Shown here: piece by piece, positions 1-64,000 of the stretch
Layout of the letters: the number at the start of each line of letters is the position of its first letter
Position numbering within the stretch: position 1 is the stretch's first letter
IMG/VR virus record: IMGVR_UViG_3300029305_003176
Direction: 5' to 3' (one strand)
DNA length: 64,000 nucleotides
DNA from: a virus
Position numbers and translations under genes: made by a program
Notes under the pieces: generated by a model
What the model saw: only the letters and a program-made list of their open reading frames with translations
Databases searched by the model: none
What the model was told of the DNA's origin: nothing

Positions 1-406
1 ATACCCCTTCATTATAATCACTATTCAAATTCTTCTTCTGTTTGTTTCTTTTAGAAACATATTTCACGGTTTCATCTACTTCTTCAATATTTTCATTTTC
101 TTCAGTAATTTCAACTTTTTCAATAACTTCAGCTTTTATTTCTACATCTGTCAATTCATTGACTGCTTTTAAAATCTCTTTGTGTAATTTATCTTTATAA
201 GATAAATCGCATTTATTTAATCTTTCAATTGCTTCATCTTTATCAAGAGTATTTGCTAAATAATCTGAAGTAATAGTAAATAAATCTTTACAGTTTTCGT
301 TGTGGAATATAGCCATCCAAGTAGGAAGGTTATAGAACGCCTCACAACTATTGCAATATGTGTATTTTTCGCCACATACTATACAGGTTTTATTATTCTT
401 TTTCAT
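1..406 (-). CDS. Hypothetical protein with N-terminal Cys cluster (partial, runs off window)
   Basis: ATG at 406 after GGAGG; MKKNNKTCIVCGEKYTYCNSC... stays open to position 1, so it is absent from the ORF track. Confidence 0.75.
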   Translation of the reverse strand, partial: MKKNNKTCIVCGEKYTYCNSCEAFYNLPTWMAIFHNENCKDLFTITSDYLANTLDKDEAIERLNKCDLSYKDKLHKEILKAVNELTDVEIKAEVIEKVEITEENENIEEVDETVKYVSKRNKQKKNLNSDYNEGV

Positions 407-467
407 ATTAATCCTCCGTAATTAAAATAGTGGGAGAGGATAGACCTCTCCCTAAAACTATTTATAA

Positions 468-1253
468 TTATTCTTCTTCATCATCTTCTGCTAAATAGAT
501 AGAATATAATTCCTTATCAGCAGAACAGTAGTTAACTTGGAGTGTACCTGAGTATTCAAGTGTACTCTCTGTGTCTAAGCTAATAGATACTTCTGGAGAT
601 ACTTGGAATGAAGGTAATACAATGTAGCAAGCTCTTAATGTGTCAGCGCTACATGGATCAACGCAAAGAGCCTTTAATGTTAACTTAACTGTACCTGGGA
701 ACTTGTCAGCTCTGTTCTTAATAGCAACACCTGACTTAACATTTCTTGTATACTTAACAATATACTGTGTTTCGTTAGCATCTGTTGGTGGTGTAAGAAC
801 CTTTGTACTTGCTGCATAACCGAATTCTGTATCAGAAGCAGTTGTAGCTTGTGCATAAGCTGTACCCATAGCACCGTTTGTACCTAATGCGTTAACAACG
901 ATTGTACCATCAACAGCATCTGTTAATGTAACTGTTGTGCCAGCCTTTACTGTGATAATCTTTGGCATAGCAATAGCAGCACTATCACTAGCTGTCAACT
1001 TACCTTCGCCAGAAGCAGCACCAAGAATGTTTAAGTTTAACATAGCGTTTTGAGCTGAAAATTCACCAGACTTACCTTGGTAGAATCTCTTAATAAGTGT
1101 ACCTGTAGCGTCAGTAGCATCTTTTGATTCTGCTGTTACATCAATTGTAGCTTCTGAAAGCTGTGTTAATGTATAAAGTAAGTTGCCATCAAAGTCTTCG
1201 GCTACACCATATTGGATTCTGTCGATAATAATATCATCTAATTTGAATGCCAT
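468..1253 (-). CDS. Major tail (tube) protein
   Basis: 261 aa, Ala/Thr-rich, strongly biased codons, position after neck genes, flanked by hairpins. Confidence 0.75.
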   Translation of the reverse strand: MAFKLDDIIIDRIQYGVAEDFDGNLLYTLTQLSEATIDVTAESKDATDATGTLIKRFYQGKSGEFSAQNAMLNLNILGAASGEGKLTASDSAAIAMPKIITVKAGTTVTLTDAVDGTIVVNALGTNGAMGTAYAQATTASDTEFGYAASTKVLTPPTDANETQYIVKYTRNVKSGVAIKNRADKFPGTVKLTLKALCVDPCSADTLRACYIVLPSFQVSPEVSISLDTESTLEYSGTLQVNYCSADKELYSIYLAEDDEEE

Positions 1254-1315
1254 ATTTAATTTCCTCCTTAAAAATTGATATAAAAAAATAGAGAGAATAA
1301 ATCTCTCTGAGTTAC

Positions 1316-2086
1316 TTAGTCTATATCTCTCATAAAATTGAATAAATTCTTATCAACTTTAGAGAGGTCACACATACCAGAATACATACCTGAATTTAAA
1401 GCTACAGTACTTTCGTATATCTGTAATCTCTGAACGCTGTCCATAAATTGAACAATGCCAATTTCTCGCAATTCATTTAATTTGTATTTAAATCCTGGAT
1501 GGTTGATGCATGATGATACAAGAGGCAACAACATTGATTTATATTGATTTTGTTCTTTAGAGCTAAGTTCCAATTTCATTCTTTCTTCATCAATAATTGC
1601 TTCCTTTGTACCTTTTCCTTTAGCCTTTTCGACTTTAGGGTGTATATTAAACATTAGGCGAAGATATTCTGCTAAACATTTGTAATCTTCTTCTGTTATT
1701 TCAATGTTGTGTTGCTGGCTATACAAAGTTATAACTTCTCCGTCTTCGACCTTTTTCTTGTAAGCATTAAAAGAACCGAAGTCAACATCTCCAAATAGAA
1801 GAGAAGTGATTTCGGTTTTATTTGCACCCTGTATTAACATACAAAAAAATTCATAGTCAGTAATTTTATTCCAATCAACTCCTGCGTCCCAGAGTTGTAA
1901 TCTGTAAGAAGTAGGGTTAGTAATAAATACATTCAATGTGGAATAAAAGTCTTTTTCGCCAACATTTAGAATATCGCCTATTGTTGGTTGTAAAATTGTT
2001 ATTTCTCCAATTTCACATTGACGAGTATAAGGCTCGCCAAAATACATTTTTAATCTATCAAATTCAAATTTTGGTGAATTTGTCAT
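1316..2086 (-). CDS. Conserved virion morphogenesis protein (tail completion/chaperone region)
   Basis: 256 aa between putative tail terminator and major tail; synteny with SPbeta-like phages. Confidence 0.5.
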   Translation of the reverse strand: MTNSPKFEFDRLKMYFGEPYTRQCEIGEITILQPTIGDILNVGEKDFYSTLNVFITNPTSYRLQLWDAGVDWNKITDYEFFCMLIQGANKTEITSLLFGDVDFGSFNAYKKKVEDGEVITLYSQQHNIEITEEDYKCLAEYLRLMFNIHPKVEKAKGKGTKEAIIDEERMKLELSSKEQNQYKSMLLPLVSSCINHPGFKYKLNELREIGIVQFMDSVQRLQIYESTVALNSGMYSGMCDLSKVDKNLFNFMRDID

Positions 2087-2675
2087 AAGACTTTCTCACC
2101 CCGCCCCCCAAATTATTAGGTGCTTCTATTTTGAATTTAAGAGTTCTTGCATAATATTTTGTATCAATAATATCATTAAAATCATTAACACACTTGAGTT
2201 GCATACCCAAAACATTAGTCCAACATAATAAATCTTTTACTATGTAATCTAACAAATCGGTTCTTACAATCCCGTATTCCGTATCTGTATCATCTTCGTG
2301 TACTAAACACATAACAATAAGATACTGATTTTTAATGACATTGTTTGTGTAAGAAACATCACTATCATCAATATCAAACATAACAAAATTCAATACTTCC
2401 TTCTGAAGACCATTCAGTTTAAGGAATGGCACAATCTGTCTGTGTTGAATCTTTTCATTATATTCTTCAATTTCTTGACGGAGTTTCAGCTCTTCTTCGG
2501 TTGGATTAGCAGGATCAATGAACTTGTTTAGCGGTCTCTTTGGCTTTTGACCAAGAATTTCAATTAAGTCTTCATCTTCCTCGAACATCTTCTTAATTTT
2601 ATCTTTCTTCCAAATAATATCAGAAGTTTCATTTTTCTTTTCAAAATCCCTAATTTCATCTAAGTTTCGTTTCAT
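2064..2675 (-). CDS. Putative tail terminator/neck protein
   Basis: RTDLLDYIVKDLL...YYARTLKF pattern typical of tail-completion proteins; position. Confidence 0.5.
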   Translation of the reverse strand: MKRNLDEIRDFEKKNETSDIIWKKDKIKKMFEEDEDLIEILGQKPKRPLNKFIDPANPTEEELKLRQEIEEYNEKIQHRQIVPFLKLNGLQKEVLNFVMFDIDDSDVSYTNNVIKNQYLIVMCLVHEDDTDTEYGIVRTDLLDYIVKDLLCWTNVLGMQLKCVNDFNDIIDTKYYARTLKFKIEAPNNLGGGVRKSYDKFTKI

Positions 2676-3859
2676 TATTCAGCCACCTCCAATTCAATAG
2701 AAGAGTGGTATTCTCCGGCAGAATTGCTAACCGATAAAACAAATTTCTTTCCTTTAAGACTAGAGGCCTTAGCAGGTTTAACAGCAAGAGTAGAAGAGTC
2801 GAATTTGGTTAACTTCATTAAACCAATATAATATTCTTTTTCTTCATCTGTTAATGTTCCGTCTGCTGGAGTAATTCTCCATTGAGGGTATATACCGCTA
2901 TCAGAAAATTCAACTTCATAATAATAGGTTTGCCCTATCTGTAATGTAGTTTCTATTCCTTGTTCAAGCTCTCCGTTTTCGTTAACAATCATCCATTTAA
3001 TTTCAGAAGTTTTTGTTATATCTGGTGTTTCGTTTATTGGTTCGCTTATAGTAATATCTCCCTCATCTGTGTAATAATCACATATATGAAGTTCTGTATT
3101 ATCTCGTTTTTCATTTAGTTCATCTTGCTTAATTGAAAGCTTGATAATGCCTTGTGAATTAAGGTCGGTAATTTTTGTTACCTGATAAATTTTTGGATCT
3201 ATATCATTATTGCTAAAGAAAAATCTCTGTAGATGCATAATAGTTCTAGTGTCACACATACCTAATTCTTCAAGTTTGTCACCGTATACGTGAAACGTAT
3301 CTGGTAACCATGAACTTGTAAGATTATCTCCAGACTGACTCAGCTCGTCACGCCAAATGCCGGAAGTATAGGATTGCGCCGACTTGCTACAAGCCCAACA
3401 ACTCATTAATTTGCCTTTATAAATCCACTTGAAGTCCCAATCACATTTAAGTATCATATATCTAACATAAGCATTTGCTTCGTCTCGACCTACAATAATC
3501 CACCATTGAGTTCTGTTCTCTATCGGTTGTGTAAAAGGATTTGCCTTTTCTTCTTCTGATAAGTTAATATCAAAATCAGTATCATCCGGAACAATAACAT
3601 AACTACCAACTGGATAGTGCACCTTTGGTCTAAACTGTAAATAATAGTCTACAGCGTCTTTTGAGATAGAAGGAGCAGAGTGAAACTGATATTTTGCATC
3701 TTCCCATTTCCAACCTTCTTTTGTTAGAATATAAACCTTTTTATATGTAGGGTCTAATGTAAATGTGTTATTCATAATCACATCAGATTGAGTTCTTTTA
3801 ACTTGACCGAGAGTGTTACCACGAGACAACAAATAGTTTTTATAAGAGGTCATATTCAT
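2675..3859 (-). CDS. Putative head-closure/neck protein
   Basis: Start adjusted to ATG 3859 after GGAGG; position in head-tail module. Confidence 0.5.
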   Translation of the reverse strand: MNMTSYKNYLLSRGNTLGQVKRTQSDVIMNNTFTLDPTYKKVYILTKEGWKWEDAKYQFHSAPSISKDAVDYYLQFRPKVHYPVGSYVIVPDDTDFDINLSEEEKANPFTQPIENRTQWWIIVGRDEANAYVRYMILKCDWDFKWIYKGKLMSCWACSKSAQSYTSGIWRDELSQSGDNLTSSWLPDTFHVYGDKLEELGMCDTRTIMHLQRFFFSNNDIDPKIYQVTKITDLNSQGIIKLSIKQDELNEKRDNTELHICDYYTDEGDITISEPINETPDITKTSEIKWMIVNENGELEQGIETTLQIGQTYYYEVEFSDSGIYPQWRITPADGTLTDEEKEYYIGLMKLTKFDSSTLAVKPAKASSLKGKKFVLSVSNSAGEYHSSIELEVAE

Positions 3860-3863
3860 AATA

Positions 3864-4190
3864 TCAACCTCCAATCTTATCTATTAAAGAATGTGCATCT
3901 AACACAAGTTTCCTATAAGCCTTATAGTCGAAATCTACTTTTTTCGATTCAATCAATGCGGCTTCGAGTAAGCTCATAATCGCAATAATCTCAGTAGGGT
4001 AGAAGAGTAATTCATTTAATCCATCAATCTTTCTCATCAAGCCATCAAAATATTTATTAAAATCTACATTGAGATATTCATCTTTTGTTTTTGGGTCTTT
4101 ATATAATAAGAGCCAAAATAATTCCTTGTGTAACTTAACCTTATAGTTCTCCATTTGTCCGTCATCAAAATGTCCATAAATATTCTGCAT
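3864..4190 (-). CDS. Hypothetical morphogenesis protein
   Basis: 108 aa, tightly coupled in the operon. Confidence 0.6.
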   Translation of the reverse strand: MQNIYGHFDDGQMENYKVKLHKELFWLLLYKDPKTKDEYLNVDFNKYFDGLMRKIDGLNELLFYPTEIIAIMSLLEAALIESKKVDFDYKAYRKLVLDAHSLIDKIGG

Positions 4191-4192
4191 GA

Positions 4193-4654
4193 TTATTCAC
4201 CATCCAGATATGAGTTCCATGCGTAGCCTCTGTCAGCTATCATACGTCTCTGTTTCCTTTGACAATTATTTAATAAATTCTGAAGTTCTGATAAGTGCTG
4301 ACTTTGACTAAAAAATCGTTCATCCTTAGAACCAAACATCTGAGCAATATTATTAATGCTATTAATTTTAGGTTCTAACCAAGCCACTACGACACCAAGA
4401 GTTAATACTTCTGTGATAAACTCTGTATCAGAAAAATCGTCTACAGAATACTTCATCTCATAAGAAATTTCTTGTATCTCATCATCCAAACTAAAAGTTT
4501 TAAATAATCTACGAACATATGGATTAGCAGAAGCAGAATGAATCCAGTTACACAAGAAATCATTCAATTCTTCTTCTGGCAATTCTATAAAGTCATATGC
4601 CTCAATTTTACTAAAGAGGCGAGAATAAATTTTGTTATAATCTAAAGAGGTCAT
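4193..4654 (-). CDS. Head-tail adaptor (connector) protein
   Basis: 153 aa predicted helical, WLEPKIN...FFSQSQHL motif, two genes after capsid. Confidence 0.6.
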   Translation of the reverse strand: MTSLDYNKIYSRLFSKIEAYDFIELPEEELNDFLCNWIHSASANPYVRRLFKTFSLDDEIQEISYEMKYSVDDFSDTEFITEVLTLGVVVAWLEPKINSINNIAQMFGSKDERFFSQSQHLSELQNLLNNCQRKQRRMIADRGYAWNSYLDGE

Positions 4655-4671
4655 AATTTACCTCCTCATTG

Positions 4672-5271
4672 TTAGTATAAATTAGTTGTAATCAAGAAGT
4701 TTGTACCATAAAACTCATCAAGTGCTTTAATCTTCTTTACAGAATCTAAAGTACCATTGAGAACCATCTTGCCTACAATGTTCTTAAGATTGCTTTTAGA
4801 ACCATCAGGGAGCTTGCTAATTTTATTCATCATAGCATCAACCGGTAAAGCCAAAATCTCTTTAAGGTCTCTAGTTGAATACATAGAATCATAAATCTTT
4901 TGAACCTTTGGGAACTCTGCAAGAAAATCTTCATCCTCAATAATAAAATGAGGTGCAGTAACATAAGAAGTATTAGAACGCACAGAAGATACTAAATCTC
5001 TGTACTCAACACCTTGAACATCTCCATTATCAGACCACTTGTAATGATTATGTGACTGAATACCGGACATAACGAGTATACCGTCTACTATTGAACGGCA
5101 CATAACTTCTTCCATTGGTTCAAATTTCTTTTTCTCTTTTACAACTACCTTTTCAGTTACTACTGGTTCAACTGTCTCTACAGTTTCAACTGCTTCTTCA
5201 ATTACATCTACAATCTCTGTAACTTGTTCAGTCTTTGGGGTTGTAGTTTTCTTTGTCATTGTTTTTGCCAT
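4672..5271 (-). CDS. Hypothetical protein immediately after capsid gene
   Basis: 199 aa, low-complexity Glu/Val/Thr N-terminus; RBS AGGAGA. Confidence 0.6.
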   Translation of the reverse strand: MAKTMTKKTTTPKTEQVTEIVDVIEEAVETVETVEPVVTEKVVVKEKKKFEPMEEVMCRSIVDGILVMSGIQSHNHYKWSDNGDVQGVEYRDLVSSVRSNTSYVTAPHFIIEDEDFLAEFPKVQKIYDSMYSTRDLKEILALPVDAMMNKISKLPDGSKSNLKNIVGKMVLNGTLDSVKKIKALDEFYGTNFLITTNLY

Positions 5272-5298
5272 TGTTTATTTTCTCCTTTTAATCTCAAT

Positions 5299-5324
5299 AA
5301 GAGAGGGCGTTTAAACCCTCTCTT
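5299..5324 (-). terminator. Intrinsic terminator after major capsid gene
   Basis: AAGAGAGGG-loop-CCCTCTCTT hairpin. Confidence 0.55.
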
Positions 5325-5353
5325 AAATGTTTAATTATTAATTGTTAAGAGGC

Positions 5354-6047
5354 TTAAAATGTCCACTGTCCGAAGTATCTACCAATCTGTGTTACGATAC
5401 CAAAACCTCTCTGTACTTCGTATACCTGTGTATCATCCATACGAACAGCCTTTTCACCTACGCCAACTTCATTGATTTCTGTTTCACCTTCATCAACAAG
5501 CTTAACGAACTTATCCTCAATAGCAGGCATAATAAGTAACTTACCAGATGTGATAAGTCTCTTTTGTTCATCTGGAAGATCAACAAAACCTACTGCAAAT
5601 CTCTGTGGGATTTCAATAAGGTCTGTACCTTCATAAGAACCTAATCTACCGTGAGCCATCATATCCTTCTTAGAATCATTGTCAGCCCAAGTAACATCAG
5701 CTAAAGCATTAAGCTTCTTAAGAGCTGTGTTTGTACCCATAATATAAACAGGGCAGTTACCATTAGCTGTTGAAACGTCTTCGATTAACTGATCAAAATC
5801 TTCCTTAGCTGCTGCATCAAGAGCACCTGTACCCTGGAACATAGATGGAAGAGTAGCACCAGCATTGATTACTGTTGCATAGCAGTCATTCTTAATCTTT
5901 CTTACGAAAGCATCTGCTGTCTGCTGAACGAACTTATTCCAATCAAGTCTACCAGCAAGGTATAAAGAAACGTCAGCACCTACTGCAATTCCATACTTAG
6001 AAATTGTAGCAGATGTGCTTTCGCCAGCACCCAATCTCTGTACTGTA
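5354..6047 (-). CDS. Major capsid protein, exon 2
   Basis: Joins exon 1 as ...GDHHDF|TVQRLGAGES...; 428+694 nt = 374 codons including stop (373 aa). Confidence 0.88.
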
Positions 6048-6060
6048 CTTTTTGTTTAAC

Positions 6061-6777
6061 TTATATATTATTTTCCAATAAAAATTTCCAATGATAGCCA
6101 CCACAAGTTTTACGATTACCATAGCAGACTTGTAGAATTGTAGAACCATGTAAAGATAATTCTTTTCCGGCTTCAGTCGCATTAGTAAAAGCCTTATCCA
6201 ATTCTATATTGTATACCGGTATCATATTTTGTTTAGGGGATGGCTTGCCCTTTTTCATTTTACTCATTTTCTTTCTGGTTTCCTCTGTATGGTGTTTACC
6301 ATACATGCCATTATTCTCACCAAGAATTTTTGCTTTGATTTCTGGATTAGCCCATTGTTTCAAAGCATTATCTCTACTTTGTTGTCTTAAATCTTCGCTT
6401 TCTGCATATGCTCGTTTTAATGCGTTACTTATCTTGTTACGAACATATTCTGAAGCACACACACCATTATCTTGACCACCTGTTTTCAAATTGTAACCAC
6501 AATCTCTATTAAGAGTGTTATGTAAGTCAATGTAATATCTTTCTTTATCATCTAACTCATCAACATCACAATATTCTAAAACATAAAACTTGAAATTTTC
6601 CGAACCATTTTTATTCCAAGATTTTTGAAGATAGTCATTATCATGTACTCCACGATTTAATTCACCTTTATGTTTACGCCATCTGTCATCTATATTTTTT
6701 GATTGACCAATATATTTTTTATTATTAATCATATTTTCAATGCAATAAATGCCAGATGCAATATTACCATTCTGCAT
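6061..6777 (-). CDS. Intron-encoded GIY-YIG homing endonuclease (NUMOD3/NUMOD1 C-terminus)
   Basis: SGIYCIEN...KKYIGQS; NGMYGKHHTEETRKKMS; lies downstream of the intron S element (P9 region). Confidence 0.9.
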   Translation of the reverse strand: MQNGNIASGIYCIENMINNKKYIGQSKNIDDRWRKHKGELNRGVHDNDYLQKSWNKNGSENFKFYVLEYCDVDELDDKERYYIDLHNTLNRDCGYNLKTGGQDNGVCASEYVRNKISNALKRAYAESEDLRQQSRDNALKQWANPEIKAKILGENNGMYGKHHTEETRKKMSKMKKGKPSPKQNMIPVYNIELDKAFTNATEAGKELSLHGSTILQVCYGNRKTCGGYHWKFLLENNI

Positions 6778-6994
6778 TTACTCATCTCGTTTCTTTTGTA
6801 TATTTTGGAAAATAATATTTTATAGGGACGTTACTCCCTGTTGAGTCATAAAACTCCTCATGTTTTCACATGAGAACAGACTATATCTTCATCCTAAATA
6901 GGATGTGCACCATTTCCATTTAAGGGATTCTCACCCACTCACTTGAGCCGTACTCCTATTGTGAATTTCTCCACCATTGGGATAATTATTGAAT

Positions 6995-7663
6995 TTATAA
7001 TTGATAATATTCATAGAAGAAAGAAAACTTTTCTTTCATAGAAGGTATTAAATCAATATACGGTTTCATTAACGAAAATAACTTTAAAGATTCATCGCTA
7101 TTAAAACGTATATAGTAATATTTTTTTTCACGTTTCGTTTCACTAACCAATTTTGCATCTATTAAATATCTTTTTTTAAACCAATCAATAATGTCTAAAT
7201 TCTCTTCTTTAGAAAAGCAATGTGTACATAATTTAAGTGTAGGTTTAAGATAATAAACGCTTCCGTCTTTATGTTTCTTTTTTCTTTTAAAAACAGAACC
7301 GTCATCCATAAACCATATTGCAACACTTCTGTCAGAGTGCATATTATGTAATATTTGTTTTAATCTTTGATTTTCAGAATAATAAACATCATAAATTTCT
7401 TTTAGCGATTTATTGACTTTTCTTGTATAATATTGCAAATATTGTTTATTATATTGTTTTAGAGTTATTAGTTTTGTTTTTATTTGTAATGGCTTTTCAA
7501 ATATATTGCTATCATTTAACAATTTAACTTTCCATTCCAAATAATCAATTTGGGTTTCTCCATGTCCAATGTATATTTCATAACTATTATTTGCCTTATA
7601 AATACTTCCATCGCCTAAAATCATACCGAATAATAAATCTTTATTTTTTTTCTTTAAATCCAT
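6995..7663 (-). CDS. Intron-encoded LAGLIDADG homing endonuclease
   Basis: LLFGMILGDGSI and AIWFMDDGS motifs; between intron R and S elements. Confidence 0.9.
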   Translation of the reverse strand: MDLKKKNKDLLFGMILGDGSIYKANNSYEIYIGHGETQIDYLEWKVKLLNDSNIFEKPLQIKTKLITLKQYNKQYLQYYTRKVNKSLKEIYDVYYSENQRLKQILHNMHSDRSVAIWFMDDGSVFKRKKKHKDGSVYYLKPTLKLCTHCFSKEENLDIIDWFKKRYLIDAKLVSETKREKKYYYIRFNSDESLKLFSLMKPYIDLIPSMKEKFSFFYEYYQL

Positions 7664-7948
7664 TATAAATTCCTTTCTTTTGTCCTATACAAGACATACT
7701 ATTTTATTAATAATTATCTTCTCAGATAGTCGTTGAGCTTTACCTTTCGGTCTTAGCTGCTGATTGCCCATTAAAAAAGAACAGGGGTTTTAACCTCGTT
7801 CTCATACAATAAATTTTTTCTGCTTTCGCCACATTCACGCCTATACCATTTAAGGTATTACGTTGTAGTTTTACTGTCTTTAGGGTTTTCCAGCAATTAA
7901 ATGCATATTTTAACATACAGCTTACGCTATACGGACTCTACTAAATTA

Positions 7949-8376
7949 AAGTCATGATGATCTCCAGCTACCTTAACTACAGATAAAAGAACGTCTTCGT
8001 CTGTCCAGAATTCGTTTCTGTCACCTCTCTTAAGGTTTTTGTTATCTACATACTTGTCGAACCACTCATCAGCCTTGAATCCTTCCTCAACTGCAAGGTC
8101 GATTTCGTCTTCAATAACCTCGAATAATTCATTACCATACTTCTTAAGAGCACGGTTAATATCTCTCTTTGTAGGATTTTCGCCTAAACCAAGAATTTGT
8201 CTAGCATATGTAAGAATTGTATTCTCAGCCTGCTTCTTTGTAATTTCATTTCCTTCAGCATCAAACATCTTAACGCCTTCTCTTAAATCCTGACGAAGAT
8301 TCTTGAAACCTTCATAATTTTCCTCAGAACCAAAAATGCCCTGAACTCTATCATTTAAATTTGCAAATAATAACAT
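7949..8376 (-). CDS. Major capsid protein, exon 1
   Basis: Follows protease and decoration genes; ends ...VAGDHHD-TT at the 5' splice site. Confidence 0.88.
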
Positions 8377-8403
8377 ATTATTCTATTCCTCCTTTCCTTA
8401 TAA

Positions 8404-8868
8404 TTAAGCCACTACTAACTTCTTATCAGCTACAGAAACTGTCTTACCAGCTTCAGGTGTACCATCAAAACCTTCAGCAGAAAGTTCGAAAACATCGCCT
8501 ACAGCTAACTCATAACCTCTAACTGTTTCGCCTGCTGCATTGTAAAATCTCTTCTCATTCTTGAATGAATTTGTATAATCTTCCGCAATAAATGCTGGCA
8601 TATAAACATAGAGAGCGTCACCTGGATCTGTTACCTCTACATACCAGTTTCCATTTGCTGCCTTCTTCTGAATTACACCTTCAAATGTAGTAGCTGTGTC
8701 TTCTTCATACAAATCAAGATCAATAAAATCTCCCTTCTTAACAAGGGCACCGTTGTCTGCGTCTGTAACTAATTCAATGTTATAAATGTGCTTACCGCCA
8801 TTCTGAGCCAAAAGCTTAGAAGGATAGCTGATAGCATGTGTTGCATCATAATTAATTTTTGTTGCCAT
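8404..8868 (-). CDS. Capsid decoration/cement protein
   Basis: 154 aa between protease and capsid; FYNAAGETVRGYELAVGDVFELSAEGF motif. Confidence 0.6.
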   Translation of the reverse strand: MATKINYDATHAISYPSKLLAQNGGKHIYNIELVTDADNGALVKKGDFIDLDLYEEDTATTFEGVIQKKAANGNWYVEVTDPGDALYVYMPAFIAEDYTNSFKNEKRFYNAAGETVRGYELAVGDVFELSAEGFDGTPEAGKTVSVADKKLVVA

Positions 8869-8965
8869 TTTTTCGTTCTCCTTTCAAAATTTGTGCATAA
8901 AAATAACGCTCAATTATGAGCGTCTGCTAATTGCTTATTTAATTAAAATCATAAGATTTAATTAC

Positions 8966-10642
8966 TTAGTTAAATTTTAGTGAGCCATAGCGACTTTTTT
9001 TATTTGCGTTAGTCTGAATAGGTAATCTAGTCGTACTAACTTTCTTTTTCTCCGGTTCAGCAGAGAAGTTAAGGCTGCCACCTTTTGCATAAGCCAATAA
9101 GATTTCATCAGCCTTTGCAGAAACTTCTTCAACAGATAAATCAAAGTGATTATCTCTTAATTCTGCGAATTCTTTAGTTTCAGCAATCTTTGCATAAGAC
9201 TCAGAATTAATAACTTCCATCTTAGCAGGTTCTGCTTCGTACTTAGCAAGTTTTTCAGAGATAGCAGAGTAGTTAGCTCTCATATCATCAAGTGCTTTAC
9301 GCTCATCCTCAGTTACGAAGATTGAATACACCTCAACTCTGTCACCAGAGAGTGTATATGAATCCTTCTTAACCTTATAGGACTGCTTGAAAGCTCTGCC
9401 AGACCAACAATCCTGCATGATTACATATTTCTCTTCATCAAATACATCAACATAATACCAAGTGCCATCGCTTTCGTATGTTTCATTTACAAGAGTTGAT
9501 ATAGCATTAATCTTTTCAGATAATGAAATAGAGAACTCTTTAATAGTTTCTCCATATGTTACAGAACACTTTAAAGAGTATTCTTCAGGAGTTGCTTCTC
9601 CTTCATCATTGTTATCTCCGTCATTATTATCTGTATCATCATTCTCGTCATCTGTCTTATCAGATTCATCAGCTCCTTCGCCACCTTCAGAAGCAGGTTC
9701 TGGGTCAGCACCTTCTCCATCAGTATCATCTTCTCTAAATACTTCGGCAAATTTTGCCTCAAGTTCTTCATCGGAAAGATTTTCATACTCGAAAGTAACA
9801 TCATCTACGGTTTTGCCGTATTTTGCAAGTAATTCTTCAAATTTATTCACCGATTCGTTTCCTCCTTCCTCTAGTTTTGAATTTATATTTGAAAAGCCAG
9901 AGAGAGTGGTGTTTAACTTCTCCAACACTTCAATCAATTTATTATTCTCAGAGAACATACTATTATTTTCTTTACTAAAGTCTGCCAGTTTAATATTTGA
10001 ACCACTCATGCCAGGGCGAACAATTTCACCCTCATCATTCTTACCCAAAATTGTAACTCCTGAGAAGAAGAAATCTTCAATATCAAGATACTTATTCTTG
10101 GCATCGTAACTTAATTCTCTGATTGAGAGTTCAACACTTACAGAGCATTCTTGTTCTCGTTCTAATATTTCAGCAGCCTTGCTATATTCTTCAAAAATAT
10201 AACCTTTGACTTCAACATATGTTTTATCCTTATCTTTATCATAGACAAGCTTTGCATCGCATGACTCAGGAATAACACCTATTGGTACTTCATCATATAC
10301 TACATTTCCATCATCATCTATATGCATATTGTGACCATAAAACTCAGGTTGTCCATCCACAATATGAATATATCCGAGAATTGGTCTATTACTGAAAGAA
10401 GGAAGTGCAGCAGTCATTACAGATTTCTTGATATTTGACCCATTAATATTTTCATCAATATGACAAGCCTGTAAATAAACTTCTCTTAGACCTTCTGTAT
10501 CTTTTTCGCTCTTCTTAAATTTGAGTTTTCCATTTATTTGAACCACAATATTCTCATTGTCTTCAGATGCACTAAAATGTGTTGACTTTTTAGTAGAAGA
10601 GTAGTAGTTATAAAGATCGTTTAATGTTAATAGTCTCTTCAT
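8966..10642 (-). CDS. Prohead protease/scaffold protein
   Basis: ACHIDENINGS, NRPILGYI, SVSVEL, FFFSGVTILG motifs; acidic scaffold-like C-terminal half. Confidence 0.8.
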   Translation of the reverse strand: MKRLLTLNDLYNYYSSTKKSTHFSASEDNENIVVQINGKLKFKKSEKDTEGLREVYLQACHIDENINGSNIKKSVMTAALPSFSNRPILGYIHIVDGQPEFYGHNMHIDDDGNVVYDEVPIGVIPESCDAKLVYDKDKDKTYVEVKGYIFEEYSKAAEILEREQECSVSVELSIRELSYDAKNKYLDIEDFFFSGVTILGKNDEGEIVRPGMSGSNIKLADFSKENNSMFSENNKLIEVLEKLNTTLSGFSNINSKLEEGGNESVNKFEELLAKYGKTVDDVTFEYENLSDEELEAKFAEVFREDDTDGEGADPEPASEGGEGADESDKTDDENDDTDNNDGDNNDEGEATPEEYSLKCSVTYGETIKEFSISLSEKINAISTLVNETYESDGTWYYVDVFDEEKYVIMQDCWSGRAFKQSYKVKKDSYTLSGDRVEVYSIFVTEDERKALDDMRANYSAISEKLAKYEAEPAKMEVINSESYAKIAETKEFAELRDNHFDLSVEEVSAKADEILLAYAKGGSLNFSAEPEKKKVSTTRLPIQTNANKKSRYGSLKFN

Positions 10643-10776
10643 CAGTTCCTCCTTTCCTCTAAAAATCTTTTTATATAATAGAAGAGTGAACTACCAAAGT
10701 AATCCACTCTTATTAAACATTAATATTTTATTGCCATTTCCTCGTTAGAAGGTTATACTGTTACCCATATTATTCA

Positions 10777-12732
10777 TTAAAATGTAATGAATAAACTTGT
10801 TATAGTACCACCTAATTCAATAGAAATAAAGCTAGTATCGGACTCTCTTGTTATCTCAGCAGAAGAATCATTGCTTGAATATACCACCTTATCAAGATAA
10901 ATTCCACCTTCAAATTTTGCAAAACAAGATAAAAGTGTGTTATTATTAGATGTATAGCAAGTTAAATAAATCGGTATATATGCGTTTTGTTTTACGCCAC
11001 TATCCTCAAAATTACAATACTTATCAATCAACGCAGCAACATCACTATATTTAACACTAAATTTATTATTTGAAACTGTATATGGTAAGTCCATTACTTG
11101 TTTCTTTTTTGCCGTCTCACTTGCAATCTTACTACTGCTCCAAGTTGAATTAGTATTTGTTGATGAGTCATCAATTCTTCCCCAGTTACTCTCAGGAATT
11201 GAAATCATCTCACTTTTTCCAGCAGGTAAACTTGTAACCATTTCAGGTTTAGTAGTTGCACCACTTACTTTAATAGTACACCACTGTCTAATTTCCAAGT
11301 AATAACAACCATTAGTAGGATAGTAGTACAAACGTTGAATCTTATAATTAGGGTCAACTCCATCATACGCAGTATAATCTGTCGCACTATATGTAGTCCA
11401 ATCACCATAACTATATCTAACCAATTTAACAGATTTGTATGTGCCATCATCAGCCATACCAGTAATCTCAACTTTTCCTCCATATTGGTCTGAAATTACA
11501 ATAGGTTGGAACGTTGAAGAATTACCCAATGTTAATTTAAGCCACTGTGTACCACCTGCTGTACCGAATGTATATGCACCATATTTCTCATCAATTTTAG
11601 ATGATGAGTACGTTGAAGTTGTGGAAGATTTAGTGTCGTTTAAACAACCAATCTGTCTCCAACCACTCCAAGTATAAGTATTTCCATTATCATTAGACAT
11701 TCCGTAACGCATATAGATTAATCCATTTGCTGTGTCATCGTCATTGGTCATATAAGTTTGTGTAATTCGTATATATTGTGTATTATCATAATAGTTGTTA
11801 CTAATAATTACACCAATACGATTTACTGGTATATTTAAACAAGAATGCATAACACGATATATATGTAAACCATTTCCACTATCTATAACAGTATTAGCAT
11901 CCGTAAGTGATGCGTAATTTTTTGTTAATTTCTTAGCTAACTCATTACTCGTTTTCTGACTGCTCCAAACGGTTGAGTCTGAAACTTCGTCTTTGATTTC
12001 TGTGATTACTTTGCAATAGTCGGACATACGACAGAGTTCAGTACCTTGCATAGTGTCTACTAAAACAAATTCAGTTTCCAAATCCATGTAATATTCAGTG
12101 TTGATAGAAGGAACACGAATACTACCTGTTGCTAATGATGATTCTTGTTTAAAGTCTACATAAGCATATGCCATATTTTCTTCATCAACTGTAACTACAA
12201 GGTCAACATACTGGAAACCGTCAGCACAGTCTGCATATCCTCTGAATATATTATCTTTATCAGCACCATTTTTGAAGCTGACGGATAATGTGATTATGGA
12301 CTTTTTATCGGAAGATGTGTTACTTCCGAAAACACCTTCAAAGATATATGGCTCGTTCATTAAAAGTGTCTGATTAAGGTCAGATTTTCCTATTAAACAA
12401 TAGCGAGGTTCATTTACCCCATTACGTCTCATAGTAAATTTAATTTTGTTTAAGTCATCCTGTTTTGAAGAGATGTCTGTCTGTCGTCCATAAGATACGC
12501 CCTTATAATATAAATTTCCAGTGTCGTAACAATGAAAATCTCCCTCAAGTTTCTCTTGGTCAGTTAAGTTTTGGTATTCTTCCTCAGTGAGCGTTGTAAT
12601 ATTTGTACCGCCACCACCAAGCGTACTTAATTTTGTTTCTAAGTCTGTGCCATCGGCACATTCGATGGAATTTGCGAAAGCAACAGGAAAATCACCCATG
12701 CTTTGAAGCGAATCCACTAATTTAATACTCAT
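10777..12732 (-). CDS. Fibre/receptor-binding-like protein
   Basis: Three STxWSSxKI-type repeats and a knob-like segment (RITQTY...IYMRYG...WSGWRQI). Confidence 0.6.
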   Translation of the reverse strand: MSIKLVDSLQSMGDFPVAFANSIECADGTDLETKLSTLGGGGTNITTLTEEEYQNLTDQEKLEGDFHCYDTGNLYYKGVSYGRQTDISSKQDDLNKIKFTMRRNGVNEPRYCLIGKSDLNQTLLMNEPYIFEGVFGSNTSSDKKSIITLSVSFKNGADKDNIFRGYADCADGFQYVDLVVTVDEENMAYAYVDFKQESSLATGSIRVPSINTEYYMDLETEFVLVDTMQGTELCRMSDYCKVITEIKDEVSDSTVWSSQKTSNELAKKLTKNYASLTDANTVIDSGNGLHIYRVMHSCLNIPVNRIGVIISNNYYDNTQYIRITQTYMTNDDDTANGLIYMRYGMSNDNGNTYTWSGWRQIGCLNDTKSSTTSTYSSSKIDEKYGAYTFGTAGGTQWLKLTLGNSSTFQPIVISDQYGGKVEITGMADDGTYKSVKLVRYSYGDWTTYSATDYTAYDGVDPNYKIQRLYYYPTNGCYYLEIRQWCTIKVSGATTKPEMVTSLPAGKSEMISIPESNWGRIDDSSTNTNSTWSSSKIASETAKKKQVMDLPYTVSNNKFSVKYSDVAALIDKYCNFEDSGVKQNAYIPIYLTCYTSNNNTLLSCFAKFEGGIYLDKVVYSSNDSSAEITRESDTSFISIELGGTITSLFITF

Positions 12733-14135
12733 CAGTTATCTTCCTCGCTTTCTTCATTATTTTTATTATTAATAAAAGAGCCATCCGTAGCGAATGACTC
12801 TTTATATTTTTCTAATATTCTTTTTTGTTCTTCTTGTGAAAGGTCTAAAAATAAATCATAATACATCCAAGTTAATTTATTGCCATTTGGTAATATTCCC
12901 GTTTGACCAATTCCTTTTTTGCAAGCATTTAATATACTGCCAAAATGTATTTTAATTCCACAATTATTTGCTGCTTCTGTTGAATCTTTATAAACGGTGC
13001 TATAACTTAAACATATCATAGGTCGTTTTGTTTTAAATGTATGTTTTATTTCATAAATTTCTTCTGGTGTTTTGGTTAAATACTCGTCATAATACATCCA
13101 ATGCAATCCAAGTCCATCTTCACGATAGTATGTTATTCTACCAACATTTTGACAAGCACGAGAAATGGCAGAATGATATTTGTCATCAGTAGAATATTTT
13201 CTTTCTGCATCAGCAACGGATTCAAATATTTCTTCTGTTTCCAAACAGATAACAGAAGTATGATTATTATTCTCATTACAATAATCCATATATTTATTAA
13301 TATCTTCTTGAGTCATATTCATGTATTCGTCATACCATAAGAAATGATATCCATTTACAGATTTATATTTTTCAAGTTTATTACATACTTTGTATATGGG
13401 TGCTTTTGATTTGAATTTTAGTTCTCTACATATTTCAATCGCACTATTATATACAGTATCATTGTCAATGCAATATATCTTTTTTGCTGGTGTTATATCT
13501 ACATCACACTTCATTAATTCAATAGTCTTACCAAGCCATTCTTCAAATTGTTCTTTGGTATTACCTCCATAACCATAACAAGCGTGAAAATTTGAATGAC
13601 AATCAGAACAAAGAGTTATTCCGTTTGTTTCATCTGTACGTTTTTCAACACACCATTCATATCCGTCTAAGTGATGAACTTCAAAATTTGTTTCTCTATT
13701 CATTTTTCCACAACACTGACAAGTATAATCATCTCGTGCCAATACTCGTTTTATAAATTCAGTATATTCTGGATATTTTCTTTCAATTTTTCGTTCTTCA
13801 TCTGTCTTATTGAAATTCCATCTATTGCTATTCTTTCCACTATTAAAAAGTCTATTTCCACAAGGTTGACAATATGTTTTACCATCATGGTTAGTATCTA
13901 CATATGAACAATATTGCATACTTAATAATTTACCACAACAATCACATTCTGCTTCAACTCTTATCTTGCTTCCTTTTTGTAAATCGGCTACTCTAACTTT
14001 AATAGTAGTCCCTCTTTTAACCATCCATTTTCTATTATTCTCATTCCAATATTTAGGAAATTCATATCCTAAATTTTCAAAACGTTTTATATGACTACCA
14101 CAATTTATTTCAACTTCTTTTGTAATTAAACCCAT
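12732..14135 (-). CDS. Free-standing HNH endonuclease with Zn-ribbon and NUMOD1-like repeats
   Basis: RDDYTCQCCG...EVHHLDG...NGITLCSDCHSNFH. Confidence 0.85.
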   Translation of the reverse strand: MGLITKEVEINCGSHIKRFENLGYEFPKYWNENNRKWMVKRGTTIKVRVADLQKGSKIRVEAECDCCGKLLSMQYCSYVDTNHDGKTYCQPCGNRLFNSGKNSNRWNFNKTDEERKIERKYPEYTEFIKRVLARDDYTCQCCGKMNRETNFEVHHLDGYEWCVEKRTDETNGITLCSDCHSNFHACYGYGGNTKEQFEEWLGKTIELMKCDVDITPAKKIYCIDNDTVYNSAIEICRELKFKSKAPIYKVCNKLEKYKSVNGYHFLWYDEYMNMTQEDINKYMDYCNENNNHTSVICLETEEIFESVADAERKYSTDDKYHSAISRACQNVGRITYYREDGLGLHWMYYDEYLTKTPEEIYEIKHTFKTKRPMICLSYSTVYKDSTEAANNCGIKIHFGSILNACKKGIGQTGILPNGNKLTWMYYDLFLDLSQEEQKRILEKYKESFATDGSFINNKNNEESEEDN

Positions 14136-14198
14136 TCTATTTCATTCCTTTCTAAAAACAAATATTCTAATAATATATTTCTCCATAAGAAAAGAGAC

Positions 14199-14387
14199 TT
14201 AGGTTGGTTTCCTAAGTCTCCATTCATCTAAGCATTTTCCCAATTCTTCTGTTCTGATATATATCCACATAGTCTTATGACTTTTTTCATTTAAAGCACA
14301 TACTTCATAAGCAATACCTTGATTTGTTAAAAAATCTCTAAGTGGAATACTAAAACAACAAAAGAGTTTACTATTTTCATTCTTCAA
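14199..14387 (-). CDS. Small hypothetical protein (DUF5659-like)
   Basis: FCCFSIPLRDFL...TMWIYIRTEEL; RBS present. Confidence 0.55.
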   Translation of the reverse strand: MKNENSKLFCCFSIPLRDFLTNQGIAYEVCALNEKSHKTMWIYIRTEELGKCLDEWRLRKPT

Positions 14388-14411
14388 TTAACATTCTTCT
14401 TTCTATAATAT

Positions 14412-16448
14412 TTATTTCACCTCTGCCACAAATGAACCTAATCCACTATTGCTAAATCTTGAAATAGTATAGGAACTTACATGACCAGATGAGTTAGTGT
14501 GGCTAACAACTGCAACTTCTTCAACTGAACTTTGGAATCCGTTAACCCAAGCAGAAGTCACTTTCATATTTGTTGGTGTAGCAAAGTACGCATACTCACC
14601 ACTTCCACAGTTGAAGTTGTATGACATCTTGTTGCTTGCTGTTAATTTCTTATTTCCCAAAGCTAAGATGAAGTCGTTGTTATATTCACTCTCTGTACAA
14701 CATCCATAATAGATAGGGTAGAGGAAACTAATTTTCTTAGTAGCAGTAGTAATACCGCCTTCATTTCCTGACCCGTCACTTGCTGTGAGAACGTAGCTCT
14801 TAGTATTCTGCAAAGTAGCAACAGTGCTTTCTCTGTCATCTGCAACAATAGTGCAATCAGTAAGTGTCTGTGTTTTAATATCTTTGCTATAACTCCATGA
14901 GAATGCAATATCTGTAAGAACAGTACCGATTTCATGGGTGTCTGCAACATTACAAGTAAACGAAGTAATCTTTAATGCTTCATAATTGATTTTGTCTAAG
15001 ATATTCTTTAAAGCAAGTGATACATTTGTCAAATCAGGATAATCCTCATTTTCATATGCAACCTTGTCGGCAGTACCACCTAATTCAATAGGGTCAGTGT
15101 AACCGATAGAACCATCTTCTCTAACGGATAATACTTTACCTGCCTCATCAACTGACTGTGTAGCATCAAACTTCTTATCCAATTCCGTCTTCACAACTTT
15201 TGTCTGTGGAGCAGAAGAGGAAGTAAGGTTTAATTCTTCATCGTAATTCGCAAGAGCAACATTACCCAAAGAGTCAGTTACAAGGTGTTTATTTGCAATA
15301 TCATCGCCACTAAAAGTTTTATCCAGTTTAGTGTTAATTTTCTCATTAAGGATTCTTCCTTGATTTGCAGATAATGCACTTGTCAAACTTGAACTTTCTA
15401 CAGAGTCAAGAATAGCGTCACCACTAATTTTACTGTCAATGTCTGTTTGCAAATATGTTTCAAGTGCTTGTAATGCTTCAACATTAGGAATCTTTGTAGT
15501 ATCTGCACCATCAAATGTAGAAACAACATCTTTAGATTTAGATACGAAATCTTCAAAATTAGTCTCGCCAGCACTTACAATGTCCTGTACCGTTACACTG
15601 TTATCAGTACTATCCACAATAAAGATAGTCTGCATTAACTTATCATCTTGTGTATAATAGAACCATGTGCTTGTCTCGTTTGTTGTATAAGCTTCACCAT
15701 CTTTGAGATAGGTTATGGTAATTTCACCATTCCCTGCGTCAAAATAACTTGGTTTTGAATCACAATTTATGGCTGCATTGTCTGACATTTCAGAAATTCT
15801 TTGGTCAACATAAGCCTTTGCATCTTTGAGCGTATTACTTGATGCTTTTTTTATGCTTCCTGATACAGAACTATCGCCATTGATAATAGCAATAGCATCT
15901 TCGTTAGCAGTAACACGCTCACTCAAAGAAGTATTAGCAGTATCACACACATTCTTAATTTCTACAATCGCACCACTTAAAGTTTGGTCATTCGTAGTGA
16001 GAGGTGTGTTACCCATAGCAGTTTGAATATCTGCAATCTGTGCTTCTGTTGTAGAAATATGTGTCTGAACTTGTGTATCATCGTAGTTCTCCAATGACGC
16101 AAGTTTCTCTTTTTCAAGAGTTGTAAAATCATTTGTAGAAAGACCTTTACCGTCTTCCTTTGCAACATAACCCTCTAAGAGAGTATCTGTTTCAGTTTTC
16201 TTATAATAATCAATGAGACTTGAAGAACCACCAGATTCTACCAATCTCCATTTACCTAAATTTTCGTCAACAATATTACTTCTGTTGTATCTATATCTAT
16301 TACCATCCTCAACAACATTACATTCATAAATATCTGGGAGGTAATTTTCATTGAATGCAACCATCTCATCAATCGTATTAAATAAAGAACGCACATTATC
16401 TGCTTTCTTACCGAGATATGAGATGTTATCTAACATTGATACACTCAT
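14412..16448 (-). CDS. Fibre/decoration-like virion protein
   Basis: DGKGLSTNDFTTLEKEKL and ALSANQGRILNEKI phage-fibre motifs; C-terminal domain related to 16464-17690. Confidence 0.6.
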   Translation of the reverse strand: MSVSMLDNISYLGKKADNVRSLFNTIDEMVAFNENYLPDIYECNVVEDGNRYRYNRSNIVDENLGKWRLVESGGSSSLIDYYKKTETDTLLEGYVAKEDGKGLSTNDFTTLEKEKLASLENYDDTQVQTHISTTEAQIADIQTAMGNTPLTTNDQTLSGAIVEIKNVCDTANTSLSERVTANEDAIAIINGDSSVSGSIKKASSNTLKDAKAYVDQRISEMSDNAAINCDSKPSYFDAGNGEITITYLKDGEAYTTNETSTWFYYTQDDKLMQTIFIVDSTDNSVTVQDIVSAGETNFEDFVSKSKDVVSTFDGADTTKIPNVEALQALETYLQTDIDSKISGDAILDSVESSSLTSALSANQGRILNEKINTKLDKTFSGDDIANKHLVTDSLGNVALANYDEELNLTSSSAPQTKVVKTELDKKFDATQSVDEAGKVLSVREDGSIGYTDPIELGGTADKVAYENEDYPDLTNVSLALKNILDKINYEALKITSFTCNVADTHEIGTVLTDIAFSWSYSKDIKTQTLTDCTIVADDRESTVATLQNTKSYVLTASDGSGNEGGITTATKKISFLYPIYYGCCTESEYNNDFILALGNKKLTASNKMSYNFNCGSGEYAYFATPTNMKVTSAWVNGFQSSVEEVAVVSHTNSSGHVSSYTISRFSNSGLGSFVAEVK

Positions 16449-16463
16449 TTAATTATCTCCTTT

Positions 16464-17690
16464 CTATGAAAATTTCAATGTAATTCCACTAGCTGCGGAA
16501 GGGTCAATCTGTATATAAACTGCATAGTCATAACCATTAATCTTAACAGTTACAGATGAAAAACTATTTGTATAACTTAAAGCATTTACAGGGTCTAAGA
16601 TTGTAGTGATATTACCGAGCATTTTTGGTACAGCTACACAAACCTTTCCCCAATCAGTTGTAATTCCTTCATAAGTAAATACCTTTGTATTCTGTAACTT
16701 AGAACTAAGAGTCTTAATCATTGCTTCTGTAGGTTCACCTGTTTCTGCATCCACAATTCCATAGTAAATCACAGGATAAAATTCAATCTTCTTAGTGATA
16801 GTAGAAGATAATCCTTCTTTATCTGTTACAACGACTTTGATTGTAGAAGTTTCTTTAATCTCAGTATTGTGAATATAAGGGAATGAACCACCTGATGCAC
16901 AAGAAGTATTTTCCTTTACCTCAACGTCATTGATAAAGTATTCAATCTTCGCAACATCATAAGTCTGTTTAGTAACTGTTGCGTTGATAGTAAGAGAAGA
17001 AATGCTTTCAGTAACAATGTCGTATAATGTCTTTGAAGGAGAGATACTTAATGTTACCTTTGGTGCAATCTTTTCAGTAAGCATATCTCTGATAATCTCT
17101 TCAAGAGGCGTTCCCTTTGGATAAGAACTCTTTAATGTACCCATCTGAACATTTGGTGTCAATGGTGCTTCTAATTCTGAGTCTGTCTTAACCATGAGTT
17201 TGTCCAATGCGCCCTTTACATTATTGATAGTAGCATCTACATTATTTTCATATTCAAGAGTATCTACATTGATATCCATTGCTTTATCTAATGCGCCTTT
17301 CACATTAGTAATAGAAGCATCTTTTGTAGTTGTATATTCTAAGTTGTTAACGCCAATATTCATTGCTTTATCTAAAGCATTCTTTACATTCTTAACTGTT
17401 ACATCTTTACTTGTTGTATAAGCAATATTAGTAGTTTCAATTACTAATGGGTCAGTAGTTTTTTCAGTACCATCTGACATCTCACAAGTAATTGTATTAT
17501 CTGAATTTAAAACTATATTCTCAATTGATATACCATCGGCAGGAGTAGGAACTGTAACCGACACCTCTTCGCCAGTTTCATTAATAGTAAAATATACGGT
17601 AGTTCCTTCTACACGCATATTTCCAATACCAAGGGCAACTTGGTTTGTATAGTTCTTACCAGAGCCTAATGTTATAATATTTAATCCCAT
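16464..17690 (-). CDS. Fibre/decoration-like virion protein with three internal 28-aa repeats
   Basis: Y..(K/V)D..(I/V).NVK.ALDK repeated three times; Ig-like C-terminal region. Confidence 0.6.
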   Translation of the reverse strand: MGLNIITLGSGKNYTNQVALGIGNMRVEGTTVYFTINETGEEVSVTVPTPADGISIENIVLNSDNTITCEMSDGTEKTTDPLVIETTNIAYTTSKDVTVKNVKNALDKAMNIGVNNLEYTTTKDASITNVKGALDKAMDINVDTLEYENNVDATINNVKGALDKLMVKTDSELEAPLTPNVQMGTLKSSYPKGTPLEEIIRDMLTEKIAPKVTLSISPSKTLYDIVTESISSLTINATVTKQTYDVAKIEYFINDVEVKENTSCASGGSFPYIHNTEIKETSTIKVVVTDKEGLSSTITKKIEFYPVIYYGIVDAETGEPTEAMIKTLSSKLQNTKVFTYEGITTDWGKVCVAVPKMLGNITTILDPVNALSYTNSFSSVTVKINGYDYAVYIQIDPSAASGITLKFS

Positions 17691-17702
17691 TTAGACACCT
17701 CC

Positions 17703-17906
17703 TTATACATCCCACCACTTATGATTTTCTTCATCATAAATGTAGGCTTTCTTGGTGTCCATTTCATAAAATGTACTTGAATTTCCGATTAAATTATTTC
17801 CGAATTTTTCAATTGGTTTTTCATCTGTTGATAAGCCATATAATTCCATCCATACACGGTTTTGCTTATCTCCATATTTATTAAGTGTTATCATAGCAAA
17901 CCTCAC
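17703..17906 (-). CDS. Small conserved phage protein
   Basis: ELYGLSTDEKP...NSSTFYEMDT...YDEEN..W motif. Confidence 0.6.
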   Translation of the reverse strand: MRFAMITLNKYGDKQNRVWMELYGLSTDEKPIEKFGNNLIGNSSTFYEMDTKKAYIYDEENHKWWDV

Positions 17907-17945
17907 TTTCTTTAGCGTATTGGAAAGATAGTGGCTATATATAAT

Positions 17946-17975
17946 AAAGGAGCCTTGTTGTACAAGACTCCTTTT
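17946..17975. terminator. Hairpin, possibly bidirectional terminator
   Basis: AAAGGAG(C)CTTG-loop-CAAG(A)CTCCTTTT. Confidence 0.45.
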
Positions 17976-17978
17976 ATT

Positions 17979-18167
17979 TTAAATATTTAATATATTGGTA
18001 TAAATTCCACCAAATTGTTCAACATCGAACTTTAATTTCTTTCCATCATTTAAAAATATGTATTCACCCGGTATTTGAGATGGAAGCTCTGTGTACTGTT
18101 CGTATCTGAGCTTGTGAGCCGTCTCTTTATGGGTTACTCTTATAAATTTCATATCTCTATTATCCAT
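17979..18167 (-). CDS. Small hypothetical protein
   Basis: 62 aa with AGGAG RBS. Confidence 0.6.
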   Translation of the reverse strand: MDNRDMKFIRVTHKETAHKLRYEQYTELPSQIPGEYIFLNDGKKLKFDVEQFGGIYTNILNI

Positions 18168-18249
18168 ATCCGTGTTCTCCTTTTATATAATATATTGCTA
18201 TTATATATGAAATAATATTTTAATCAAGGTAATAAAACAAAATTATTTT

Positions 18250-19446
18250 TTAAGATGCTTTTACACCTTGAGTTATTATTTTTGATTTGTCTGGTTGGTT
18301 AGGGTCGTCTGCATAGTACCATTTGTAGCCGTAAGCTGTTTTTTGTATGCCAGCAACACATCTTGAAATTCCTGTAGAAATTGAATTAAGTTTTTTAACA
18401 TCATCATTCACATGTCTTGCTCCATCCGCAATAGATATATATGTAGTAATAAAATTATCATTTAAATCATAGCAATTGCATAGTTTAGTATCTGAACGCT
18501 GCAACTGCTTACTATATATATCATCTCCATGAAAACGACAATAATATCCATGTATTGTAAGTAATTTATTCTTTGGATTACATGCGTCCATAACCATATC
18601 AGAACGACATCCTAAAAAATTACCACACTTTGTAGAATTAAAAAATGTATCTACAAAATTTAAATTTGAATCATATAAATCTATTTTAGGTCTATACTCT
18701 CTTTTCTCATAACCTTTGTAATTATATTCTGGAAAATTAGACCACCAAAATCCATACGCAGTTTTATGTTCCTTATTTAGAACATCCGAAATATACCCGT
18801 CATTTCTTCCAAATGCTTGATTTGCTTCGACACAACTTGTATAATAACCAACAATCTGTTCTGTTTCTAATGAAAATTGATAAATATCTTGAAAATTATA
18901 TGGCGTATAATCATATTTATCTATTGGATCACCACTGTTTCTAAATACATATGTATTTTTATAATTTCGTGTATGCCCGTATATTATATTAGTAATTGAT
19001 TTTATGGATATATTTAATGTTTCTGAGGCTTCGACTCTTGTTCGAAAATTAAACAATAATATACCATCCATATCATATACATCAACGGGTTGACCTTGCC
19101 CAATCTTGTTGTTCCCACCATCATCAATATTATATCCACCACAAAGTATTGAAGTATGCAGCTCTTCAATATATTTTATTTCTAATTCATTTAAAACCGA
19201 TGTTAAATTATCTTTAGATGTAAAAGATACAACATCTATTGTTTCAACAGAAAAATTATCACGTCCATACTTGCGTATTGCGGCATCAATTCCTGTCAAA
19301 GAAGGTTTATTAATAGCATCAGAGTAGTGAGCTATCCATCTTTTTTGAACAGTTTGTGTTGTTTGTCCAACATATTTCTTACTATTTATTAAATTGGTTA
19401 TAAGATAAATATAGCCTTCGTATTCATTTGTATTTTTATTAAACAT
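18250..19446 (-). CDS. Free-standing GIY-YIG homing endonuclease with NUMOD1 repeats
   Basis: GYIYLITNLINSKKYVGQT; KTAYGYKW-type repeats; ATG 19446 after GGAGG. Confidence 0.88.
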   Translation of the reverse strand: MFNKNTNEYEGYIYLITNLINSKKYVGQTTQTVQKRWIAHYSDAINKPSLTGIDAAIRKYGRDNFSVETIDVVSFTSKDNLTSVLNELEIKYIEELHTSILCGGYNIDDGGNNKIGQGQPVDVYDMDGILLFNFRTRVEASETLNISIKSITNIIYGHTRNYKNTYVFRNSGDPIDKYDYTPYNFQDIYQFSLETEQIVGYYTSCVEANQAFGRNDGYISDVLNKEHKTAYGFWWSNFPEYNYKGYEKREYRPKIDLYDSNLNFVDTFFNSTKCGNFLGCRSDMVMDACNPKNKLLTIHGYYCRFHGDDIYSKQLQRSDTKLCNCYDLNDNFITTYISIADGARHVNDDVKKLNSISTGISRCVAGIQKTAYGYKWYYADDPNQPDKSKIITQGVKAS

Positions 19447-19460
19447 AATTTCCTCCAATC

Positions 19461-19489
19461 AAAAAAGAGCCGATATATAATCGACTCTT
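19461..19489 (-). terminator. Intrinsic terminator after portal gene
   Basis: AAGAGTCGAT-loop-ATCGGCTCTTTTTT. Confidence 0.65.
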
Positions 19490-19494
19490 GTAAT

Positions 19495-19565
19495 TGAAGG
19501 CAGAGATAGGAGAGCGTAAACCGTCCTATATTAACTCTTTACCGGATTCTCCATCCGACCTATAT
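19495..19565 (-). repeat. 71-nt structured element, copy 1 (upstream of GIY-YIG gene)
   Basis: 63/71 identical to 25873-25943. Confidence 0.9.
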
Positions 19566-19571
19566 TTCTAT

Positions 19572-21137
19572 TTAATTATTTTTATCTCTTTTTGCCTCAC
19601 TAGCTTCTGATTCGTCCGTAGGTGTTTCATTCTTAGGTCTACCACCAGTTTCTTCATCGCCGGTTGCACTGCCAGACTGAGTATGTGTAGATTGTAATGG
19701 AACAAATAAAGTTCCAAGATTTAAGCATGATTCCTCTAAGAAATTTAAAGAAATTGTGTCTTTAGCACTGAATCCATTACAAGCATTATATAGCAACTTT
19801 GTAGGCAATCCATATTCAGCAGACTTAAGTAAACTTTCTTGGAAATCCTTCTTTGTGTATACTGAAACAGGGAAGAATTTTATCTTACCTGGATTCTTAA
19901 TTTGATAACTCACAAAACGTTGTACAAAAGATTCAATCTGTGGAAGAATCGAACTAATAGCAAATTCTGTGTTTGCAATCATCGCATTTTGAAGTCCTGT
20001 TGAACCAGTAATGTTGCTTCCAATTAATAATTCAGAACCACCACTTGTATCAAGAATAGCAGTAGTAGCCTTCTGTAAACGATTAACGTCTGTTGTTGCA
20101 TCATTATCAAATGATATTGTTTTTAATTCCTTACCCGGAATTACTGCACTAGATGTATAATCAGGAATAGCACCAGAATCTAACATTCTATTAAAATAAT
20201 CCAATACGAGATCAGGTGAAACCATCCAGTCATCAACATCCTCGCCAATAGTATCCATAGGTAAGTAAACTAACTTATACACCTGTTGTTCATCACTAAT
20301 TGCTTGAATTTCAGCAAGATCCAGGAGAGAGATAAGATCTAAGAACATTGCACAGAATGGGGGAATAACGACATCAAAATCTTCATTACGAAACTTTAAG
20401 CAAAAAGCTGAAGTATCTTCAAAATGTTGCCATTTTTCTCCACTATTTTGATAAGCATTATACATATCTGTTAATGGCGAACCGAGTGCTTCCAATACAT
20501 CTTGCCTACTACGCCAATAAGTCATATCCATAGCAAAACTAAAATCACCCGTACTGTAACGACCATCAATTCTACAGTAGTCAGGGTCAAGATTCATTAA
20601 AAACAATCCTGTCTCATCGTAGAATACACAGTAATAAGCAACGTCCTCTCTTAAAGCCATAAGAATAGCAGCAAGCATTTCTCTCTGCAATCCCATTCTA
20701 TCTACAATATCAACTGTTTCATTAAATGATTTTAAAGTCTTTGTAGCATCTCCACCTTTTACTAAATCATATTCTGGTATAACAGAACGCACATCTAAAC
20801 AAAAACAGTTTGCAAAGAACTTTAATAATCTAAAATAAATATGAGAACGATAGAAGAGGTATCTTGATAAACCTCTTAAGTTCTTTTCATTTGAACCAGG
20901 TGATTTTAAATAATTTCGCACTGAATCCTTGCTAAAACTAGAAATATTTCTTGTACTCGTCTTATTTACATCTCTTAAATATTTCATGCCTTCTATCTGT
21001 GCAATTTCATATCTTTGCAGTGCATCTAATCTATCCTTATTCTTCTCATAAAATTCTTTGACTTCAGCCACAGTAGGCTGTTTCTTTTCAGAAGGTGCAG
21101 TAGTAGTCACCTCAGTTTTTTTCATTTTTTGTGCCAT
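19572..21137 (-). CDS. Portal protein
   Basis: 521 aa directly after large terminase; C-terminal VPLQSTHTQS...GGRP signature of SPbeta-type portals. Confidence 0.85.
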   Translation of the reverse strand: MAQKMKKTEVTTTAPSEKKQPTVAEVKEFYEKNKDRLDALQRYEIAQIEGMKYLRDVNKTSTRNISSFSKDSVRNYLKSPGSNEKNLRGLSRYLFYRSHIYFRLLKFFANCFCLDVRSVIPEYDLVKGGDATKTLKSFNETVDIVDRMGLQREMLAAILMALREDVAYYCVFYDETGLFLMNLDPDYCRIDGRYSTGDFSFAMDMTYWRSRQDVLEALGSPLTDMYNAYQNSGEKWQHFEDTSAFCLKFRNEDFDVVIPPFCAMFLDLISLLDLAEIQAISDEQQVYKLVYLPMDTIGEDVDDWMVSPDLVLDYFNRMLDSGAIPDYTSSAVIPGKELKTISFDNDATTDVNRLQKATTAILDTSGGSELLIGSNITGSTGLQNAMIANTEFAISSILPQIESFVQRFVSYQIKNPGKIKFFPVSVYTKKDFQESLLKSAEYGLPTKLLYNACNGFSAKDTISLNFLEESCLNLGTLFVPLQSTHTQSGSATGDEETGGRPKNETPTDESEASEAKRDKNN

Positions 21138-21167
21138 TACGCACCTCCTTGTATTTTTATATTAAAT

Positions 21168-21208
21168 GACCCACCGTGGTACGCATTACTAAGAGGCGTG
21201 GTGGGTTC
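21168..21208 (-). ncRNA. Orphan structured RNA resembling the abiF RNA motif
   Basis: GAACCCACCACGCCUCUUAGUAAUGCGUACCACGGUGGGUC: 7-bp outer stem, 4-bp inner stem, ACCAC bulge; family assignment is from recollection. Confidence 0.5.
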
Positions 21209-21252
21209 TGTTCAAAAATTTATGTAGGTAAATTATTTATTTTTACCTATGT

Positions 21253-23010
21253 TTACTCAAATGATGATAATCGTCTCGCTGGACGAATAGTGAGTTGCTT
21301 AACTAAATTATTCGTATCTTGTTGTTTTGGTTTTAATTTAAGTTCTAACTGACAAGCACACCAATAATTATAAGCTATACTAGAATATCTGTCCTTTCTC
21401 ATTCCAGATATTTCTTTTACTTTAATATTTCCGTTTTTAACTTCATGTTCTAATTTTATTAACTCGTATTGAGTCATTGTTGTTTGTATGTACGGCATTT
21501 TCAAAGCGTTCTGTTCTGTTAAAGAGAACTTATTGTAACTCTTAAAGGTATCACGTAATATATCTTCGCCATCATGTTCAGATACCAAGAAATTTATTTT
21601 TCCATTTTGAATACCATTTCTCAAAAGAACACATATTTCATTGTTGAAAGCAGAGGTAGCCTTAACAGACCAAACAACTTTTTGAGCATCCTTAACTTTA
21701 CAACGAGCCGCCATATCAGGGTCGTTACAACAAGTTAAAGCCTTATATGTCTCTCCGGTCTCCGGGTCGTATTGGTCTTTTATTATAAAGTCATATACTC
21801 CAAGACCTATACCATTCGTATCTAGCACAAAATCAGTACATTTGTAATGATAAAAGTATCTCATAGCAATAATACCAAGTTCATCTGTTGTTAAACCTTC
21901 ATATGTTTCTGCATATATAGGATTTGATTGATACGAAGTTTGATTAGTTTGAACTAAATTATTAATGAAAAATGCAGCAGCATCGTTTTTCTTTTTCTTT
22001 GATGAAGCCATTAAAGCAACGTCCAAAGATAATATTCGTTTCTCGGCAGCACTTACTGATGGAACTCTAATTTTGTCGTTATAGAATTTAAGTGGATAGA
22101 AAGCATTTTTAATTTTTCTACATTTCCCAAATTCATCAAATTTAAATAAGCTTCCATCTGTATCACCAAACCATAAGCATTCCATTTCCATCTGTTGTAC
22201 AAGTTCATTATAATCTGCTTCGCTCATTTCATCTTGTAACTGCTCACGAGATAGTAGATTTTCAAGTATACTTATTTGATAAGGTAAACCACATATAAAA
22301 TATTTTTTTACATCGTCAAAGAAGTTAAGAGTATAGCTTTGAGCTTTTTTCCATGCCCATGAACTTTTAAAGTAAGCACTGGACATATAAATTTCTTTAT
22401 TTCTTTCTGTTAAATGTGCATATTCTGGTTTGTTCAAATATTTAGGATGGCGAGGGCTTGTTAAGAATTTTCTTAATACAGTATTTATAACTGTTTCATC
22501 AACCATTCTAAATTCATCAACAACAATAATGTTAGCTCTCGCAGATCTTGAATTCTCAGAACTAGTACGAGTTTTTATCCAAGAGGTGTTTTTAAATGAT
22601 ATTGTCGCATCGTTCTGGCCAATGTTGCATTTCTCAATTTCACTCCGTAAAATCGCTGATTGTTTCATAAAGTCATCTTGAATTTTTAATAAAACTTCAT
22701 TAGCCTGTTTTAAAGTTCCTGAACTAACAACAATTTTTGTTCCAGGGAACAATATACACCTAACAACACAAAAGAGGGCGGTAAGATAGGTTTTTCCTTG
22801 ACCTCTTGCTGCAAGATACATCATAAAATTATAATGCATCATTGCATATATCAAAATCTTTTGAAATAATTTCAAATGAATACCCAATACATCAGAAACA
22901 AATCTCTGTGGATTGGCTCTATAATAGGCACATCTCCAAGCAACAGTGTCCATAATTTTTTGTGCCTTATCACGCTCAACATCTTTTACGGTTTTTACTT
23001 GAGTAGCCAT
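21253..23010 (-). CDS. Terminase large subunit
   Basis: Walker A AARGQGKT, Walker B IIVVDE, nuclease motifs LSLDVA and RKDRYSS. Confidence 0.95.
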   Translation of the reverse strand: MATQVKTVKDVERDKAQKIMDTVAWRCAYYRANPQRFVSDVLGIHLKLFQKILIYAMMHYNFMMYLAARGQGKTYLTALFCVVRCILFPGTKIVVSSGTLKQANEVLLKIQDDFMKQSAILRSEIEKCNIGQNDATISFKNTSWIKTRTSSENSRSARANIIVVDEFRMVDETVINTVLRKFLTSPRHPKYLNKPEYAHLTERNKEIYMSSAYFKSSWAWKKAQSYTLNFFDDVKKYFICGLPYQISILENLLSREQLQDEMSEADYNELVQQMEMECLWFGDTDGSLFKFDEFGKCRKIKNAFYPLKFYNDKIRVPSVSAAEKRILSLDVALMASSKKKKNDAAAFFINNLVQTNQTSYQSNPIYAETYEGLTTDELGIIAMRYFYHYKCTDFVLDTNGIGLGVYDFIIKDQYDPETGETYKALTCCNDPDMAARCKVKDAQKVVWSVKATSAFNNEICVLLRNGIQNGKINFLVSEHDGEDILRDTFKSYNKFSLTEQNALKMPYIQTTMTQYELIKLEHEVKNGNIKVKEISGMRKDRYSSIAYNYWCACQLELKLKPKQQDTNNLVKQLTIRPARRLSSFE

Positions 23011-24065
23011 TATTCCTCGTCTATCTTTGACCCAAATATTTGGTCAAATAGTGCTTCTGAATCTACATCTTCATCATACTGTGGCTTGGTCACAGTGTAC
23101 TTTCTAATAAATCTTTCATAGAGAGAAGAAAAAGCATTCTTTAATCCCATCATCTTAGATAAGTGGCCTTTAAAGAATACATCAATATATAGACCTATTT
23201 TATCAACATCTCTAAATTCTTCATCTGGTTCAGGGATTGGCTTTTCGTCTTCCCATTTTGCAATTAATTGTCCAAATGTCTGAAAATCTGCCAAAGAATC
23301 GGAATTAGACTGAGATGGTTTTACAGATAAAGAACCCATTAATTCTTGTAATGTCTTATCTAATTCTTTTGTATCTTTTCCTGTTTTTTGTGCTTTATCT
23401 ATTTCTAGTTCTTTGAAACATATTCTCTTAAACAACAATTCCTGTGCTTTATTTTCACATGCATATCTTGTTGTCCAATCTTGATATTCGGTTTCTAAAA
23501 ACATATAGTCTTCATTAGAATACCCTGAGCCGAATCTTTTCTTGGCTGCTTTTATAGTTTTAGCATTAATCTTAGTTTCTTCTTCTTCGGTTATAACACC
23601 TAGTTCAAATTCACTATCTACCCAAGTTTTATTTTTATACTGCGGCAAAGACTTTAATGGAACAAGATAGGCAAGAAAAGGTGCTTTCCTATTTTTCTCA
23701 TTAACTTCATCTGCAACAGTTTTACAAGCAGATTCATATAAATCATCTATGTATGGAAGATTCATTTTTTGAAGCATGCGCTTAACTGAATCTTTGGTTT
23801 CATTTGCTTTGTCGTTTTTTTTATCTCTTTGCTCAACTTCAGCAAGAATACATTTTTTGCATTGTGGGAATACACCAATAGCGTATTTGTTGGAAGAATA
23901 AAAGTTTTCACGACTTATAAATTCTCCACATTTAGGACAAAGAATATAATCCTGTTCTATAACTTTATTATAATCACGAGCCAAATCGTTGTAAGACTTC
24001 TTAACATTGGCTACGGTTAATTTTTTAATCTCTTCTTCGGTTTTAGCTTGTCTTAAATATGCCAT
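23010..24065 (-). CDS. Putative terminase small subunit / packaging-associated Zn-finger protein
   Basis: CPKC...CKKC; TFGQLIAKWEDEKPIPEPD motif; coupled to large terminase. Confidence 0.6.
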   Translation of the reverse strand: MAYLRQAKTEEEIKKLTVANVKKSYNDLARDYNKVIEQDYILCPKCGEFISRENFYSSNKYAIGVFPQCKKCILAEVEQRDKKNDKANETKDSVKRMLQKMNLPYIDDLYESACKTVADEVNEKNRKAPFLAYLVPLKSLPQYKNKTWVDSEFELGVITEEEETKINAKTIKAAKKRFGSGYSNEDYMFLETEYQDWTTRYACENKAQELLFKRICFKELEIDKAQKTGKDTKELDKTLQELMGSLSVKPSQSNSDSLADFQTFGQLIAKWEDEKPIPEPDEEFRDVDKIGLYIDVFFKGHLSKMMGLKNAFSSLYERFIRKYTVTKPQYDEDVDSEALFDQIFGSKIDEE

Positions 24066-24099
24066 AACCAACATTCCTCCTTTTATTCTTTTTAATCAA

Positions 24100-24173
24100 A
24101 TGGATAGGTGGGACTCGAACCCACGACAACGTGATCCCAAATCACGCATTCTACCAAACTGAATTACTACCCA
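24100..24173 (-). tRNA. tRNA-Pro(TGG)
   Basis: Cloverleaf; anticodon arm CGTGA-TTTGGGA-TCACG; T arm GTGGG-TTCGAGT-CCCAC. Confidence 0.9.
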
Positions 24174-24179
24174 ATATAT

Positions 24180-24419
24180 CTACACACATTTATGAAATGT
24201 GCGAGAAATTACATCATCTTGTTGTTCCTTTGTAAGCTTAATGAAGTTAACTGCGTATCCTGAAACACGAATAGTTAACTGCGGATATTTCTCAGGGTGC
24301 TTCTGAGCGTCAAGAAGAGTATCTCTATTAAAAACATTAACATTAAGGTGATGACCACCACTTGTCATATATCCATCTAATAAGGATATCAAATTATCAA
24401 TCTGTGCTTTCTTTGCCAT
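24180..24419 (-). CDS. grcA: Autonomous glycyl radical cofactor (PFL C-terminal spare part)
   Basis: GGHHLNVNV...[17 protein letters not shown] glycyl radical motif in a 79-aa stand-alone ORF. Confidence 0.9.
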
Positions 24420-24493
24420 TTTTAATCATATCCTTTCAATAAAAATAGGAGAGTAGCGATAACCATTCGATAAGCCACTCTCCAAACATATTT

Positions 24494-24778
24494 TTATTGT
24501 ATACAATCCCTTATAACCACTTGCTTTTGCAAATTGTCGTACTCATCAAATTTCTCCCAGTCAACTAAATAGCCTTTAGGCTCTATGAAACCTGTCCAAT
24601 CATAGTAATAATCTTCATACTTAAATATAAAATGCCCATATATAACATCATAATAAATTGTGCCACTTGGAAATCTATCTTTAAGAATGAGAGAAAAGTA
24701 ATAACAATTTCCACTCAACCAGTTACAATCGGTTGGAAATCTGCGTTTTATAAATTCTAAAATTTTAGTCATAGCCAT
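24494..24778 (-). CDS. Small hypothetical protein (possible papain-like Cys/His/Asp fold)
   Basis: GNCYYF...GHF...YYDWTG pattern. Confidence 0.55.
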   Translation of the reverse strand: MAMTKILEFIKRRFPTDCNWLSGNCYYFSLILKDRFPSGTIYYDVIYGHFIFKYEDYYYDWTGFIEPKGYLVDWEKFDEYDNLQKQVVIRDCIQ

Positions 24779-24789
24779 TACCCCTATTG

Positions 24790-25851
24790 TTAAGCATATC
24801 TAAAACGATATCCTTGAACAGTTTTGCTTATACCTTTACATACCTTAGAAATAGCACTGGGATCATTAATGTCCAAATCTTTTGCGGCGCTACTTATAGA
24901 CACATATTTCTTAATATCATTGCCTTTATTATCTATCAAAACAACGGCAGTCCATTTTCGATGTTCGAATTTAATTGGTTGAGTTATATCATAATTTTCA
25001 GGTAATCTACGCCATATAAATCCACCTGCGGTGTCTATATTCCCTGATATGCAATTTGATATAGATGAATTACGTATTTTTGTAATACGACTAGCCTCAT
25101 TAATAGAAATAAAGCGCTCCACATATTTTCCTGCCAAATCAAATTTATAGATATATAGAATTTCGATGGGTTCTATTTTGTCTTTATAATTATACGACCA
25201 TTGAAAACCTTGGTAAGTTTTTTGTTTTTTACGACAACACTTTGAAATTCCACTAACTCCAATATGATTTTCTTCTGCTGCAATTTTAATACTCGGATAT
25301 CTATTTATAAAATTTCCACATACATCATATTGATAAACCATATTCGATGCATGTAATTCTCCACGTGATCGTATTGGTTCTATCTTATCCATATGGTATA
25401 ATTTCCATTGATATCCATATGCATAATGTATTTTTTCATCACAACACTGTCTTACGGCAGGTTGCTGAGATTTAGGTATTTCAGTTATATCATTAATTTT
25501 ACAAACAAAATTACCATCTAAGTCATATTTATAAATATTTTTATATTTGATCACTGGGTTACCTGCGCCACCAGCAGATATATTGTAACCGTATTTAGGA
25601 TTATTAGAGTTGTAGTAAGCAATTAAAGATATTTCTTCAAAATCTGCTTCTTCTTTACTTAAATGCTCCTTTAACACTTTATGTTCAAAATTATCCCAAC
25701 CATATTTCTGAATCGCTTTATAAAAATATGTACAACTGACATAGCCGTTCCCATTATCCCATCTATGTTCTAGACGCTGCTTTGTTTGCCCTATATAAAC
25801 TTTTCCGTTTATTTTGTTTTTGTGCATATAAATTTTATAGTTATTTTTCAT
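24790..25851 (-). CDS. Free-standing GIY-YIG homing endonuclease with NUMOD1 repeats
   Basis: YKIYMHKNKINGKVYIGQT; repeated (K/Q)YDL.G.F...Y.SI..AA motifs. Confidence 0.88.
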   Translation of the reverse strand: MKNNYKIYMHKNKINGKVYIGQTKQRLEHRWDNGNGYVSCTYFYKAIQKYGWDNFEHKVLKEHLSKEEADFEEISLIAYYNSNNPKYGYNISAGGAGNPVIKYKNIYKYDLDGNFVCKINDITEIPKSQQPAVRQCCDEKIHYAYGYQWKLYHMDKIEPIRSRGELHASNMVYQYDVCGNFINRYPSIKIAAEENHIGVSGISKCCRKKQKTYQGFQWSYNYKDKIEPIEILYIYKFDLAGKYVERFISINEASRITKIRNSSISNCISGNIDTAGGFIWRRLPENYDITQPIKFEHRKWTAVVLIDNKGNDIKKYVSISSAAKDLDINDPSAISKVCKGISKTVQGYRFRYA

Positions 25852-25872
25852 ATTTCCTCCAATCTTTTGTAT

Positions 25873-25943
25873 TGAAGGCAGAGATAGGAGAGTATGAACC
25901 GTCCCACTTTAACTCTTTACCAGATTCTCCATCCGGCCTATAT
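25873..25943 (-). repeat. 71-nt structured element, copy 2 (upstream of GIY-YIG gene)
   Basis: 63/71 identical to 19495-19565. Confidence 0.9.
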
Positions 25944-25958
25944 ATTTTTTTTGCATAT

Positions 25959-25987
25959 AAAAAGAGCCGGTAATTAACCGACTCTTA
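25959..25987 (-). terminator. Intrinsic terminator
   Basis: AAGAGTCGGT-loop-ACCGGCTCTTTTT; closely related to 19461-19489. Confidence 0.65.
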
Positions 25988-27184
25988 ATTCAATTCTACA
26001 TTATAAATTGCGTCTATTCCATTTTCAGAACATACCAACACGGTTTGATTTGCTTTTCCACTAAGTCTCTGAGACAATGTATAATCATCGCCCCCTCCTG
26101 CGAGACTACCGCTTTGAATATATTTAACACCATTGAATTCTTGATATGCAGGAGTATGCCTATGACCACCAATAATTGCATAAGGAAAGAATCCCAACAT
26201 CATGCAAAGTTTTCCTACGGCATTAGAATTCATAGCATCGTTATCACCGTGAACACCAATATAGGTTTTACCTCTTACAGATAAATCAGATATTCCTGAA
26301 TCCAAATTCCTATGTAAAACAACAATATTTTCAATGTGTTTAGTAGTTTGTTCTACAATCCAAGTAATCAAACTGTCAAGACGCTCATCTTTAATATCTT
26401 TTTCTTTATTAGATATAAGCCTGCTATGATTACCTGCAACTCCAATAATAAATATACGTTTAAAATATTTATTTAATTCAACTGCAAAATTAGTAATTAA
26501 TTCTGCGGTTAATTTAACTTGTTCTATCACATTTTCTCTATTAGAAACCTGAATACTTAAATGAATATTTCCGGAAATTTGATCTCCTAATAAATTTAAA
26601 TAAACGTTTTCAGAATTATGTCTTCTTCCGATTTTAACAATTTCTAATAAATAATCATCTAATCTGTTTCTAGCAATAGAAGTATTGTATTCTCCAAAAC
26701 AAGAACTAAATGTCTGACCTATATGTAAATCACTAAGGCAGCAAATTAAATCATTGTCACTATTAATTTCTACATTAGCACAATCAGTAAACTCAACCTT
26801 GCCGATTTCACAAAGTTTTTCTTCTAATAATTCTAATGTTTCCTCAATTCTTGAATCAGCATAATTCTGTCTATTCCAAGCATTACGTTGATCTCTAAAT
26901 TTAATTGTATTTCTAGCAAGTTCCCTATTTAAAGCATCAAGTTTTTCTTGGTATTCACTAGATTCCATTTTAGAAAAACATCCGTCATAAAACTTCTTTG
27001 CCGCCTGATAGCGTTTCCTAAACGAACTTTCATCTCTCCATTTGTCTTCGTCAATACCAAGTTCTTTATTTATAATATCATTAATAGATGACCAACTTTC
27101 TATTTGACCAGAATCAATCATCTGGCCTATTTTCCACAAGAACTGTTCTTCAGTTTCTTCTGGTAATTTCTTAATATCTATCAA
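25985..27184 (-). CDS. Calcineurin-like metallophosphoesterase/nuclease
   Basis: SDLHIG, LGDQISG, AGNHSR, VHGD and GHRH motifs. Confidence 0.85.
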   Translation of the reverse strand: MIDIKKLPEETEEQFLWKIGQMIDSGQIESWSSINDIINKELGIDEDKWRDESSFRKRYQAAKKFYDGCFSKMESSEYQEKLDALNRELARNTIKFRDQRNAWNRQNYADSRIEETLELLEEKLCEIGKVEFTDCANVEINSDNDLICCLSDLHIGQTFSSCFGEYNTSIARNRLDDYLLEIVKIGRRHNSENVYLNLLGDQISGNIHLSIQVSNRENVIEQVKLTAELITNFAVELNKYFKRIFIIGVAGNHSRLISNKEKDIKDERLDSLITWIVEQTTKHIENIVVLHRNLDSGISDLSVRGKTYIGVHGDNDAMNSNAVGKLCMMLGFFPYAIIGGHRHTPAYQEFNGVKYIQSGSLAGGGDDYTLSQRLSGKANQTVLVCSENGIDAIYNVELN

Positions 27185-27236
27185 ATCCTATTCCTCCAAT
27201 AAAATAGGAGAGCAGTAGTTGCTCTCCATCAATATA

Positions 27237-27443
27237 TTATTCTTCGTCTGTTTCCTTAACTTCTGGTTCAATAATTTCATCAGACTTGGCAGTAGTAGAC
27301 AAATCAAACGACATATCTCCATAAACACTAGCAAGTAAAACTGCCAAATCAAGTATTTCTCCATCCACATCAACAAACTTACCATTTACAATTTGCAAAC
27401 CTTTTATTTTACCTGTATAATTAATCTGCTTTTTAAATTCCAT
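27237..27443 (-). CDS. Small protein (YonK-like by synteny)
   Basis: 68 aa, acidic, directly upstream of the phosphoesterase. Confidence 0.5.
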   Translation of the reverse strand: MEFKKQINYTGKIKGLQIVNGKFVDVDGEILDLAVLLASVYGDMSFDLSTTAKSDEIIEPEVKETDEE

Positions 27444-27473
27444 AATAATTCTCCTTATTTTCCTATTTTTATA

Positions 27474-27502
27474 TTGACACTATATAAATAATGTGATAGT
27501 AT
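27474..27502 (+). promoter_or_regulatory. sigmaA-type promoter antisense to the late operon
   Basis: TTGACA-17 nt-TAGTAT with TG extension. Confidence 0.5.
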
Positions 27503-27532
27503 GATATATGTGAAAAAATACACATTTGCTTT

Positions 27533-28153
27533 TTAAAAAATATCTTCAAAACTTTCAACTAATTTATTTACAACACTGTATTTAATAAGCTCTTCACTAG
27601 TTAAATACCAATCCTTAGATTTATTTTTATTGAATGTCTTCTCATCAATAGTAGTTCTTTCAAGAATATAAGACTTCATTTCTTCAATTTGTCTCTTATA
27701 ATTCTTTTGGGCCATTTCAATTTGTTCGGCAGTTCCAGAGAATGCAGCAGAACCTTCGTGAACCATTAAGTTTGAATGTCTGAAAGTATATCTCTTATGA
27801 CCAGATAAGAAAATCATAAATCCGGCACTCATTGCCACACCCATAGCAATAGTAATAATAGGGATTCTACTTGCAGACACAATATCAATCAGACTGTTTG
27901 CCTGCTCTAAATCACCGCCATATGAATGTATCCAAAGATAAATAGGTTTTAATTCTTCCTTTGGAATATCCTTTTCTTCTATATTCATCTGAATGATAAC
28001 CTTACCTAGTTCAACCAAGTTATACATTTCGTCTATTTCATAATCAATATAGAATGTTCTATTTTCTCTTGCCTTCCAATATGTATATTGTTCTGGAGAT
28101 AAATATTTTTCATTTTCTGCTCCAGATAAAATTTCAGGTATTAATATATCCAT
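27533..28153 (-). CDS. clpP: ClpP-family protease
   Basis: PIYLWIHSYGG, GVAMSAG (catalytic Ser), LMVHE (His), KDWYL; start adjusted to ATG 28153. Confidence 0.88.
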   Translation of the reverse strand: MDILIPEILSGAENEKYLSPEQYTYWKARENRTFYIDYEIDEMYNLVELGKVIIQMNIEEKDIPKEELKPIYLWIHSYGGDLEQANSLIDIVSASRIPIITIAMGVAMSAGFMIFLSGHKRYTFRHSNLMVHEGSAAFSGTAEQIEMAQKNYKRQIEEMKSYILERTTIDEKTFNKNKSKDWYLTSEELIKYSVVNKLVESFEDIF

Positions 28154-28242
28154 ATTCTTTTTCTCCTTATTTTCCTTATTTGTCTCACGACATAAAAACA
28201 CCCGCACAAATCTAATTAGAAATGCACGGATGTTATAAAATT

Positions 28243-29475
28243 TTAATCTAATAATTCTGCCATTTCAGCAGTTTCACTACGTTCTGTTTTGTCTAATTTA
28301 ACAAAACCAAATTTAGGATGTCCCTTTAAACAATTAATTGCAGACATAAGACCATTGTTCATTCTAAACACAGGGCTATCTGTTTGTTTAAAATCGCCAT
28401 TCATCCATAATACAGAACCTTCTCCAATTCTTGAAATAAGTAATTGGACTTGATTCTTAGTTAAATTTTCTGCTTCAGATACATATACAATCGAATTTAA
28501 ATAAGTTCTACCACGAATAAATCCAAGATGTTCTACTACAATATTGCCTTGCATCATTTGGAACTCCAATCCCTGTTGTCCACCTAGGTGATCTGCGAGA
28601 GCAGCGGTGAACGGTGCAAGTTTTTCTTCCATAGTACCTGGGAGAAAACCAATATCATGAGAATCTGAAATTCCTATTGGATTTCTAATATAAATTAATC
28701 TATCATATTTCCCTTGTTTAATCATATCCAAAGCATTAGAAATCATTAAGAAGTCTTTGCCACTTCCCCATTTGCCCGACAAGATTTTGATAGTTGTATC
28801 TTTATTTTGAAGCATATCAAATGATAAAACTTGTGCGTTATTTCTAGGTTTTATCTTTCCTAAAAAATCATTATTAAGTTGTTTATAAGACATTGCTTTG
28901 TGTGTGCTTCCATCCCAACGTCTATTATCTTTAATATTACCATCGGCATCTTTAATAACTAAATATTGATTGGGTATTAAATCATATATATTCTCATCAA
29001 TATGTGAATAAAAATAACCCATTTCATTGTCGTTCATATTTACTTCTTTATAACCAATATATTCTTCCCCCTCTACAAGGTTGAGTTCATCTATGCCTTT
29101 GGTTGGTAATTTAAATATATTCTTTGAAATAAATTTTACATTAATATCATCAGAAACAACGATAATAGGATTTTCTTTGTTATAGTAATAAGCCGAAGCT
29201 AATATTAAATTGTCCGGGGTCTCATCTAAATCAAACCCATATAAATAATTTTTAATCTCACTATTTATAATAACTACATCATATTTGTCATCTTGTTCAT
29301 CAAGCAGTCTAGCAATTTTTCTTGCTTTATATTTAATTTCGTTATCTTTTGTAGAAGAAGATTTAATCTTTTCTAATTCTTCAAGTGTTTTTTGAGAGAT
29401 TACAAATTGTTCATTAAAAGCCTTATCTTGTAAATTGAGTAAGGCGTTAGTATCTAGAAATAATTGATACTTCAT
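28243..29475 (-). CDS. phoH: PIN-PhoH (PhoH2-type) protein
   Basis: N-terminal PIN (LDTN, ELE, DNLIL, SDDIN); GKWGSGK, GFLPG, RGRT, EAEN, SRIGEGS motifs. Confidence 0.9.
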   Translation of the reverse strand: MKYQLFLDTNALLNLQDKAFNEQFVISQKTLEELEKIKSSSTKDNEIKYKARKIARLLDEQDDKYDVVIINSEIKNYLYGFDLDETPDNLILASAYYYNKENPIIVVSDDINVKFISKNIFKLPTKGIDELNLVEGEEYIGYKEVNMNDNEMGYFYSHIDENIYDLIPNQYLVIKDADGNIKDNRRWDGSTHKAMSYKQLNNDFLGKIKPRNNAQVLSFDMLQNKDTTIKILSGKWGSGKDFLMISNALDMIKQGKYDRLIYIRNPIGISDSHDIGFLPGTMEEKLAPFTAALADHLGGQQGLEFQMMQGNIVVEHLGFIRGRTYLNSIVYVSEAENLTKNQVQLLISRIGEGSVLWMNGDFKQTDSPVFRMNNGLMSAINCLKGHPKFGFVKLDKTERSETAEMAELLD

Positions 29476-29514
29476 ATCTCACCAACTTTCTATTAATATT
29501 TAACTATTTAATTG

Positions 29515-29679
29515 TTAGCGAGTTACGCTTTTTCTGTACTTTGAAAGAAGATTCAATACTTTGTCGCACTCGGTAGCATAATAGGTACCTTTGTTGCTAT
29601 ACGTCTTGTGGAGTTCTTGTTTCCACTTACAACCTTTACTTTCTAAATATTGTCCTTCTTGTTTTGTAATTTTAATCAA
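29515..29679 (-). CDS. Small basic hypothetical protein (54 aa, below ORF-track cutoff)
   Basis: TTG start after GAGG; MIKITKQEGQYLESKG...YYATE. Confidence 0.6.
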   Translation of the reverse strand: MIKITKQEGQYLESKGCKWKQELHKTYSNKGTYYATECDKVLNLLSKYRKSVTR

Positions 29680-29724
29680 TTTTCATTCCTCTTTTTTCTT
29701 AATATTTCCCTAATGGGATAGTAA

Positions 29725-29796
29725 CGACTCTAGAGGTAGTCGAAACCTCATCTCCTGATAGACAGTCAGGTATCATAACCGTTAGACCATAGAGCC
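29725..29796 (-). tRNA. tRNA-Asp(GTC), atypical U37
   Basis: Cloverleaf; anticodon arm CCTGA-CTGTCTA-TCAGG. Confidence 0.88.
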
Positions 29797-29945
29797 AAAT
29801 AACAAGGCGCAAATATAAATTGTAGTACTTGTTATATAATTTAAAAAGTAGTTTTATATAGCTGTTTACGCCTTTAATACAAGATACATAATTTGTTCTT
29901 CCACCTAGAAATAAGAATATCATTAATTGCTGATTGTATCTTAAG

Positions 29946-30018
29946 AGCACTTGATGGGCTTCGAACCCACATAACTCGCTTGGAAGGCGAGAATGTTAAC
30001 CAATTACATCACAAATGC
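29946..30018 (-). tRNA. tRNA-Gly(TCC)
   Basis: Anticodon arm CTCGC-CTTCCAA-GCGAG; T arm GTGGG-TTCGAAG-CCCAT. Confidence 0.9.
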
Positions 30019-30162
30019 ATATATAAAGACAGAGACGCATCCCTGTCTCTAAAAGCAGCGCCCCGTAGGAACCTCCTGTGCACCGGATAGGTTTCTCACT
30101 AAATATCCAGAATGGTAATTACTCCACCCAAATAAACGTAAGCTTAACCAACTGCCAAACCA

Positions 30163-30234
30163 TAGAAGGTAGGGGAATTGAACCCCTCTTACGAGAATGA
30201 AAATCTCGTGTACTAACCACTATACGAACCTCCC
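30163..30234 (-). tRNA. tRNA-Glu(TTC)
   Basis: Anticodon arm CGAGA-TTTTCAT-TCTCG; T arm AGGGG-TTCAATT-CCCCT. Confidence 0.9.
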
Positions 30235-30249
30235 AAAAATCAAGAGTGG

Positions 30250-31310
30250 ACAAATAAGACCACTCCTTACAAAGCAAAAGCTTTCAATTAAAGATTCAGA
30301 ACACCGTGCGCAACGCTGTCCCTATAGAACTAAAAGTTCTCAATGAATACGGGTGACGATAAGCTAATCCTGTCCGTGTTTTACCCCGTATTAATGTGTA
30401 GTCTCTGCAAAGAAAACACAAATCTAGGACTAAGGTTTTTTCAATAGGGAATTGCAGTTACCTATTGAAGCTATGTAAGTTGCCCACTTAAGGGTTCTTT
30501 TTATACGGCTCGTAAAGAGCAATGTTACAAGGCTCAACCCTTGCTTGCAGTTCTTAACTGCATTTTTTTAACATTCTACTTAAACGTGCCTTTTCACACA
30601 TCATTTGCATATGTTCTTTAGAATGTACAATATCAGTATTTTCGTTAAAAACCTGTTCTGATCTAGTAGCCCATCTCAGGTTAGAAATAGTATTATTATT
30701 TTTATTTCTGTCAATATGATCTACAGTAGGCTTGTTTTCTGGATTTTCTATGAAAGTTTCAGCAATAATCCTATGCAACAATAAAGTTTCCACACGATAA
30801 CTGTCATTACTCAATTTTACTTGATAATAGCCATCTTTTCTTTTTCTTGGACTTAAAAATTTATTTGATATATAACTCCAAATTCGCCCATCCTCGGTTG
30901 CCGCATAACGACCTTCATATCCTTTAATATCCTTCATTTGTTCTCCTTTAAATACAATATCATTTATATAGGAGTGTTCCGTAAAACACCCCTATAATTA
31001 ATTGTAGTCTCAATCCTACATGTAGAAAGTTCCTTTCTATGTTCCCCAGCTTCTCAGTACCAGGTGGTGGACGCATATGTACGCCACTGAAATTTATTCA
31101 GACCGCTATAGAGCAGTAGCGATAGAGTTTTTGATTGGCTTCTCACAAACCAGCTATTTTAACACTCAGTTTATTAATCGGATAGAGTTATTAACCGATG
31201 CTCTTTGTCTGACTTTAATTAAATTCGGTAGATATTATAAACGCCGAATTATATAAGAGCCGTCTTTAGCTATGCATAAGACAGATTCCTTTTCTACACA
31301 TGGTAGATAG
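30250..31310 (-). ncRNA. Candidate large structured RNA (~650 nt) interrupted by an HNH ORF; ends approximate
   Basis: Long-range pairings 31257-31263/30505-30511, 31199-31206/30514-30521 and 31009-31018/30425-30434; many local hairpins; no ORFs in the flanks. Confidence 0.6.
30554..30937 (-). CDS. NUMOD4/HNH homing endonuclease
   Basis: KDIKGYEGRY...GRIWS; LHRIIAETFI.NP...VDHIDRNKNNN...NLRW. Confidence 0.9.
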   Translation of the reverse strand: MKDIKGYEGRYAATEDGRIWSYISNKFLSPRKRKDGYYQVKLSNDSYRVETLLLHRIIAETFIENPENKPTVDHIDRNKNNNTISNLRWATRSEQVFNENTDIVHSKEHMQMMCEKARLSRMLKKCS

Positions 31311-31317
31311 GTTATTT

Positions 31318-31422
31318 ACTATTGAATGATATTATACATTTCAGTCCCGTCATTCTCGGAGACTATACATAACTAACTATCGAGTAATATTCTACATTTA
31401 AATCCCGTTACTCTCGGAGATT
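31318..31422 (-). repeat. Two tandem 47-nt H-type pseudoknot repeats (58-nt period)
   Basis: Copies 31376-31422 and 31318-31364, with compensatory changes in both stems. Confidence 0.85.
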
Positions 31423-31484
31423 AAATAAACGAAAATGTCATAATGACAAAATCTCAGCTCAATCCACACAAGGACGGATGAGTA

Positions 31485-31560
31485 TTGCGGAGAGGTGGAT
31501 TTGAACCACCAACCTTTGCCTTATGAGGGCAACGAGCTAACCGAACTGCTCCATCCCGCT
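31485..31560 (-). tRNA. tRNA-Met(CAT), initiator-like body with irregular acceptor stem
   Basis: AGCGGGATGGAGCAGTTCGGTTAGCTCG; anticodon arm TTGCC-CTCATAA-GGCAA. Confidence 0.8.
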
Positions 31561-31619
31561 ATAGTTGGGGCACAGGATGTACCCCTTTTATTCAAATATT
31601 TAGTTGTATTTAATCTTAA

Positions 31620-31895
31620 TTAAGCGTTAACTGCATCCTTTAAAGCCTTACCTGCCTTAAACTTTGGTGCCTTAGAAGCTGCGATTACAAGAGTCTCACC
31701 TGTCTGTGGATTACGACCTTCTCTTTCGGCCCTTTCTGCTACTGAAAACTTACCAAAACCAGCAATGCTAACTTCGTCACCAGCAATTAAAGCTTCTGTG
31801 ATTGTTTCAATAACTGTGTCTACAACTAATGTAGTATCCTTCTTTGTGTAACCTGTCTTTTCAGCTACTGCTGAAATTAATTCTGTCTTGTTCAT
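31620..31895 (-). CDS. hup: Histone-like DNA-binding protein HU
   Basis: MNKTELI...GFGKF...RAEREGRNPQTGE...PKFKAGKALKDAVN. Confidence 0.97.
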   Translation of the reverse strand: MNKTELISAVAEKTGYTKKDTTLVVDTVIETITEALIAGDEVSIAGFGKFSVAERAEREGRNPQTGETLVIAASKAPKFKAGKALKDAVNA

Positions 31896-31974
31896 AATTT
31901 CTTTTTCTCCTTTTATTCTTTAAATTTATTCTAAACCTCTTATGAGGAATAGTTGCTTATTTAATTTTGTTTAA

Positions 31975-32316
31975 CTATGCAAAAATATTATTTGCAATTT
32001 CACTTCCGAGATCATCTAATAAATCATAAGAAGGTGTATAAGTAACTATTTCATTACCTTCTCTATCTGTTCTGACATTCTTTACACCTTTGCATTTTTC
32101 GTTCAAACACACCATTGTATTTGAATTACTTATAAATACCATAGACTTTCCGCAAGCTTTACATTTGTGCTTCGAACAAAAAACACTTTGTTGCTCTGTT
32201 AATTTCTTTTCGTCTGAAGTCTTTTTATTTACTGGTCTCAACCCCCATGCACTACGCATTTCCTCAAGAGAAGAGTAGTGTTCAGTGGTATTTCTACCTA
32301 ATCTAAATTCGCTCAT
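31975..32316 (-). CDS. Zn-ribbon hypothetical protein
   Basis: CKACG...CLNEKC; start adjusted to ATG 32316 after AGGAG. Confidence 0.65.
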   Translation of the reverse strand: MSEFRLGRNTTEHYSSLEEMRSAWGLRPVNKKTSDEKKLTEQQSVFCSKHKCKACGKSMVFISNSNTMVCLNEKCKGVKNVRTDREGNEIVTYTPSYDLLDDLGSEIANNIFA

Positions 32317-32495
32317 TCCGTTTTCTCCTAATCTATAGATTTTTATATATAGACCGTATACTAAGCCTACGGTCAAGGCATATGCATTCGAATTCCATAC
32401 TTATACCCGCAATCGGTAATAGCGGTTGAAGTACTTTAGCAAAACGCCATTTCTCTTCATAAGTGGGAAATAACTCGAATATAATTTTGCTTAGT

Positions 32496-33418
32496 TTAAA
32501 AGGCTTTTTTTGAAATCTCATTTTGCTCGGTGTACATATTTTTCTTTGAAAAACACTTTAAAACAGCATCAGAATTAACATCATATAATACTTTCAACAA
32601 AAGAGATTTATTGGTATTAATAGTGCTTATAATATTCTTATTATTACTTTGAATATTTGGTGTAACTAAAAAAGCTCTATCAATTAACCAAGACATCATT
32701 CCAAGGTAATTTTTTGAAATGTAAATATTACTAATATCATGGATTAACTTATCATAATCTGATCTCAATAATAAATAAGATGCTTCATCATCTTCATCAA
32801 TATTATAATTGTATAAATCTAAAGAATATTTTTGAATCAATTCTTCAACCTTTTTAGACTTTCTCCTGTCTTCGACAATAGGGAATTTAACAAAAAAATC
32901 GCTCATTGGAAGAGTCCCAACTCTCTGTCTAACATCATTAATTTTTATATCAAAAATATAATTCATAGGGCATTTAAGTTTTTTGTTAATACGACTCTTA
33001 TTAAAACCTTTTCTTATAATACTCCAAAATGCAGGATAACCATTTTTCTTGATATTCATATCTTTCTTTATTCGAGAAATTTCTTCAGTTAAATCTATAT
33101 CAAACCTACGCTTGGCATTATCTATAGCAACTTGTGCCAAAACACTTAAAATGCACACATAATCCTTATATTTCTGATCATCAAAGTTATAAGTATATGT
33201 TAAACATATTTGTGCTAAATTACTTGATTCTCCTATAGCTATTTGTGCTGCGGCTAGATTATTATCAATCTCTGCATAATTTTCCATTGATAATAAATAA
33301 TTATTTTTTTCCTTTGGAATGTTATTAACTATAGTAGGATAGTGTAAATAACAATGTTTTGCATATTGTACAATATCCATCTGATTGGTTACATACAAAC
33401 TGTCAGAATCTTGATCTG
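32496..33418 (-). CDS. yonO: Phage RNA polymerase (YonO-like), exon 2
   Basis: Begins (S)DQDSD; contains IGESSNLAQ and LAQVAIDNAKR motifs. Confidence 0.85.
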
Positions 33419-34600
33419 CATCTGTTATATCCTTGGCTCTTTATCCAAGGCTTCTCCGATTTTTACCGGAGTATCGGACTATCTCTTTACCCTCGTCTTT
33501 ACGTTAGGGTATTCAGCACTCGTGGGTGGATTATTGTTTAACCTACTCACCACCTAGTCTCTAAACCTTACTATCTAATTTTATGGTTTTCAATAGTCTT
33601 GGTAATTGATTAACATGTGTGTGTTATTTTTTAATATAGCTAAAAATTAAATTTTTATATGGTTTGCCGGTTTCCACTGACTTAATAATATATGGACGCA
33701 TAGAATCAATTTTACATTTTATTTTATATTCGTTCTGCATCCATTCGGCACAATCCTTTATACATCCAAAATCTTTTATATAATTTCCGTCTAAATCATA
33801 CACATAAACTTCCTTAGCTCGTCCGTTTTGAGAACCAGGTCTAGAATAGTATTGAATTCTTAATTCCGGATTATCTTTTACTTTGTTATGTAAAGTTTTG
33901 TTACCATAATTAGGATTATTTTCTCCATATTGATTTGATAATCTGTTATGAGTTTTTTCTAACCAATTTTTATATGTTTCATTGGTCATTCTTTCTTTAG
34001 GACTTATTCCATACATAGGATTGTTTTTCCCAGAAGAAGATAGGCTTAATTTTTCTTTTATTTCTTTTGCTTTTTCATCAGAATACGAATCCCATACATT
34101 AATACCATACATCGGATTATTTTTACCTAACATATCTACTGAATGTTGTTTACACCATTCTTCAGAATGTACCATTCCAAATGAGCCATCTCCACCAAAG
34201 GTATGATTGGTTAAATGACCAAGTTCTACTTTTTTATTGTTATAACCTATAATATCAATACCATAACCCAATGTAAAAACGTAATATTGAATGAGTTCTC
34301 TTTCAAATTGATATGCTTCTTCTTCTGATAAATTATCTTTTATAATTTTAACTTTCATTCCACATTTTTCTACAATTCTATTGTGATGTTCATTACGTGA
34401 AATGAAATTGGCACGTTTACCCCTACCTTTACCAACATAAAAACAGGTATTATTATCAAGCCTTATATGTTCATATACATAATAATCATTTTTATTCATG
34501 TTTTCACCTCCTTTTTATTTTTATAAACACACATTTAGTCTTCCAATTTTCACTGAATAGTTTTTGAACTACATTTCTGTAGAACCGACCCATTTTGTTA
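33419..34600 (-). ncRNA. Group I intron (1182 nt) in RNA polymerase gene
   Basis: Exon UGGCU pairs with IGS GGUCG with terminal U.G; R element GGUUUAGAGACUA, S element AAGAGAUAGUCC; terminal G at 33419; 1696+923 nt = 873 codons. Confidence 0.9.
33624..34499 (-). CDS. Intron-encoded GIY-YIG-like endonuclease with NUMOD3 repeats
   Basis: YYVYEH...FYVGKG, LTN.T.GGDG, repeated GKNNPMYG. Confidence 0.85.
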   Translation of the reverse strand: MNKNDYYVYEHIRLDNNTCFYVGKGRGKRANFISRNEHHNRIVEKCGMKVKIIKDNLSEEEAYQFERELIQYYVFTLGYGIDIIGYNNKKVELGHLTNHTFGGDGSFGMVHSEEWCKQHSVDMLGKNNPMYGINVWDSYSDEKAKEIKEKLSLSSSGKNNPMYGISPKERMTNETYKNWLEKTHNRLSNQYGENNPNYGNKTLHNKVKDNPELRIQYYSRPGSQNGRAKEVYVYDLDGNYIKDFGCIKDCAEWMQNEYKIKCKIDSMRPYIIKSVETGKPYKNLIFSYIKK

Positions 34601-36296
34601 AGCCATTATTACGATCCTGAAAATCCGTCCCAATCATATTTACAGCAATAATTTGTTTTCCAAAATTAAAATATTTATCAAAATATTCATGGTAAACATT
34701 GTGTAAATATCCCATATTATTTTTACTATTAAATGGGGAACGAAACTCCGCAAGATATTCTCCATCTTCAAATCTTTTTGTCCAGCATTGAATAGTATTT
34801 TCTTCTGTTGTAAATGTATTATCATTATTTACATCACAACCAACCGAATGAAGCAACATGGCATATGGAGAACCTATAATAACAAGATTATCTGCATTTT
34901 GAATTGTTTTTCCATTTTTAAAATTCAATACATAAGTTTCAATAATTTTTCGTTTTCTATCTCTAAAATATTCACTTCTTAAAAAATCTCGATTTTGGTC
35001 AACCAATGCAATCAATACTTCATAATCATTTGAAAAATTTTTATTATCTCTTAGATAATTTAAAAATACATCATCATTCATTTTAAGTTGTTCAATGTAA
35101 TTCATACTACATTGGACTGTATTCGGCATAATATCCATATCCAAGGCATTAATCATTTGGTAGCTCATTCTTTGAACTTCTCCAAGTTTGCTCTGATGAG
35201 CAGTCTTAACTATGCCAAACATACAATTATTCGCCCTAACCCAATCACTCCAGTATTCATATGATACATCAAATTTTAACCATTTCATAGCATTGTCGGT
35301 AGTAATAAGTCTAATATCCTTTACACGAACATCTCTTCCAAACATATCTTTTACAGTGGCAGTTTCATATTCATTCCCAAAGTAATCTTGCATAAATAAT
35401 TGGATATTTGAATGAAATGCGGCCATTTTACATAAATGGTGTCTAAGAAGAATATAACCTTCTCCCCATTCCGGAAAGATAGAAGTATCAATTAATGCTT
35501 GTCCGTCAAATAAAGTATTCTTTACCTGATAATCACCCATAGGAACCGCTTTACAATGTTTGTTCTCATCTGTTTCCACACTAATTACTTTTGTATTAAA
35601 GAAAGAATCTACATCTTTTAAAACTAAAATTTGTTCCGGTAATATTTGAACCTTTCCAACAATAGAAGAAGTAATAAGAGAAGAGTATGCCCCCATTTCT
35701 ACAATAGGAGAGTTGTCTTCTGATAATTGAATTCCCATATATAAAAAATTACGAGCAATATCATATAGCTTCTCATTGATAAACATACAGGAACCTTTCT
35801 TTGCCTTTCCAGGCGTTCTATATAACATCTTATAGTGAATTTTCTCTTCTTTAATTACTTCGCCTTTTTTATTATAAGTTTGGTAATTTATATCAACTCC
35901 TTTAGTGTAAAAGATAGTGCGAATTTCTTGATGAGACATTTTTTGATACTTGTATTCATTATATATTGCACGTTCCTTTAAAAATTCAATCTTTTGAACA
36001 CGGGCTTCTTTATCACTTTTAGACAATATTTCATTGTTTTGAATATCCTTTATAATTTTATCAAAGTTTTTAATTTCGTCTTCATAAGAACGTGTACCAT
36101 AATTAAACTCTATACAAATAACATCTCTAGTAGATTCTCCTTTCCAAATGTTAAGTCCATTTTCTTTGAGAAAATCACTAAACAAACTATTTGTTAGCAT
36201 AGCATCTGTACTATCAAGCCTGTCTCTAAGTCCCAAATTATATCCATATAAAGAACCTGCTTCGAAGTTTTTTATCTTAAGTCCATATTCTGACAT
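34601..36296 (-). CDS. yonO: Phage RNA polymerase (YonO-like double-psi beta-barrel), exon 1
   Basis: YRTPGKAKKG, LFDGQALID, LLRHH..K, FRSPFN, DFQDRNNG motifs; synteny with HU. Confidence 0.85.
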
Positions 36297-36337
36297 TTTA
36301 CCACCTCAATAACACCATATTAATTTTTTGCACTAAT

Positions 36338-36556
36338 TTACCCCTCCTCAAAATAAGCTGCGCAATCTGTCTCCGTACAGTTGCAACTATTAACTACCAA
36401 ATCATCGTCCCACTCAAATTTAACTTCTTCATAGTTTGCTGGGATAGGATAGTAACATCCGGTTCTGTCTATCATTACCTCTAATAAATCTTCTCCATCG
36501 TTAAAATCTTCATTTGCGTCTACTATGTAAGCTTCAATTTTATAAATCTTTGCCAT
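36338..36556 (-). CDS. Hypothetical protein
   Basis: 72 aa with RBS. Confidence 0.6.
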   Translation of the reverse strand: MAKIYKIEAYIVDANEDFNDGEDLLEVMIDRTGCYYPIPANYEEVKFEWDDDLVVNSCNCTETDCAAYFEEG

Positions 36557-36558
36557 TT

Positions 36559-37083
36559 TTAATTCTCCTTATTATTTATAATTTCTTCTAATGTTCTTGG
36601 GGTAAATCCAATAATATCTACGCCTACATTATAAGCATTCTTCATTTTAGAAGCATAGCGTGTCGTTTCATTATGAAATGTATTATGTACATGACCATAA
36701 AAGTGTAATACATTTCTATAATATCCATTCCATTCAATCATAGGATAGTGACAACAAACAATCTGAGTTCCATTATCGTTGACCATTTTCATATCAACAA
36801 TCTCCACTAAATACTTCTTATAAACAGGATTCTTTAATAACTGTACATCATGATTTCCAATAATTAAATGTTTACGACCTTTTAATTGTTTTAAATAACT
36901 AATAGGGTCTTCACTTTTATATGAAAAGTCACCTAAAATATAAACATCATCATTGTCTCTTATTCGATTATTCCAATTATTAATAATCGTTTTGTCCATT
37001 TCTTCAGTAGATTCAAATGGTCTATTTGATAACTTGCGAATATTATCATGTCCAAAGTGTGTATCTGCTATATAATAATTAAT
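36559..37083 (-). CDS. Calcineurin-like phosphoesterase (probable ATT start)
   Basis: In-frame extension (I)NYYIADTHFGH; LGDF, GNHD, CHYP and YGHVH motifs. Confidence 0.8.
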   Translation of the reverse strand: MNYYIADTHFGHDNIRKLSNRPFESTEEMDKTIINNWNNRIRDNDDVYILGDFSYKSEDPISYLKQLKGRKHLIIGNHDVQLLKNPVYKKYLVEIVDMKMVNDNGTQIVCCHYPMIEWNGYYRNVLHFYGHVHNTFHNETTRYASKMKNAYNVGVDIIGFTPRTLEEIINNKEN

Positions 37084-37085
37084 TC

Positions 37086-37541
37086 TTATTCACCACTTTT
37101 CTTCAAAATTTCATTAAGCACTTTATTAGCAATTTTCATATCAACTTTTCCCTTTAGCTTAGGCATAATAGTTTTCATTATATTGCTCTTACCGTCTTGC
37201 TGAATATCTACCGTTGACAATAAATGATAAATCATTTTACAGATTTCATCCTCGTCAGAAATAATTACCGGAGCAAATTCGTCAATAATAGTAAGCTTGT
37301 TTTTATATTCCTGCATTAACTCGTCCCTATTTGTAGGACAGGTATCAATCATTTCTTGAACGATTTTCTTTTCCTTTAAAATAACTTCATTAACAAGGTC
37401 TTCGGTGATATTGTCTTTGCACATCTTATCAATTGCTACTTTCTTTATAGCTCCAACAAGAGAAGAGAGAGTATCTTTTCTTGTTTTATCTTTGTTTTTC
37501 ATAGCCGAAATCATTTCGGTCTGTAATATTTTCAGTGTCAT
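37086..37541 (-). CDS. GatB/YqeY domain protein
   Basis: MISAMKNKD..R...L; IMKTIMPKLKGKVDMK. Confidence 0.8.
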   Translation of the reverse strand: MTLKILQTEMISAMKNKDKTRKDTLSSLVGAIKKVAIDKMCKDNITEDLVNEVILKEKKIVQEMIDTCPTNRDELMQEYKNKLTIIDEFAPVIISDEDEICKMIYHLLSTVDIQQDGKSNIMKTIMPKLKGKVDMKIANKVLNEILKKSGE

Positions 37542-37573
37542 TTTATACCTCGCTTTCAAATAATTTTAATTAG

Positions 37574-38161
37574 TTAAAATATTTTTTTACCAATCATAGT
37601 AGCAATAATATTTCTAATTTCTTTTTCTGCGACAATTTTATTGCATTCTAAATTCTCAATCACATCAGTATATGCTTGATTTTGTTTTTCTAAATTATTA
37701 ATCATTTGTTTATATTCATTGATTAATGCAGCATTATCCTTAATAATACCAGAATAAGTCTCAGTGTCTGTTTGAATAATCTCGTAGACAGAAGAGTAAT
37801 TTTGTTTTGCTGCTTCTAGTTTTTCCAATAATTTAGATATGTATATTTGGTTAAATTCGTGACCCAATCCTAAATCAATTGAATATAATGTAACCACATT
37901 AGCTTTAGATATATCTACAATAATTATCCAAGTTCCATTTAAGAAAATGTCTACTGGCTGTTTATTAAATTCTGATACAGATTTTCCTGAATAGAGCAGT
38001 GTTCCATACTCAATCATTTTAAAAATATCTTCTTTAATTTTTTGTTCATTTTGAGCAACATACACAGCAATATCCGAGGCAGATGTCTTATCCATAATAC
38101 GAGCAGCGTATCTTTCTTTGCTATGTTGTGAAAATTTAAGTGTGTCTAATGTATAGTTCAT
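37574..38161 (-). CDS. Hypothetical protein with coiled-coil C-terminus
   Basis: SQHSKERY...VVTLY N-terminal domain; ATG 38161 after AGGAG. Confidence 0.6.
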   Translation of the reverse strand: MNYTLDTLKFSQHSKERYAARIMDKTSASDIAVYVAQNEQKIKEDIFKMIEYGTLLYSGKSVSEFNKQPVDIFLNGTWIIIVDISKANVVTLYSIDLGLGHEFNQIYISKLLEKLEAAKQNYSSVYEIIQTDTETYSGIIKDNAALINEYKQMINNLEKQNQAYTDVIENLECNKIVAEKEIRNIIATMIGKKIF

Positions 38162-38199
38162 GAAAACTCCTTTTAAATAATTTTGATTAATGACATGTT

Positions 38200-38228
38200 T
38201 AATATAACACATTTTTTAAAAAAGTCAA
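38200..38228 (-). promoter_or_regulatory. sigmaA-type promoter
   Basis: TTGACT-17 nt-TATATT with TG extension. Confidence 0.5.
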
Positions 38229-38272
38229 TAGCGAAAAAATAATTTTAATTAGTTGATGGAAGATTAATTTTC

Positions 38273-38764
38273 TTACCATACGAAATCTGGGTGTTCTTTC
38301 ATAAATGGTTCAATAATTTCATCAATAGCTCTTTTAGCTATGTTCTCAGAATAAAATACAGTCATAAGTGGCTGTGAATAATGATAGCCTGACACCTCAA
38401 AAGTTTTGTATCTGTTATCATAATAAACATAATATTTTGTTTGTTCCATATCTTCCCAATCAATTTTATCTCCATCATTCTGCATACTTAATCTCCAGAG
38501 AAGACGAGAGAGCGTTTCATAATATGCACGTTGCTGCATGAGTTGTTCGTCCGTGCAATAATTAGCAGAAGAATAACATTCTTCAGAAAAAGCAACATCT
38601 CTACCATCTTGATGACGAACATTCCCCCAAGCAGTTACACAATAATATTCGCCCCTTTTTGTATATTCAAAACGATCTTTTCTAGGATTAAAACCTAATT
38701 TCTCAATTTGCTCATCGGTTAAATCTACACGTTTACCATTAATCATTAAATAATTTTCGTTCAT
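38273..38764 (-). CDS. Hypothetical phage protein
   Basis: 163 aa; IDW.D..Q.KY and FYSE..AKRAI motifs. Confidence 0.6.
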   Translation of the reverse strand: MNENYLMINGKRVDLTDEQIEKLGFNPRKDRFEYTKRGEYYCVTAWGNVRHQDGRDVAFSEECYSSANYCTDEQLMQQRAYYETLSRLLWRLSMQNDGDKIDWEDMEQTKYYVYYDNRYKTFEVSGYHYSQPLMTVFYSENIAKRAIDEIIEPFMKEHPDFVW

Positions 38765-38777
38765 TGTATTTCTCCTT

Positions 38778-39542
38778 TCAACTAATTCTTATAATTTGTT
38801 CATATAATCCTATATCTTTATCATTAATAGCTCTGTCTATATGCATATGGCCAAAGAAATGTTTTTTATATTCTGTTTTACAACGTATGTCTTCAAGGTA
38901 ATGGGTAAGTATATCTTGTTTATATAACCCCCTACCAAGAAGTGCAGTAACGCTCGCAGAAGGAGAGTGAGAGAGTATATAGTCTACTTTATAGTTATGT
39001 GCTGCTAAATTGTTGAGTCCGGTTTGCATTTCTTCTGCACTAGGAAGCTCTTGTTCCCACCAGGACAATCCCTTGACACGATACATACATTTACCTTGTA
39101 TGTTTAAGAATTTTGCTTTTATCGTCCACACCGGGTTCTCATAATCAAGAATACCATCTTGAATATCATGTGATGATGCGCCACCAAATGTAAAGAACTT
39201 TTTATTTTCAATAGTAAATACTTGTCCTCTCATAAGATGTAATACGTGTGGACGTATCTCATGAACAAGACCTCCATGCCATTCTTTTACTGGGTATTGA
39301 TAAAGTCTATCAAAGTTCTCATGATTGCCATCAATGAATAGGGTAGTAAATGGTTTTTTCTCTAATACATCTAGCCATGTTTCTTCTTCAGCACTTTCTT
39401 CTTTACGATTCCAGATTAGTCCAAAATCGCCTAATATAATAACGAAATTTTCTTCTTGATTAGTCATTTCTTTTTGTTCATAAAATGATTCTGAGAAAAA
39501 CCTGCGAGGATTTCCATGGATATCACCTGTTATATAAATCAT
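38778..39542 (-). CDS. Calcineurin-like metallophosphoesterase
   Basis: TGDIHG, LGDFG, DGNHE, SH and FGHMH motifs. Confidence 0.9.
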   Translation of the reverse strand: MIYITGDIHGNPRRFFSESFYEQKEMTNQEENFVIILGDFGLIWNRKEESAEEETWLDVLEKKPFTTLFIDGNHENFDRLYQYPVKEWHGGLVHEIRPHVLHLMRGQVFTIENKKFFTFGGASSHDIQDGILDYENPVWTIKAKFLNIQGKCMYRVKGLSWWEQELPSAEEMQTGLNNLAAHNYKVDYILSHSPSASVTALLGRGLYKQDILTHYLEDIRCKTEYKKHFFGHMHIDRAINDKDIGLYEQIIRIS

Positions 39543-39886
39543 TGTTCTTTCCTTTCTCTTGCTATATAAGTATCAAAAGCTTCGACAAATGCTTCTTTAG
39601 GTATAATACGTTTATGTGTTCCGGTGTACATTTTTTCCCCGTTCTGATCTAACCATTCCATATTCTCATAAATACCATCTTTCTCTACAGAGTAAGAAAT
39701 TATTTGTTTTGTAGGTATTCTGACAAAAGAAGATGAGTCTACTCTAGAAATAACTCCATACGGATTGTCGCAGGGTATAACTATATCAACTATCTCAAAC
39801 GAAGTAGTATCTTCGCCATTTGAGATTTTTTCTAAGAATTCATTCGTGTTGTCATTAATGTTGTTATCATAACAGTCTATAATCAT
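39539..39886 (-). CDS. Hypothetical protein
   Basis: ATG 39886 after GGAGG. Confidence 0.55.
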   Translation of the reverse strand: MIIDCYDNNINDNTNEFLEKISNGEDTTSFEIVDIVIPCDNPYGVISRVDSSSFVRIPTKQIISYSVEKDGIYENMEWLDQNGEKMYTGTHKRIIPKEAFVEAFDTYIARERKEQ

Positions 39887-39897
39887 AATTTCCTCCT

Positions 39898-40401
39898 TTA
39901 ATCCCATAAATTATAAAAATACTTTGAAAATAACTTAAAAAATTCATCTTTATGTTTTTCTGTAATCATATCAATAGTTGGAACACAAGGTATCCAATTA
40001 TCAGGCACATCCTTACATAACTCTTCATCAACCTTTTCCTCATCCATATATCTGAGGTGAAAGATCATTTCATCAATAATATTGTTCCATTCTTCTTCGG
40101 TCATAGTTCCTGGGTAGCCAGACATATTTTTTCTGTATCTTGTAAGAATTTTATAGTAGCGATCTATAAACCCACTGTATGTGTTAATAACATCTATACT
40201 GTCATAACCCCTAAACATTCTTTGGAAACCATATATGATTTTCCAATATATATCTTTGAGTTTTCTTTTAATTATGTAATGTTGAGTAGTTATCTTGTCC
40301 CATAAAGGAGTGGATATATTGCGACTAGCACCGTTAATTGAAAAGTATTCGGCTTCAATTGTTTCTCCGTCTATGATTACTTGTTTCTTATGATTTCTCA
40401 T
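39898..40401 (-). CDS. Hypothetical phage protein
   Basis: FQRMFRGY...LFSKYFYNLWD motif. Confidence 0.6.
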   Translation of the reverse strand: MRNHKKQVIIDGETIEAEYFSINGASRNISTPLWDKITTQHYIIKRKLKDIYWKIIYGFQRMFRGYDSIDVINTYSGFIDRYYKILTRYRKNMSGYPGTMTEEEWNNIIDEMIFHLRYMDEEKVDEELCKDVPDNWIPCVPTIDMITEKHKDEFFKLFSKYFYNLWD

Positions 40402-40666
40402 ATGTCTCCTTTCTAATAAACACTTTATCTTGAAAATGATTATCTTTAAATATAGATACTCTTATCATAGGCTGTTCTCCGGCAATAAGGTCTATTATAA
40501 AGTCATCATCTTCGTAGATGTGTTTAATCTTGTTTTTTCTTGGTGGTTTAACTGGCATTGGTATAGTAGTAGTACTTTTACGCATTGTCTGCATTACAGT
40601 TTCTATATTGTTCTTGCCGGTAGTATTGCCTACGAGAGAGTGTGTAAAATTCTTGCTTTTCATCAT
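40388..40666 (-). CDS. Hypothetical protein
   Basis: Translationally coupled ORF. Confidence 0.5.
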   Translation of the reverse strand: MMKSKNFTHSLVGNTTGKNNIETVMQTMRKSTTTIPMPVKPPRKNKIKHIYEDDDFIIDLIAGEQPMIRVSIFKDNHFQDKVFIRKETYEKS

Positions 40667-41319
40667 CTCTTTCCTTTCTTTCTTCTCATAATTCCACCAT
40701 GTAGTTTACGATAATTATTTGTAATTTTTGTTCCTGTTTTTAACTCAGACCAATTTTTCCCATAAAGTCTTTTTCTTATTCCTTCAAAACCAGGTAGCGT
40801 TCCTGGTGATAAATTTGAATGTCCCATCCAACACCATGCCACCAAATCATTTTTTATAGATATAATATCACCATCATCAAGCATACAACAAGAGCAAGAA
40901 CTATGTACCATTTTTTTACAATGCTCTACTAGTTCTGTTTCTGTGTCAAAATAGTATGCCAAAGCTGCCTCATGAGGTGAGCTATAATCAATTTTTTTAT
41001 AATATGTATATTTGTTTTTGTTTTTCTCACTAATTTCTTTATAGCATCTATAACACATCGTATGTTTTATTCCATCTTCTATCACATAATACTTTTCAAA
41101 ATACTCGTCATAAGGCTCATTACATATTTCGCAGACCTCTATAGTGTTTAGATTTATTGGATTTTCTCTAAGTTGTTTTATATAATCATCGCTGACCTTA
41201 GACCAATCTGCCGCTAATAATTTATCAACATTTAAAAAACAACGCCCATATTTATTTATTTCCCTCTTTACATAAATATCTATTATCTGTTCTATTTCTT
41301 CTCTTCTTGATATTGTCAT
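40663..41319 (-). CDS. Hypothetical Cys-containing protein
   Basis: CEIC...CYRC; RBS. Confidence 0.55.
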   Translation of the reverse strand: MTISRREEIEQIIDIYVKREINKYGRCFLNVDKLLAADWSKVSDDYIKQLRENPINLNTIEVCEICNEPYDEYFEKYYVIEDGIKHTMCYRCYKEISEKNKNKYTYYKKIDYSSPHEAALAYYFDTETELVEHCKKMVHSSCSCCMLDDGDIISIKNDLVAWCWMGHSNLSPGTLPGFEGIRKRLYGKNWSELKTGTKITNNYRKLHGGIMRRKKGKR

Positions 41320-41333
41320 TTTTTTATTTCTCC

Positions 41334-41591
41334 TTATAAATTTAATTCACTTGTTTCTATTCCGTCATCTTCCCAATTAATCCAACCTAATATATCCTGT
41401 GCTTTATCATCGGCTGTAAAGCCTGACTTGGGTGTAAGCTCGTTTGCTTCAGTATATAATTCATCTATTTCTTTTTGGATTTCTGAATAGGGAAAGAAAT
41501 TGCTTGCGTGAATATAAATATTTCTAACGCATTCTCCCGCAGTTTCAAGACCGCAATCAATTCCTATTTCTAAACATTTTTTAAATTTCAT
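41334..41591 (-). CDS. Hypothetical protein
   Basis: 85 aa, RBS AGGAG. Confidence 0.6.
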   Translation of the reverse strand: MKFKKCLEIGIDCGLETAGECVRNIYIHASNFFPYSEIQKEIDELYTEANELTPKSGFTADDKAQDILGWINWEDDGIETSELNL

Positions 41592-41604
41592 TGGTTTCTC
41601 CTTT

Positions 41605-41787
41605 CTATATGTCCATATAATTTAAACAAGTCTTAGCTTCTTCCTCATCTAATGGGTAATAGTATGGAAGTTCGTGTGGTTCCTTGTGTGAATATTTACC
41701 TGTACTTCTATAATGATAATTGCAGTCCTTATACGGACATTCATATTTTGAATGTTCACATTTGTATTTACTTCCGTTTATATCCAT
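41605..41787 (-). CDS. Small Cys/His-rich hypothetical protein
   Basis: ATG 41787 overlapping upstream stop. Confidence 0.5.
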   Translation of the reverse strand: MDINGSKYKCEHSKYECPYKDCNYHYRSTGKYSHKEPHELPYYYPLDEEEAKTCLNYMDI

Positions 41788-42110
41788 TACTTTCTCCTTT
41801 CTTGTATGTCTCTGATACAATCATTGTATCCTTGGGCATATGAATAAAGAATTGCGTGAGTTATACTCTTTGCATCTCCACGACTAACATAGCTTGTTAA
41901 ATCTTTATACTCTGGTAGTGGTGTGAGAGGGCACCAATCTGGTTTCTTTGTTTTATAATCATTGTAATCAGAAATTTTTCTTGCAGGTCTACACCAACCT
42001 TTATCATCTCTTATTGCTTTGCAATAACTTCCTACTAAATCACTAGAATAACAGGGACACAATACGTTACATTTTTCTGGTGTATCTATTACTAATACTG
42101 ATTTACTCAT
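41787..42110 (-). CDS. Small Cys-rich phage protein (KPDWCPL family, paralog 1)
   Basis: SVLVIDTPEKC...KPDWCPL...GYNDCI. Confidence 0.65.
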   Translation of the reverse strand: MSKSVLVIDTPEKCNVLCPCYSSDLVGSYCKAIRDDKGWCRPARKISDYNDYKTKKPDWCPLTPLPEYKDLTSYVSRGDAKSITHAILYSYAQGYNDCIRDIQERRK

Positions 42111-42297
42111 TGATAATCTCCTTTGCGTATTTAATCCATACAGCTAAATGTTCTGATAACTGCTCAATCCATTTGACTTCCATCTTAAATTCAGTTTGAT
42201 TATTGTATACATTTTCTAATCTTTGATTAATAAGTGTATCTGCAAATAACATAGGAGTAAATTCTTCGTGTTCATTAAGGTGTATTTCTATTTTCAT
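42103..42297 (-). CDS. Hypothetical protein
   Basis: ATG 42297. Confidence 0.5.
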   Translation of the reverse strand: MKIEIHLNEHEEFTPMLFADTLINQRLENVYNNQTEFKMEVKWIEQLSEHLAVWIKYAKEIINE

Positions 42298-42420
42298 TCT
42301 ATTTCCCTTTCTTCTTTTTAAGCGCATATGCTGCACATATTCCAACTGCTTTATTGCTCCAATGTGGATGCTTTTTCTTCGCTCTCTGAAATACTATATA
42401 ATATAGGTTACGTTTTATTT

Positions 42421-42732
42421 TCAATCTATAATTCCCTCCCAATTTTCTAACTCAGTTTGTTGCTGTTGTTCTAATAGTTCTTTATCAAGCTGCTTTTGGT
42501 ATTCCTTAAATAAACATTGTACTTGTTTTACACGATAATATGAGTTAGGGTATATTTCTCCATTATATAGTGCTTCAAGTTCGTTTTCATTGATATAAAA
42601 AACCTCAGTTGTTTTTGTAGGAGATATTTCGAATAATTCTATTTTAGGTTTCTGTCCTATATATTCGTTACTTCTCCATTGTACGAGATAGTTTTTATCT
42701 TTGTATTTAACTATCTTTTCTAATGTTGTCAT
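42421..42732 (-). CDS. Hypothetical protein
   Basis: 103 aa; ends LENWEGIID. Confidence 0.6.
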   Translation of the reverse strand: MTTLEKIVKYKDKNYLVQWRSNEYIGQKPKIELFEISPTKTTEVFYINENELEALYNGEIYPNSYYRVKQVQCLFKEYQKQLDKELLEQQQQTELENWEGIID

Positions 42733-43754
42733 AATTCGTTTTTCACAATCCTTTCATTAACATTCATTACAAATTCTTTTATTCCTTTATAATCTGGATT
42801 ATCTGAAAGAGAAGTATTTTGTTTTGCATAATCTAAACGTTTCTCATAATCATTTACCATTTCAAAGAACTCTGAAGTAGGTTGATCATTATTGTCAAGA
42901 TATTTACCATTACGAATATCCATAAGTAAATTATGTTCCGGTCTATAAGTAATGATTTCTTCTTTCTCTAAAATATCTAAACACATCATATACAAACGGA
43001 TGAGATGCATCATGTGTTTTGCTATTTTGCCATGAACCAATGCATGTTCGTTGCGTTTTCCAATCTTAGAGTAAGACTTGACAGTGTTGTGTAGTTCACT
43101 CCACATAGATTTATAGTCTCTGAGTGGATAATGGGTTAATTTAATATCCATAAAAATTTCTGTGTCATAATCAGGTTGTACGGCTTTATCTATGTAGAGA
43201 TTAATACCGTCTTCTGGGAAAGAAGAGTACTTAGTAGTAAAGTCGTGCTTCATAAACTCTAAAGTTTTAAGAATATGTTCTTCTAGTTCTGATTGAGAAA
43301 GTTTATGTGCTGCTTTTTGATTGAGTCTGTATAATTGCTGGTTTGCGTAGCCTCCGAAGCTATGGATTGCTCTCTTTGATAAGAAGAGATGTTTGTTGTC
43401 TAAGAGTTCTTGTCCTATTGGAGATAGGTGTAAATAATGTTCCGGTTTAAGTCCGAGCATTTCAATTGTATTAGGATTACAATTCGTCAGTAGGCTGATT
43501 ATCTTATTAAAAGAATAAATAGTAGTATCAGTTTCTTCGTTTACAAATTGCTCGAAGTTCTCATTTGTAAGTATCTCTTCTTTACGGTTTAAAGCTATCC
43601 CCCTTATATCTAAGTCTGATGTTTCAATATCTGTTCCGTATGCGTGAGAACCACCTAATCCTAATAGAATGATGTTTGAATTTAGGTGTTCATTTGTTGA
43701 TAGGAAAGAATATTGTGGGGAGTGTAATGTCTGTTTAATTTCTTGTAAGTTCAT
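42729..43754 (-). CDS. DNA polymerase beta-superfamily nucleotidyltransferase (RlaP/NrdC.11-like)
   Basis: GGSHAYGT...SDLDIRG, NPNTIEML, KHMMHLIRL motifs. Confidence 0.85.
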   Translation of the reverse strand: MNLQEIKQTLHSPQYSFLSTNEHLNSNIILLGLGGSHAYGTDIETSDLDIRGIALNRKEEILTNENFEQFVNEETDTTIYSFNKIISLLTNCNPNTIEMLGLKPEHYLHLSPIGQELLDNKHLFLSKRAIHSFGGYANQQLYRLNQKAAHKLSQSELEEHILKTLEFMKHDFTTKYSSFPEDGINLYIDKAVQPDYDTEIFMDIKLTHYPLRDYKSMWSELHNTVKSYSKIGKRNEHALVHGKIAKHMMHLIRLYMMCLDILEKEEIITYRPEHNLLMDIRNGKYLDNNDQPTSEFFEMVNDYEKRLDYAKQNTSLSDNPDYKGIKEFVMNVNERIVKNEL

Positions 43755-43755
43755 T

Positions 43756-44007
43756 TTATTCCTCCTCTATATGTCCAATTACTTCGTAAGTTGGTATTTG
43801 TCCGTTATAAATAGGACTATAACCTATAAATTCTGAAGTACTATTTTTATAATGTCCAACAGTTTTAAGCCATCCGTTTTCTATTTCATTGTAATGGAAG
43901 ACTATTGATACATAGTTACCGTAATCTCCATATTCTGTACGGAAGATATCTCCTGGTTGAATCTCTGTGTAAGTTTTAATGGTTGGTTTAATTTTGATTA
44001 GTTTCAT
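43756..44007 (-). CDS. Hypothetical protein
   Basis: 83 aa, coupled ORF. Confidence 0.55.
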   Translation of the reverse strand: MKLIKIKPTIKTYTEIQPGDIFRTEYGDYGNYVSIVFHYNEIENGWLKTVGHYKNSTSEFIGYSPIYNGQIPTYEVIGHIEEE

Positions 44008-45241
44008 AATCGCTCCTTTCTATCCAAGCCTGTAATAAATCCCTCATTCTTTTGCTTGGTATGTATATTGTAATGTGTTTACCATCCCTAATTCCTGAAC
44101 GCCACAAAAACTGTAGCATTTCAGATAGAGCATAGTCATCTTCATATACCTCTATGCCATTAGAAATAAAAAAGTTTTTAACATAAGGGTTGATATATTT
44201 ATTTACTAAATACGCAATAGCCGTCCTATCTCTATATTCATTTGTAGCTCTCATATTAGAAGGGACGAACCCTTTAGAATATCCTTTACCGGCCAACCTA
44301 TCTTTATAATCTTTAAAAGTAGTCCATATATTATTATTTGATTTAGAAGTAATCCATTTCTCGCCAGTAAACACAATAGGCTTATTATTGAAATAATTTA
44401 ATGTATTATTTTTTAATTGTTTTAATAAACTATTATCTTTATTTCGCATATACCAAGTTTTAGATAGGGCAGTATCTGCATCACCAATCATATTTAATTT
44501 TTTATCATCATATATAGTAATAAGTTTTTTATAATTATATTTATGTTTGTATTTTTGTGGTTCCTCAGTAAACCTATAAGTATCTAAAGAATTACCAATA
44601 ACATACAAATATTTATATTCCATTCCATAATAATCATAGTAATATTTCTGCATTTGCGCCTGGAACATATAAGTAAGAATGTAACTTTCTCTAAAAGCGT
44701 TAAATATCTTTATTGGAAACATCCACATCATAACAGATGTGCCATATAATGCAAGACAATCCATTTCGCATAATCTTTTTACATCTTCAAATCTACCATC
44801 ATAATCAGAATTAGCTCTCCACTTTAATAAGTTATTATCTTTAATATCTACAAAATTATTCAATAAAATTTGCAAATCATCTTTGTGTATATTATATGGT
44901 TCAATAACATCTGTCACTTCATCCATAATAAGTATATATCCTTGTGAATAACATAAGTCTATTATCTCATCATCAAATAGATGGAAGAGCACATGTGTTG
45001 TTGCTATATTATGTCCACTATTTAGTAAGTCTTTTAGACTAATTAATTTAGACGCTTTCTCATTATATTTCTCTGGCTGCTTAAAATGTCTATCTGGACA
45101 ATTTTTAATAATACGTTCTACTTCATTCAAGTATGGTGTAACATACATAAATTTTTTATCATTAGATGAACTATTAATATAATTAATTGATGCACTTGTC
45201 TTACCAGCGCCCATAATAGAATCAATAATGTTAATTTCCAT
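43988..45241 (-). CDS. SF2 helicase-like P-loop protein (YonV-like)
   Basis: DSIMGAGKTS, LIMDEV, RATNEY, EMLQFLWRSGIR motifs. Confidence 0.8.
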   Translation of the reverse strand: MEINIIDSIMGAGKTSASINYINSSSNDKKFMYVTPYLNEVERIIKNCPDRHFKQPEKYNEKASKLISLKDLLNSGHNIATTHVLFHLFDDEIIDLCYSQGYILIMDEVTDVIEPYNIHKDDLQILLNNFVDIKDNNLLKWRANSDYDGRFEDVKRLCEMDCLALYGTSVMMWMFPIKIFNAFRESYILTYMFQAQMQKYYYDYYGMEYKYLYVIGNSLDTYRFTEEPQKYKHKYNYKKLITIYDDKKLNMIGDADTALSKTWYMRNKDNSLLKQLKNNTLNYFNNKPIVFTGEKWITSKSNNNIWTTFKDYKDRLAGKGYSKGFVPSNMRATNEYRDRTAIAYLVNKYINPYVKNFFISNGIEVYEDDYALSEMLQFLWRSGIRDGKHITIYIPSKRMRDLLQAWIERSDYETNQN

Positions 45242-45560
45242 TTTTCCCTTATTTTCTCCTTGTTTTTTAAGATTGAAATTTTATTGCCTTTTTGGGGACG
45301 CTCGGCAATAAAATAATTTTTCATTTTTCTTGATTTTACTGGCTTTTTTTAAAATTGGTACTTATTTTTTGAGTTAATTCCTAAAATACAAAAGTAATAA
45401 AATAATTTTTTTTCCCTTATTTTCTGCGGTTTTTTAGGTGTAACCCTAAAAGGAAGGTATATAAAAAAGCAATAAAATTTTTTTGATAAGATTTTCCTTT
45501 AAAGGAAAAGATAAAAATATTATTCTTGCCGTAGGCAATTTAATTTTAATTAGTTAAACA

Positions 45561-45589
45561 TAGTATATCATATAATTTTAATTAGTCAA
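45561..45589 (-). promoter_or_regulatory. sigmaA-type promoter for the left arm, overlapped by the AACTAA..AAAATTA motif
   Basis: TTGACT ... TGATATACT. Confidence 0.55.
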
Positions 45590-46104
45590 TAGGAAAAAAT
45601 AAAATTCGTTCATGTCTTATGTTTATTGGGTTTACAAGTATTTTTTCTATATATGTATAAATATTTTTTTAATATATATTCTTTTATAAACTATATAATT
45701 TGATTTGGATTTTATGGGCTTTTTCGATGCAAGATGCGAAATAGGCAAGAAATAGTTTTACAGAATTAGATTTATTTAATCGGCTTATTTTTAAAGGTTA
45801 GTGTGTGGAATTAGTAGCTATATATAATCTATGAAAAAATGGGCTTTGTTTTGGTTTTAAGTACCCCCCTATTAGTGTTATAAAGTGCCAAAAAACTACG
45901 ATTTTTTTGTATAAAAATTAGAATAAAATAATTTTATTTTTTTACCTTTTTTTATATATCGTTATAGTATAATTATATTGTAACAAGTAAGACGAATGTA
46001 TGCAGATAGTATACGCAAAAGTTTCGTCAACGAAACAAAATAAAAAAGTTTCGTAACGAAACAAACTAATCAAAATTATTTTATTATTAAAGGAGGTTTT
46101 CACT

Positions 46105-46749
46105 ATGAAAACAACAAACACAACAAATTCAATAATCAATGTAACAATTAACGGATTAACAGCAATGGACACTGTGGAAAAGGTTAAAACAAGATTAGAA
46201 GCTGTGGACAAGTCACTTTTTAACATTGCTTTACTTTGTGCTTATGGAACTGGTACAACAATTCCAGCCTATATAGATAATAAAGGCAATGAGCACGGCG
46301 AAGCAACAGTTGAAAAACCTATTTCACGAAATGATTATATTGAATTAGTAGGACGTGACAAGTCAACTATGTCAAAATGGATTAACACAATAAAAACAAT
46401 TATTGAAAAAGGTTATTTCAATGATTTTGCTATGGGTAAATATCCATTCCAATACGAAAAACTTATAGTAATTTTTGACGAAAAGAACGAAGAATTTTTC
46501 AAAGGTTATTTACTTAGTGATTTATTAAAATTATCTCAAAAAACACTTGTGGCAATGTTAGCTGTTACTGAAACAAATGCAACAGAAGAAACAGTTGAAG
46601 TAGCTGAAGAAAATGCAACAGAAGAAGTTATTGAAGTTGAAGTGGCTGAAGAAGTTGAACTTACTACTATAACATACAATAATGTTGAGTATACAGTACC
46701 TAAAAAAGCCTTTGAAAAATGGTTATCTGATAATGCTATAACTGAATAG
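46105..46749 (+). CDS. First early gene, hypothetical protein (possible HTH)
   Basis: AGGAGG RBS; ELVGRDKSTMSKWI resembles an HTH recognition helix; acidic tail. Confidence 0.65.
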   Translation: MKTTNTTNSIINVTINGLTAMDTVEKVKTRLEAVDKSLFNIALLCAYGTGTTIPAYIDNKGNEHGEATVEKPISRNDYIELVGRDKSTMSKWINTIKTIIEKGYFNDFAMGKYPFQYEKLIVIFDEKNEEFFKGYLLSDLLKLSQKTLVAMLAVTETNATEETVEVAEENATEEVIEVEVAEEVELTTITYNNVEYTVPKKAFEKWLSDNAITE

Positions 46750-46760
46750 CATTATATATA

Positions 46761-46791
46761 AAAAGGGTAGGCTGAAAGTCTACCCTTTTTT
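46761..46791 (+). terminator. Intrinsic terminator
   Basis: AAAAGGGTAGGC-TGAAA-GTCTACCCTTTTTT. Confidence 0.8.
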
Positions 46792-46898
46792 AATGTTTTT
46801 ATAATTTCGTTACTAAACAAAACAAGTAATTTATTTTACTTGTTTTTTTATTTGTTTTGTTTCGTAACTAAACTATAAAAAAGGAGGATATATAACAT

Positions 46899-47351
46899 AT
46901 GAAGATATATGTATGCAATAATAATTATACTTACATTTGGGGACAGCATATCCCTTTAGGTGCGTGGTATGGGCAAGACAGTAAGAGTTGGTGGTTCTGT
47001 ACTGTTCATGGTAAGAGTGAGGATAACTCACTGATATTATACCGATTTAACGGTAATCGTTGGGTTAAAATCAACGAAGTATCAAGAACTACGCAGTCCA
47101 TCTGTCAATGGGCAGAATCTACTCATTCGTGGTGGACAAAGTGCCATTGGTTTAAGGAAGAGGATAGAGAAAAAAGTTTCGTGACTAAACAAGATAATCA
47201 TATGAAAACATATGAAAGTCTTATGAAGCACGATAGAAAGCATAAGAAGAGTTCTGGAATAAGGTTAGACAGAGAAAACTACTATGCACAACATACATTC
47301 ACAGATTATGAATGTACTAACAGACCAATGCACGATTTTAGAAGTTATTAG
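46899..47351 (+). CDS. Hypothetical Trp-rich protein
   Basis: AGGAGG RBS. Confidence 0.65.
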   Translation: MKIYVCNNNYTYIWGQHIPLGAWYGQDSKSWWFCTVHGKSEDNSLILYRFNGNRWVKINEVSRTTQSICQWAESTHSWWTKCHWFKEEDREKSFVTKQDNHMKTYESLMKHDRKHKKSSGIRLDRENYYAQHTFTDYECTNRPMHDFRSY

Positions 47352-47475
47352 TTGATATAAAATAGCACTTGTTAATATATTTGTAGGTGCTATTTTTATA
47401 TAAAAACGCTTTAAAGGAGGTGTTTATTATGGTATACTTTTTACGGACTTAAAAATCCGGAAAGGAGTACAAACC

Positions 47476-47685
47476 ATGGCACAACAAAAAGCGATTGTTT
47501 ACAAAGTGCCTGAAGAGGTCAGGGCACAGAGCATAGAAACTCTAAAAGTACGCAAAGAAACATTAGAATATTTGCGTAAAAATGGTTTTAAAACCATAGA
47601 GGATTTTATTGCCAAGCAAGAAAAAGTCCCTAAAAAATATAGAGGGAACATCTATGCATACCTTATTTTTGGTATGGAAGATTAA
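47476..47685 (+). CDS. Small hypothetical protein (loosely RNAP alpha-CTD-like)
   Basis: SIETLKV...EYLRKNGFKTIEDF resembles the alpha-CTD pattern; weak. Confidence 0.5.
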   Translation: MAQQKAIVYKVPEEVRAQSIETLKVRKETLEYLRKNGFKTIEDFIAKQEKVPKKYRGNIYAYLIFGMED

Positions 47686-47733
47686 TTTCATATCTAAAAG
47701 TTTAGTAACTAAAGTTAGTTACTATAATAACCT

Positions 47734-47762
47734 AAAAGGCATCTGTTTTAGATGCCTTTTTA
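47734..47762 (+). terminator. Intrinsic terminator
   Basis: AAAAGGCATCT-loop-AGATGCCTTTTT. Confidence 0.75.
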
Positions 47763-48049
47763 TTATGTAAAATCGAACATACACGCAATATGTATGTAGC
47801 AAAGAGTGAGAGCGGCTCAGGCTCTTAGGCTCGCTATGTAGAAGAAACATAGCACTTATATAATCTCATATAAAAGGAACGGGCATTGATAATGTATTAT
47901 ATATAACTATTTAAACGATACGCTGACCGTGTAGGTAAATATATATATGAAGTCGTCACTAATATTATATATAAATACATACAATGTTTTTTGATAATAA
48001 CAAAAGGGATTTTTTATAATAATACTCTAAATATCAAGGAGAAATTATA

Positions 48050-48310
48050 ATGGCAGAAAAACAATATAAAATTTACGAAGGTTTTAGAAACAGGCTTGCC
48101 AGTAAATATGCAGATATGACAATGCATATTAACAACATTAACGCAATAGAAAAGATTATAAATCTTGACTATATGCGAGCAGTACTGTTTATGAATTATA
48201 TCATTGAGTACTGGTATGCATATACCAGTGATATTATAAATGGACATTATAAGCATATCAATATGACAAGTATTGTATGGAATAGTTTTCTTGACCATAT
48301 GGCAAGATAA
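48050..48310 (+). CDS. Hypothetical protein
   Basis: AGGAG RBS. Confidence 0.55.
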   Translation: MAEKQYKIYEGFRNRLASKYADMTMHINNINAIEKIINLDYMRAVLFMNYIIEYWYAYTSDIINGHYKHINMTSIVWNSFLDHMAR

Positions 48311-48545
48311 ACTTAAAGCAACGGAAACCAGTTTAGCAACTAAACTAATAATATTATAGGCAAGGGAAATTTATTTAAACCTTGCTACAATAATACTAAG
48401 CACAAGGGAAATTAATAGGAGGTGCAAGGCAAATGAAAGGTTACACAACTCAACAAGGATTTATGGGATATATTCCGAACAAGGGTTATATCCTTTTTTG
48501 TACTCAAACAGAATATATAGAATATTATCAGGAGGCTAATCAATA

Positions 48546-48866
48546 ATGAGCAAGGCAAAGGAAATTTTATTAGAAATCCTCGGTGGAATTGCACTGGCAA
48601 CAATACTAATAATTTTTATAATAATAGTGCTGGCTACGGAAACAGATTACAATTACGCTGTGGCAATCGAAGATGAATTTGGAGTTCATTACGAATATGT
48701 TACAGAACGAATATGCACTGTAACAGAGATAAAAAATGATCTTATTACAGTAGACTGTAAGGGAAAACTTTATCAGTTCTACGGCACAGGTTACACAATA
48801 AACGATGAAATCATTTGTGTGTTCAATGAGGCAAATGAAATCATAGATACAAAGTTTAGTAACTAA
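48546..48866 (+). CDS. Membrane-anchored hypothetical protein
   Basis: N-terminal hydrophobic helix. Confidence 0.6.
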   Translation: MSKAKEILLEILGGIALATILIIFIIIVLATETDYNYAVAIEDEFGVHYEYVTERICTVTEIKNDLITVDCKGKLYQFYGTGYTINDEIICVFNEANEIIDTKFSN

Positions 48867-48900
48867 ACAAAATAAAATTATACAGAAAGGAAATAAAAAT

Positions 48901-49122
48901 ATGCCAAGAGGACGACCAAAGGGAAGTAAAACCAAAAAACCAAAGATTAAAAGTTGGATATCTACATTAGATAAAGATGACCCACTTTATTCTGAAAAGA
49001 GAGAGGCAATCAGGATTGCAGCACAGCTTAAATATCCCGATGCTTGCTTTTATAGTATAGTCCAAGCGAAATCTGAAATACACATTGACAGAGCACTTAG
49101 ACAAGCAAGACTTGCGGGTTAA
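48901..49122 (+). CDS. Small basic protein with AT-hook (PRGRPKGSK)
   Basis: N-terminal motif. Confidence 0.6.
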   Translation: MPRGRPKGSKTKKPKIKSWISTLDKDDPLYSEKREAIRIAAQLKYPDACFYSIVQAKSEIHIDRALRQARLAG

Positions 49123-49155
49123 TGTTAAAATTTTAAACTAATCAAAATTATATAT

Positions 49156-49183
49156 TGCAATTTATATATAACTATGATATAAC
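49156..49183 (+). promoter_or_regulatory. sigmaA-type promoter flanked by two AACTAA..AAAATTA sites
   Basis: TTGCAA ... TGATATAAC. Confidence 0.5.
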
Positions 49184-49214
49184 TAAATAAAATTATATTT
49201 AAGGAGTGAAAAAT

Positions 49215-50006
49215 ATGACAAGAGAAACAATTATCTAAGAGCTACGCAGTAGAGGTTACAAGGCAGAATCTATAGATATAACAAAGAATAGAGTTGTATT
49301 CCAAGGAATTACGGTAGGCGAAGGCGATTTAAGACCTACGGTTTATGTAGAAAATTATAAAGAGTACACTCTTGGCGAAGCTATTGCAGACATCATAGAT
49401 ATAGTCAATAACAATAAAACAGATATATCTACAAATGATATGACAAATTGGAACAAAATAAAAGGGAAACTTATGCTTTGTTTACAGAGACAGTCCACGG
49501 AAAACATCGTTAAGAGAAACTGGCTTGACCTTGAATTATATGTCAGAGTTAAAATAAAAGACTTTGCGACATATAAAGTAAACCCTAAAATGTTAGAGGA
49601 ATTTGGTATAACAGAAAATGATTTATTTAACACAGCATGGGATTGCACCAAACCTACAATAGAAGTATCTGATATGTCGCAAATACTCAAGAAAATGGGA
49701 TTTGAAGTGCCAGAAATAGCAGAGACTTCAATGATTGTTGCCAAGAATAAGTTTGATAATAATGGTGCTATAGCTATATATGATATAGAAGCCTTACTAC
49801 AAGTAGCGAACAGATATAATACAGATTTGGTAATCTTGCCAAGTAGCATTCATGAATGTATTCTTGTGCCAATTAATAAGGATACTAATTTTGAAGAATT
49901 AAATGAAATGGTAAGAGAAGTAAATGAGAGCGAGGTTGCACCAGAAGATGTGTTGAGCAATCATATTTATATATTTAATCGTAATACAAAACAAATCACA
50001 TACTAA
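49215..50006 (+). pseudogene. DUF5688-like gene with in-frame TAA at codon 8
   Basis: RBS+ATG at 49215, TAA at 49236-49238, then open in frame into the 49440-50006 ORF (ILPSSIHE...EVN..EV.PEDVLS..Y). Confidence 0.7.
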
Positions 50007-50053
50007 TTAAAATTATATGCAAGCCGAAAAGGAAACCAAGTAGGCTTGTATCC

Positions 50054-50125
50054 GGCTCAGTAGTCAAGTGGTTAAGACGCTACATTCTCAGTGTAGAAAC
50101 TCCGGTTCGAATCCGGGCTGAGTCA
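50054..50125 (+). tRNA. tRNA-Glu(CTC)
   Basis: Acceptor GGCTCAG/CTGAGTC; anticodon arm CTACA-TTCTCAG-TGTAG. Confidence 0.9.
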
Positions 50126-50159
50126 TTACCGAAAGGCAAAGAAATGGAGGAAATGAAAA

Positions 50160-50375
50160 ATGAAAATTTACCAAGTTGTTGAAATCGTAACACAATACAT
50201 TGATGGATTCGATGGCAACCATGAATGGGAAGAAGAAATTAATAAAGGGCATTATTCCACAATGGAAAATGCTCAGGCAAAACTTAATGCTCTCACAGAA
50301 TTACATTGGGATAGCAAATATAACTGTTGTAGCAGAGAGTTCAAAATAAAAGAAATTGAACTTGATGTAGAATAA
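50160..50375 (+). CDS. Hypothetical protein
   Basis: GGAGG RBS; stop codon lies within a cassette motif. Confidence 0.65.
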   Translation: MKIYQVVEIVTQYIDGFDGNHEWEEEINKGHYSTMENAQAKLNALTELHWDSKYNCCSREFKIKEIELDVE

Positions 50376-50403
50376 AACAATTATTTGATTGGAAAGGCAG
50401 GTA

Positions 50404-50607
50404 ATGATTATGAGAACTTTTATTTTTCCAAACGAATATGTACATCTAATTCAGATTCATAAAAGATATTTGAATAGACTTGAAAAACATATCCGAAAAA
50501 CAATAAATCCAATAAAGAAAAACTCTTATAAAAAAGAGCTAAAACGTTGTAAACAGGCAATTACTTTATTAGAAGAAGAACTTAAGGAAAGATTCATGGA
50601 TATGTAA
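50404..50607 (+). CDS. Hypothetical protein
   Basis: Short basic ORF between cassette motifs; start uncertain. Confidence 0.55.
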   Translation: MIMRTFIFPNEYVHLIQIHKRYLNRLEKHIRKTINPIKKNSYKKELKRCKQAITLLEEELKERFMDM

Positions 50608-50637
50608 ATAAAAACAATATTTGATGGAGGTGTAAAG

Positions 50638-50898
50638 ATGTATATTCCAGAACATTTTTTTAAAGCAGGTGAAGTGCAACGAAAATATGAAATACCGTGT
50701 TATTTTCCTAAAGAATATGCAAAAAAAGTTTTAAAAATGAAGCGAAGAGATATCAAAAAAATTGAAGTGTGCTACAATTTACCAAATATTGTAGACAGCC
50801 AGCCATTAGATATGGCAGATTATGTCCAATGTGACAAAATGTGTATTGTAATGGATAAATACAATGCTTTTCTGTTTCCATTGCAGAGAGTTAAGTAA
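50638..50898 (+). CDS. Hypothetical protein
   Basis: GGAGG RBS. Confidence 0.6.
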   Translation: MYIPEHFFKAGEVQRKYEIPCYFPKEYAKKVLKMKRRDIKKIEVCYNLPNIVDSQPLDMADYVQCDKMCIVMDKYNAFLFPLQRVK

Positions 50899-50932
50899 AT
50901 AAAAACAATTATTTGATTGGAGGTAAAGAAAA

Positions 50933-51265
50933 ATGAAAAGTGAAATGTTAATTAAAATGGTTGATGGTGGATTAGTTAATTATGATGATGATAGTTACAA
51001 GATTGGTGGTTGTCCAACTTGTGATTATGGTAGTTCATACATCACGGAAATTGATATGACTCTTACCAAGCATAAGATTCATATTAAAACAGACAAGATG
51101 TATGATTATGTTCTTTCTGAAGGAGATATGTTGAAATTGCTTTTATCTAATTATAAAGAAATTACAACAATGACTGAAAAGGAATTTGTTGATTGGCTTA
51201 AAGTTAAACTTCTGGAAATCGTAAGCAAAGATGAGTTGGAAAAATACAGTGTTGTTGAACTGTAA
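50933..51265 (+). CDS. Hypothetical protein
   Basis: GCPTCDYGS motif. Confidence 0.65.
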   Translation: MKSEMLIKMVDGGLVNYDDDSYKIGGCPTCDYGSSYITEIDMTLTKHKIHIKTDKMYDYVLSEGDMLKLLLSNYKEITTMTEKEFVDWLKVKLLEIVSKDELEKYSVVEL

Positions 51266-51298
51266 ATAAAAGAAATATTTGATTAGGAGGAAAATAAA

Positions 51299-51739
51299 AT
51301 GGCAGAATTGCATTTAAAAGGTTACTTATGTAACGACTATGACGGAATTATCGCATTGAATAACAAAAATCCAAACGAAAGCGAATATTCACAGTGTAGA
51401 TATGGAGATTCAATTATCAGTAGTATTGAATCTTTTGCTTATGAACACGGAATGTTTGGCGAGCACAAAAAAGGTTTGGGTGGTCGCAAAGCTTTTATTG
51501 ATGATTGCAATTTAAGAGCATATTTTACAACTGAAGAATGTGAACTTGAAGAAGCGATGTTAGCGATGGATGTACTTATGTATGGTGGTGATATCAAAAC
51601 AAGGGTTGATTGGTGTGGATATTCTGAATGGACTATTACTGGATTAGATTTAGAAGAGTTCTCTATTGGTGGACACGACTTAGAAAGCGAATTTAGAAGT
51701 CACTATGGACAGTATTGCCACATTATCATCGAATGCTAA
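51299..51739 (+). CDS. Hypothetical protein
   Basis: GYSEWT...IGGHDL motif. Confidence 0.65.
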   Translation: MAELHLKGYLCNDYDGIIALNNKNPNESEYSQCRYGDSIISSIESFAYEHGMFGEHKKGLGGRKAFIDDCNLRAYFTTEECELEEAMLAMDVLMYGGDIKTRVDWCGYSEWTITGLDLEEFSIGGHDLESEFRSHYGQYCHIIIEC

Positions 51740-51779
51740 TAGTAAAGAAAATAATATTTAATAGATGGAGGTAAAGCAA

Positions 51780-52103
51780 ATGGGATTATTAGGAACCAAT
51801 TTAAATATGAATGATCAAACAAAAACTGTAATTGCAGAAGTAATTGATAAAGAAGATTGCTATGAAATCATATTTGTGTATGGTAATAATGAAGATTTTG
51901 ACGTAGCACAGGCATTTTTATCAAATATGCCGATGCAGTTTAGCAAGGAAGGTATAATTTTTCAATTACAAAAATTTAAATTTTATAGTGATTTCCCTAT
52001 CTATACATGCCAGATTTCTCACAACGGCAATGTCATGAGCAGAGAAGAAGCGTTTGAAAAGATTCTTAATGCAACAGAACCTTGGGAGGGCAATAGTAAA
52101 TAA
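51780..52103 (+). CDS. Hypothetical protein
   Basis: ATG 51780 after GGAGG. Confidence 0.6.
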   Translation: MGLLGTNLNMNDQTKTVIAEVIDKEDCYEIIFVYGNNEDFDVAQAFLSNMPMQFSKEGIIFQLQKFKFYSDFPIYTCQISHNGNVMSREEAFEKILNATEPWEGNSK

Positions 52104-52133
52104 AAACAATATTTGATTAACGGAGGAACGGAA

Positions 52134-52361
52134 ATGACAGCAAGAGAATTTTGTTTAAAGAAAACACAAGTATCTGAATTATGTGTAATAAGAGATACTG
52201 GGTGGATTGTTGCTATTGTATGGATTGACTCAGAAGATTTATTTGCAATGAACGAAACAATTGCAAAGATGGAAGTTAAATCTGATGAATGGGGCACTTT
52301 AAGTATCGTAACAAAACATGGTGACAAGCTTGAAGTTCCTTGTCACTATATTGATTGTTAA
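52134..52361 (+). CDS. Hypothetical protein
   Basis: ATG 52134 after GGAGG. Confidence 0.6.
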   Translation: MTAREFCLKKTQVSELCVIRDTGWIVAIVWIDSEDLFAMNETIAKMEVKSDEWGTLSIVTKHGDKLEVPCHYIDC

Positions 52362-52393
52362 AATAAATCAACATTTTATTAGGAGGTCTAACT

Positions 52394-52594
52394 ATGAAAA
52401 ATCTTTTAATGTTTGTGGCTTGGAATATAACAATAATAATTCTTATATTACTTAATTATGCGACTGTAACTATAGGCGGTGAGACTCTGGGATTAGGAGA
52501 TACGATTATCTATTTTTGCGGTATAGTATTTATTTATTACAATTATAGAAAAATAATAGAAAAGAAAATAATTAAACATAAAATGGAGGTCTAA
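52394..52594 (+). CDS. Small two-TM membrane protein
   Basis: Two hydrophobic segments. Confidence 0.6.
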   Translation: MKNLLMFVAWNITIIILILLNYATVTIGGETLGLGDTIIYFCGIVFIYYNYRKIIEKKIIKHKMEV

Positions 52595-52596
52595 CT

Positions 52597-52806
52597 ATGA
52601 CAGCAAGCGAAGTAGCACAATGGCTTAATTATGAAGCCACAGATGAACAATTTGCCGAAACCTTTGCTCTATTAGAGATAATGAGTTATGGCAGACAAGC
52701 ACCACAAATCTACGACCAAAAGGAAATTATTAAGAGTATGAATATAACTACGGTGTGTCGTAGGCTTAATGAAATTCTAAGCGAAATCAAAACTAATCAA
52801 AATTAA
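52597..52806 (+). CDS. Hypothetical protein
   Basis: GGAGG RBS. Confidence 0.55.
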   Translation: MTASEVAQWLNYEATDEQFAETFALLEIMSYGRQAPQIYDQKEIIKSMNITTVCRRLNEILSEIKTNQN

Positions 52807-52819
52807 AAGGAGGCATATT

Positions 52820-53633
52820 ATGCAAATATTGGTAAGAGAAATGGAAGATGACAAACTAAAATATGTTTGGAAAAAGGTATTCAAGAAAAATATATCAAAA
52901 GATGGCACAATTGTAATTGATAACAAAAGATATTATGACACTGATATTCTTAAAATTAAAGGAGACTTGCGAAATAAATATGTATTTTGTAGGAATTGCG
53001 GTGAATTAATAAAGCCAGAAGATGCAGAAAAGCACTTTGAAAAAAAAAGAAAAAGGAATAGATTGCCTAAATTGTGGTCATTTAACATTCAGACCAACAG
53101 GAAATTATAAGAAACAAAAATATGTAAAAAACGAAGACGGAACATATATGGAAACAATAAGGCAAGAAGTTAATATAATGTGCAATGCATCGTATTATTT
53201 AGAACGTACTGAAAAAATGATAAAAAATAAAAGCCATTACTGTCCACATTTTAAATGCAGATATTCAGGAGTTTCCCAGTTTGCACAAACAATGCTAATG
53301 CAATATCCAAAAATGAATGATATCATTGCAACGGAAAGGAGTTTAATAGAAAACAAGTTTGTTTTCAATAGAATGTTAGATGATTGTAGAATTTACAATC
53401 ATATTAAGATAAAGAATTTAAATGCTTTTGTGGATAGGAATGGAGTGATTAAACATTTTGAGTATATTCACAGAGGTAATGTATATAGATTTATTTATGC
53501 AAAGAAATATGATAAATTCTTTTCGATTTTCAGCATTAAATATAAGTCCTTTAACCTTTATAATTATATAAGTGACACAACGATTGAAAATATCCAAAAA
53601 GCAGTAAGAGCAGTTTATAAGGAGGAAGCTTAA
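52820..53633 (+). pseudogene. Cys-containing protein split by a frameshift in an A9 tract
   Basis: A9 at 53040-53048; A8 would fuse 52820-53110 and 53022-53633 (...KHFEKKEKGIDCLNC...). Confidence 0.7.
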
Positions 53634-55037
53634 ATGGTAAAGTTTAGTGAATTAAAAGAAAAATGGGCGTTTTGTTATACAGAAAGCCAATTATTAGACC
53701 TAATAAATGAAATGTATGAATTATGTATGTATTACGGGCATAGTGCTACAAAGTACGGTATCATGTGTGTGCTTGATAAATTCATTGATAATAAAAAGGA
53801 AAAGATTGAGCTACTTATGAAACACTCAGGGTACAACGGAAATCTACAAGTAGTTACCGTAAAGGAATTTGTTAGAGACACTTCGGCAAGCGAAATATCT
53901 AACTTTGTCTATAAATTCCCCGACAAGATCAAATCAAAGAATAAGATAATTAAGAAAAATATTAATGGCGAAACTCTTGTAGATATTATCAAAAAGGAAA
54001 TGACAAATATAAAAGTACTCAAGATTTCCGATATTGATAAGGTTAAAAATGATGTAAAGGTTAGTGGCAAATTCAATGATTATGGCGAAGTAAAAGAAAG
54101 TGTAATAATTCACTCAAAATATTTAAATGCTAACGACATATTTCGTTTCGAACATAAATCTACATTAAGTGAATTGGCTGCAAGGAATTTAAATGATTAT
54201 GTGCCAGAGCTTAAGGTTGTAAAAGATATGAAAACATCGAGAGCTTTTGGTAAGTTGTGTAATTACTTTAAACTAAACGAAGCACCAAATTACAATAAAT
54301 TATACGCAGAATACTGTGATTTGGTAAGTGTATTAACGAGAAAGCTAAACTTTGTTATTTCTCTTAATCCATTAGATTACTTAAAAATGAGTTTTGGTGT
54401 TAATTGGGCAAGTTGCCACACAATCGACATACATAATAAAAGACGTATGCCAGATAGTTATTCAGGTGGATATTGCGGTGGCACACTATCTTATATGTTA
54501 GATAAAAATTCCTTTGTAACATATGTTGTTCCAATCGAAGAGAAAAATGGTATTACATCAACACAAAGACCAGACAGATGGGATAAGATATATAGAAATA
54601 TGTTCCATTTGCAAGGGCAACAACTTATTCAGGGCAGAATTTACCCACAAGGCAAAGATGGTGCAACAGATTTATACAAGGTAATGCGTTTTAATATGCA
54701 AGAAGCTCTGTGTGAAATGTGGGGTATTAATTATATTGATAGCGGTAACGGAAATGATACTTGGGTGTCAAGAGGAAGCACAAAAGATAATACTTCTTGG
54801 TATAACACATTAGGATGTAACTATCAAGATTATAGATATTTTCGAGATTGTAATTTATCTAAGGTAAGAAACTCCGACAATGACTTGCCAATAGAAATTG
54901 GACACGAACAAATAGATGTATTCTGTGGCGAATCACTTTCGGGCTGTTCTGGTAAAATATCGCTTGGCGAAAGAAAAGCGGATTTACCAGATATGATTGC
55001 AGAAAAAACAAATTATACTACATATATTCCAAACTAA
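53634..55037 (+). CDS. Conserved phage enzyme-like protein, paralog 1
   Basis: NPLDYLKMSFGVNWASCHTID...GTLSYMLD...RNMFH...IQGRIYPQG. Confidence 0.7.
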   Translation: MVKFSELKEKWAFCYTESQLLDLINEMYELCMYYGHSATKYGIMCVLDKFIDNKKEKIELLMKHSGYNGNLQVVTVKEFVRDTSASEISNFVYKFPDKIKSKNKIIKKNINGETLVDIIKKEMTNIKVLKISDIDKVKNDVKVSGKFNDYGEVKESVIIHSKYLNANDIFRFEHKSTLSELAARNLNDYVPELKVVKDMKTSRAFGKLCNYFKLNEAPNYNKLYAEYCDLVSVLTRKLNFVISLNPLDYLKMSFGVNWASCHTIDIHNKRRMPDSYSGGYCGGTLSYMLDKNSFVTYVVPIEEKNGITSTQRPDRWDKIYRNMFHLQGQQLIQGRIYPQGKDGATDLYKVMRFNMQEALCEMWGINYIDSGNGNDTWVSRGSTKDNTSWYNTLGCNYQDYRYFRDCNLSKVRNSDNDLPIEIGHEQIDVFCGESLSGCSGKISLGERKADLPDMIAEKTNYTTYIPN

Positions 55038-55047
55038 ATAAAATTAA

Positions 55048-56877
55048 ATGGAGGATGATATTATGATAATGGAAAAGAACGCAACTTACGAACTCTCACA
55101 AGAAGAAAGAGAATCGTTACGAAAGGAAATTATTGATCTTACAAGAGAATATCATTACAACCCAACAGAAAGTGCTGTTGATAAGTTACTTGATGAATGG
55201 GTAAAGAATAATGGCTGGATGATTAATTTGTTTAAGAAACATCCAAATTATAATGGAAAGTATCAGATTGTATTTGACGCAAACTATCTACGAACAACTA
55301 ACATAAATGAAATAAGGAATTTCTGCAATTGGATAATGTTTTATTGTTGCGAAGTGTTAGTACCAATGAAAATAAGTACATTCTCGTATATAGAAGTGTG
55401 TGACCATAGAAGTCGTGTTAAAGATATTTGTGACTATATGGAATTTTTAAAATCATATGGGAAAAGTGTGGTTGTTGATGGAATGAGTCTTAGAGAATGG
55501 AGAAATGAGCTTAATAAATGGATCGCACTTAAGAAAAGATATGAATCTGAAACTTATATTTATGATGTTAGGGCATATACTGTAGAAAGTGGTAAAAAGA
55601 AAAAAGCTTTAGATGATCTTGCAAGAGTATTATATGACTATTATGACAATGTGATAACAGAAGAGATTGCGGAAAGAGTAAACAATATTTATCAAGATAT
55701 AAAGGCTGTTGCAGGACAGAAAACTTCAAAGCTTATGAGAAAGATATGTAAAAAACTTGATATAGATAAAGTTGTAAATTTTGAAAGAGAATTTGCAAAG
55801 TATGCAGATAGTATTAATCCAATAGAACTTACACGAAAAACAGTTCTTTCTTGTCATCCTGTTGATTTCTTAACAATGAGCTTCGGAAATAGCTGGGCAA
55901 GCTGTCATACAATTGATAAGCGAAACGATAGAGGTATGCCAGATTCATACGAAGGGCAATATAGCTCAGGTACAATTTCTTATATGCTTGATGATACATC
56001 ATTTGTGTATTACACAATAGATAAAGATTACAATGGAAATCAGCCAGAGTTGCAGCCAAAGATTAATAGAAATATGTTTCATATTGGCGAAGATAAATTA
56101 ATACAAGGTAGAATTTATCCTCAAGGAAACGATGGAGATGACGGATTATATAAGCAAGTAAGAGAAATCGTACAAAAGGTAATTGCTGACTGCCTTGAAG
56201 TTCCTAATATGTGGAAAAATGTAAAGGGAACCAATGAATGTAGAAATATGACATCTAGCAAGGGAACTCATTATAGAGATTATACTTCTTTTTCAAGTTG
56301 TAATGTATCTTATTTAAAGGATACAGATGGGAATATTAACACTATTTATATCACAGTGGGACACGATCCAATTTGTATACAATGTGGACGAACTCATAAC
56401 TGGTCGGATGCTATTGAATGTAGTAGTTGCTACGATGGTATTTTTATTTGTGCAGATTGTGGTTGCGAAGTAGATGAAGAAGATGTGATAGAAATAAATG
56501 GCGAATACTACTGTAGAGATTGTTGTAGTTACTGCGACTATCATGAGCAATATGAAAGAGAAGAACTTACATATGTAAATAATTATGGCTATGTATGCGA
56601 TAGTGGTTTGGATAATGATGATTTTGATTATTGTGAGAGATGCGAGCAATGGTTTTATGATAATGAAGAGGGTTTTAGCACAGCAGACGGATTATGGTAC
56701 TGTTGTGAAGAACATGTAAGAAATGACGGCTATGAAATGACAGAAGATGGCGAATGGTACCCAGAAGATGAGGTGCATTATTGTGAGATTTGCAAGAGAT
56801 ATGTTCACGAAGATAACTGGAATGAAGATGAAGATTGTTGTAACGATTGTGCAACAGAAGAAAGAGAGGCGATTTAG
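55048..56877 (+). CDS. Conserved phage enzyme-like protein, paralog 2, with C-terminal CxxC repeats
   Basis: HPVDFLTMSFGNSWASCHTID...GTISYMLD...RNMFH...IQGRIYPQG; about 9 CxxC pairs in an acidic tail. Confidence 0.7.
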   Translation: MEDDIMIMEKNATYELSQEERESLRKEIIDLTREYHYNPTESAVDKLLDEWVKNNGWMINLFKKHPNYNGKYQIVFDANYLRTTNINEIRNFCNWIMFYCCEVLVPMKISTFSYIEVCDHRSRVKDICDYMEFLKSYGKSVVVDGMSLREWRNELNKWIALKKRYESETYIYDVRAYTVESGKKKKALDDLARVLYDYYDNVITEEIAERVNNIYQDIKAVAGQKTSKLMRKICKKLDIDKVVNFEREFAKYADSINPIELTRKTVLSCHPVDFLTMSFGNSWASCHTIDKRNDRGMPDSYEGQYSSGTISYMLDDTSFVYYTIDKDYNGNQPELQPKINRNMFHIGEDKLIQGRIYPQGNDGDDGLYKQVREIVQKVIADCLEVPNMWKNVKGTNECRNMTSSKGTHYRDYTSFSSCNVSYLKDTDGNINTIYITVGHDPICIQCGRTHNWSDAIECSSCYDGIFICADCGCEVDEEDVIEINGEYYCRDCCSYCDYHEQYEREELTYVNNYGYVCDSGLDNDDFDYCERCEQWFYDNEEGFSTADGLWYCCEEHVRNDGYEMTEDGEWYPEDEVHYCEICKRYVHEDNWNEDEDCCNDCATEEREAI

Positions 56878-56878
56878 T

Positions 56879-57949
56879 ATGAGCAAGAAAACTAAACAAA
56901 ATTATATAAGTGCATTTAATACAAAGAAATATACATACAAGGGAAAGAAAAATAAAACAATATTTCCAGAATTTATTAGTATATGCAAAAAGACACAAGC
57001 AGAGCTTAAGTTTGATTTAGTTACTAAACTAACAGAAGCAGGCTATCCCGAAGTTATTTGTGCTGATGGATATGTTTATGCAAAGGGAGAATTACCTATC
57101 TTATTAACAGCTCATTTAGATACAGTTCATGATAATCCGGTAAAGGATTTTTATGAATTTGTAGATAAAAATGGAAGTCATATCTTAAGTTCGCCACAAG
57201 GTATAGGTGGAGATGATAGATGTGGTGTATATATGATACTTGAAATTATTAAGAATTATAAGCCATCAATTCTTTTCTGCGAAGATGAAGAAACAGGAGG
57301 GCAAGGTTCAAAAAAATTTACTAAAACTGAATTCATTAATGATTTATCAGATTTAAAGTATCTTATTGAACTTGACCGAGCAAATGCAAATGACGCAGTA
57401 TTCTACGATTGCGATAATCCTGAATTTACTAAGTTCATAGAAGAAACAACTGGTTTTAAAAAGTCATTTGGTAGTTTTTCTGATATATCAGTGCTTGCGC
57501 CTGCTTGTAAAGTTGCAGCAGTAAACCTTAGTTGTGGTTATTATCACGCTCATACACTCCGAGAAGAAGTAAACATGGAAGAAATGTTTAATACAATCTC
57601 CGCCGTTAAAAAGCTTCTCGAAACAGAAAGTGAACAATATGAATACATTGAAAAGAAATATAGTTATATAGATTGGGGTGTTTATGGAAGATATGGACTT
57701 GTAGACTATGACGACTATGGCTGGGGTAGCTATGGCGGTTATAGTGGTAGCAGTGGAAACTATTTTGAAGGTGAATTAAAAGAAGAATATGAATGTGTTG
57801 TAATGTATGTAACATTCAATAGAAACGAAAAAGAGGACTATGACGAAGTTTATGGTTATACAAAAGAAGAATGTTGGGCAGATTTCTTTATGGGTAATCC
57901 AGATATTTGTTATAACGATGTTTTAGATTATTATTTCGATGTGTTCTAA
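56879..57949 (+). CDS. M20/M28-family zinc peptidase
   Basis: AHLDTVH, GGDDRCG, DEETGG, ELDR, GSFSDI, NLSCGYYHAHT motifs; ATG 56879. Confidence 0.85.
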   Translation: MSKKTKQNYISAFNTKKYTYKGKKNKTIFPEFISICKKTQAELKFDLVTKLTEAGYPEVICADGYVYAKGELPILLTAHLDTVHDNPVKDFYEFVDKNGSHILSSPQGIGGDDRCGVYMILEIIKNYKPSILFCEDEETGGQGSKKFTKTEFINDLSDLKYLIELDRANANDAVFYDCDNPEFTKFIEETTGFKKSFGSFSDISVLAPACKVAAVNLSCGYYHAHTLREEVNMEEMFNTISAVKKLLETESEQYEYIEKKYSYIDWGVYGRYGLVDYDDYGWGSYGGYSGSSGNYFEGELKEEYECVVMYVTFNRNEKEDYDEVYGYTKEECWADFFMGNPDICYNDVLDYYFDVF

Positions 57950-57982
57950 AAATAAAGAAAAGACAGTTTTTGAACCAAGATG

Positions 57983-58079
57983 AAAATTTGTTGTTAGTAA
58001 TTTAGATAATTTTGGTAAAACCGTATTCATAACCCAAGAAAAAGCAGAACAAGCATTGGCAGAGATGAAAGGAGAATAG
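57983..58079 (+). pseudogene. C-terminal gene remnant
   Basis: ...DNFGKTVFITQEKAEQALAEMKGE* (common phage C-terminal motif) preceded by an in-frame TGA and no start. Confidence 0.5.
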
Positions 58080-58082
58080 TTT

Positions 58083-58334
58083 ATGTGCAAATATTGTGAA
58101 GAAAATGAATCAATTTTCTATGATGAAAAATCAAAGGGGATAAGAGAAGTTGTTGTCGAACAGGATAACACTCTTTGTATTTGCAGCAATGATTACGACC
58201 AAGATGATGCGAATGAATCTGAAGCGATAGGATTTAGTTTTTATGAAGCTAAACTTATGGCGCAATATAGCATTTCATTACCAATAAATTACTGCCCTAT
58301 GTGTGGCAAGGCATTAAAGCAGATAGGAGATTGA
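58083..58334 (+). CDS. Small Zn-finger protein
   Basis: MCKYC...INYCPMCGKAL. Confidence 0.7.
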   Translation: MCKYCEENESIFYDEKSKGIREVVVEQDNTLCICSNDYDQDDANESEAIGFSFYEAKLMAQYSISLPINYCPMCGKALKQIGD

Positions 58335-58338
58335 GAGG

Positions 58339-58533
58339 ATGAAATGGAACGCAAGTGTAACAATGACATTGAACATTGATTATGAAGATATTGAAGCAGA
58401 TACAGAGGAAGAAGCAAAGAGAATAGCTGAAGATATGGCTTATGAAGATGTAGATTTCAATAATTGTATGTGTGATGATGATGCAACAGCATTTGTTTGG
58501 TTAGCAAAGGAGAATGAGCATGACGGAGAATGA
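58339..58533 (+). CDS. Small acidic protein
   Basis: IEADTEEEAKRIA motif. Confidence 0.6.
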   Translation: MKWNASVTMTLNIDYEDIEADTEEEAKRIAEDMAYEDVDFNNCMCDDDATAFVWLAKENEHDGE

Positions 58534-58885
58534 AGCGATTAACGAATTACAAGCAAATATTGACTTGCCTTTTGGATTTACTGTATCGGATGAAGTATCA
58601 GCAATGGCAATCCAAGCCCTTGAAGAAATCCAACGGTACAGAGCAATCGGAACTATTGAAGAATTTAAGGCTTTGAAAGAGAAGAGTGTGGCGAAGAAAG
58701 TAATTGCACCCCCTTGTAATGCTTGTGATAAAGAATTATGCGATTATGATTGCAAGTATTTTTTAACTACATATACGGATGAATATAAATGCCCTACTTG
58801 CCACACTAATCAAGTGTACATACCTGAATACGAAATAAGACTTGATTGTTGTCCTAATTGCGGACAGAAACTTGATTGGCAATGA
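58514..58885 (+). CDS. Zn-finger phage protein
   Basis: YRAIGTIEE; CPTC...CPNCGQKLDW. Confidence 0.7.
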   Translation: MSMTENEAINELQANIDLPFGFTVSDEVSAMAIQALEEIQRYRAIGTIEEFKALKEKSVAKKVIAPPCNACDKELCDYDCKYFLTTYTDEYKCPTCHTNQVYIPEYEIRLDCCPNCGQKLDWQ

Positions 58886-58896
58886 AAGGAGAAGAT

Positions 58897-59088
58897 ATGG
58901 GAAGTTTAGCAGATTTATGTGCAAGTGAAGTAATTACCCAAAAAATTGATAAAGCCTATGAAGAAGGATATAACAAGGCTATTGATGAAATGGTAGATGG
59001 CATAAGAGAGATATTAGAGTGCAATGCAATATACAACATTGATTGTATTTCAACATTAGCAGAGCAGATGAAAGGCGGTGCGGAATGA
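58897..59088 (+). CDS. Hypothetical protein
   Basis: GYNKAIDE motif. Confidence 0.6.
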   Translation: MGSLADLCASEVITQKIDKAYEEGYNKAIDEMVDGIREILECNAIYNIDCISTLAEQMKGGAE

Positions 59089-59369
59089 GTAAAGTTATAG
59101 CAATAATAGATAGACCTAAAAATTGTCAAGAGTGCGTGTTTGGGATTTGTAAATACTCATTGCCATTATCTACTCACAGAAAAGCATACTATTGTCAATT
59201 AAAAGAACCAAAAGGTAGAGTTGCAGAAGATTTTGATTATGACGAAGAAGTACATTTGAGTAATTGTCCTCTGAAAGAATTACCACAGAAACAAGAAGAT
59301 TTACCAACTAACATCTATCGTGAAGGTTGGAATGCCTGCATAGATAAGATTTTGAAAGGAAGTGATTAA
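59085..59369 (+). CDS. Small Cys-rich phage protein (paralog 2)
   Basis: IAIIDRPKNC...CPLKELP...GWNACID. Confidence 0.65.
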   Translation: MSKVIAIIDRPKNCQECVFGICKYSLPLSTHRKAYYCQLKEPKGRVAEDFDYDEEVHLSNCPLKELPQKQEDLPTNIYREGWNACIDKILKGSD

Positions 59370-59657
59370 ATGAGATTGATAGATGCAGATGCTTGGGTTA
59401 AGGAATTTGACGAAGTAATAACAAAAATAGAAGAATCAAATAATAAAGAACCTATTAGCAAAGAAGATTTTATTAAACTTCTCAAAATTATAAGAGGAGG
59501 TGTTGAAGAACAGCCAACAGCCTACAATGTGGATGCAGTAGTGAAAGAGTTGGAAGATATAAAAAATGCACCAAAGCGAGATTGTCCTTATAACACAGGA
59601 TGGAAGAGTAGTGTTGAATGTGCAATCGAGATAGTAATAAAGGGTGGTGTGGAATGA
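59370..59657 (+). CDS. Hypothetical phage protein (MRLIDAD family)
   Basis: MRLIDAD...QPTAYNVDAVV. Confidence 0.7.
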   Translation: MRLIDADAWVKEFDEVITKIEESNNKEPISKEDFIKLLKIIRGGVEEQPTAYNVDAVVKELEDIKNAPKRDCPYNTGWKSSVECAIEIVIKGGVE

Positions 59658-59968
59658 AACTAATAATTGACATACCGACAGAGTTTGAAACTGACTACAA
59701 CGGCGATAAATTCAAAGACTTCTTTTCAAGAGTTCAATGTGATATAGAAAATGGAACGTTATGTAGTAATTATGAGAAAGAAACCGCAGAAATGTTTTTG
59801 AAAGCATTTGATGAAAGCGTACCTATGGCTGATATCGTGGAGAAGTTGGAAGAAGAAAAAGGCAAAGTCGTTATTGATGGAAAAGAAATGTATCAAGAAA
59901 ATTATTTTATTGATATTGATGATGCCATCAACATAGTAAAGCAGGAGATTAACAATGGATTGGAGTGA
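59654..59968 (+). CDS. Hypothetical phage protein
   Basis: MKLIIDIP...DKFKDFFSRV. Confidence 0.65.
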   Translation: MKLIIDIPTEFETDYNGDKFKDFFSRVQCDIENGTLCSNYEKETAEMFLKAFDESVPMADIVEKLEEEKGKVVIDGKEMYQENYFIDIDDAINIVKQEINNGLE

Positions 59969-59972
59969 TACC

Positions 59973-60221
59973 GTGAGCAGATTAAGAGAATTAGTTAAAT
60001 GGTTTTATGAGAAGTTTCCGAGTGGTGGTTTTTTACACATTGTTTTAGATGATGGGAATTTTGAAACAAGACACATTGTATGGTGCTTATTACATTGGAA
60101 AGATAATTTATCCCAAGAAGAAATTGAATGGGTAGAAAATAACGAAAACGAAATAAGAGAAATGTGTACTTTACTTTTAGAACTTAAAGAAAAGGATAGG
60201 TACAAGATTTGGAAGGAGTGA
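59973..60221 (+). CDS. Hypothetical phage protein
   Basis: GGFLHIVLDDGN motif; GTG start after GGAGTG. Confidence 0.65.
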   Translation: MSRLRELVKWFYEKFPSGGFLHIVLDDGNFETRHIVWCLLHWKDNLSQEEIEWVENNENEIREMCTLLLELKEKDRYKIWKE

Positions 60222-60225
60222 TACC

Positions 60226-60384
60226 GTGTTTTTATTGTTGGCATTAGTATTTATGGTTTTAAGTTGGATTTTTGCGTTAAAATGCGACAAGTTTAATATC
60301 AAGAAAGACATTGTATGGTTTGTATTGGCAATCTTATTCGGATTTTTAGATGTTTTATTTTGTACATTACATTTTATTTTGTAA
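60226..60384 (+). CDS. Small two-TM membrane protein (52 aa, not in ORF track)
   Basis: GTG start after AGGAG; two hydrophobic helices. Confidence 0.55.
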   Translation: MFLLLALVFMVLSWIFALKCDKFNIKKDIVWFVLAILFGFLDVLFCTLHFIL

Positions 60385-60396
60385 AGGAGTGATACC

Positions 60397-60675
60397 GTGA
60401 AAGCGATTTTGGTTTTAGATGAAATGCCGAGTAGTTGTAAGGAATGTAACTTGCAACAATTTTATATATGCAAACCGGTAGGAAAATCCGTTGTAGGAAC
60501 ACCAACAGACTTGAAAAGTAAACCCGATTGGTGTCCGTTAAAGCCGATGCCGAAAGAGAAGGAACTTAAAAATATTAAGCGTGGATATAATACATATAGT
60601 AATACTGAATTTTGGGAAGCAGTAGGCTACAACGCTTGCATTGATGAAATTTTAGGAGGTTCGGAAAGTGAGTAA
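60397..60675 (+). CDS. Small Cys-rich phage protein (paralog 3)
   Basis: AILVLDEMPSSC...KPDWCPL...GYNACID. Confidence 0.65.
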   Translation: MKAILVLDEMPSSCKECNLQQFYICKPVGKSVVGTPTDLKSKPDWCPLKPMPKEKELKNIKRGYNTYSNTEFWEAVGYNACIDEILGGSESE

Positions 60676-60994
60676 ATTTGATTATAACCATTTCTATGGT
60701 GGATATGATTCTTTTGCAGTGTCAAAAGAGAAATTCACAAAAGAAGAAGCGATAGAAATTGCCAAGGTTGAAATGGAAACAGTTTATTTGAATAAACCTT
60801 ACTATCTTTGCATTAGTGACGGATTTGTAAGACACAGAGCAGGAATAAACGAAGATAACGAACCTTGCGTTGGTTGGTGGATTGAATATCAAGAACATAA
60901 AAGAAGTTGTCCTTGTTGGGTATTCCATTTATCAAAATTAGAGGATGAAGAAACATTCTTTGGAGATAAGTACGAAAGAATATTGATTGAATGA
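60668..60994 (+). CDS. Hypothetical phage protein
   Basis: Coupled ORF, 108 aa. Confidence 0.6.
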   Translation: MSKFDYNHFYGGYDSFAVSKEKFTKEEAIEIAKVEMETVYLNKPYYLCISDGFVRHRAGINEDNEPCVGWWIEYQEHKRSCPCWVFHLSKLEDEETFFGDKYERILIE

Positions 60995-61030
60995 TGATAA
61001 TTGATGAAATGTTAGGAGATAAGGAGTGAA

Positions 61031-61219
61031 TTGCAAATGAATGATTTCAATATAACAATTGGAGATGTAACTGCTAATACAAGTATGATCGAAGAAGATG
61101 TTATAAGAAGCAGACTTGGATTAGAACCTAAAAAACAAGAGTATCAACATCAAGAAAGTCCAAAAGAAGACTATTTTGAATGTAGAAACAGTTATCTTGA
61201 TGGAACATGGTGTTGCTAG
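61031..61219 (+). CDS. Hypothetical protein
   Basis: AGGAG RBS. Confidence 0.55.
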   Translation: MQMNDFNITIGDVTANTSMIEEDVIRSRLGLEPKKQEYQHQESPKEDYFECRNSYLDGTWCC

Positions 61220-61268
61220 AAGGTAACAACCAAACCCGCATTTTATTAAGAGAAAAGGAGAACAAACA

Positions 61269-61592
61269 ATGAAAAGATATTTGCTTAATGTAACATTTTA
61301 CGCAGGAAGTAATGATATAGAAGATACAGACCGAGATTTGTTTTTACTCTGTATTGATAAAGAAATTAGTGAAAAAGAAATGACTGAGATTTTTAGAACT
61401 GTCAATAAACTTCTTGACTATTTTGACGATGAAGAAAAAGATTTTCCTATTTCTTATGAGCAAGGATTAAATATCAATACTCTTATGGAAGGCATCGGAA
61501 TTTATACAAAGGGAGAAGTTAAAGAAGTGTATAGTAATTTTGGTCATTTGCAAGAGATTGACAATTATTATGTGATTGAACAGTGGCAGTAA
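61269..61592 (+). CDS. Hypothetical protein
   Basis: AGGAG RBS. Confidence 0.6.
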   Translation: MKRYLLNVTFYAGSNDIEDTDRDLFLLCIDKEISEKEMTEIFRTVNKLLDYFDDEEKDFPISYEQGLNINTLMEGIGIYTKGEVKEVYSNFGHLQEIDNYYVIEQWQ

Positions 61593-61605
61593 ATGGAGGT
61601 AAAAG

Positions 61606-61833
61606 ATGTATTTAATATATAAGAGAAAAGACGGTACGATTGAAGATTGTGTATACAGAGGAGGTTGCGGTGGAATTGAAGTTGCTACTGGAGGCGATTT
61701 CAGAAAAGGATATATTACATTTCCAAAAGAAAAGTTTGAAGAGTTGTTTATGTCTGGTGCAATTAAAGTGTTAAAACATAAACCAAAAGAGGATTTATGC
61801 GATTATTTGAAACACTTAAAAGCAAATGACTAG
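61606..61833 (+). CDS. Hypothetical protein
   Basis: GGAGG RBS. Confidence 0.6.
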   Translation: MYLIYKRKDGTIEDCVYRGGCGGIEVATGGDFRKGYITFPKEKFEELFMSGAIKVLKHKPKEDLCDYLKHLKAND

Positions 61834-61887
61834 TTCAATTACAAAAATAAATAAAATCCATGTTTGATTATGAAAGGAGCTTGAATT

Positions 61888-62292
61888 ATGGTAACACTAG
61901 AACAGTTGGTCAAAAAACAAAAATGGAATGAAATGAGTGATATTCAAATCATTAAAGAATTCTTCGACTTAAATAATTTAGAAGAAGAAGGAATGGATTT
62001 GATACACGAATTAACAAGAACTAAAATTGAAAAAATGAAACAAAAACATCGAACGTCGGAAGAATGGGTTTGTATGTTACCATCCAAATATCTGTATGAA
62101 AATTACGACTTAGATATTGCAGACAGACTTCATACTCTTGAACTTAATTATCTTGTAAATGGTGGAAAACTTTCTAAAGGTCATCTGAAATGGGCAACAG
62201 AAAACATTCCTAACATTGTAAGACCTCAAGCATATTTTAACCCACTTGTAGAATGGTTAGAAAATGAGGGAATTAGATTTAAAGCAAGATAA
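61888..62292 (+). CDS. Hypothetical protein
   Basis: Bounded by cassette motifs. Confidence 0.6.
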   Translation: MVTLEQLVKKQKWNEMSDIQIIKEFFDLNNLEEEGMDLIHELTRTKIEKMKQKHRTSEEWVCMLPSKYLYENYDLDIADRLHTLELNYLVNGGKLSKGHLKWATENIPNIVRPQAYFNPLVEWLENEGIRFKAR

Positions 62293-62324
62293 AATTCGTG
62301 TTTGATTAGGAGGTAAGCATAATT

Positions 62325-62786
62325 ATGAAATTAAAAGATTATGAAAAATTCGATGAATATGCAAGAGAGGTTATGAACTACTTTCGTGAGTTAAAAAAGG
62401 AAAGGGAATTAACCAGAGAAGAAGAACGGTTAATGCTTCATTCTTTAACAATGAGAACAATTGCTCATTCTGCTCAATCTAAACATATGGATAAGCAGGA
62501 AGCAGTAAGACAGAGCAACAGAGAAAAGCAAAGAGATGCATTATTTGCTAGTTCTAAAATTGTATATGAAGGGTTTGTTGATGATATCTATGAGCCAGTA
62601 TATGCTTCAGATTACAAGGAACTTCGCAAAAAAATGTCTAAATACGCAAATCTTTATCCGAAAGAAAAAGATATGGCAACTGTGAATACTTATGAGAATG
62701 GAGAACTAATTAAAAAGGAAATATGGGTCAGAGAAAACACATTATGTAATGAAATATGGTCTTTTGGGAAATGGGATATTTCTTAA
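62325..62786 (+). CDS. Hypothetical protein
   Basis: AGGAGG RBS. Confidence 0.6.
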   Translation: MKLKDYEKFDEYAREVMNYFRELKKERELTREEERLMLHSLTMRTIAHSAQSKHMDKQEAVRQSNREKQRDALFASSKIVYEGFVDDIYEPVYASDYKELRKKMSKYANLYPKEKDMATVNTYENGELIKKEIWVRENTLCNEIWSFGKWDIS

Positions 62787-62802
62787 TACAGGAGGTAATT
62801 AT

Positions 62803-63015
62803 ATGAAGATTGTTAAAGTTAAGGAATTTCGAAATGATATGTCTGCTTTACCGTGCCCGTTTTGTGGAGAAACAGAAGAAATTTACTTTGAAGAATATGA
62901 AACTAAAGTAGGCGAGAGGTGGCGTATTGTATGTGCTAAATGCATGGCTAATATTGATAGAGGATATGACCAAACACCGCATCCATTAGTGGAATTGTGG
63001 AACAAGAGAAAATAA
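62803..63015 (+). CDS. Lar-family restriction alleviation-like Zn-finger protein
   Basis: LPCPFCG...CAKC...WNKR; ATG 62803 after AGGAGG. Confidence 0.7.
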   Translation: MKIVKVKEFRNDMSALPCPFCGETEEIYFEEYETKVGERWRIVCAKCMANIDRGYDQTPHPLVELWNKRK

Positions 63016-63043
63016 AATTTGTATTTGATATGGAGGTAAAACA

Positions 63044-63280
63044 ATGGGTATTAAAAGAAAAATCGAATTAACTTTCTACAGTTTGTTTTCTATTGTAACT
63101 TTTCACAAATATTATATTTGTGAAGATTGTCACAAGATTCATAAGCGAACCGGAAATGAATTTGAAGTATGTGGTGGATGGTATAAACCACATGTATTTG
63201 TGTCATATAAATGTGCAAATGAAGTAATTAGTAACAGTAGAAAACTTTTACGTGACGCAGCATTAAAAAGATGGAAATAA
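63044..63280 (+). CDS. Hypothetical protein
   Basis: Bounded by cassette motifs; CEDC. Confidence 0.6.
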   Translation: MGIKRKIELTFYSLFSIVTFHKYYICEDCHKIHKRTGNEFEVCGGWYKPHVFVSYKCANEVISNSRKLLRDAALKRWK

Positions 63281-63308
63281 AAATTATATTTGATGGAGGC
63301 AAAATACA

Positions 63309-64000
63309 ATGTTAGAGATATATCTACAAGAAACTGATTATGAACATGGAAATGATTGTTTAATACAGAATTGTTATACAATTCTCAAATGTCATGATAA
63401 ATACATCACAATGAATATCAGAAGATATAAAGGCTGGTGCGACAATGGTATGCCGGTAGTAGTAACAAACAATACTACAACTAACGATCCAATTCTTAAT
63501 CAGATTATTGAGGATGGATATGTAAGAAATACAAAGCTACATAGAAGATGGGTTATGGCACAAATGTTCCACATGCTTGATTACGAAAGTTACAAGAAAG
63601 ACGGGCACGGTCGTTATAATAGAACAGAAACTGGTTATGACGCTTGCCTGAGAAATAATTACGGATATATGTATCAATTCGATATGATGCTTGAGGAAAT
63701 TCGTATTCTTAGCAAGTTAGAAGATAGAGATATGGAGAGTTTCAATGAGAGAAGCCATTTCTTTACAAAGAATGTTGTCGTTGATACTTGTACTGATTAT
63801 TTAAAGAATCTTCAAATATATGTTGATAGCCTTAAAGAATATAAGTGCAAGGGAGTTCCTTATAAGAAGGTAAAAGGAAAAAATATCTTTGTATCTGATT
63901 TATATAAGAAATTATATTATCCAATTAATATGTCAATTAATCGAATTGGAAGAACAAAGAACTATAAAGAATTATATAGAGAACTTAGAATTTTCAATCG
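63309..64000 (+). CDS. Conserved phage protein (partial, runs off window)
   Basis: ATG 63309 after GGAGG; DGYVRNTKLHRRWVMAQMF. Confidence 0.65.
   Translation, partial: MLEIYLQETDYEHGNDCLIQNCYTILKCHDKYITMNIRRYKGWCDNGMPVVVTNNTTTNDPILNQIIEDGYVRNTKLHRRWVMAQMFHMLDYESYKKDGHGRYNRTETGYDACLRNNYGYMYQFDMMLEEIRILSKLEDRDMESFNERSHFFTKNVVVDTCTDYLKNLQIYVDSLKEYKCKGVPYKKVKGKNIFVSDLYKKLYYPINMSINRIGRTKNYKELYRELRIFN

Follow-up and report, generated by a model that had tools for sequence, protein, structure and literature searches.

Integrative elements that target tRNA genes carry their own copy of the 3' end they displace, and so restore it. Among homing endonucleases, the closest documented analogue of the gene described here is SegB of phage T4, a GIY-YIG enzyme encoded between tRNA genes in a tRNA cluster, for which cleavage and homing have been demonstrated; its gene is absent from relatives that keep the flanks, and its recognition site includes the TΨC stem-loop motif of a tRNA (PMC2330249; PMC13096335). 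I-HmuI and I-HmuII, from the large Bacillus phages SPO1 and SP82, are HNH nicking endonucleases with an N-terminal DNA-binding sheet and an HNH motif (PDB 1U3E); I-HmuI also has a C-terminal helix-turn-helix region, and its gene resides in a group I intron that interrupts the DNA polymerase gene. The tRNA genes of phages also adjoin structured RNAs: GOLLD (RF02032) and ROOL (RF03087) are large, non-coding and phage-borne, and the theta (minimal HDV-like) ribozymes are small structured RNAs that abut tRNAs in the tRNA arrays of gut phages and have a nested double pseudoknot (PMC10879173).

The locus analyzed here lies in a stretch of 64,000 nucleotides from a viral record (IMGVR_UViG_3300029305_003176), hereafter the window. 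It has no near relative among known or deposited phage records, and only the coding part of its HNH gene matches known phages. As in the SegB system, a putative selfish nuclease sits in a phage tRNA cluster and is absent from relatives that keep the flanks; just as the SegB site includes the stem-loop of an RNA gene, the window HNH gene adjoins a conserved stem-loop, S3. The two differ in that the window enzyme, which is known from sequence alone, is of the HNH type, lies inside a structured motif that is not a tRNA, and is accompanied by duplicated pieces of this motif, which have not been described for SegB. With I-HmuI and I-HmuII it shares homology in the N-terminal DNA-binding sheet and HNH motif, as well as a large Firmicute-type phage background, but no intron is present and the C-terminal part is deleted. 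With the integrative elements of tRNA genes it shares an insert that replaces the displaced part of an RNA gene, so that a complete gene flanks the insert at one end and a partial copy at the other, although those elements rely on an integrase and on att cores that are identical, whereas here the copies are diverged, keep their fold and accompany a homing endonuclease gene. Unlike the theta ribozymes, the motif is composed of three independent hairpins with no nested double pseudoknot. Overall, the locus is probably an island of exchangeable RNA modules in which an HNH cassette has been inserted into an uncatalogued three-hairpin motif, a reading built on the insertion, the covariation of the motif, the recurring layout, the purifying selection and the mosaicism described below.

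Gene order and exchangeable modules

Relatives were sought through the PhoH-like and zinc-ribbon neighbor genes, by which ~95 viral contigs were fetched; they are cited by handle (L003, L043 and so on) only where they have to be told apart. The gene order around the locus is as follows.

31895-31620, minus strand: HU-like gene, the first feature in order
31559-31486, minus strand: tRNA-Met, the upstream border of the gap
Between tRNA-Met and tRNA-Glu, minus strand: gap of 1250 nt (1.25 kb) with one real ORF only
3' of the gap, minus strand: tRNA-Glu, tRNA-Gly and tRNA-Asp, then a PIN-PhoH gene, in that order

No split tRNA was found by ARAGORN with introns of up to 1400 nt; the tRNAs are intact, and no split protein gene was found either. 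In at least eight related contigs (L003, L009, L014, L023, L065, L071, L072 and L105) the syntenic slot, adjacent to tRNA-Met or tRNA-Pro and with further tRNAs downstream, contains GOLLD, with RF02032 scores of 153-191 bits (the Rfam gathering score is 150 bits). The association of large phage RNAs with tRNAs, on which the initial annotation had drawn, is therefore a good lead for this locus. The gap itself would be an island of non-coding RNA in a gut phage, made up of short structured modules that are freely exchanged among related phages. Apart from the HNH gene and its motif, to which we return below, the modules are the following.

31428-31485, minus strand: module that follows tRNA-Met, carrying a terminator-like hairpin (UGUCAU/AUGACA) and then a U-run, which would close the upstream tRNA unit
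31316-31422, minus strand: two tandem 58-nt units, with extended -10-like boxes TGTAGAAT and TGTATAAT at their ends
31144-31315, minus strand: block A, lineage-specific and non-coding, holding the 5' arms of two helices discussed below and a hairpin at 31250-31222
31093-31143, minus strand: block B, a short conserved module, 76% identical to L065 7346-7395
30480-30521, minus strand: modules E1 (UGCUCUUUACGAGCCGU) and E2 (20-mer AAGAACCCUUAAGUGGGCAA)
30339-30469, minus strand: F domain, 64% identical to L068 5591-5733
30469-30440, minus strand: F hairpin 1
30434-30429 with 30344-30339, minus strand: F closing stem
30420-30395, minus strand: F hairpin 2
30391-30347, minus strand: F hairpin 3
30236-30300, minus strand: G module, with a small hairpin (30284-30271), a terminator-like hairpin (30267-30242) and a U-tract, directly before tRNA-Glu

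The module that follows tRNA-Met is 80-84% identical to L057 640-696 and L068 5280-5336. Only two copies of the 58-nt unit are found in the window, and one copy in L057 (682-751). These tandem units are likely to mark the start of the transcription unit that comprises the non-coding modules and the HNH gene, their promoter function being predicted from the boxes. The island would thus extend from the promoter-like units (~31420-31320) to the conserved terminator-like hairpin (30267-30236), and its promoter, its terminator and its reading as a single transcription unit are all predictions at the level of consensus sequences.

The E1+E2 segment is 92% identical to L065 7490-7539 and is also found in L043, while in L057 the order of the two is reversed. 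E1 can fold alone into a GCUC-UUUAC-GAGC hairpin, and the E2 20-mer is present without a mismatch in 20 IMG/VR contigs, in varied contexts. Exact-pattern scans with E1 also returned a match in L064, which lies in coding sequence and was discarded as chance, and one in L066 that may be chance as well; the corresponding scan with block C matched the L067 contig alone. In the F domain, 9 of the 28 predicted pairs are kept through two-sided changes with respect to L068. The G module is 89% identical to its counterpart in L068 and 81% to that in L067, with two compensatory pairs in the small hairpin, and it is the only module common to these three loci.

Pairwise comparison of the ORF-free stretches of the window, L043, L057, L065, L067, L068 and L118 revealed a mosaic of modules of ~30-150 nt (up to ~190 nt for the one designated Z) in varying combinations and orders. 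With N, Y, H and Z standing for ORF-free modules that are not in the window, the orders are as follows.

Window, minus strand: A-B-motif/HNH-E-F-G
L068: N-F-Z-G
L067: motif-Y-H-Z-G
L065: H-B-E, followed by a tRNA-like element and GOLLD

Such variation in combination and order is hard to square with one RNA of fixed long-range architecture.

Proposed inter-flank helices and the giant-RNA reading

The initial annotation had proposed that the non-coding blocks on both sides of the HNH ORF pair with each other to form one large RNA, either ROOL, GOLLD or a new class, with the nuclease parked in a loop. The segments named are indeed complementary on the minus strand, exactly where they were quoted: ACGGCUC (31263-31257) with GAGCCGU (30511-30505) and AAAGAGCA (31206-31199) with UGCUCUUU (30521-30514), taken together as two nested helices forming a junction, and UAGGAUUGAG (31018-31009) with CUUAGUCCUA (30434-30425), taken as a pseudoknot that crosses them. 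What did not hold was their significance and their conservation. Comparing the 5' flank (31320-30938) with the 3' flank (30553-30236), with 500 dinucleotide shuffles as a control, we found 7 perfect Watson-Crick inter-flank helices of at least 7 bp versus 8.6 ± 3.0 in the shuffles, and 4 of at least 8 bp versus 2.2 on average in the shuffles. A nested pair of helices no more than 4 nt apart, equivalent to the putative junction, was present in 51% of the shuffles.

The relatives point in the same direction. The 3' arms (30521-30505) are within module E1, which recurs in L065, L057 and L043, and no counterpart of their 5' partners (ACGGCUC or AAAGAGCA) was found upstream of it in L065 or L057, while the L043 contig ends before this region. 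The block that houses the 5' arms (31316-31144) had no homolog in ~130 related loci. As for the pseudoknot, its two arms are explained by local structures: the 5' one corresponds to hairpin S3' in the left copy of the three-hairpin motif, and the 3' one to the stem that closes the F domain. Every testable arm is part of some local structure or module; the proposed pairings are at chance level and are not conserved in relatives. Of the local stems that had been annotated, those at 30440-30469 and 30346-30392 stand, with compensatory changes relative to L068, whereas the one at 31222-31250 is in a segment with no homolog for comparison. Another candidate helix of 8 bp, GOLLD-like, between AUGUGUAG (31301-31294) and CUACACAU (30401-30394) was discarded as one of several 8-mers at chance level, its 3' arm being located within F hairpin 2.

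Covariance models found neither ROOL nor GOLLD in the window, nor a group I intron: at the Rfam 15 gathering scores the only matches were tRNAs, and between 29600 and 31700 there were only tRNAs and noise, even at E<=10 with lax filters. The ROOL model itself recognized ROOL in L053, at 290 bits. The locus thus has a GOLLD-like location, between tRNA-Met and tRNA-Glu, but no match to RF02032, and the window lacks the 3' region of GOLLD that has been described as universally conserved (bioRxiv 10.1101/2024.12.08.627333), which argues that it is not GOLLD. A motif-string scan for GOLLD signatures was uninformative. Membership of either family is largely refuted: the resemblance consists in being non-coding, phage-borne and tRNA-adjacent, with GOLLD itself in the syntenic slot of the relatives, while in place of a conserved large core the window has a mosaic of small modules.

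A broader version of the idea, in which the whole ~700-nt non-coding stretch is one large structured RNA, diverged from GOLLD or ROOL or of a new giant class, with the HNH gene in a loop, seems to us very unlikely. It would account for the use of the GOLLD slot next to tRNA-Met, for a similar overall length and for what seems to be one promoter-to-terminator unit, and GOLLD has a variable 5' region and a linker that can hold tRNAs (bioRxiv 10.1101/2024.12.08.627333). The minimum free energy of the 3' block is also moderately low (z-score -2.3), but that of the 5' block is ordinary (-0.7), as is that of the ORF (-0.9). Besides the missing RF02032 and RF03087 matches and the chance-level, unconserved helices, the arms that could be tested are all occupied by local covarying structures, the closest relatives carry differing subsets of modules in differing orders with no collinear large RNA among them, and the motif into which the nuclease gene was inserted is already complete 5' of the ORF, so that no helix needs to span the gene.

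The three-hairpin motif and the HNH insertion

The elements at and around the HNH gene are listed here in the direction of the minus strand.

31001-31087, minus strand: left motif copy, complete, found with covariance model R1 and nhmmer
31087-31082 with 31073-31067, minus strand: optional hairpin S0 of the left copy
31071-31063, minus strand: UCCACCACC of the left copy
31064-31059 with 31050-31045, minus strand: S1 of the left copy
31039-31033 with 31029-31023, minus strand: S2' of the left copy
31019-31016 with 31007-31004, minus strand: S3' of the left copy, with loop GAUUGAGA
30938-31000, minus strand: HNH leader, with a hairpin of 30996-30985 and 30978-30967
30554-30937, minus strand: I-HmuI-like HNH gene of 127 aa (Pfam HNH_3 2.7e-10, NUMOD4 2e-9)
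30528-30561, minus strand: right, partial motif copy, found with R1, contiguous with the left half in L067 5171-5241
30561-30557 with 30551-30547, minus strand: S2'' of the right copy (GCAGU with ACUGC), overlapping the stop codon
30543-30539 and 30532-30528, minus strand: consensus S3 of the right copy, preceded by CAAG, with loop GUUGAG

That the HNH gene is inserted in a conserved, structured non-coding sequence of the tRNA cluster, as the initial annotation had it, was confirmed by the empty-site allele of L067. In this contig, ...GCUGGGAAAUUCCAGGGAGAUACU (also given as ...GAGAAGCUGGGAAAUUCCAGGGAGAUACU) runs directly into CUGCAAGCAAGGGUUGAG..., and the window splits this contiguous sequence at ~31041 and at 30551, right at the HNH stop codon. 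The search for homologs lacking the HNH gene yielded three copies in which the motif is uninterrupted (L067, L125 and L127), i.e., the gene is polymorphic for presence and absence; L125 and L127 came from a metagenome scan with the conserved string 3' of the stop codon, and in each of them the motif fills a tRNA-sized gap between two tRNA genes of a tRNA array. The L067 phage carries a single copy, and none was found in the L068, L065 and L057 records. Matches in L124, L126, L128 and L129 to a scan with the S3 string were rejected as chance.

The I-HmuI-like nature of the enzyme would also suit a group I intron, possibly degenerate, carrying an HNH ORF as in the SPO1-type I-HmuI introns. An 11-nt match to the R consensus, CAGAGACUACA, is located at 30405-30395, with UAGUC-type S-like strings nearby. 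The Rfam Intron_gpI model also misses an apparent group I intron that lies 2 kb away, within the RNA polymerase gene, and in which R and S are plain to the eye, so that the negative cmscan result is weak evidence. However, no host gene or exons were recognized, the tRNAs being intact and ARAGORN with introns returning nothing; of the segment inserted relative to the empty site, only ~100 nt are not ORF, which is not enough to accommodate an intron core; the S-like strings are 5' of the R-like ones, which is the wrong order; and in L068 the R-like string is replaced by GCAGACAGUAAG, within what is instead a local hairpin with four compensatory pairs. The intron reading is almost certainly wrong. 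In L067 the flanks are contiguous, but what they make up is a small RNA motif, which in the window is already present in full on the 5' side of the ORF.

The motif is 71-90 nt long and has the consensus UCCACC(ACC), S1 (6 bp, with a variable loop), GGGGAACU, S2 (6 bp), CAAG and S3 (5 bp), the S3 loop being GUUGAG in the HNH-less consensus and GUUGRG overall. No Rfam family, including the HDV-like ones, matched the L125 and L127 copies at E<=5. R1, a covariance model based on the three copies that lack the HNH gene, recovered the left copy of the window (31071-31001) at 49.3 bits (E 3e-10, model positions 1-71; nhmmer E 1.5e-6), in which all six S2 pairs are altered yet paired (UAGAAAG/CUUUCUA). 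The right hit (30590-30525; 33.5 bits, E 5e-6) is convincing in its S2-S3 part only. Among the loci collected here, R1 also detected full copies ~100 nt upstream of two HNH homologs with 68% and 53% identity, in L042 (43 bits) and L132 (60 bits). In L133 it found an S2-S3 copy that spans the stop codon (15.9 bits, E 0.003), while the left-side hits are weak both there (7.5 bits, E 0.5) and in L134 (9.2 bits, E 0.2). The motif was not found near two HNH homologs that are more distantly related and come from TAG-recoded phages (L130 and L131).

In alignment A9, which consists of just 7 rows, was fitted to the model and probably has a forced S1 in the right-copy hits, 96.5% of the cells are paired and 11 of the 17 pairs show double changes. 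None of 500 shuffles reached these values, and the signal has a sharp peak at register 0 and collapses on sliding. Many of the pairs are U-G, so the fold exists on the tRNA-sense strand only, which argues for an RNA and not a DNA element. A closing stem of UCCACC with a downstream GGUG was considered and dropped, since by eye it is not conserved in L125 and L127; an HDV-like or theta ribozyme was dropped too, as covariation supports three separate hairpins and no HDV-like Rfam family matches. The three-hairpin motif is probably a previously uncatalogued small RNA of phage tRNA arrays.

The covariation bears as well on the alternative view that the flanks are ordinary UTRs plus DNA-level signals of a free-standing homing endonuclease, such as a promoter, a terminator, elements of translational control and sites for homing or recombination, and that the modules are DNA joints for mosaic exchange and not functional RNAs. 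The modules do lie at the boundaries of exchanged segments, where phage nuclease genes are known to sit (PMC10448857), and the E2 20-mer is invariant across many contexts, as a protein-binding DNA site would be. Nevertheless, stems covary while loops are constant (11 of 17 pairs in the motif and 9 of 28 in the F domain), pairing relies on G-U pairs that are present on the tRNA-sense strand only, and the HNH-less copies fill exact tRNA-sized slots, fitting an RNA product released by tRNA processing. We regard this view as unlikely, although more plausible than a single giant RNA.

The HNH protein matches I-HmuI (PDB 1U3E) over residues 2-100 (E 9e-18). Both it and its 84%-identical counterpart in L043 lack, in alignment A8, the ~50 C-terminal amino acids found in homologs of 160-180 aa; the absence of this DNA-binding part of its relatives makes the site-specific homing activity of the 127-aa protein uncertain. 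Comparison with the L043 copy (dN/dS 0.10, dS ~1.07) shows that the gene is under strong purifying selection. Similarity between L043 and the window covers the leader and the ORF and extends 25 nt past the stop codon, beyond which the two diverge. In the leader, the 3' strand of the hairpin carries CUCCU (30974-30970), complementary to the ribosome-binding site AGGAG (30947-30943), and the pairing is kept in L043 by one compensatory change. Similar anti-Shine-Dalgarno/ribosome-binding site pairs exist in other leaders (CCUCUUU/AAAGAGG in L042 and L132, CUCCUA/UAGGAG in L133). The leader could, in this way, sequester the ribosome-binding site and limit translation of the nuclease.

Four independent, diverged HNH lineages have the same layout, in which a full motif is followed by a leader (63-159 nt), the HNH gene, and a second S3 or S2-S3 at the stop codon. 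Within a few nucleotides downstream of every HNH stop codon there is a stem-GUUGNG-stem hairpin, the stems of which differ and covary.

Window, post-stop stem: CAAGG/CCUUG
L042, post-stop stem: ACAGG/CCUGU
L132, post-stop stem: GGGCGG/CCGCCC
L133, post-stop stem: UGAAG/CUUCA

A matched empty site is available in one lineage only, that of the window and L067, and for L042, L132 and L133 the point of insertion is an extrapolation from it.

Putative mechanism and its meaning

We infer from these comparisons a homing into the motif, a role for the duplicated hairpins and a function of the RNA, which could be connected as follows. In phages without the HNH gene, the motif occupies a "tRNA slot" between tRNA genes. 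Compared with L067, a free-standing cassette of an I-HmuI-like HNH homing endonuclease is inserted in the motif DNA at the linker between S1 and S2. The cassette would consist of S2'-S3', the leader and the HNH gene, so that its own S2'-S3', diverged but structure-preserving, keeps the upstream motif whole, while the resident S2-S3 is displaced to just past the HNH stop codon. The two motif pieces might serve as portable homology arms, as processing or stability signals for the RNA of the nuclease gene, or both; alternatively, the flanking hairpins may be binding sites for the nuclease, a choice that sequence alone cannot make. The leader, by sequestering the ribosome-binding site, would limit translation of the nuclease. 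The left copies of L132 and L042 are near the consensus and, therefore, "immunity by divergence" cannot be the general reason for the duplication.

A more far-reaching reading, which we hold only tentatively and with some doubt, is that a clade of I-HmuI-like HNH genes has specialized on the three-hairpin RNA gene, its cassettes carrying fold-preserving spare hairpins such that the RNA stays functional and the nuclease gene gains homology arms.

For this locus, the analysis removes a false lead, as there is no new giant RNA. It is also evidence that the "large RNA slot" next to the tRNAs of phages may be occupied by GOLLD or, alternatively, by small RNAs in an exchangeable mosaic, a point relevant to the purpose of such unexplained RNAs. 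The motif would add to phage tRNA arrays a new family of small RNAs, supported by covariation and now open to functional tests. That free-standing homing endonucleases occur in the tRNA clusters of phages was already known from SegB of T4, but here the host of the insertion appears to be a folded RNA that is neither coding nor an intron, a concrete and testable case of a selfish gene lying inside an RNA gene without destroying it. If the clade reading were true, it would be the RNA-gene counterpart of the "harmless insertion" of introns and inteins and of the integration that restores tRNA genes.

Recurrent modules of non-coding islands

Several short elements of the non-coding island next to the I-HmuI-like HNH gene and of such islands in other phages, together with an Rfam RNA family detected elsewhere in the window, recur in the contigs and loci compared with it (L numbers):

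31316-31422, minus strand: two 58-nt units in tandem at the apparent 5' end of the island, with the ends TGTAGAAT and TGTATAAT
L067 5327-5410 and 5578-5760, L057 1078-1166, L043 741-889: module starting with GCAUGAAUGGAA and ending with AGUUAGUUAGUGCUUUAC
21169-21205, minus strand; L057 977-1013; L009 8868-8904: Rfam matches to abiF RNA (38-43 bits)

The ends of the 58-nt units look like extended -10 boxes, and the tandem units of the window may be promoters; a single copy of the unit is found in L057. In both L067 and L068, the HU gene is preceded by similar units, in which an A/T-rich stretch comes after a short hairpin.

The 20-mer E2, located 3' of the HNH gene (30480-30499, minus strand; AAGAACCCUUAAGUGGGCAA), has a palindromic core, CUUAAG, and is matched exactly in 20 IMG/VR contigs (L044-L063) whose surroundings are very unlike one another. 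One of them, L059, carries a tandem pair with a sigma-70-like promoter on one side and a terminator on the other, an arrangement resembling a tiny sRNA. In L057 the 20-mer is immediately preceded by the abiF RNA match. The module delimited by GCAUGAAUGGAA and AGUUAGUUAGUGCUUUAC, present in several phages and twice within L067, is a further structured, exchangeable module of these non-coding islands.

tRNA-like elements and gaps in the tRNA arrays

Directly after the HNH gene and the S3 hairpin (third of a three-hairpin RNA motif), L042 contains an 80-nt element (4582-4661) with an acceptor stem GGGGAUA/UAUCUCC including a G3-U70 pair, a T-arm and a 3' end ACCA. It resembles the tRNA-like domain of a tmRNA standing on its own, and ARAGORN makes no call for it. 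Another tRNA-like element, of 77 nt, is conserved in L068 (4922-4998), L065 (7605-7681) and L067 (4866-4948) and has an anticodon-type loop, CUCAUAA; it received neither an ARAGORN call nor a match to the Rfam tRNA model at E<=0.01.

ORF-free gaps of 810-840 nt separate tRNAs in L006 (4865-5672) and L013/L015 (4830-5672). These gaps are 71% identical to each other, have a higher GC content than their surroundings and match neither Rfam nor the modules of the window; they may represent an additional large RNA of the slot beside the tRNAs that GOLLD occupies in relatives.

An apparent intron and HNH genes

The RNA polymerase gene of the window harbors an apparent group I intron (33419-34600, minus strand) enclosing a 291-aa ORF. 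Its R (GGUUUAGAGACUAGG) and S (AGAGAUAGUCCG) elements are both clear, and the Rfam model Intron_gpI is silent at its gathering score.

Between tRNA-Met and the next tRNA, three related contigs (L020-L022, approximately 4879-5511) code for a different HNH protein of 186 aa, with about 40% identity to that of the window; HNH genes have thus landed in the tRNA cluster more than once.

Follow-up and report, generated by a model that had tools for sequence, protein, structure and literature searches.

Toxin-less phage relatives of a TenpN-like type III antitoxin RNA: candidate decoys against a host toxin

The stretch of phage DNA analysed here (64,000 nt, referred to below as the window) carries on its minus strand, at 31318-31422, two tandem RNA pseudoknots that belong, as judged by homology, to the tandem antitoxin repeat family of a TenpN-like type III toxin-antitoxin (abortive-infection) system of Firmicutes. 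We consider it likely, at a probability of roughly 0.7, that these units are toxin-less copies of the antitoxin RNA, transcribed by the phage to keep a host toxin inhibited. The element has the features of an antitoxin mimic, being phage-encoded, similar to a bacterial type III antitoxin and unaccompanied by a toxin gene. An earlier note, made from the letters of the DNA, had proposed type III antitoxin-like repeats without a toxin at this place, and the analysis bears this out: homologues of the units adjoin toxin genes, a covariance model of toxin-linked units (R1) scores the window units at about 69 bits, and a profile of the cognate toxins finds nothing in the window.

The window array and its RNA family

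Unit A (31376-31422) and unit B (31318-31364), both on the minus strand, are 47 nt each and are separated by an 11-nt linker (31365-31375, minus strand) that completes a 58-nt period and is collinear with the linker of the L059 and L071 arrays; the units differ at 9 of 47 positions, and the minus strand of 31318-31422 is identical to the letters quoted for the two 47-nt units in the earlier note. In the numbering of the unit, stem 1 pairs positions 1-4 and 6-8 with 22-16, with U5 bulged (AAUC-CCG/CGGGAUU in unit A, AGUC-CCG/CGGGACU in unit B), and stem 2 pairs positions 10-15 with 41-36 (GAGUAA/UUACUC in unit A, GAAUGA/UCAUUC in unit B), so that the stems cross to form an H-type pseudoknot with a loop 1 of one nucleotide and a long loop of 13 nt. 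All 13 pairs are intact in both units. From A to B one pair of stem 1 (2-21, A-U to G-C) and two pairs of stem 2 (12-39, G-C to A-U; 14-37, A-U to G-C) are exchanged; the three compensatory swaps from which an H-type pseudoknot had been proposed are real, and covariation among 51 units supports the fold. General-purpose searches pass over the element, as Rfam 15 has nothing that covers the window units either at gathering threshold or at E <= 10, and Tandem Repeats Finder at score 30 does not report the array. Folded singly by minimum free energy, the units have unremarkable z-scores, which is due to their being pseudoknots.

The first relative came from a permissive blastn search of the unit against cultured phages, which returned one short match, in Enterococcus phage vipetofem, whose unit has further compensatory changes. 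Degenerate patterns taken from conserved columns were used to scan IMG/VR and a collection of one genome per prokaryotic species. In IMG/VR an over-strict unit pattern gave no matches, and the other pattern scans gave 4 and then 14 stretches. In the prokaryotic collection the unit pattern identified 37 loci, against about one expected by chance (an estimate from pattern length and collection size), and these lie mostly in Lachnospiraceae and other Clostridia, plus Lactobacillales; Companilactobacillus, Tetragenococcus, Coprobacillus and Stoquefichus are also among the bacterial matches.

The 51 distinct homologous units form a gap-free alignment in which 97.7% of the cells pair, double changes occur in nine of the 13 pairs, and all six stem 2 pairs covary. 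None of 500 shuffled controls reaches the observed covariation values, and slid controls pair at 30-49%. Loop 1 is a single variable nucleotide throughout the family, the 13-nt second loop is A-rich and nearly invariant, and the homologous arrays contain one to three units at a period of 52-58 nt. The RNA family is uncatalogued and strongly covarying; the fold itself is not new, and a single-nucleotide loop 1 with a long A-rich loop is the architecture of both TenpI and CptI (PMC13682666).

The covariance model R1 was built from 36 toxin-linked units alone, with the window left out, and it finds unit A at 68.9 bits (E 2.8e-15) and unit B at 68.6 bits (E 3.3e-15), the next best match within the 64-kb window being at 10.5 bits. 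In L059, a toxin-linked locus of a Ruminococcus MAG whose toxin has 164 aa, unit 1 of the array is identical to unit A at 42 of 44 core positions, and a toxin-linked unit of L068 agrees with unit B at 41 of 44. Across both full units of L059 and the linker between them, the window array is moreover collinear. Because the L059 array is collinear and in the same order, the compensatory differences between A and B are best read as inherited from an ancestral two-unit antitoxin, and by this comparison the swaps did not arise in this phage; the array looks to have been captured from an L059-type locus without its promoter, half unit, terminator and toxin. It follows from the closeness of the window units to those of L059 that their intact pairing says little on selection in this phage. 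Each unit also departs from the toxin-linked ones at one position, unit A having a G at alignment column 45, where 36 of 36 toxin-linked units have an A, and unit B a U at column 34, where all 36 have a G. These changes could weaken toxin binding, and they are the main ground for caution on the full activity of the window units.

Toxin linkage in bacteria and on plasmids

The earlier note had asked whether bacterial homologues of the units stand beside toxin genes, and this check was run. In 29 of the 37 bacterial loci the units are linked to a homologous ORF of about 150 aa, which starts no more than about 150 nt from the last unit in 28 of the 37, and units also stand directly upstream of ToxN/CptN/TenpN-fold toxin genes on Enterococcus faecalis plasmids. 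In L051 (a Lachnospiraceae MAG; L051:349-2091) a 580-aa ORF is inserted between the antitoxin unit and the toxin, which is an N-terminal fragment 2.1 kb downstream of the unit. L081, L042, L059 and L071 have the textbook type III layout, in which a sigma-70 promoter precedes a truncated first unit and one to three full ones, and an intrinsic terminator separates these from the Shine-Dalgarno sequence and the toxin gene. A promoter, full units with a half unit, a terminator and the toxin gene (L091:1492-1968) are likewise readable on the E. faecalis plasmid pEK4S, one of eight E. faecalis conjugative plasmids with this layout, on which the toxin is annotated as hypothetical.

We note that the shortened unit of the toxin-antitoxin arrays retains stem 2, whereas its stem 1 is reduced and its second loop short; this unit comes first in the Clostridia loci (L081, L042, L059, L071) and stands in the middle on the E. 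faecalis plasmids (L091:1345-1387). Four bacterial contigs (L046, L054, L067, L077) have one to three units and no toxin within the fetched flank, as in Companilactobacillus, where a methyltransferase-like gene comes after three units; such toxin-less bacterial contigs may be prophage-borne or free-standing antidotes.

The toxin ORFs have in common the motif GRPCVLIV.LKYKG..HKFVVPLRSNI. Seven of eight full-length ORFs, together with the split ORF of L042, match the NCBIfam TenpIN model (NF047358) at 24-38 bits (E 4e-5 to 2e-9), below its curated cut-off of 90 bits, and the L078 toxin ORF has no match to that model at E <= 0.01; NCBIfam CptIN matches are weaker, with E about 4e-4. These toxins appear from their sequences to be TenpN relatives in a distinct clade, one that falls below the NCBI threshold for TenpIN membership. 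A PDB sequence search with the toxin gave no match, and a PDB profile search gave CptN alone (E 0.11). An AlphaFold model of the toxin has a pLDDT of 93.3, and its top five Foldseek matches in the PDB are ToxN 2XD0, CptN 4RMO, ToxN 7D8O, ToxN 4ATO and AbiQ 4GLK, with TM-scores of 0.67-0.72; the structure search settles the identity of the modelled toxin as a ToxN/CptN/AbiQ fold.

Among known systems the closest likeness is to TenpIN. As in TenpI, the units are non-identical tandem H-type pseudoknots longer than the repeats of ToxI or CptI, and the bacterial homologues have the TenpIN order of promoter, repeats, terminator and toxin (PMC13682666, PMC12283969, PMC3401426); the homologous toxins match the TenpIN model best and have an R-S motif (PLRSNI) at the place of the TenpN catalytic Arg55-Ser56. 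They differ from TenpIN in toxin scores far from the 90-bit cut-off, and the window element differs in having no toxin, promoter or terminator. CptI/CptN of Eubacterium rectale (PDB 4RMO, PMC4627078) comes from the same bacterial group, the Lachnospiraceae, and resembles the present system both in toxin fold (Foldseek TM 0.68) and in the topology of the RNA pseudoknot, whereas by sequence the link between the toxins is marginal (profile E 0.11; NCBIfam CptIN E about 4e-4) and CptI repeats are shorter than those of TenpI (PMC13682666).

None of these accompanying parts was found with the window array. A profile HMM of 23 cognate toxins gives nothing in a six-frame translation of the 64-kb window (best E = 1.1), with the control locus L042 detected at E = 6e-33, in agreement with the statement of the note that the window has no ToxN-like gene. 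A promoter and terminator scan around the array gave no convincing sigma-70 promoter and no assignable terminator, and the array has no half unit. In bacteria the family thus stands upstream of a ToxN-fold gene, between promoter and terminator, and the window array does not.

The tRNA cluster and toxin-less units in other phages

From its gene content the window (32% G+C) is assigned to a large SPbeta-like phage, of which it is a part, because it has a terminase, homing endonucleases and six tRNAs, and because sister contigs have YonJ/YonG neighbours. In the order of the minus strand, an HU-like gene (31895-31620) is followed by a tRNA-Met (31486-31559; ARAGORN and Rfam), which lies directly upstream of the array, and by a conserved leader of about 60 nt (31426-31485) between the tRNA-Met and unit A, with two small hairpins, the second of them followed by UUUU. 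After unit B come about 380 nt without an ORF (30938-31317), a non-coding stretch with no toxin remnant that lies outside the antitoxin-like element, and then an HNH/NUMOD4 endonuclease gene (30937-30554); beyond this gene there are about 320 nt without an ORF, tRNA-Glu, tRNA-Gly, tRNA-Asp and a PIN-PhoH gene. The units begin 64 nt after the tRNA-Met and share their strand with the tRNAs and genes on either side, an arrangement that makes co-transcription of the units with the tRNAs plausible. The leader and unit are 81% identical over 118 nt to positions 638-751 of L043, a contig of a related phage, in surrounding intergenic DNA that cannot be aligned; the leader pattern is found in L043 alone among the viral contigs, and two metagenome scans, one for the leader and one for the A/B junction, gave no matches.

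On the minus strand of the window from 30236 to 31317, long non-coding stretches with no Rfam match lie on either side of the HNH gene, and the part between unit B and that gene (30938-31317) has a minimum free energy of -92.3 kcal/mol (z = -2.87). The non-coding regions of the window and of L043 (L043:750-1247) have the motifs AAAAGAACCCTTAAGTGGGCAACT and TGCTCTTTAYGAGCCGTA in common, and that of L043 is uninterrupted by an HNH gene. The region may be a large structured RNA that the endonuclease gene has invaded and interrupts, with 30938-31317 as its 5' part. Three further contigs from independent samples (L093, L094, L095) do not differ from the window up to the end of unit B and all end at one base shortly beyond it (about 31289 in the window); this points to a mixture of strains or to a break in assembly where the large RNA has its 5' edge.

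An abiF RNA (RF03085, 42.5 bits) lies on the minus strand of the window at 21169-21205, flanked by the gene of the terminase large subunit and an ORF of 521 aa, and no Abi_2 gene was found beside it. Its homologue in L043 (L043:977-1013, 38.5 bits), inside a tRNA array, shows compensatory stem changes and is about 230 nt downstream of the TenpI-like unit of that contig.

Toxin-less units are present in at least eight phage lineages: the window, L043, L040, L084, L085, L087, the group of L086, L088 and L090, and four cultured Vipetofemvirus phages. L043, a relative of the window phage, shares the leader and has its single unit between tRNA-Asn and tRNA-Met; in L040, L084 and L085 the unit is followed by a terminator, and in L085 by a tRNA-Thr after it, so that the units of the window, L043 and L085 all lie in or beside tRNA genes. 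Nine orphan phage units pair at 98.3%, and stem 1 of L043 has compensatory changes. On individual contigs we also note that the orphan unit of L087 (2096-2150) is bracketed by a 13-nt inverted repeat (AAAGCCCGTAACG / CGTTACGGGCTTT), which could form a long stem around the unit and perhaps a processing site, and that the L040 contig has two group I introns recognised by Rfam (3514-3807, 87.8 bits; 4673-4978, 60 bits).

The Enterococcus phages permit a direct comparison with a host. Each of the four cultured Vipetofemvirus phages has one unit, which in vB_EfKM29 lies just after the annotated major head gene and in vipetofem about 40 nt upstream of a gene. Identity between the phage unit and the antitoxin units on the E. 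faecalis plasmids is 89-94%, and the two have a lineage-specific stem 1 (GAC/GUC) in common. One pair of stem 2 differs among them (plasmid U-A, vipetofem U.G, vB_EfKM29 C-G), a series which suggests that the fold is kept by selection within the phages. The Enterococcus phages would so seem to carry a variant of their host's system and to maintain its fold. With the L059 and pEK4S toxins as queries, no toxin homologue was found in any phage of the cultured collection.

Complete loci do occur on five viral contigs (L081-83, L089 and L042). In L042 (L042:7071-9655) a complete array stands with a toxin gene split into ORFs of 109 and 56 aa, beside a GmrSD-like (DUF262) gene, and this locus may be a defence islet in decay. 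Among 38 viral loci related to the window through PhoH (72-209 kb), none has a unit within 6 kb of the PhoH gene, from which we take the element to be accessory and not core.

A decoy antitoxin and its alternatives

At the bacterial loci the promoter drives an array of two to three units that differ in sequence, and beyond the terminator lies the gene for an endoribonuclease with the ToxN fold. If it acts as the toxins of ToxIN, CptIN and TenpIN do, this enzyme would cut the repeat transcript into single pseudoknots, each of which would bind and block one toxin molecule; non-identical repeats that are each functional alone have been reported (PMC13682666). The published ToxIN model, in the outline given by work cited in PMC12283969 and PMC10853763, has the phage shut off host transcription, the unstable antitoxin decay and the toxin become free. 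For the window phage we infer expression, processing, toxin binding and rescue of infection: most likely the phage transcribes its own two units together with the neighbouring tRNAs during infection, and these would top up the antitoxin pool once host transcription stops, so that the host toxin would stay inhibited and the phage escape abortive infection. The recurrence of toxin-less units in at least eight lineages, and the likeness between the unit of the Enterococcus phages and the plasmid antitoxin of E. faecalis, strengthen this proposal.

The main alternative to a decoy is a decaying remnant, in which an ancestral complete TenpN-like locus lost its toxin and the units drift without function. 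It would be in keeping with the complete loci on some viral contigs (L081-83, L089) and the split toxin gene of another (L042), with the unique change that each window unit has at an otherwise invariant position, and with the HNH endonuclease gene and non-coding DNA that fill the place expected of the toxin. We nevertheless regard it as unlikely, since the window has no half unit, promoter, terminator or remnant of a toxin, and all 13 pairs of both units are intact. The conservation in L043 points the same way, with leader and unit kept at tRNA-like levels between unalignable flanks and with compensatory changes in stem 1, as do the toxin-less units of at least eight unrelated phage lineages, whose contexts resemble those of small-RNA genes.

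Still less probable, in our view, is another role of the RNA, in which the units would belong as a domain to the large non-coding RNA next to them, help to process or stabilise the transcript of the tRNA cluster, or act as a cis-regulatory leader. Such roles are brought to mind by the place of the unit between a tRNA and a long structured non-coding stretch, both in the window and in L043, and by the closeness of the vipetofem unit to the gene downstream. The toxin-antitoxin loci and six other phage lineages have the unit without a large RNA, and with so many contexts of this kind the idea of a domain within the neighbouring large RNA, named earlier as a possible refutation, falls away; the genes downstream in phages are unrelated to each other, and the bacterial context of the family is overwhelmingly a toxin gene. 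A split system, with the units serving as antitoxin to a toxin encoded elsewhere in the phage genome, beyond the 64-kb window, is very improbable: the window is part of a genome whose PhoH relatives reach 72-209 kb and complete phage-borne loci exist, but in every complete locus found here no more than about 150 nt lie between the last unit and the start of the toxin, and for the Vipetofemvirus phages, whose records are complete, a toxin elsewhere is excluded as far as homology searches reach, with none in any phage of the cultured collection. A tandem riboswitch or an operator like that of T4 gene 32 was suggested by the leader-like copies of vipetofem and L040, with their terminator or AU-rich stretch, and was dropped, as the gene downstream is a toxin gene in bacteria and unrelated ones in phages.

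A phage that keeps the antidote alone is familiar among proteins, and T4 Dmd is a phage-borne orphan protein antitoxin with the same logic. In the DarG-like proteins of T4-like phages, too, the phage keeps the antidote half by itself, although as a protein and not as a non-coding RNA (PMC11257639). The nearest RNA precedent for the decoy that we propose is pseudo-ToxI of the Pectobacterium phage PhiTE, which suppresses ToxIN once its repeats are expanded; like the window units it is a phage-encoded, toxin-less, intergenic tandem copy of a pseudoknot antitoxin, and it closely resembles the repeats of the host system (PMC3475682). The two differ in family, ToxI/ToxN with 36-nt repeats in PhiTE against TenpI-like repeats of 52-58 nt here, and in completeness, as wild-type PhiTE has 1.5 repeats, from which no full pseudoknot is possible, and needed expansion in the laboratory (PMC3475682), whereas wild phages of many lineages have complete pseudoknot units here; function was demonstrated in PhiTE and would follow here by analogy. 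A full-text literature search for phage antitoxin mimics returned PhiTE and protein antitoxins alone, and no published phage mimic of TenpI type was found; a 2025 survey of TenpIN in bacteria and viruses covers toxin-containing loci alone, and the word 'orphan' is absent from its main text.

A broader proposal, which we hold tentatively and at somewhat less than even odds, is that the tRNA clusters and other highly transcribed gaps of large phages of gut Firmicutes serve as RNA anti-defence islands, in which toxin-less antitoxin RNAs of several families would jointly disarm several RNase-based abortive-infection systems, the units being captured from host loci and passed from phage to phage as small modules. 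In the present phages such an island may comprise TenpI-like units and abiF RNA, perhaps beside the larger structured RNA. The earlier note had imagined an arsenal of decoy RNA antitoxins in which the abiF-like hairpin took part, and this is supported in part, by the abiF RNA of the window without an Abi_2 gene and by that of L043 close to a unit.

RNA mimicry of a type III antitoxin has so far rested on one laboratory-evolved case, that of PhiTE. The evidence presented here points to a natural and widespread strategy: at least eight phage lineages have, with no toxin beside them, complete and well-folded units from another antitoxin family, the TenpN-like one, and the unit of the Enterococcus phages together with the conjugative-plasmid locus of their host species makes a directly testable phage-host pair. 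Two groups are delimited as well, an RNA family so far uncatalogued and strongly covarying, and a clade of TenpN-related toxins whose members, on E. faecalis plasmids as in many gut Clostridia, are presently annotated as hypothetical. Decoys of this type bear both on the host range of phages and on how defence systems are read from genomes.

Follow-up and report, generated by a model that had tools for sequence, protein, structure and literature searches.

The window, the whole 64-kb stretch of DNA analysed, originates from an SPbeta-like phage in a gut metagenome and carries two arrays of small ORFs separated by a long block, arranged as follows.

50054..50125, + strand: tRNA-Glu(CTC), immediately 5' of array 1
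50160..52361, + strand: array 1, seven small ORFs (71, 67, 86, 110, 146, 107 and 75 aa)
52394..61219, + strand: site-free block of 8.8 kb, about 22 ORFs
61269..63280, + strand: array 2, six small ORFs (107, 75, 134, 153, 70 and 78 aa)

Each ORF of array 1 has one ribosome-binding site, with no promoters or terminators between the ORFs, and none has a Pfam match, a paralogue or a homologue in the relatives G006, G007 and G008. Array 2 includes a Lar-like ORF of 70 aa (62803-63015; PF14354, 37.4 bits, cut-off 28.6); as this ORF alone gave a family match, the original prediction of mainly anti-host cargo was not upheld. Neither sigma-70-type promoter enrichment nor terminators were detected within the arrays, in agreement with the proposed promoterless organization, and the array units comprise one or two mutually non-paralogous ORFs each, as had been described. 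The long block contains paralogues of 467 and 604 aa and an M28-peptidase-like ORF, and the absence of the site motif from 52.4-61.2 kb was confirmed. This block occupies a single slot, extending from a CCAACA-like site to the CCCGCA site, in which G008 carries one 157-aa ORF instead; large genes lie immediately 5' of the CCCGCA site of G006.

Architecture of the 18-bp sites

The arrays are punctuated by short sites, each consisting of two inverted arms flanking a centre, or core, that varies between sites of one genome.

50372..50389, + strand: ATAAAA-CAATTA-TTTGAT; left-arm TAA terminates ORF 50160-50375
50608..50625, + strand: ATAAAA-ACAATA-TTTGAT; core repeated at 52100
50899..50917, + strand: variant with a 7-nt core, ATAAAA-ACAATTA-TTTGAT
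51266..51283, + strand: ATAAAA-GAAATA-TTTGAT
51745..51762, + strand: weak degenerate site, AAGAAA-ATAATA-TTTAAT
52100..52117, + strand: ATAAAA-ACAATA-TTTGAT; second copy of the 50608 core
52362..52379, + strand: degenerate site, AATAAA-TCAACA-TTTTAT; left border of the 8.8-kb site-free block
61229..61246, + strand: degenerate site, ACCAAA-CCCGCA-TTTTAT
61851..61868, + strand: ATAAAA-TCCATG-TTTGAT
62289..62306, + strand: ATAAAA-TTCGTG-TTTGAT; arm TAA terminates ORF 61888-62292
63012..63029, + strand: ATAAAA-TTTGTA-TTTGAT; arm TAA terminates the Lar-like ORF
63277..63294, + strand: ATAAAA-ATTATA-TTTGAT; arm TAA terminates ORF 63044-63280

The eight exact copies of ATAAAA-N6-TTTGAT, all on the + strand, are not a product of chance, dinucleotide shuffles yielding a mean of 0.21 copies and a maximum of 2. 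Of the four variants proposed alongside them, those at 50899, 52362 and 61229 appear real, while that at 51745 is weak and finds no matching core in relatives. A search of the 64 kb with the palindromic form ATMAAA-N6-TTTKAT gave no further sites. The order of stop codon, site and ribosome-binding site is fixed at the exact copies, as originally proposed: the TAA of the upstream ORF lies within ATAAAA at four sites and immediately 5' of the site at three, and GGAGG follows TTTGAT by 0-4 nt at six sites, with GGAAAGG or AAAGGAG 1-5 nt downstream at 50372 and 61851. A left arm over a stop codon and a right arm beside a ribosome-binding site are also compatible with a role in expression. The half-site can be written A-ATMAAA, represented here mostly by ATAAAA on the left and TTTGAT on the right, and the occurrence of both ATCAAA-N6-TTTGAT and ATAAAA-N6-TTTTAT, palindromic in either form, favours recognition by a dimer that binds DNA over a signal acting in RNA.

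Conserved centres and unrelated cargo in related phages

In four distant relatives, the 18-mers recur with six-base cores that match those of the window and follow one another in unchanged order. The window and G007 have six distinct cores in common (CAATTA, ACAATA, TCCATG, TTCGTG, TTTGTA and ATTATA), present in seven window sites because ACAATA occurs twice, against 0.07 expected by chance (P ~2e-12). Four cores are common to the window and G006 (P ~4e-8) and six to G007 and G008 (P ~3e-10), and common cores are collinear in all three pairs. An identical copy of the 50372 18-mer starts the G007 array, with ACAATA again next after CAATTA. The 61851 18-mer is identical in G006 and its core is the same in G007, and the 62289 18-mer is identical in both, the flanks being unrelated at each of these two sites; TTTGTA (63012) also occurs in G006 and G007, and ATTATA (63277) in G007 and G008. 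Even the degenerate sites bordering the long block follow this order, TCAACA at 52362 agreeing in 5/6 bases with the CCAACA site of G007 and G008, and CCCGCA at 61229 recurring exactly in full sites of G006 and G008, each at the equivalent place.

The cargo between these conserved centres is unrelated. Slot ORFs of the window gave no BLASTP match at 1e-4 to those of G006, G007 and G008, and the backbone proteins are 42-51% identical (recombinase 51%, DndB-like protein 42%, M28 peptidase 46%). Across 22 same-core site pairs, the arms show an identity of 0.83, compared with 0.31 over the 30 nt upstream and 0.35-0.38 downstream, with a drop to background right at the edges of the 18-mer. The original prediction that gene gain and loss would break within the 6-bp core is thus sustained for the motif and its edges, whereas the arms, being shared by every site, do not allow the exact crossover point to be assigned to the core.

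Duplicated same-core sites flank the insertions. A 69-aa ORF of G006 lies between TTTGTA and TTTGTG sites, and G007 has a single TTTGTA site followed by a 62-aa gene homologous to this ORF; G007 also carries a 67-aa ORF between TCCATG and TCCATA sites. Closer relatives (G001-G003) share one site followed by two or three different genes, or preceded by different genes. The breaks among these three do not fall at one nucleotide, one lying inside GATAAAAT and several 3' of GGAGG; in one indel of a single gene, a full site is present at just one end. In the window itself, the ACAATA sites at 50608 and 52100 enclose four ORFs. The repeated core is also a point against recombination at the sites, as an enzyme requiring matching cores would be able to delete the intervening 1.5 kb.

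A related palindrome, TAAAA-N6-TTTTA, occurs 34 times in SPbeta, 30 times in phi3T and 31 times in Goe14, compared with 2 for a control pattern and a shuffle mean of 1.7; its logo, TYTRAATAAAA-N6-TTTTATTYARA, has an 11-6-11, dif-like layout. Most sites common to these three phages lie at homology breaks, as expected from the breakpoint proposal. Among the 22 common to SPbeta and phi3T, one flank is unrelated at 8 and both flanks at 6, where identity is limited to the 16-mer. Megablast segment ends at most 20 nt from a site number 7-10 per phage pair against 0.7-0.9 expected, and about 85% of segment ends between SPbeta-group phages fall away from sites, so that the sites constitute one exchange route among several. 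Laboratory hybrids of SPbeta and phi3Ts provide 17 unique junctions (bioRxiv 10.1101/2020.05.06.055103, Suppl. Table 1). Junction 7, with 30 bp of homology the only one below 400 bp, is the TGCATA site (phi3Ts 62417-62446), and junction N1, the sole 'non-homologous' one, lies within the TATTCC site of SPbeta, although it does not join one site cleanly to another.

Probable recombination joints and competing explanations

The retention of cores in order across distant relatives, with differing genes between them, most likely reflects ordered crossover points for accessory-gene swapping. That the sites serve as recombination joints, of whatever kind, is likely, and the fuller reading, to which a probability of roughly 0.6 is assigned, is that in SPbeta-like phages these 18-bp sites are DNA-level joints that partition the accessory early-gene operons into ordered slots. 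In an encounter between related phages or prophages, exchange within a pair of sites with matching centres would replace the intervening genes, while a single exchange with a circular piece would insert genes and duplicate the site. With a TAA stop codon in or just before the left arm and the next ribosome-binding site adjoining the right arm, an incoming promoterless ORF could be expressed from the resident operon. The earlier interpretation of gene-cassette capture and shuffling is partly supported.

Catalysis of the exchange by a tyrosine recombinase is conceivable at somewhat below even odds; such an enzyme would bind the arms and require identical centres. A recombinase had been predicted outside the window, and a candidate was found there, a Xer-like protein of 328 aa encoded 7 kb downstream (L001:10934-11917), with XerA, XerH and XerD as best matches and the catalytic R, K, HxxR, H and Y all present. 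Its gene adjoins DndB-like and MrpR-like repressor genes. In G003, G005 and G006 a homologue is encoded 3-11 kb downstream of the arrays, and one is also present in G008; G004 and G010 have sites and no recombinase homologue at 1e-5. This protein is the best candidate for the enzyme acting at the sites, an assignment that is tentative and less likely than not. It has no BLASTP similarity to SPbeta YopP, in which a Lys occupies the expected Arg II position in a 17%-identity alignment. Arms in the window's clade span about 7 bp, which is short for a tyrosine recombinase.

An unlikely explanation, though the strongest of the rivals, is that the sites are linker or boundary sequences kept for expression and used by general recombination with no dedicated strand-exchange enzyme, either because annealing proteins or RecA use the short homology or because site-specific nicking or breakage prompts repair with a relative as template. 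The scatter of the G001-G003 breaks across the arm and ribosome-binding site, the long homology at most laboratory SPbeta x phi3Ts junctions, the annotation of a Sak4-like annealing protein and a RecJ-like exonuclease in SPbeta and the tie of the sites to stop codons and ribosome-binding sites all suit this explanation. However, the identity islands are sharp-edged and just 16-18 bp long, very short for efficient homologous exchange, and plain homology leaves the common inverted arms and the palindromic 11-6-11 layout in SPbeta unexplained. Expression needs would also not maintain position-specific 6-bp centres in phages whose backbone proteins have diverged to 42-51% identity.

Improbable, and fitting the data less well than recombination joints, is an operator array, in which a phage regulator controlling the early operons docks at the sites and mosaic breaks coincide with them because they are intergenic. 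Palindromic half-sites suit a dimeric binder, which could be the MrpR-like repressor, a DndB/ParB-like protein or another dimer, and a homologue of MrpR (27% identity, E 8e-13) is among the proteins of the phage. SPbeta offers a precedent in SPBRE, the repeated operator of its master repressor MrpR (YopR), a short palindrome often beside a ribosome-binding site and bound by a protein of tyrosine-recombinase fold whose recombinase function is reported lost (PMC10516654). SPBRE nevertheless differs in being one common sequence, ATACA-N7-TGTAT, with no site-specific centres, about ten SPbeta copies at promoters and a regulatory role; all ten MrpR ChAP-seq peaks in SPbeta fall at SPBRE promoters, and none at the 34 TAAAA-N6-TTTTA sites (PMC10516654). 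The 15-bp palindrome GTTTNGTAACNAAAC in a promoter region is a better operator candidate in the window, whereas the arrays have no promoters to repress. Operators would need conserved arms rather than a position-specific centre kept across distant phages, and would leave site duplication around insertions unexplained.

An RNA-level signal in the polycistronic early mRNA, acting in processing or as a translation coupler or enhancer for the next ORF, also fits less well and is very improbable: the invariably transcriptional orientation, the fixed position between stop codon and ribosome-binding site and the AU-rich sequence would suit it, but the arms covary as a DNA palindrome (ATCAAA with TTTGAT, ATAAAA with TTTTAT), the possible hairpin read from the sequence, with 5-6 A-U pairs plus a mismatch, is unlikely to be stable, sites of the SPbeta group also occur between genes that converge or lie on opposite strands, and in some cases 5' of promoters, and position-specific centres would have no reason to exist.

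Relation to known systems

Read as recombination joints, the sites resemble the pdif (XerC/XerD) sites flanking dif modules on Acinetobacter plasmids (PMC6449649, PMC13141974, PMC9947245). Both are numerous short recombinase-type sites with inverted arms and a 6-bp centre, placed between accessory-gene modules that undergo shuffling among related replicons; the 28-bp 11-6-11 layout is shared by the SPbeta-group sites, and the candidate phage enzyme is Xer-like. In contrast, pdif mimics host dif, with distinct XerC and XerD arms and modules bounded by oppositely oriented sites, whereas the phage sites are symmetric-armed, all co-oriented and each endowed with its own centre in a fixed order, the phage element being an operon whose site doubles as a stop codon. 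The phage arms are presumably unlike Bacillus dif.

The arrays are not classical integrons, and the integron label attached to them was not supported. Promoterless co-oriented single-gene units expressed by read-through, a tyrosine recombinase gene near the array, site duplication on insertion and a stop codon that can sit in the site are common to both. The phage sites, at 18 bp, are not attC-like, attC measuring 57-141 bp and recombining as folded single strands, and neither IntI, attI nor Pc was found for the arrays. Integron cassettes enter at attI in any order, whereas the phage centres fix each slot.

Lambdoid phages reportedly carry boundary or linker sequences (the modular theory of Susskind and Botstein; Clark et al. 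2001). These too are short conserved gene-border sequences proposed to guide module exchange, but they are loosely conserved patches with no arm-centre-arm structure and no known ordering or address-coding. In T4-type phages, PeSL elements (early promoter plus stem-loop) are repeated intergenic elements that likewise border small ORFs without known function in variable regions and mark the insertions, deletions and replacements that distinguish related phages (PMC2839356, PMC4122927). PeSLs are longer, combine a promoter with a terminator hairpin and recombine homologously among near-identical copies, whereas the phage sites have neither promoter nor hairpin and carry individual centres.

Sites, cargo, and identity of the phage

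The original prediction listed eight exact ATAAAA-N6-TTTGAT copies and four variants. All eight exact copies are present, on the plus strand only, against a mean of 0.21 and a maximum of 2 in dinucleotide-preserving shuffles of the 64-kb window. Three of the four variants look genuine, the exception being that at 51745. The palindromic alternatives ATMAAA-N6-TTTKAT add zero sites anywhere else in the window. Sites are 18-19 bp long, with arms of 6-7 bp flanking a centre of 6 bp.

50372, 50608, 51266, 52100 (+): exact sites, array 1
61851, 62289, 63012, 63277 (+): exact sites, array 2
50899-50917: variant site with a 7-nt centre
51745-51762: weak variant site, outside support absent
52362-52379: variant site sharing five of six centre bases with the relatives' site at the equivalent place in the order
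61229-61246: variant site with worn arms, its centre CCCGCA identical to that of full sites of relatives at the equivalent place in the order

The predicted placement at gene junctions is borne out, with the order invariably stop codon, site, ribosome-binding site, and ATG. At four sites the stop codon of the upstream ORF is the TAA within ATAAAA, and at three a TAA lies immediately 5' of the site. GGAGG is found 0-4 nt 3' of TTTGAT at six sites, and GGAAAGG or AAAGGAG 1-5 nt past it at 50372 and 61851. A tally of 67 junction sites in four phages (the window and the distant relatives G006, G007, and G008) gives left arms ATAAAA (40), ATAGAA (7), ATCAAA (6), and ACCAAA (4), and right arms TTTGAT (34), TTTTAT (11), and TTTGGT (9). 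Arm variants are paired, ATCAAA with TTTGAT and ATAAAA with TTTTAT, pointing to a half-site A-ATMAAA readable as a DNA palindrome, and the usual asymmetry arises because ATAAAA alone holds a TAA stop codon. The conserved arm in the window's clade is only ~7 bp per side.

The array units are co-oriented and promoterless, and the arrays are portions of long early operons. No intrinsic terminators were found within arrays or at sites, and sigma-70-type promoters show no excess within arrays and do not occur at sites. The ORFs between sites show no paralogy, which removes cassette paralogy as the origin of the repeat. The Lar-like ORF at 62803-63015 is the sole between-site ORF with a family match (PF14354, 37.4 bits). 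The site-free 8.8 kb (52.4-61.2 kb) forms one slot, an interval between neighbouring sites, from the CCAACA-like to the CCCGCA site; the same slot in G008 holds one ORF. Adjacent large paralogues of 467 aa (53634-55037) and 604 aa (55063-56877), 30% identical and without family hit, are followed by an M28-peptidase-like ORF (PF04389, 25.5 bits). G006 has a single 755-aa relative of the pair, and an IMG/VR search for loci related to the 604-aa protein gave no confirmed match. tRNA-Glu(CTC) (50054-50125) lies directly 5' of array 1, and tRNA-Asp, Gly, Glu, and Met occur in the late region (29724-31559).

The minus-strand half of the window carries portal, large terminase, and PhoH genes, and the terminase shares 44% identity with YonF from Bacillus phage SPbeta and relatives. 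Megablast of window 50-64 kb against GenBank phages returned no match, exact-protein look-up led to metagenome contigs from JGI samples, and exact look-ups of two cassette proteins found the same phage population only. Sequencing runs containing the window stretch are recorded as feces metagenomes. The overlapping contig L001 is identical to the window across 4604 bases and extends 9.3 kb beyond, revealing in order a third, looser array, a 328-aa tyrosine recombinase, a DndB-like protein, and an MrpR homologue (27% identity to SPbeta MrpR, E 8e-13). SPbeta yopP, yopQ, and yopR have the same family order as these recombinase, DndB-like, and MrpR-like genes. Because of the YonF-like terminase and this family order downstream, the phage is assigned as an SPbeta-like temperate phage of a Firmicute. 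The third array spans L001 7669-9780 (window-equivalent 67065-69176), its junctions including ATAGAA-ACACAA-TTTGAT, ATAAAA-TAATGA-TTTTAA, and ATAAAT-ACACAA-TTTCAA, with HicA-like and DUF8033 ORFs immediately 5'.

Ordered centres and differing genes in relatives

An IMG/VR pattern scan found the motif ahead of a ribosome-binding site on numerous 105-140 kb contigs, and whole-record scans gave 4-17 strand-biased motif copies per record, where a control pattern gave 0-2. The comparison draws on four informative records: the window, G006 (complete at 131 kb, with terminal repeats), G007, and G008. Their centres follow a common order, CAATTA, ACAATA, GAGACA, ACCTTA, CCAACA, CCCGCA, TCCATG, TCCATA, TTCGTG, TTTGTA, ATTATA, GTTTCA, TTCTAC ... 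TGAAAG, of which each phage holds a subset, and common centres are collinear in all pairs.

Common centres in pairs of phages
Window and G007: 6 common centres (7 window sites), expected 0.07, P ~2e-12
Window and G006: 4 common centres, expected 0.03, P ~4e-8
G007 and G008: 6 common centres, expected 0.08, P ~3e-10

BLASTP at 1e-4 gave no match between the between-site ORFs of the window and those of G006, G007, or G008, and backbone proteins of the window and its relatives are only 42-51% identical. At 22 site pairs, identity reaches 0.83 in the arms, against 0.31 upstream and 0.35-0.38 downstream, a contrast that marks the 18-mer as a sharp-edged island of identity. A centre that is unlike its neighbours' yet held in place across distant phages has a position-specific constraint, and exchange between equal positions explains such a constraint, which a promoter, operator, or RNA signal does not. 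The sites are genuine and work at the DNA level, and the reading that suits them best is that of ordered, address-coded joints through which accessory genes are swapped and inserted. A tyrosine recombinase would be the most economical agent, since it explains the inverted arms that all sites share as well as the matching centres.

In a closer trio of related records (G001-G003), two or three different genes come after one and the same site, or the genes ahead of it differ; the visible breaks, however, are scattered across the arm and ribosome-binding site, and at one indel a full site is present at a single end. Candidate insertion footprints are also present. G007 has a single TTTGTA site followed by a 62-aa gene, whose G006 homologue (79% identity) is preceded by a 69-aa ORF with a TTTGTA site on one side and a worn copy, TTTGTG, on the other. 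A 67-aa ORF lies between TCCATG and TCCATA sites in G007, with one TCCATG site each in the window and G006, and two ACAATA sites in the window enclose four ORFs. Duplicated sites of this kind would be the expected outcome of a single-exchange insertion of a circular piece bearing one site.

Contigs of four DNA runs aligned to 46-64 kb gave only weak joints (shorter side 21-36 nt), with 0 at sites. The contig L150 (JGI 3300018475) matches window 59813-63451 and is a strain variant diverging after 63451, within a 325-aa gene, a break inside a gene and away from any site. L150 carries a GTTTCA site (ATAAAAGTTTCATTTGAT) ~250 nt past the divergence point; GTTTCA is the barcode next after ATTATA in G007 and G008 and is absent from the window. 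A scan of genome contigs for ATAAAATTCGTRTTTGAT gave 83 matches, apparently by chance, with 0 in arrays and 6 followed by ribosome-binding-site-like sequence.

Related sites in SPbeta-group phages and laboratory hybrids

Cultured SPbeta-group phages carry related TAAAA-N6-TTTTA sites, with 34 copies in SPbeta, 30 in phi3T, and 31 in Goe14, against 2 per genome for a control pattern and a shuffle mean of 1.7. The SPbeta logo, TYTRAATAAAA-N6-TTTTATTYARA, has inverted 11-bp arms around a 6-bp centre, a dif-type layout. SPbeta annotation tables read against site positions indicate that at least nine sites provide the annotated TAA stop of the upstream gene (yoqG, yoqS, yoqY, yorT, mtbP, yorZ, yosC, yosF, and yosR). 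In the SPbeta papers examined, which do not include the genome paper of Lazarevic et al. (1999), no description of TAAAA-N6-TTTTA sites was found. An AT-rich repeat, AGAATAAAAATAAAATTA, recurs between these sites and the next ribosome-binding site, at many sites in SPbeta and phi3T (for example, SPbeta NC_001884 132766, 120659, and 90637).

Among 22 centres common to SPbeta and phi3T, both flanks are alike at 8, one at 8, and neither at 6; for the two remaining pairs the counts are 6/7/11 and 5/4/10. At islands in this group, identity is confined to the 16-mer, and the outer arm bases already differ. Chance would place 0.7-0.9 megablast segment ends within 20 nt of a site; the three pairs show 7, 10, and 9, and none of 2000 trials exceeded 6. 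Some 85% of the segment ends are located away from sites, which makes the sites one exchange route among several. A control of isolated 15-mers common to SPbeta-group phages was discarded, as random matches and further AT-rich repeats dominated it, and a reverse-complement centre (SPbeta TGATAA, phi3T TTATCA) carries no weight, with ~0.4 such matches expected by chance.

Dragos et al. (bioRxiv 10.1101/2020.05.06.055103, Suppl. Table 1) reported 17 unique SPbeta x phi3Ts junctions from evolved hybrids and extrachromosomal DNA, with homology of 400 to 19,760 bp at 15 of the junctions. At junction 7 it is 30 bp, with the phi3Ts fragment ending at 62446, and N1, at B. subtilis position 2170033, is the sole 'non-homologous' junction. 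The junction 7 stretch, phi3Ts 62417-62446, is the site TCTAAATAAAA-TGCATA-TTTTAAACAGA, and its SPbeta counterpart (69424-69439) is an identity island with both flanks unrelated. With prophage coordinates calibrated on junctions 4, 8, and 7 (accuracy ~6 nt), N1 maps on SPbeta to 116417-116423, within a TATTCC site (116415-116430). The phi3Ts end of N1 falls on an ATAAAA at a stop codon and precedes the phi3Ts TATTCC site by 15 nt, so that N1 is not a clean site-to-site join. The two junctions whose homology is slight or absent therefore touch sites that together cover ~0.7% of the genome, a match noticed post hoc with the hypothesis already formed.

We put at roughly three in ten the chance that SPbeta-like phages, SPbeta included, run a dedicated site-specific cassette exchange with ~15-35 addressed dif-like sites per genome and a phage tyrosine recombinase. 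Each site would have a unique 6-bp 'address', and the recombinase at the YopP position, possibly aided by its DndB/ParB-like neighbour, would join sites of equal address. Co-infecting phages and prophages could then trade accessory genes slot by slot without scrambling gene order, and the traded genes would be expressed immediately, the stop codon being part of the site.

In large temperate Firmicute phages, small genes of unknown function form long runs, and many of these genes are thought to counter host defence. Address-coded joints would offer a concrete, testable mechanism of ordered gene swap bearing on the rapid turnover of such genes, a possible function for the orphan recombinase conserved next to the SPbeta master repressor, and a simple rule to locate exchangeable accessory slots in metagenomic phages. 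They would also account for the short-homology and 'non-homologous' junctions of the laboratory hybrids and, if real, constitute a phage-borne, ordered counterpart to integrons and dif modules. As SPbeta and phi3T have the same kind of site, the idea is directly testable in Bacillus subtilis, and phage engineering could make use of the sites as landing pads.

Candidate enzyme, known systems, and regulatory repeats

The 328-aa protein (L001:10934-11917) matches PF00589 with 101 bits, and its closest matches are XerA, XerH, and XerD. Alignments with XerA and with the G008 homologue (51% identity) place R, K, HxxR, H, and Y as expected; this catalytic set and the domain mark it as a tyrosine recombinase. 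Its gene lies 7 kb downstream of array 2, with homologues 3-11 kb downstream of arrays in the related records G003, G005, and G006. Brady et al. (PMC8612738) described SPbeta YopP with an XerC-superfamily domain and YopQ as ParB-like, giving neither a function. We only infer that the 328-aa protein acts on the sites. The link is weakened by three observations: BLASTP found no similarity between it and YopP, a low-identity alignment places Lys at the YopP Arg II position, and G004 and G010, both site-bearing, have no homologue at 1e-5. Host Xer proteins or another phage protein are possible alternative agents.

The arm-centre-arm layout is that of a tyrosine-recombinase core site (inverted arms, 6-8-bp overlap), and the matching centres at exchanged positions are compatible with the overlap match that such enzymes need. 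The 28-bp dif/Xer pdif site, with 11-bp arms and a 6-bp centre, is matched by SPbeta sites; in the window clade only ~7 bp per arm are conserved. Xer recombinases act on pdif, and the phage has an Xer-like candidate with an intact catalytic set. However, pdif sites have distinct XerC and XerD arms and opposite orientations, while arms here are symmetric and all sites co-oriented. A pdif site also resembles the dif site of its host, and the sites here appear unlike Bacillus dif.

The original integron-like label holds for the co-oriented, promoterless units, as in cassettes, but not for the form of attC or the layout of IntI, attI, and Pc. attC sites are imperfect palindromes of 57-141 bp (R''-L''...L'-R') at cassette 3' ends, unlike the 18-19 bp here. 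In integrons the IntI gene lies beside attI with Pc at the array head, whereas here 7 kb separate array 2 from the recombinase downstream, array heads show no promoter enrichment, and a tRNA gene precedes array 1. By analogy, the sites would function like integron or dif-module sites while lying outside both families.

An operator reading fares worse. SPbeta MrpR has a tyrosine-recombinase fold and binds the repeated SPBRE at ten early promoters, with ChAP-seq peaks at SPBRE only (PMC10516654). SPBRE, derived from NC_001884, is AAATACAAAWAATATGTATAWA (15 bp) and abuts the ribosome-binding site in several cases. The first idea, that the motif is the SPBRE counterpart (14 of 21 bases alike by eye), was abandoned on three grounds: the centres are specific to position, the SPbeta ChAP-seq data do not support it, and the window has a separate 15-bp palindrome. 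It is further opposed by the different sequence of the sites and their location inside promoterless operons rather than at early promoters, and the comparative data from the relatives do not fit an operator. PeSL elements of T4-type phages comprise an early promoter and a stem-loop terminator, neither of which accompanies the sites.

Several TAAAA-N6-TTTTA sites lie ~10-90 nt from an SPBRE operator upstream of aimR, yorE, and yosX (SPbeta NC_001884 76171-76215, 99498-99600, and 129270-129312), with module joints adjoining repressor boxes. The 15-bp palindrome of the window, GTTTNGTAACNAAAC, gives 23 strand-hits versus 5.2 expected and is concentrated, with about nine copies, where the early region begins, a stretch rich in promoters. 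As an operator of an MrpR-like or another repressor it is a better candidate than the sites. A further repeat, AACTAATYAAAATTA, has nine copies versus 0.11 expected, co-oriented with genes on both strands and often directly before the ribosome-binding site; it may be a phage-specific promoter or regulatory box.

46021, 46048, 46804, 46859, 47176, 47700, 48331, 48854, 57015: GTTTNGTAACNAAAC palindrome
32482, 37561, 38240, 43989, 45541 (-): AACTAATYAAAATTA repeat
46064, 49136, 52791, 56890 (+): AACTAATYAAAATTA repeat

Boxes like AACTAATYAAAATTA also precede genes of G007.
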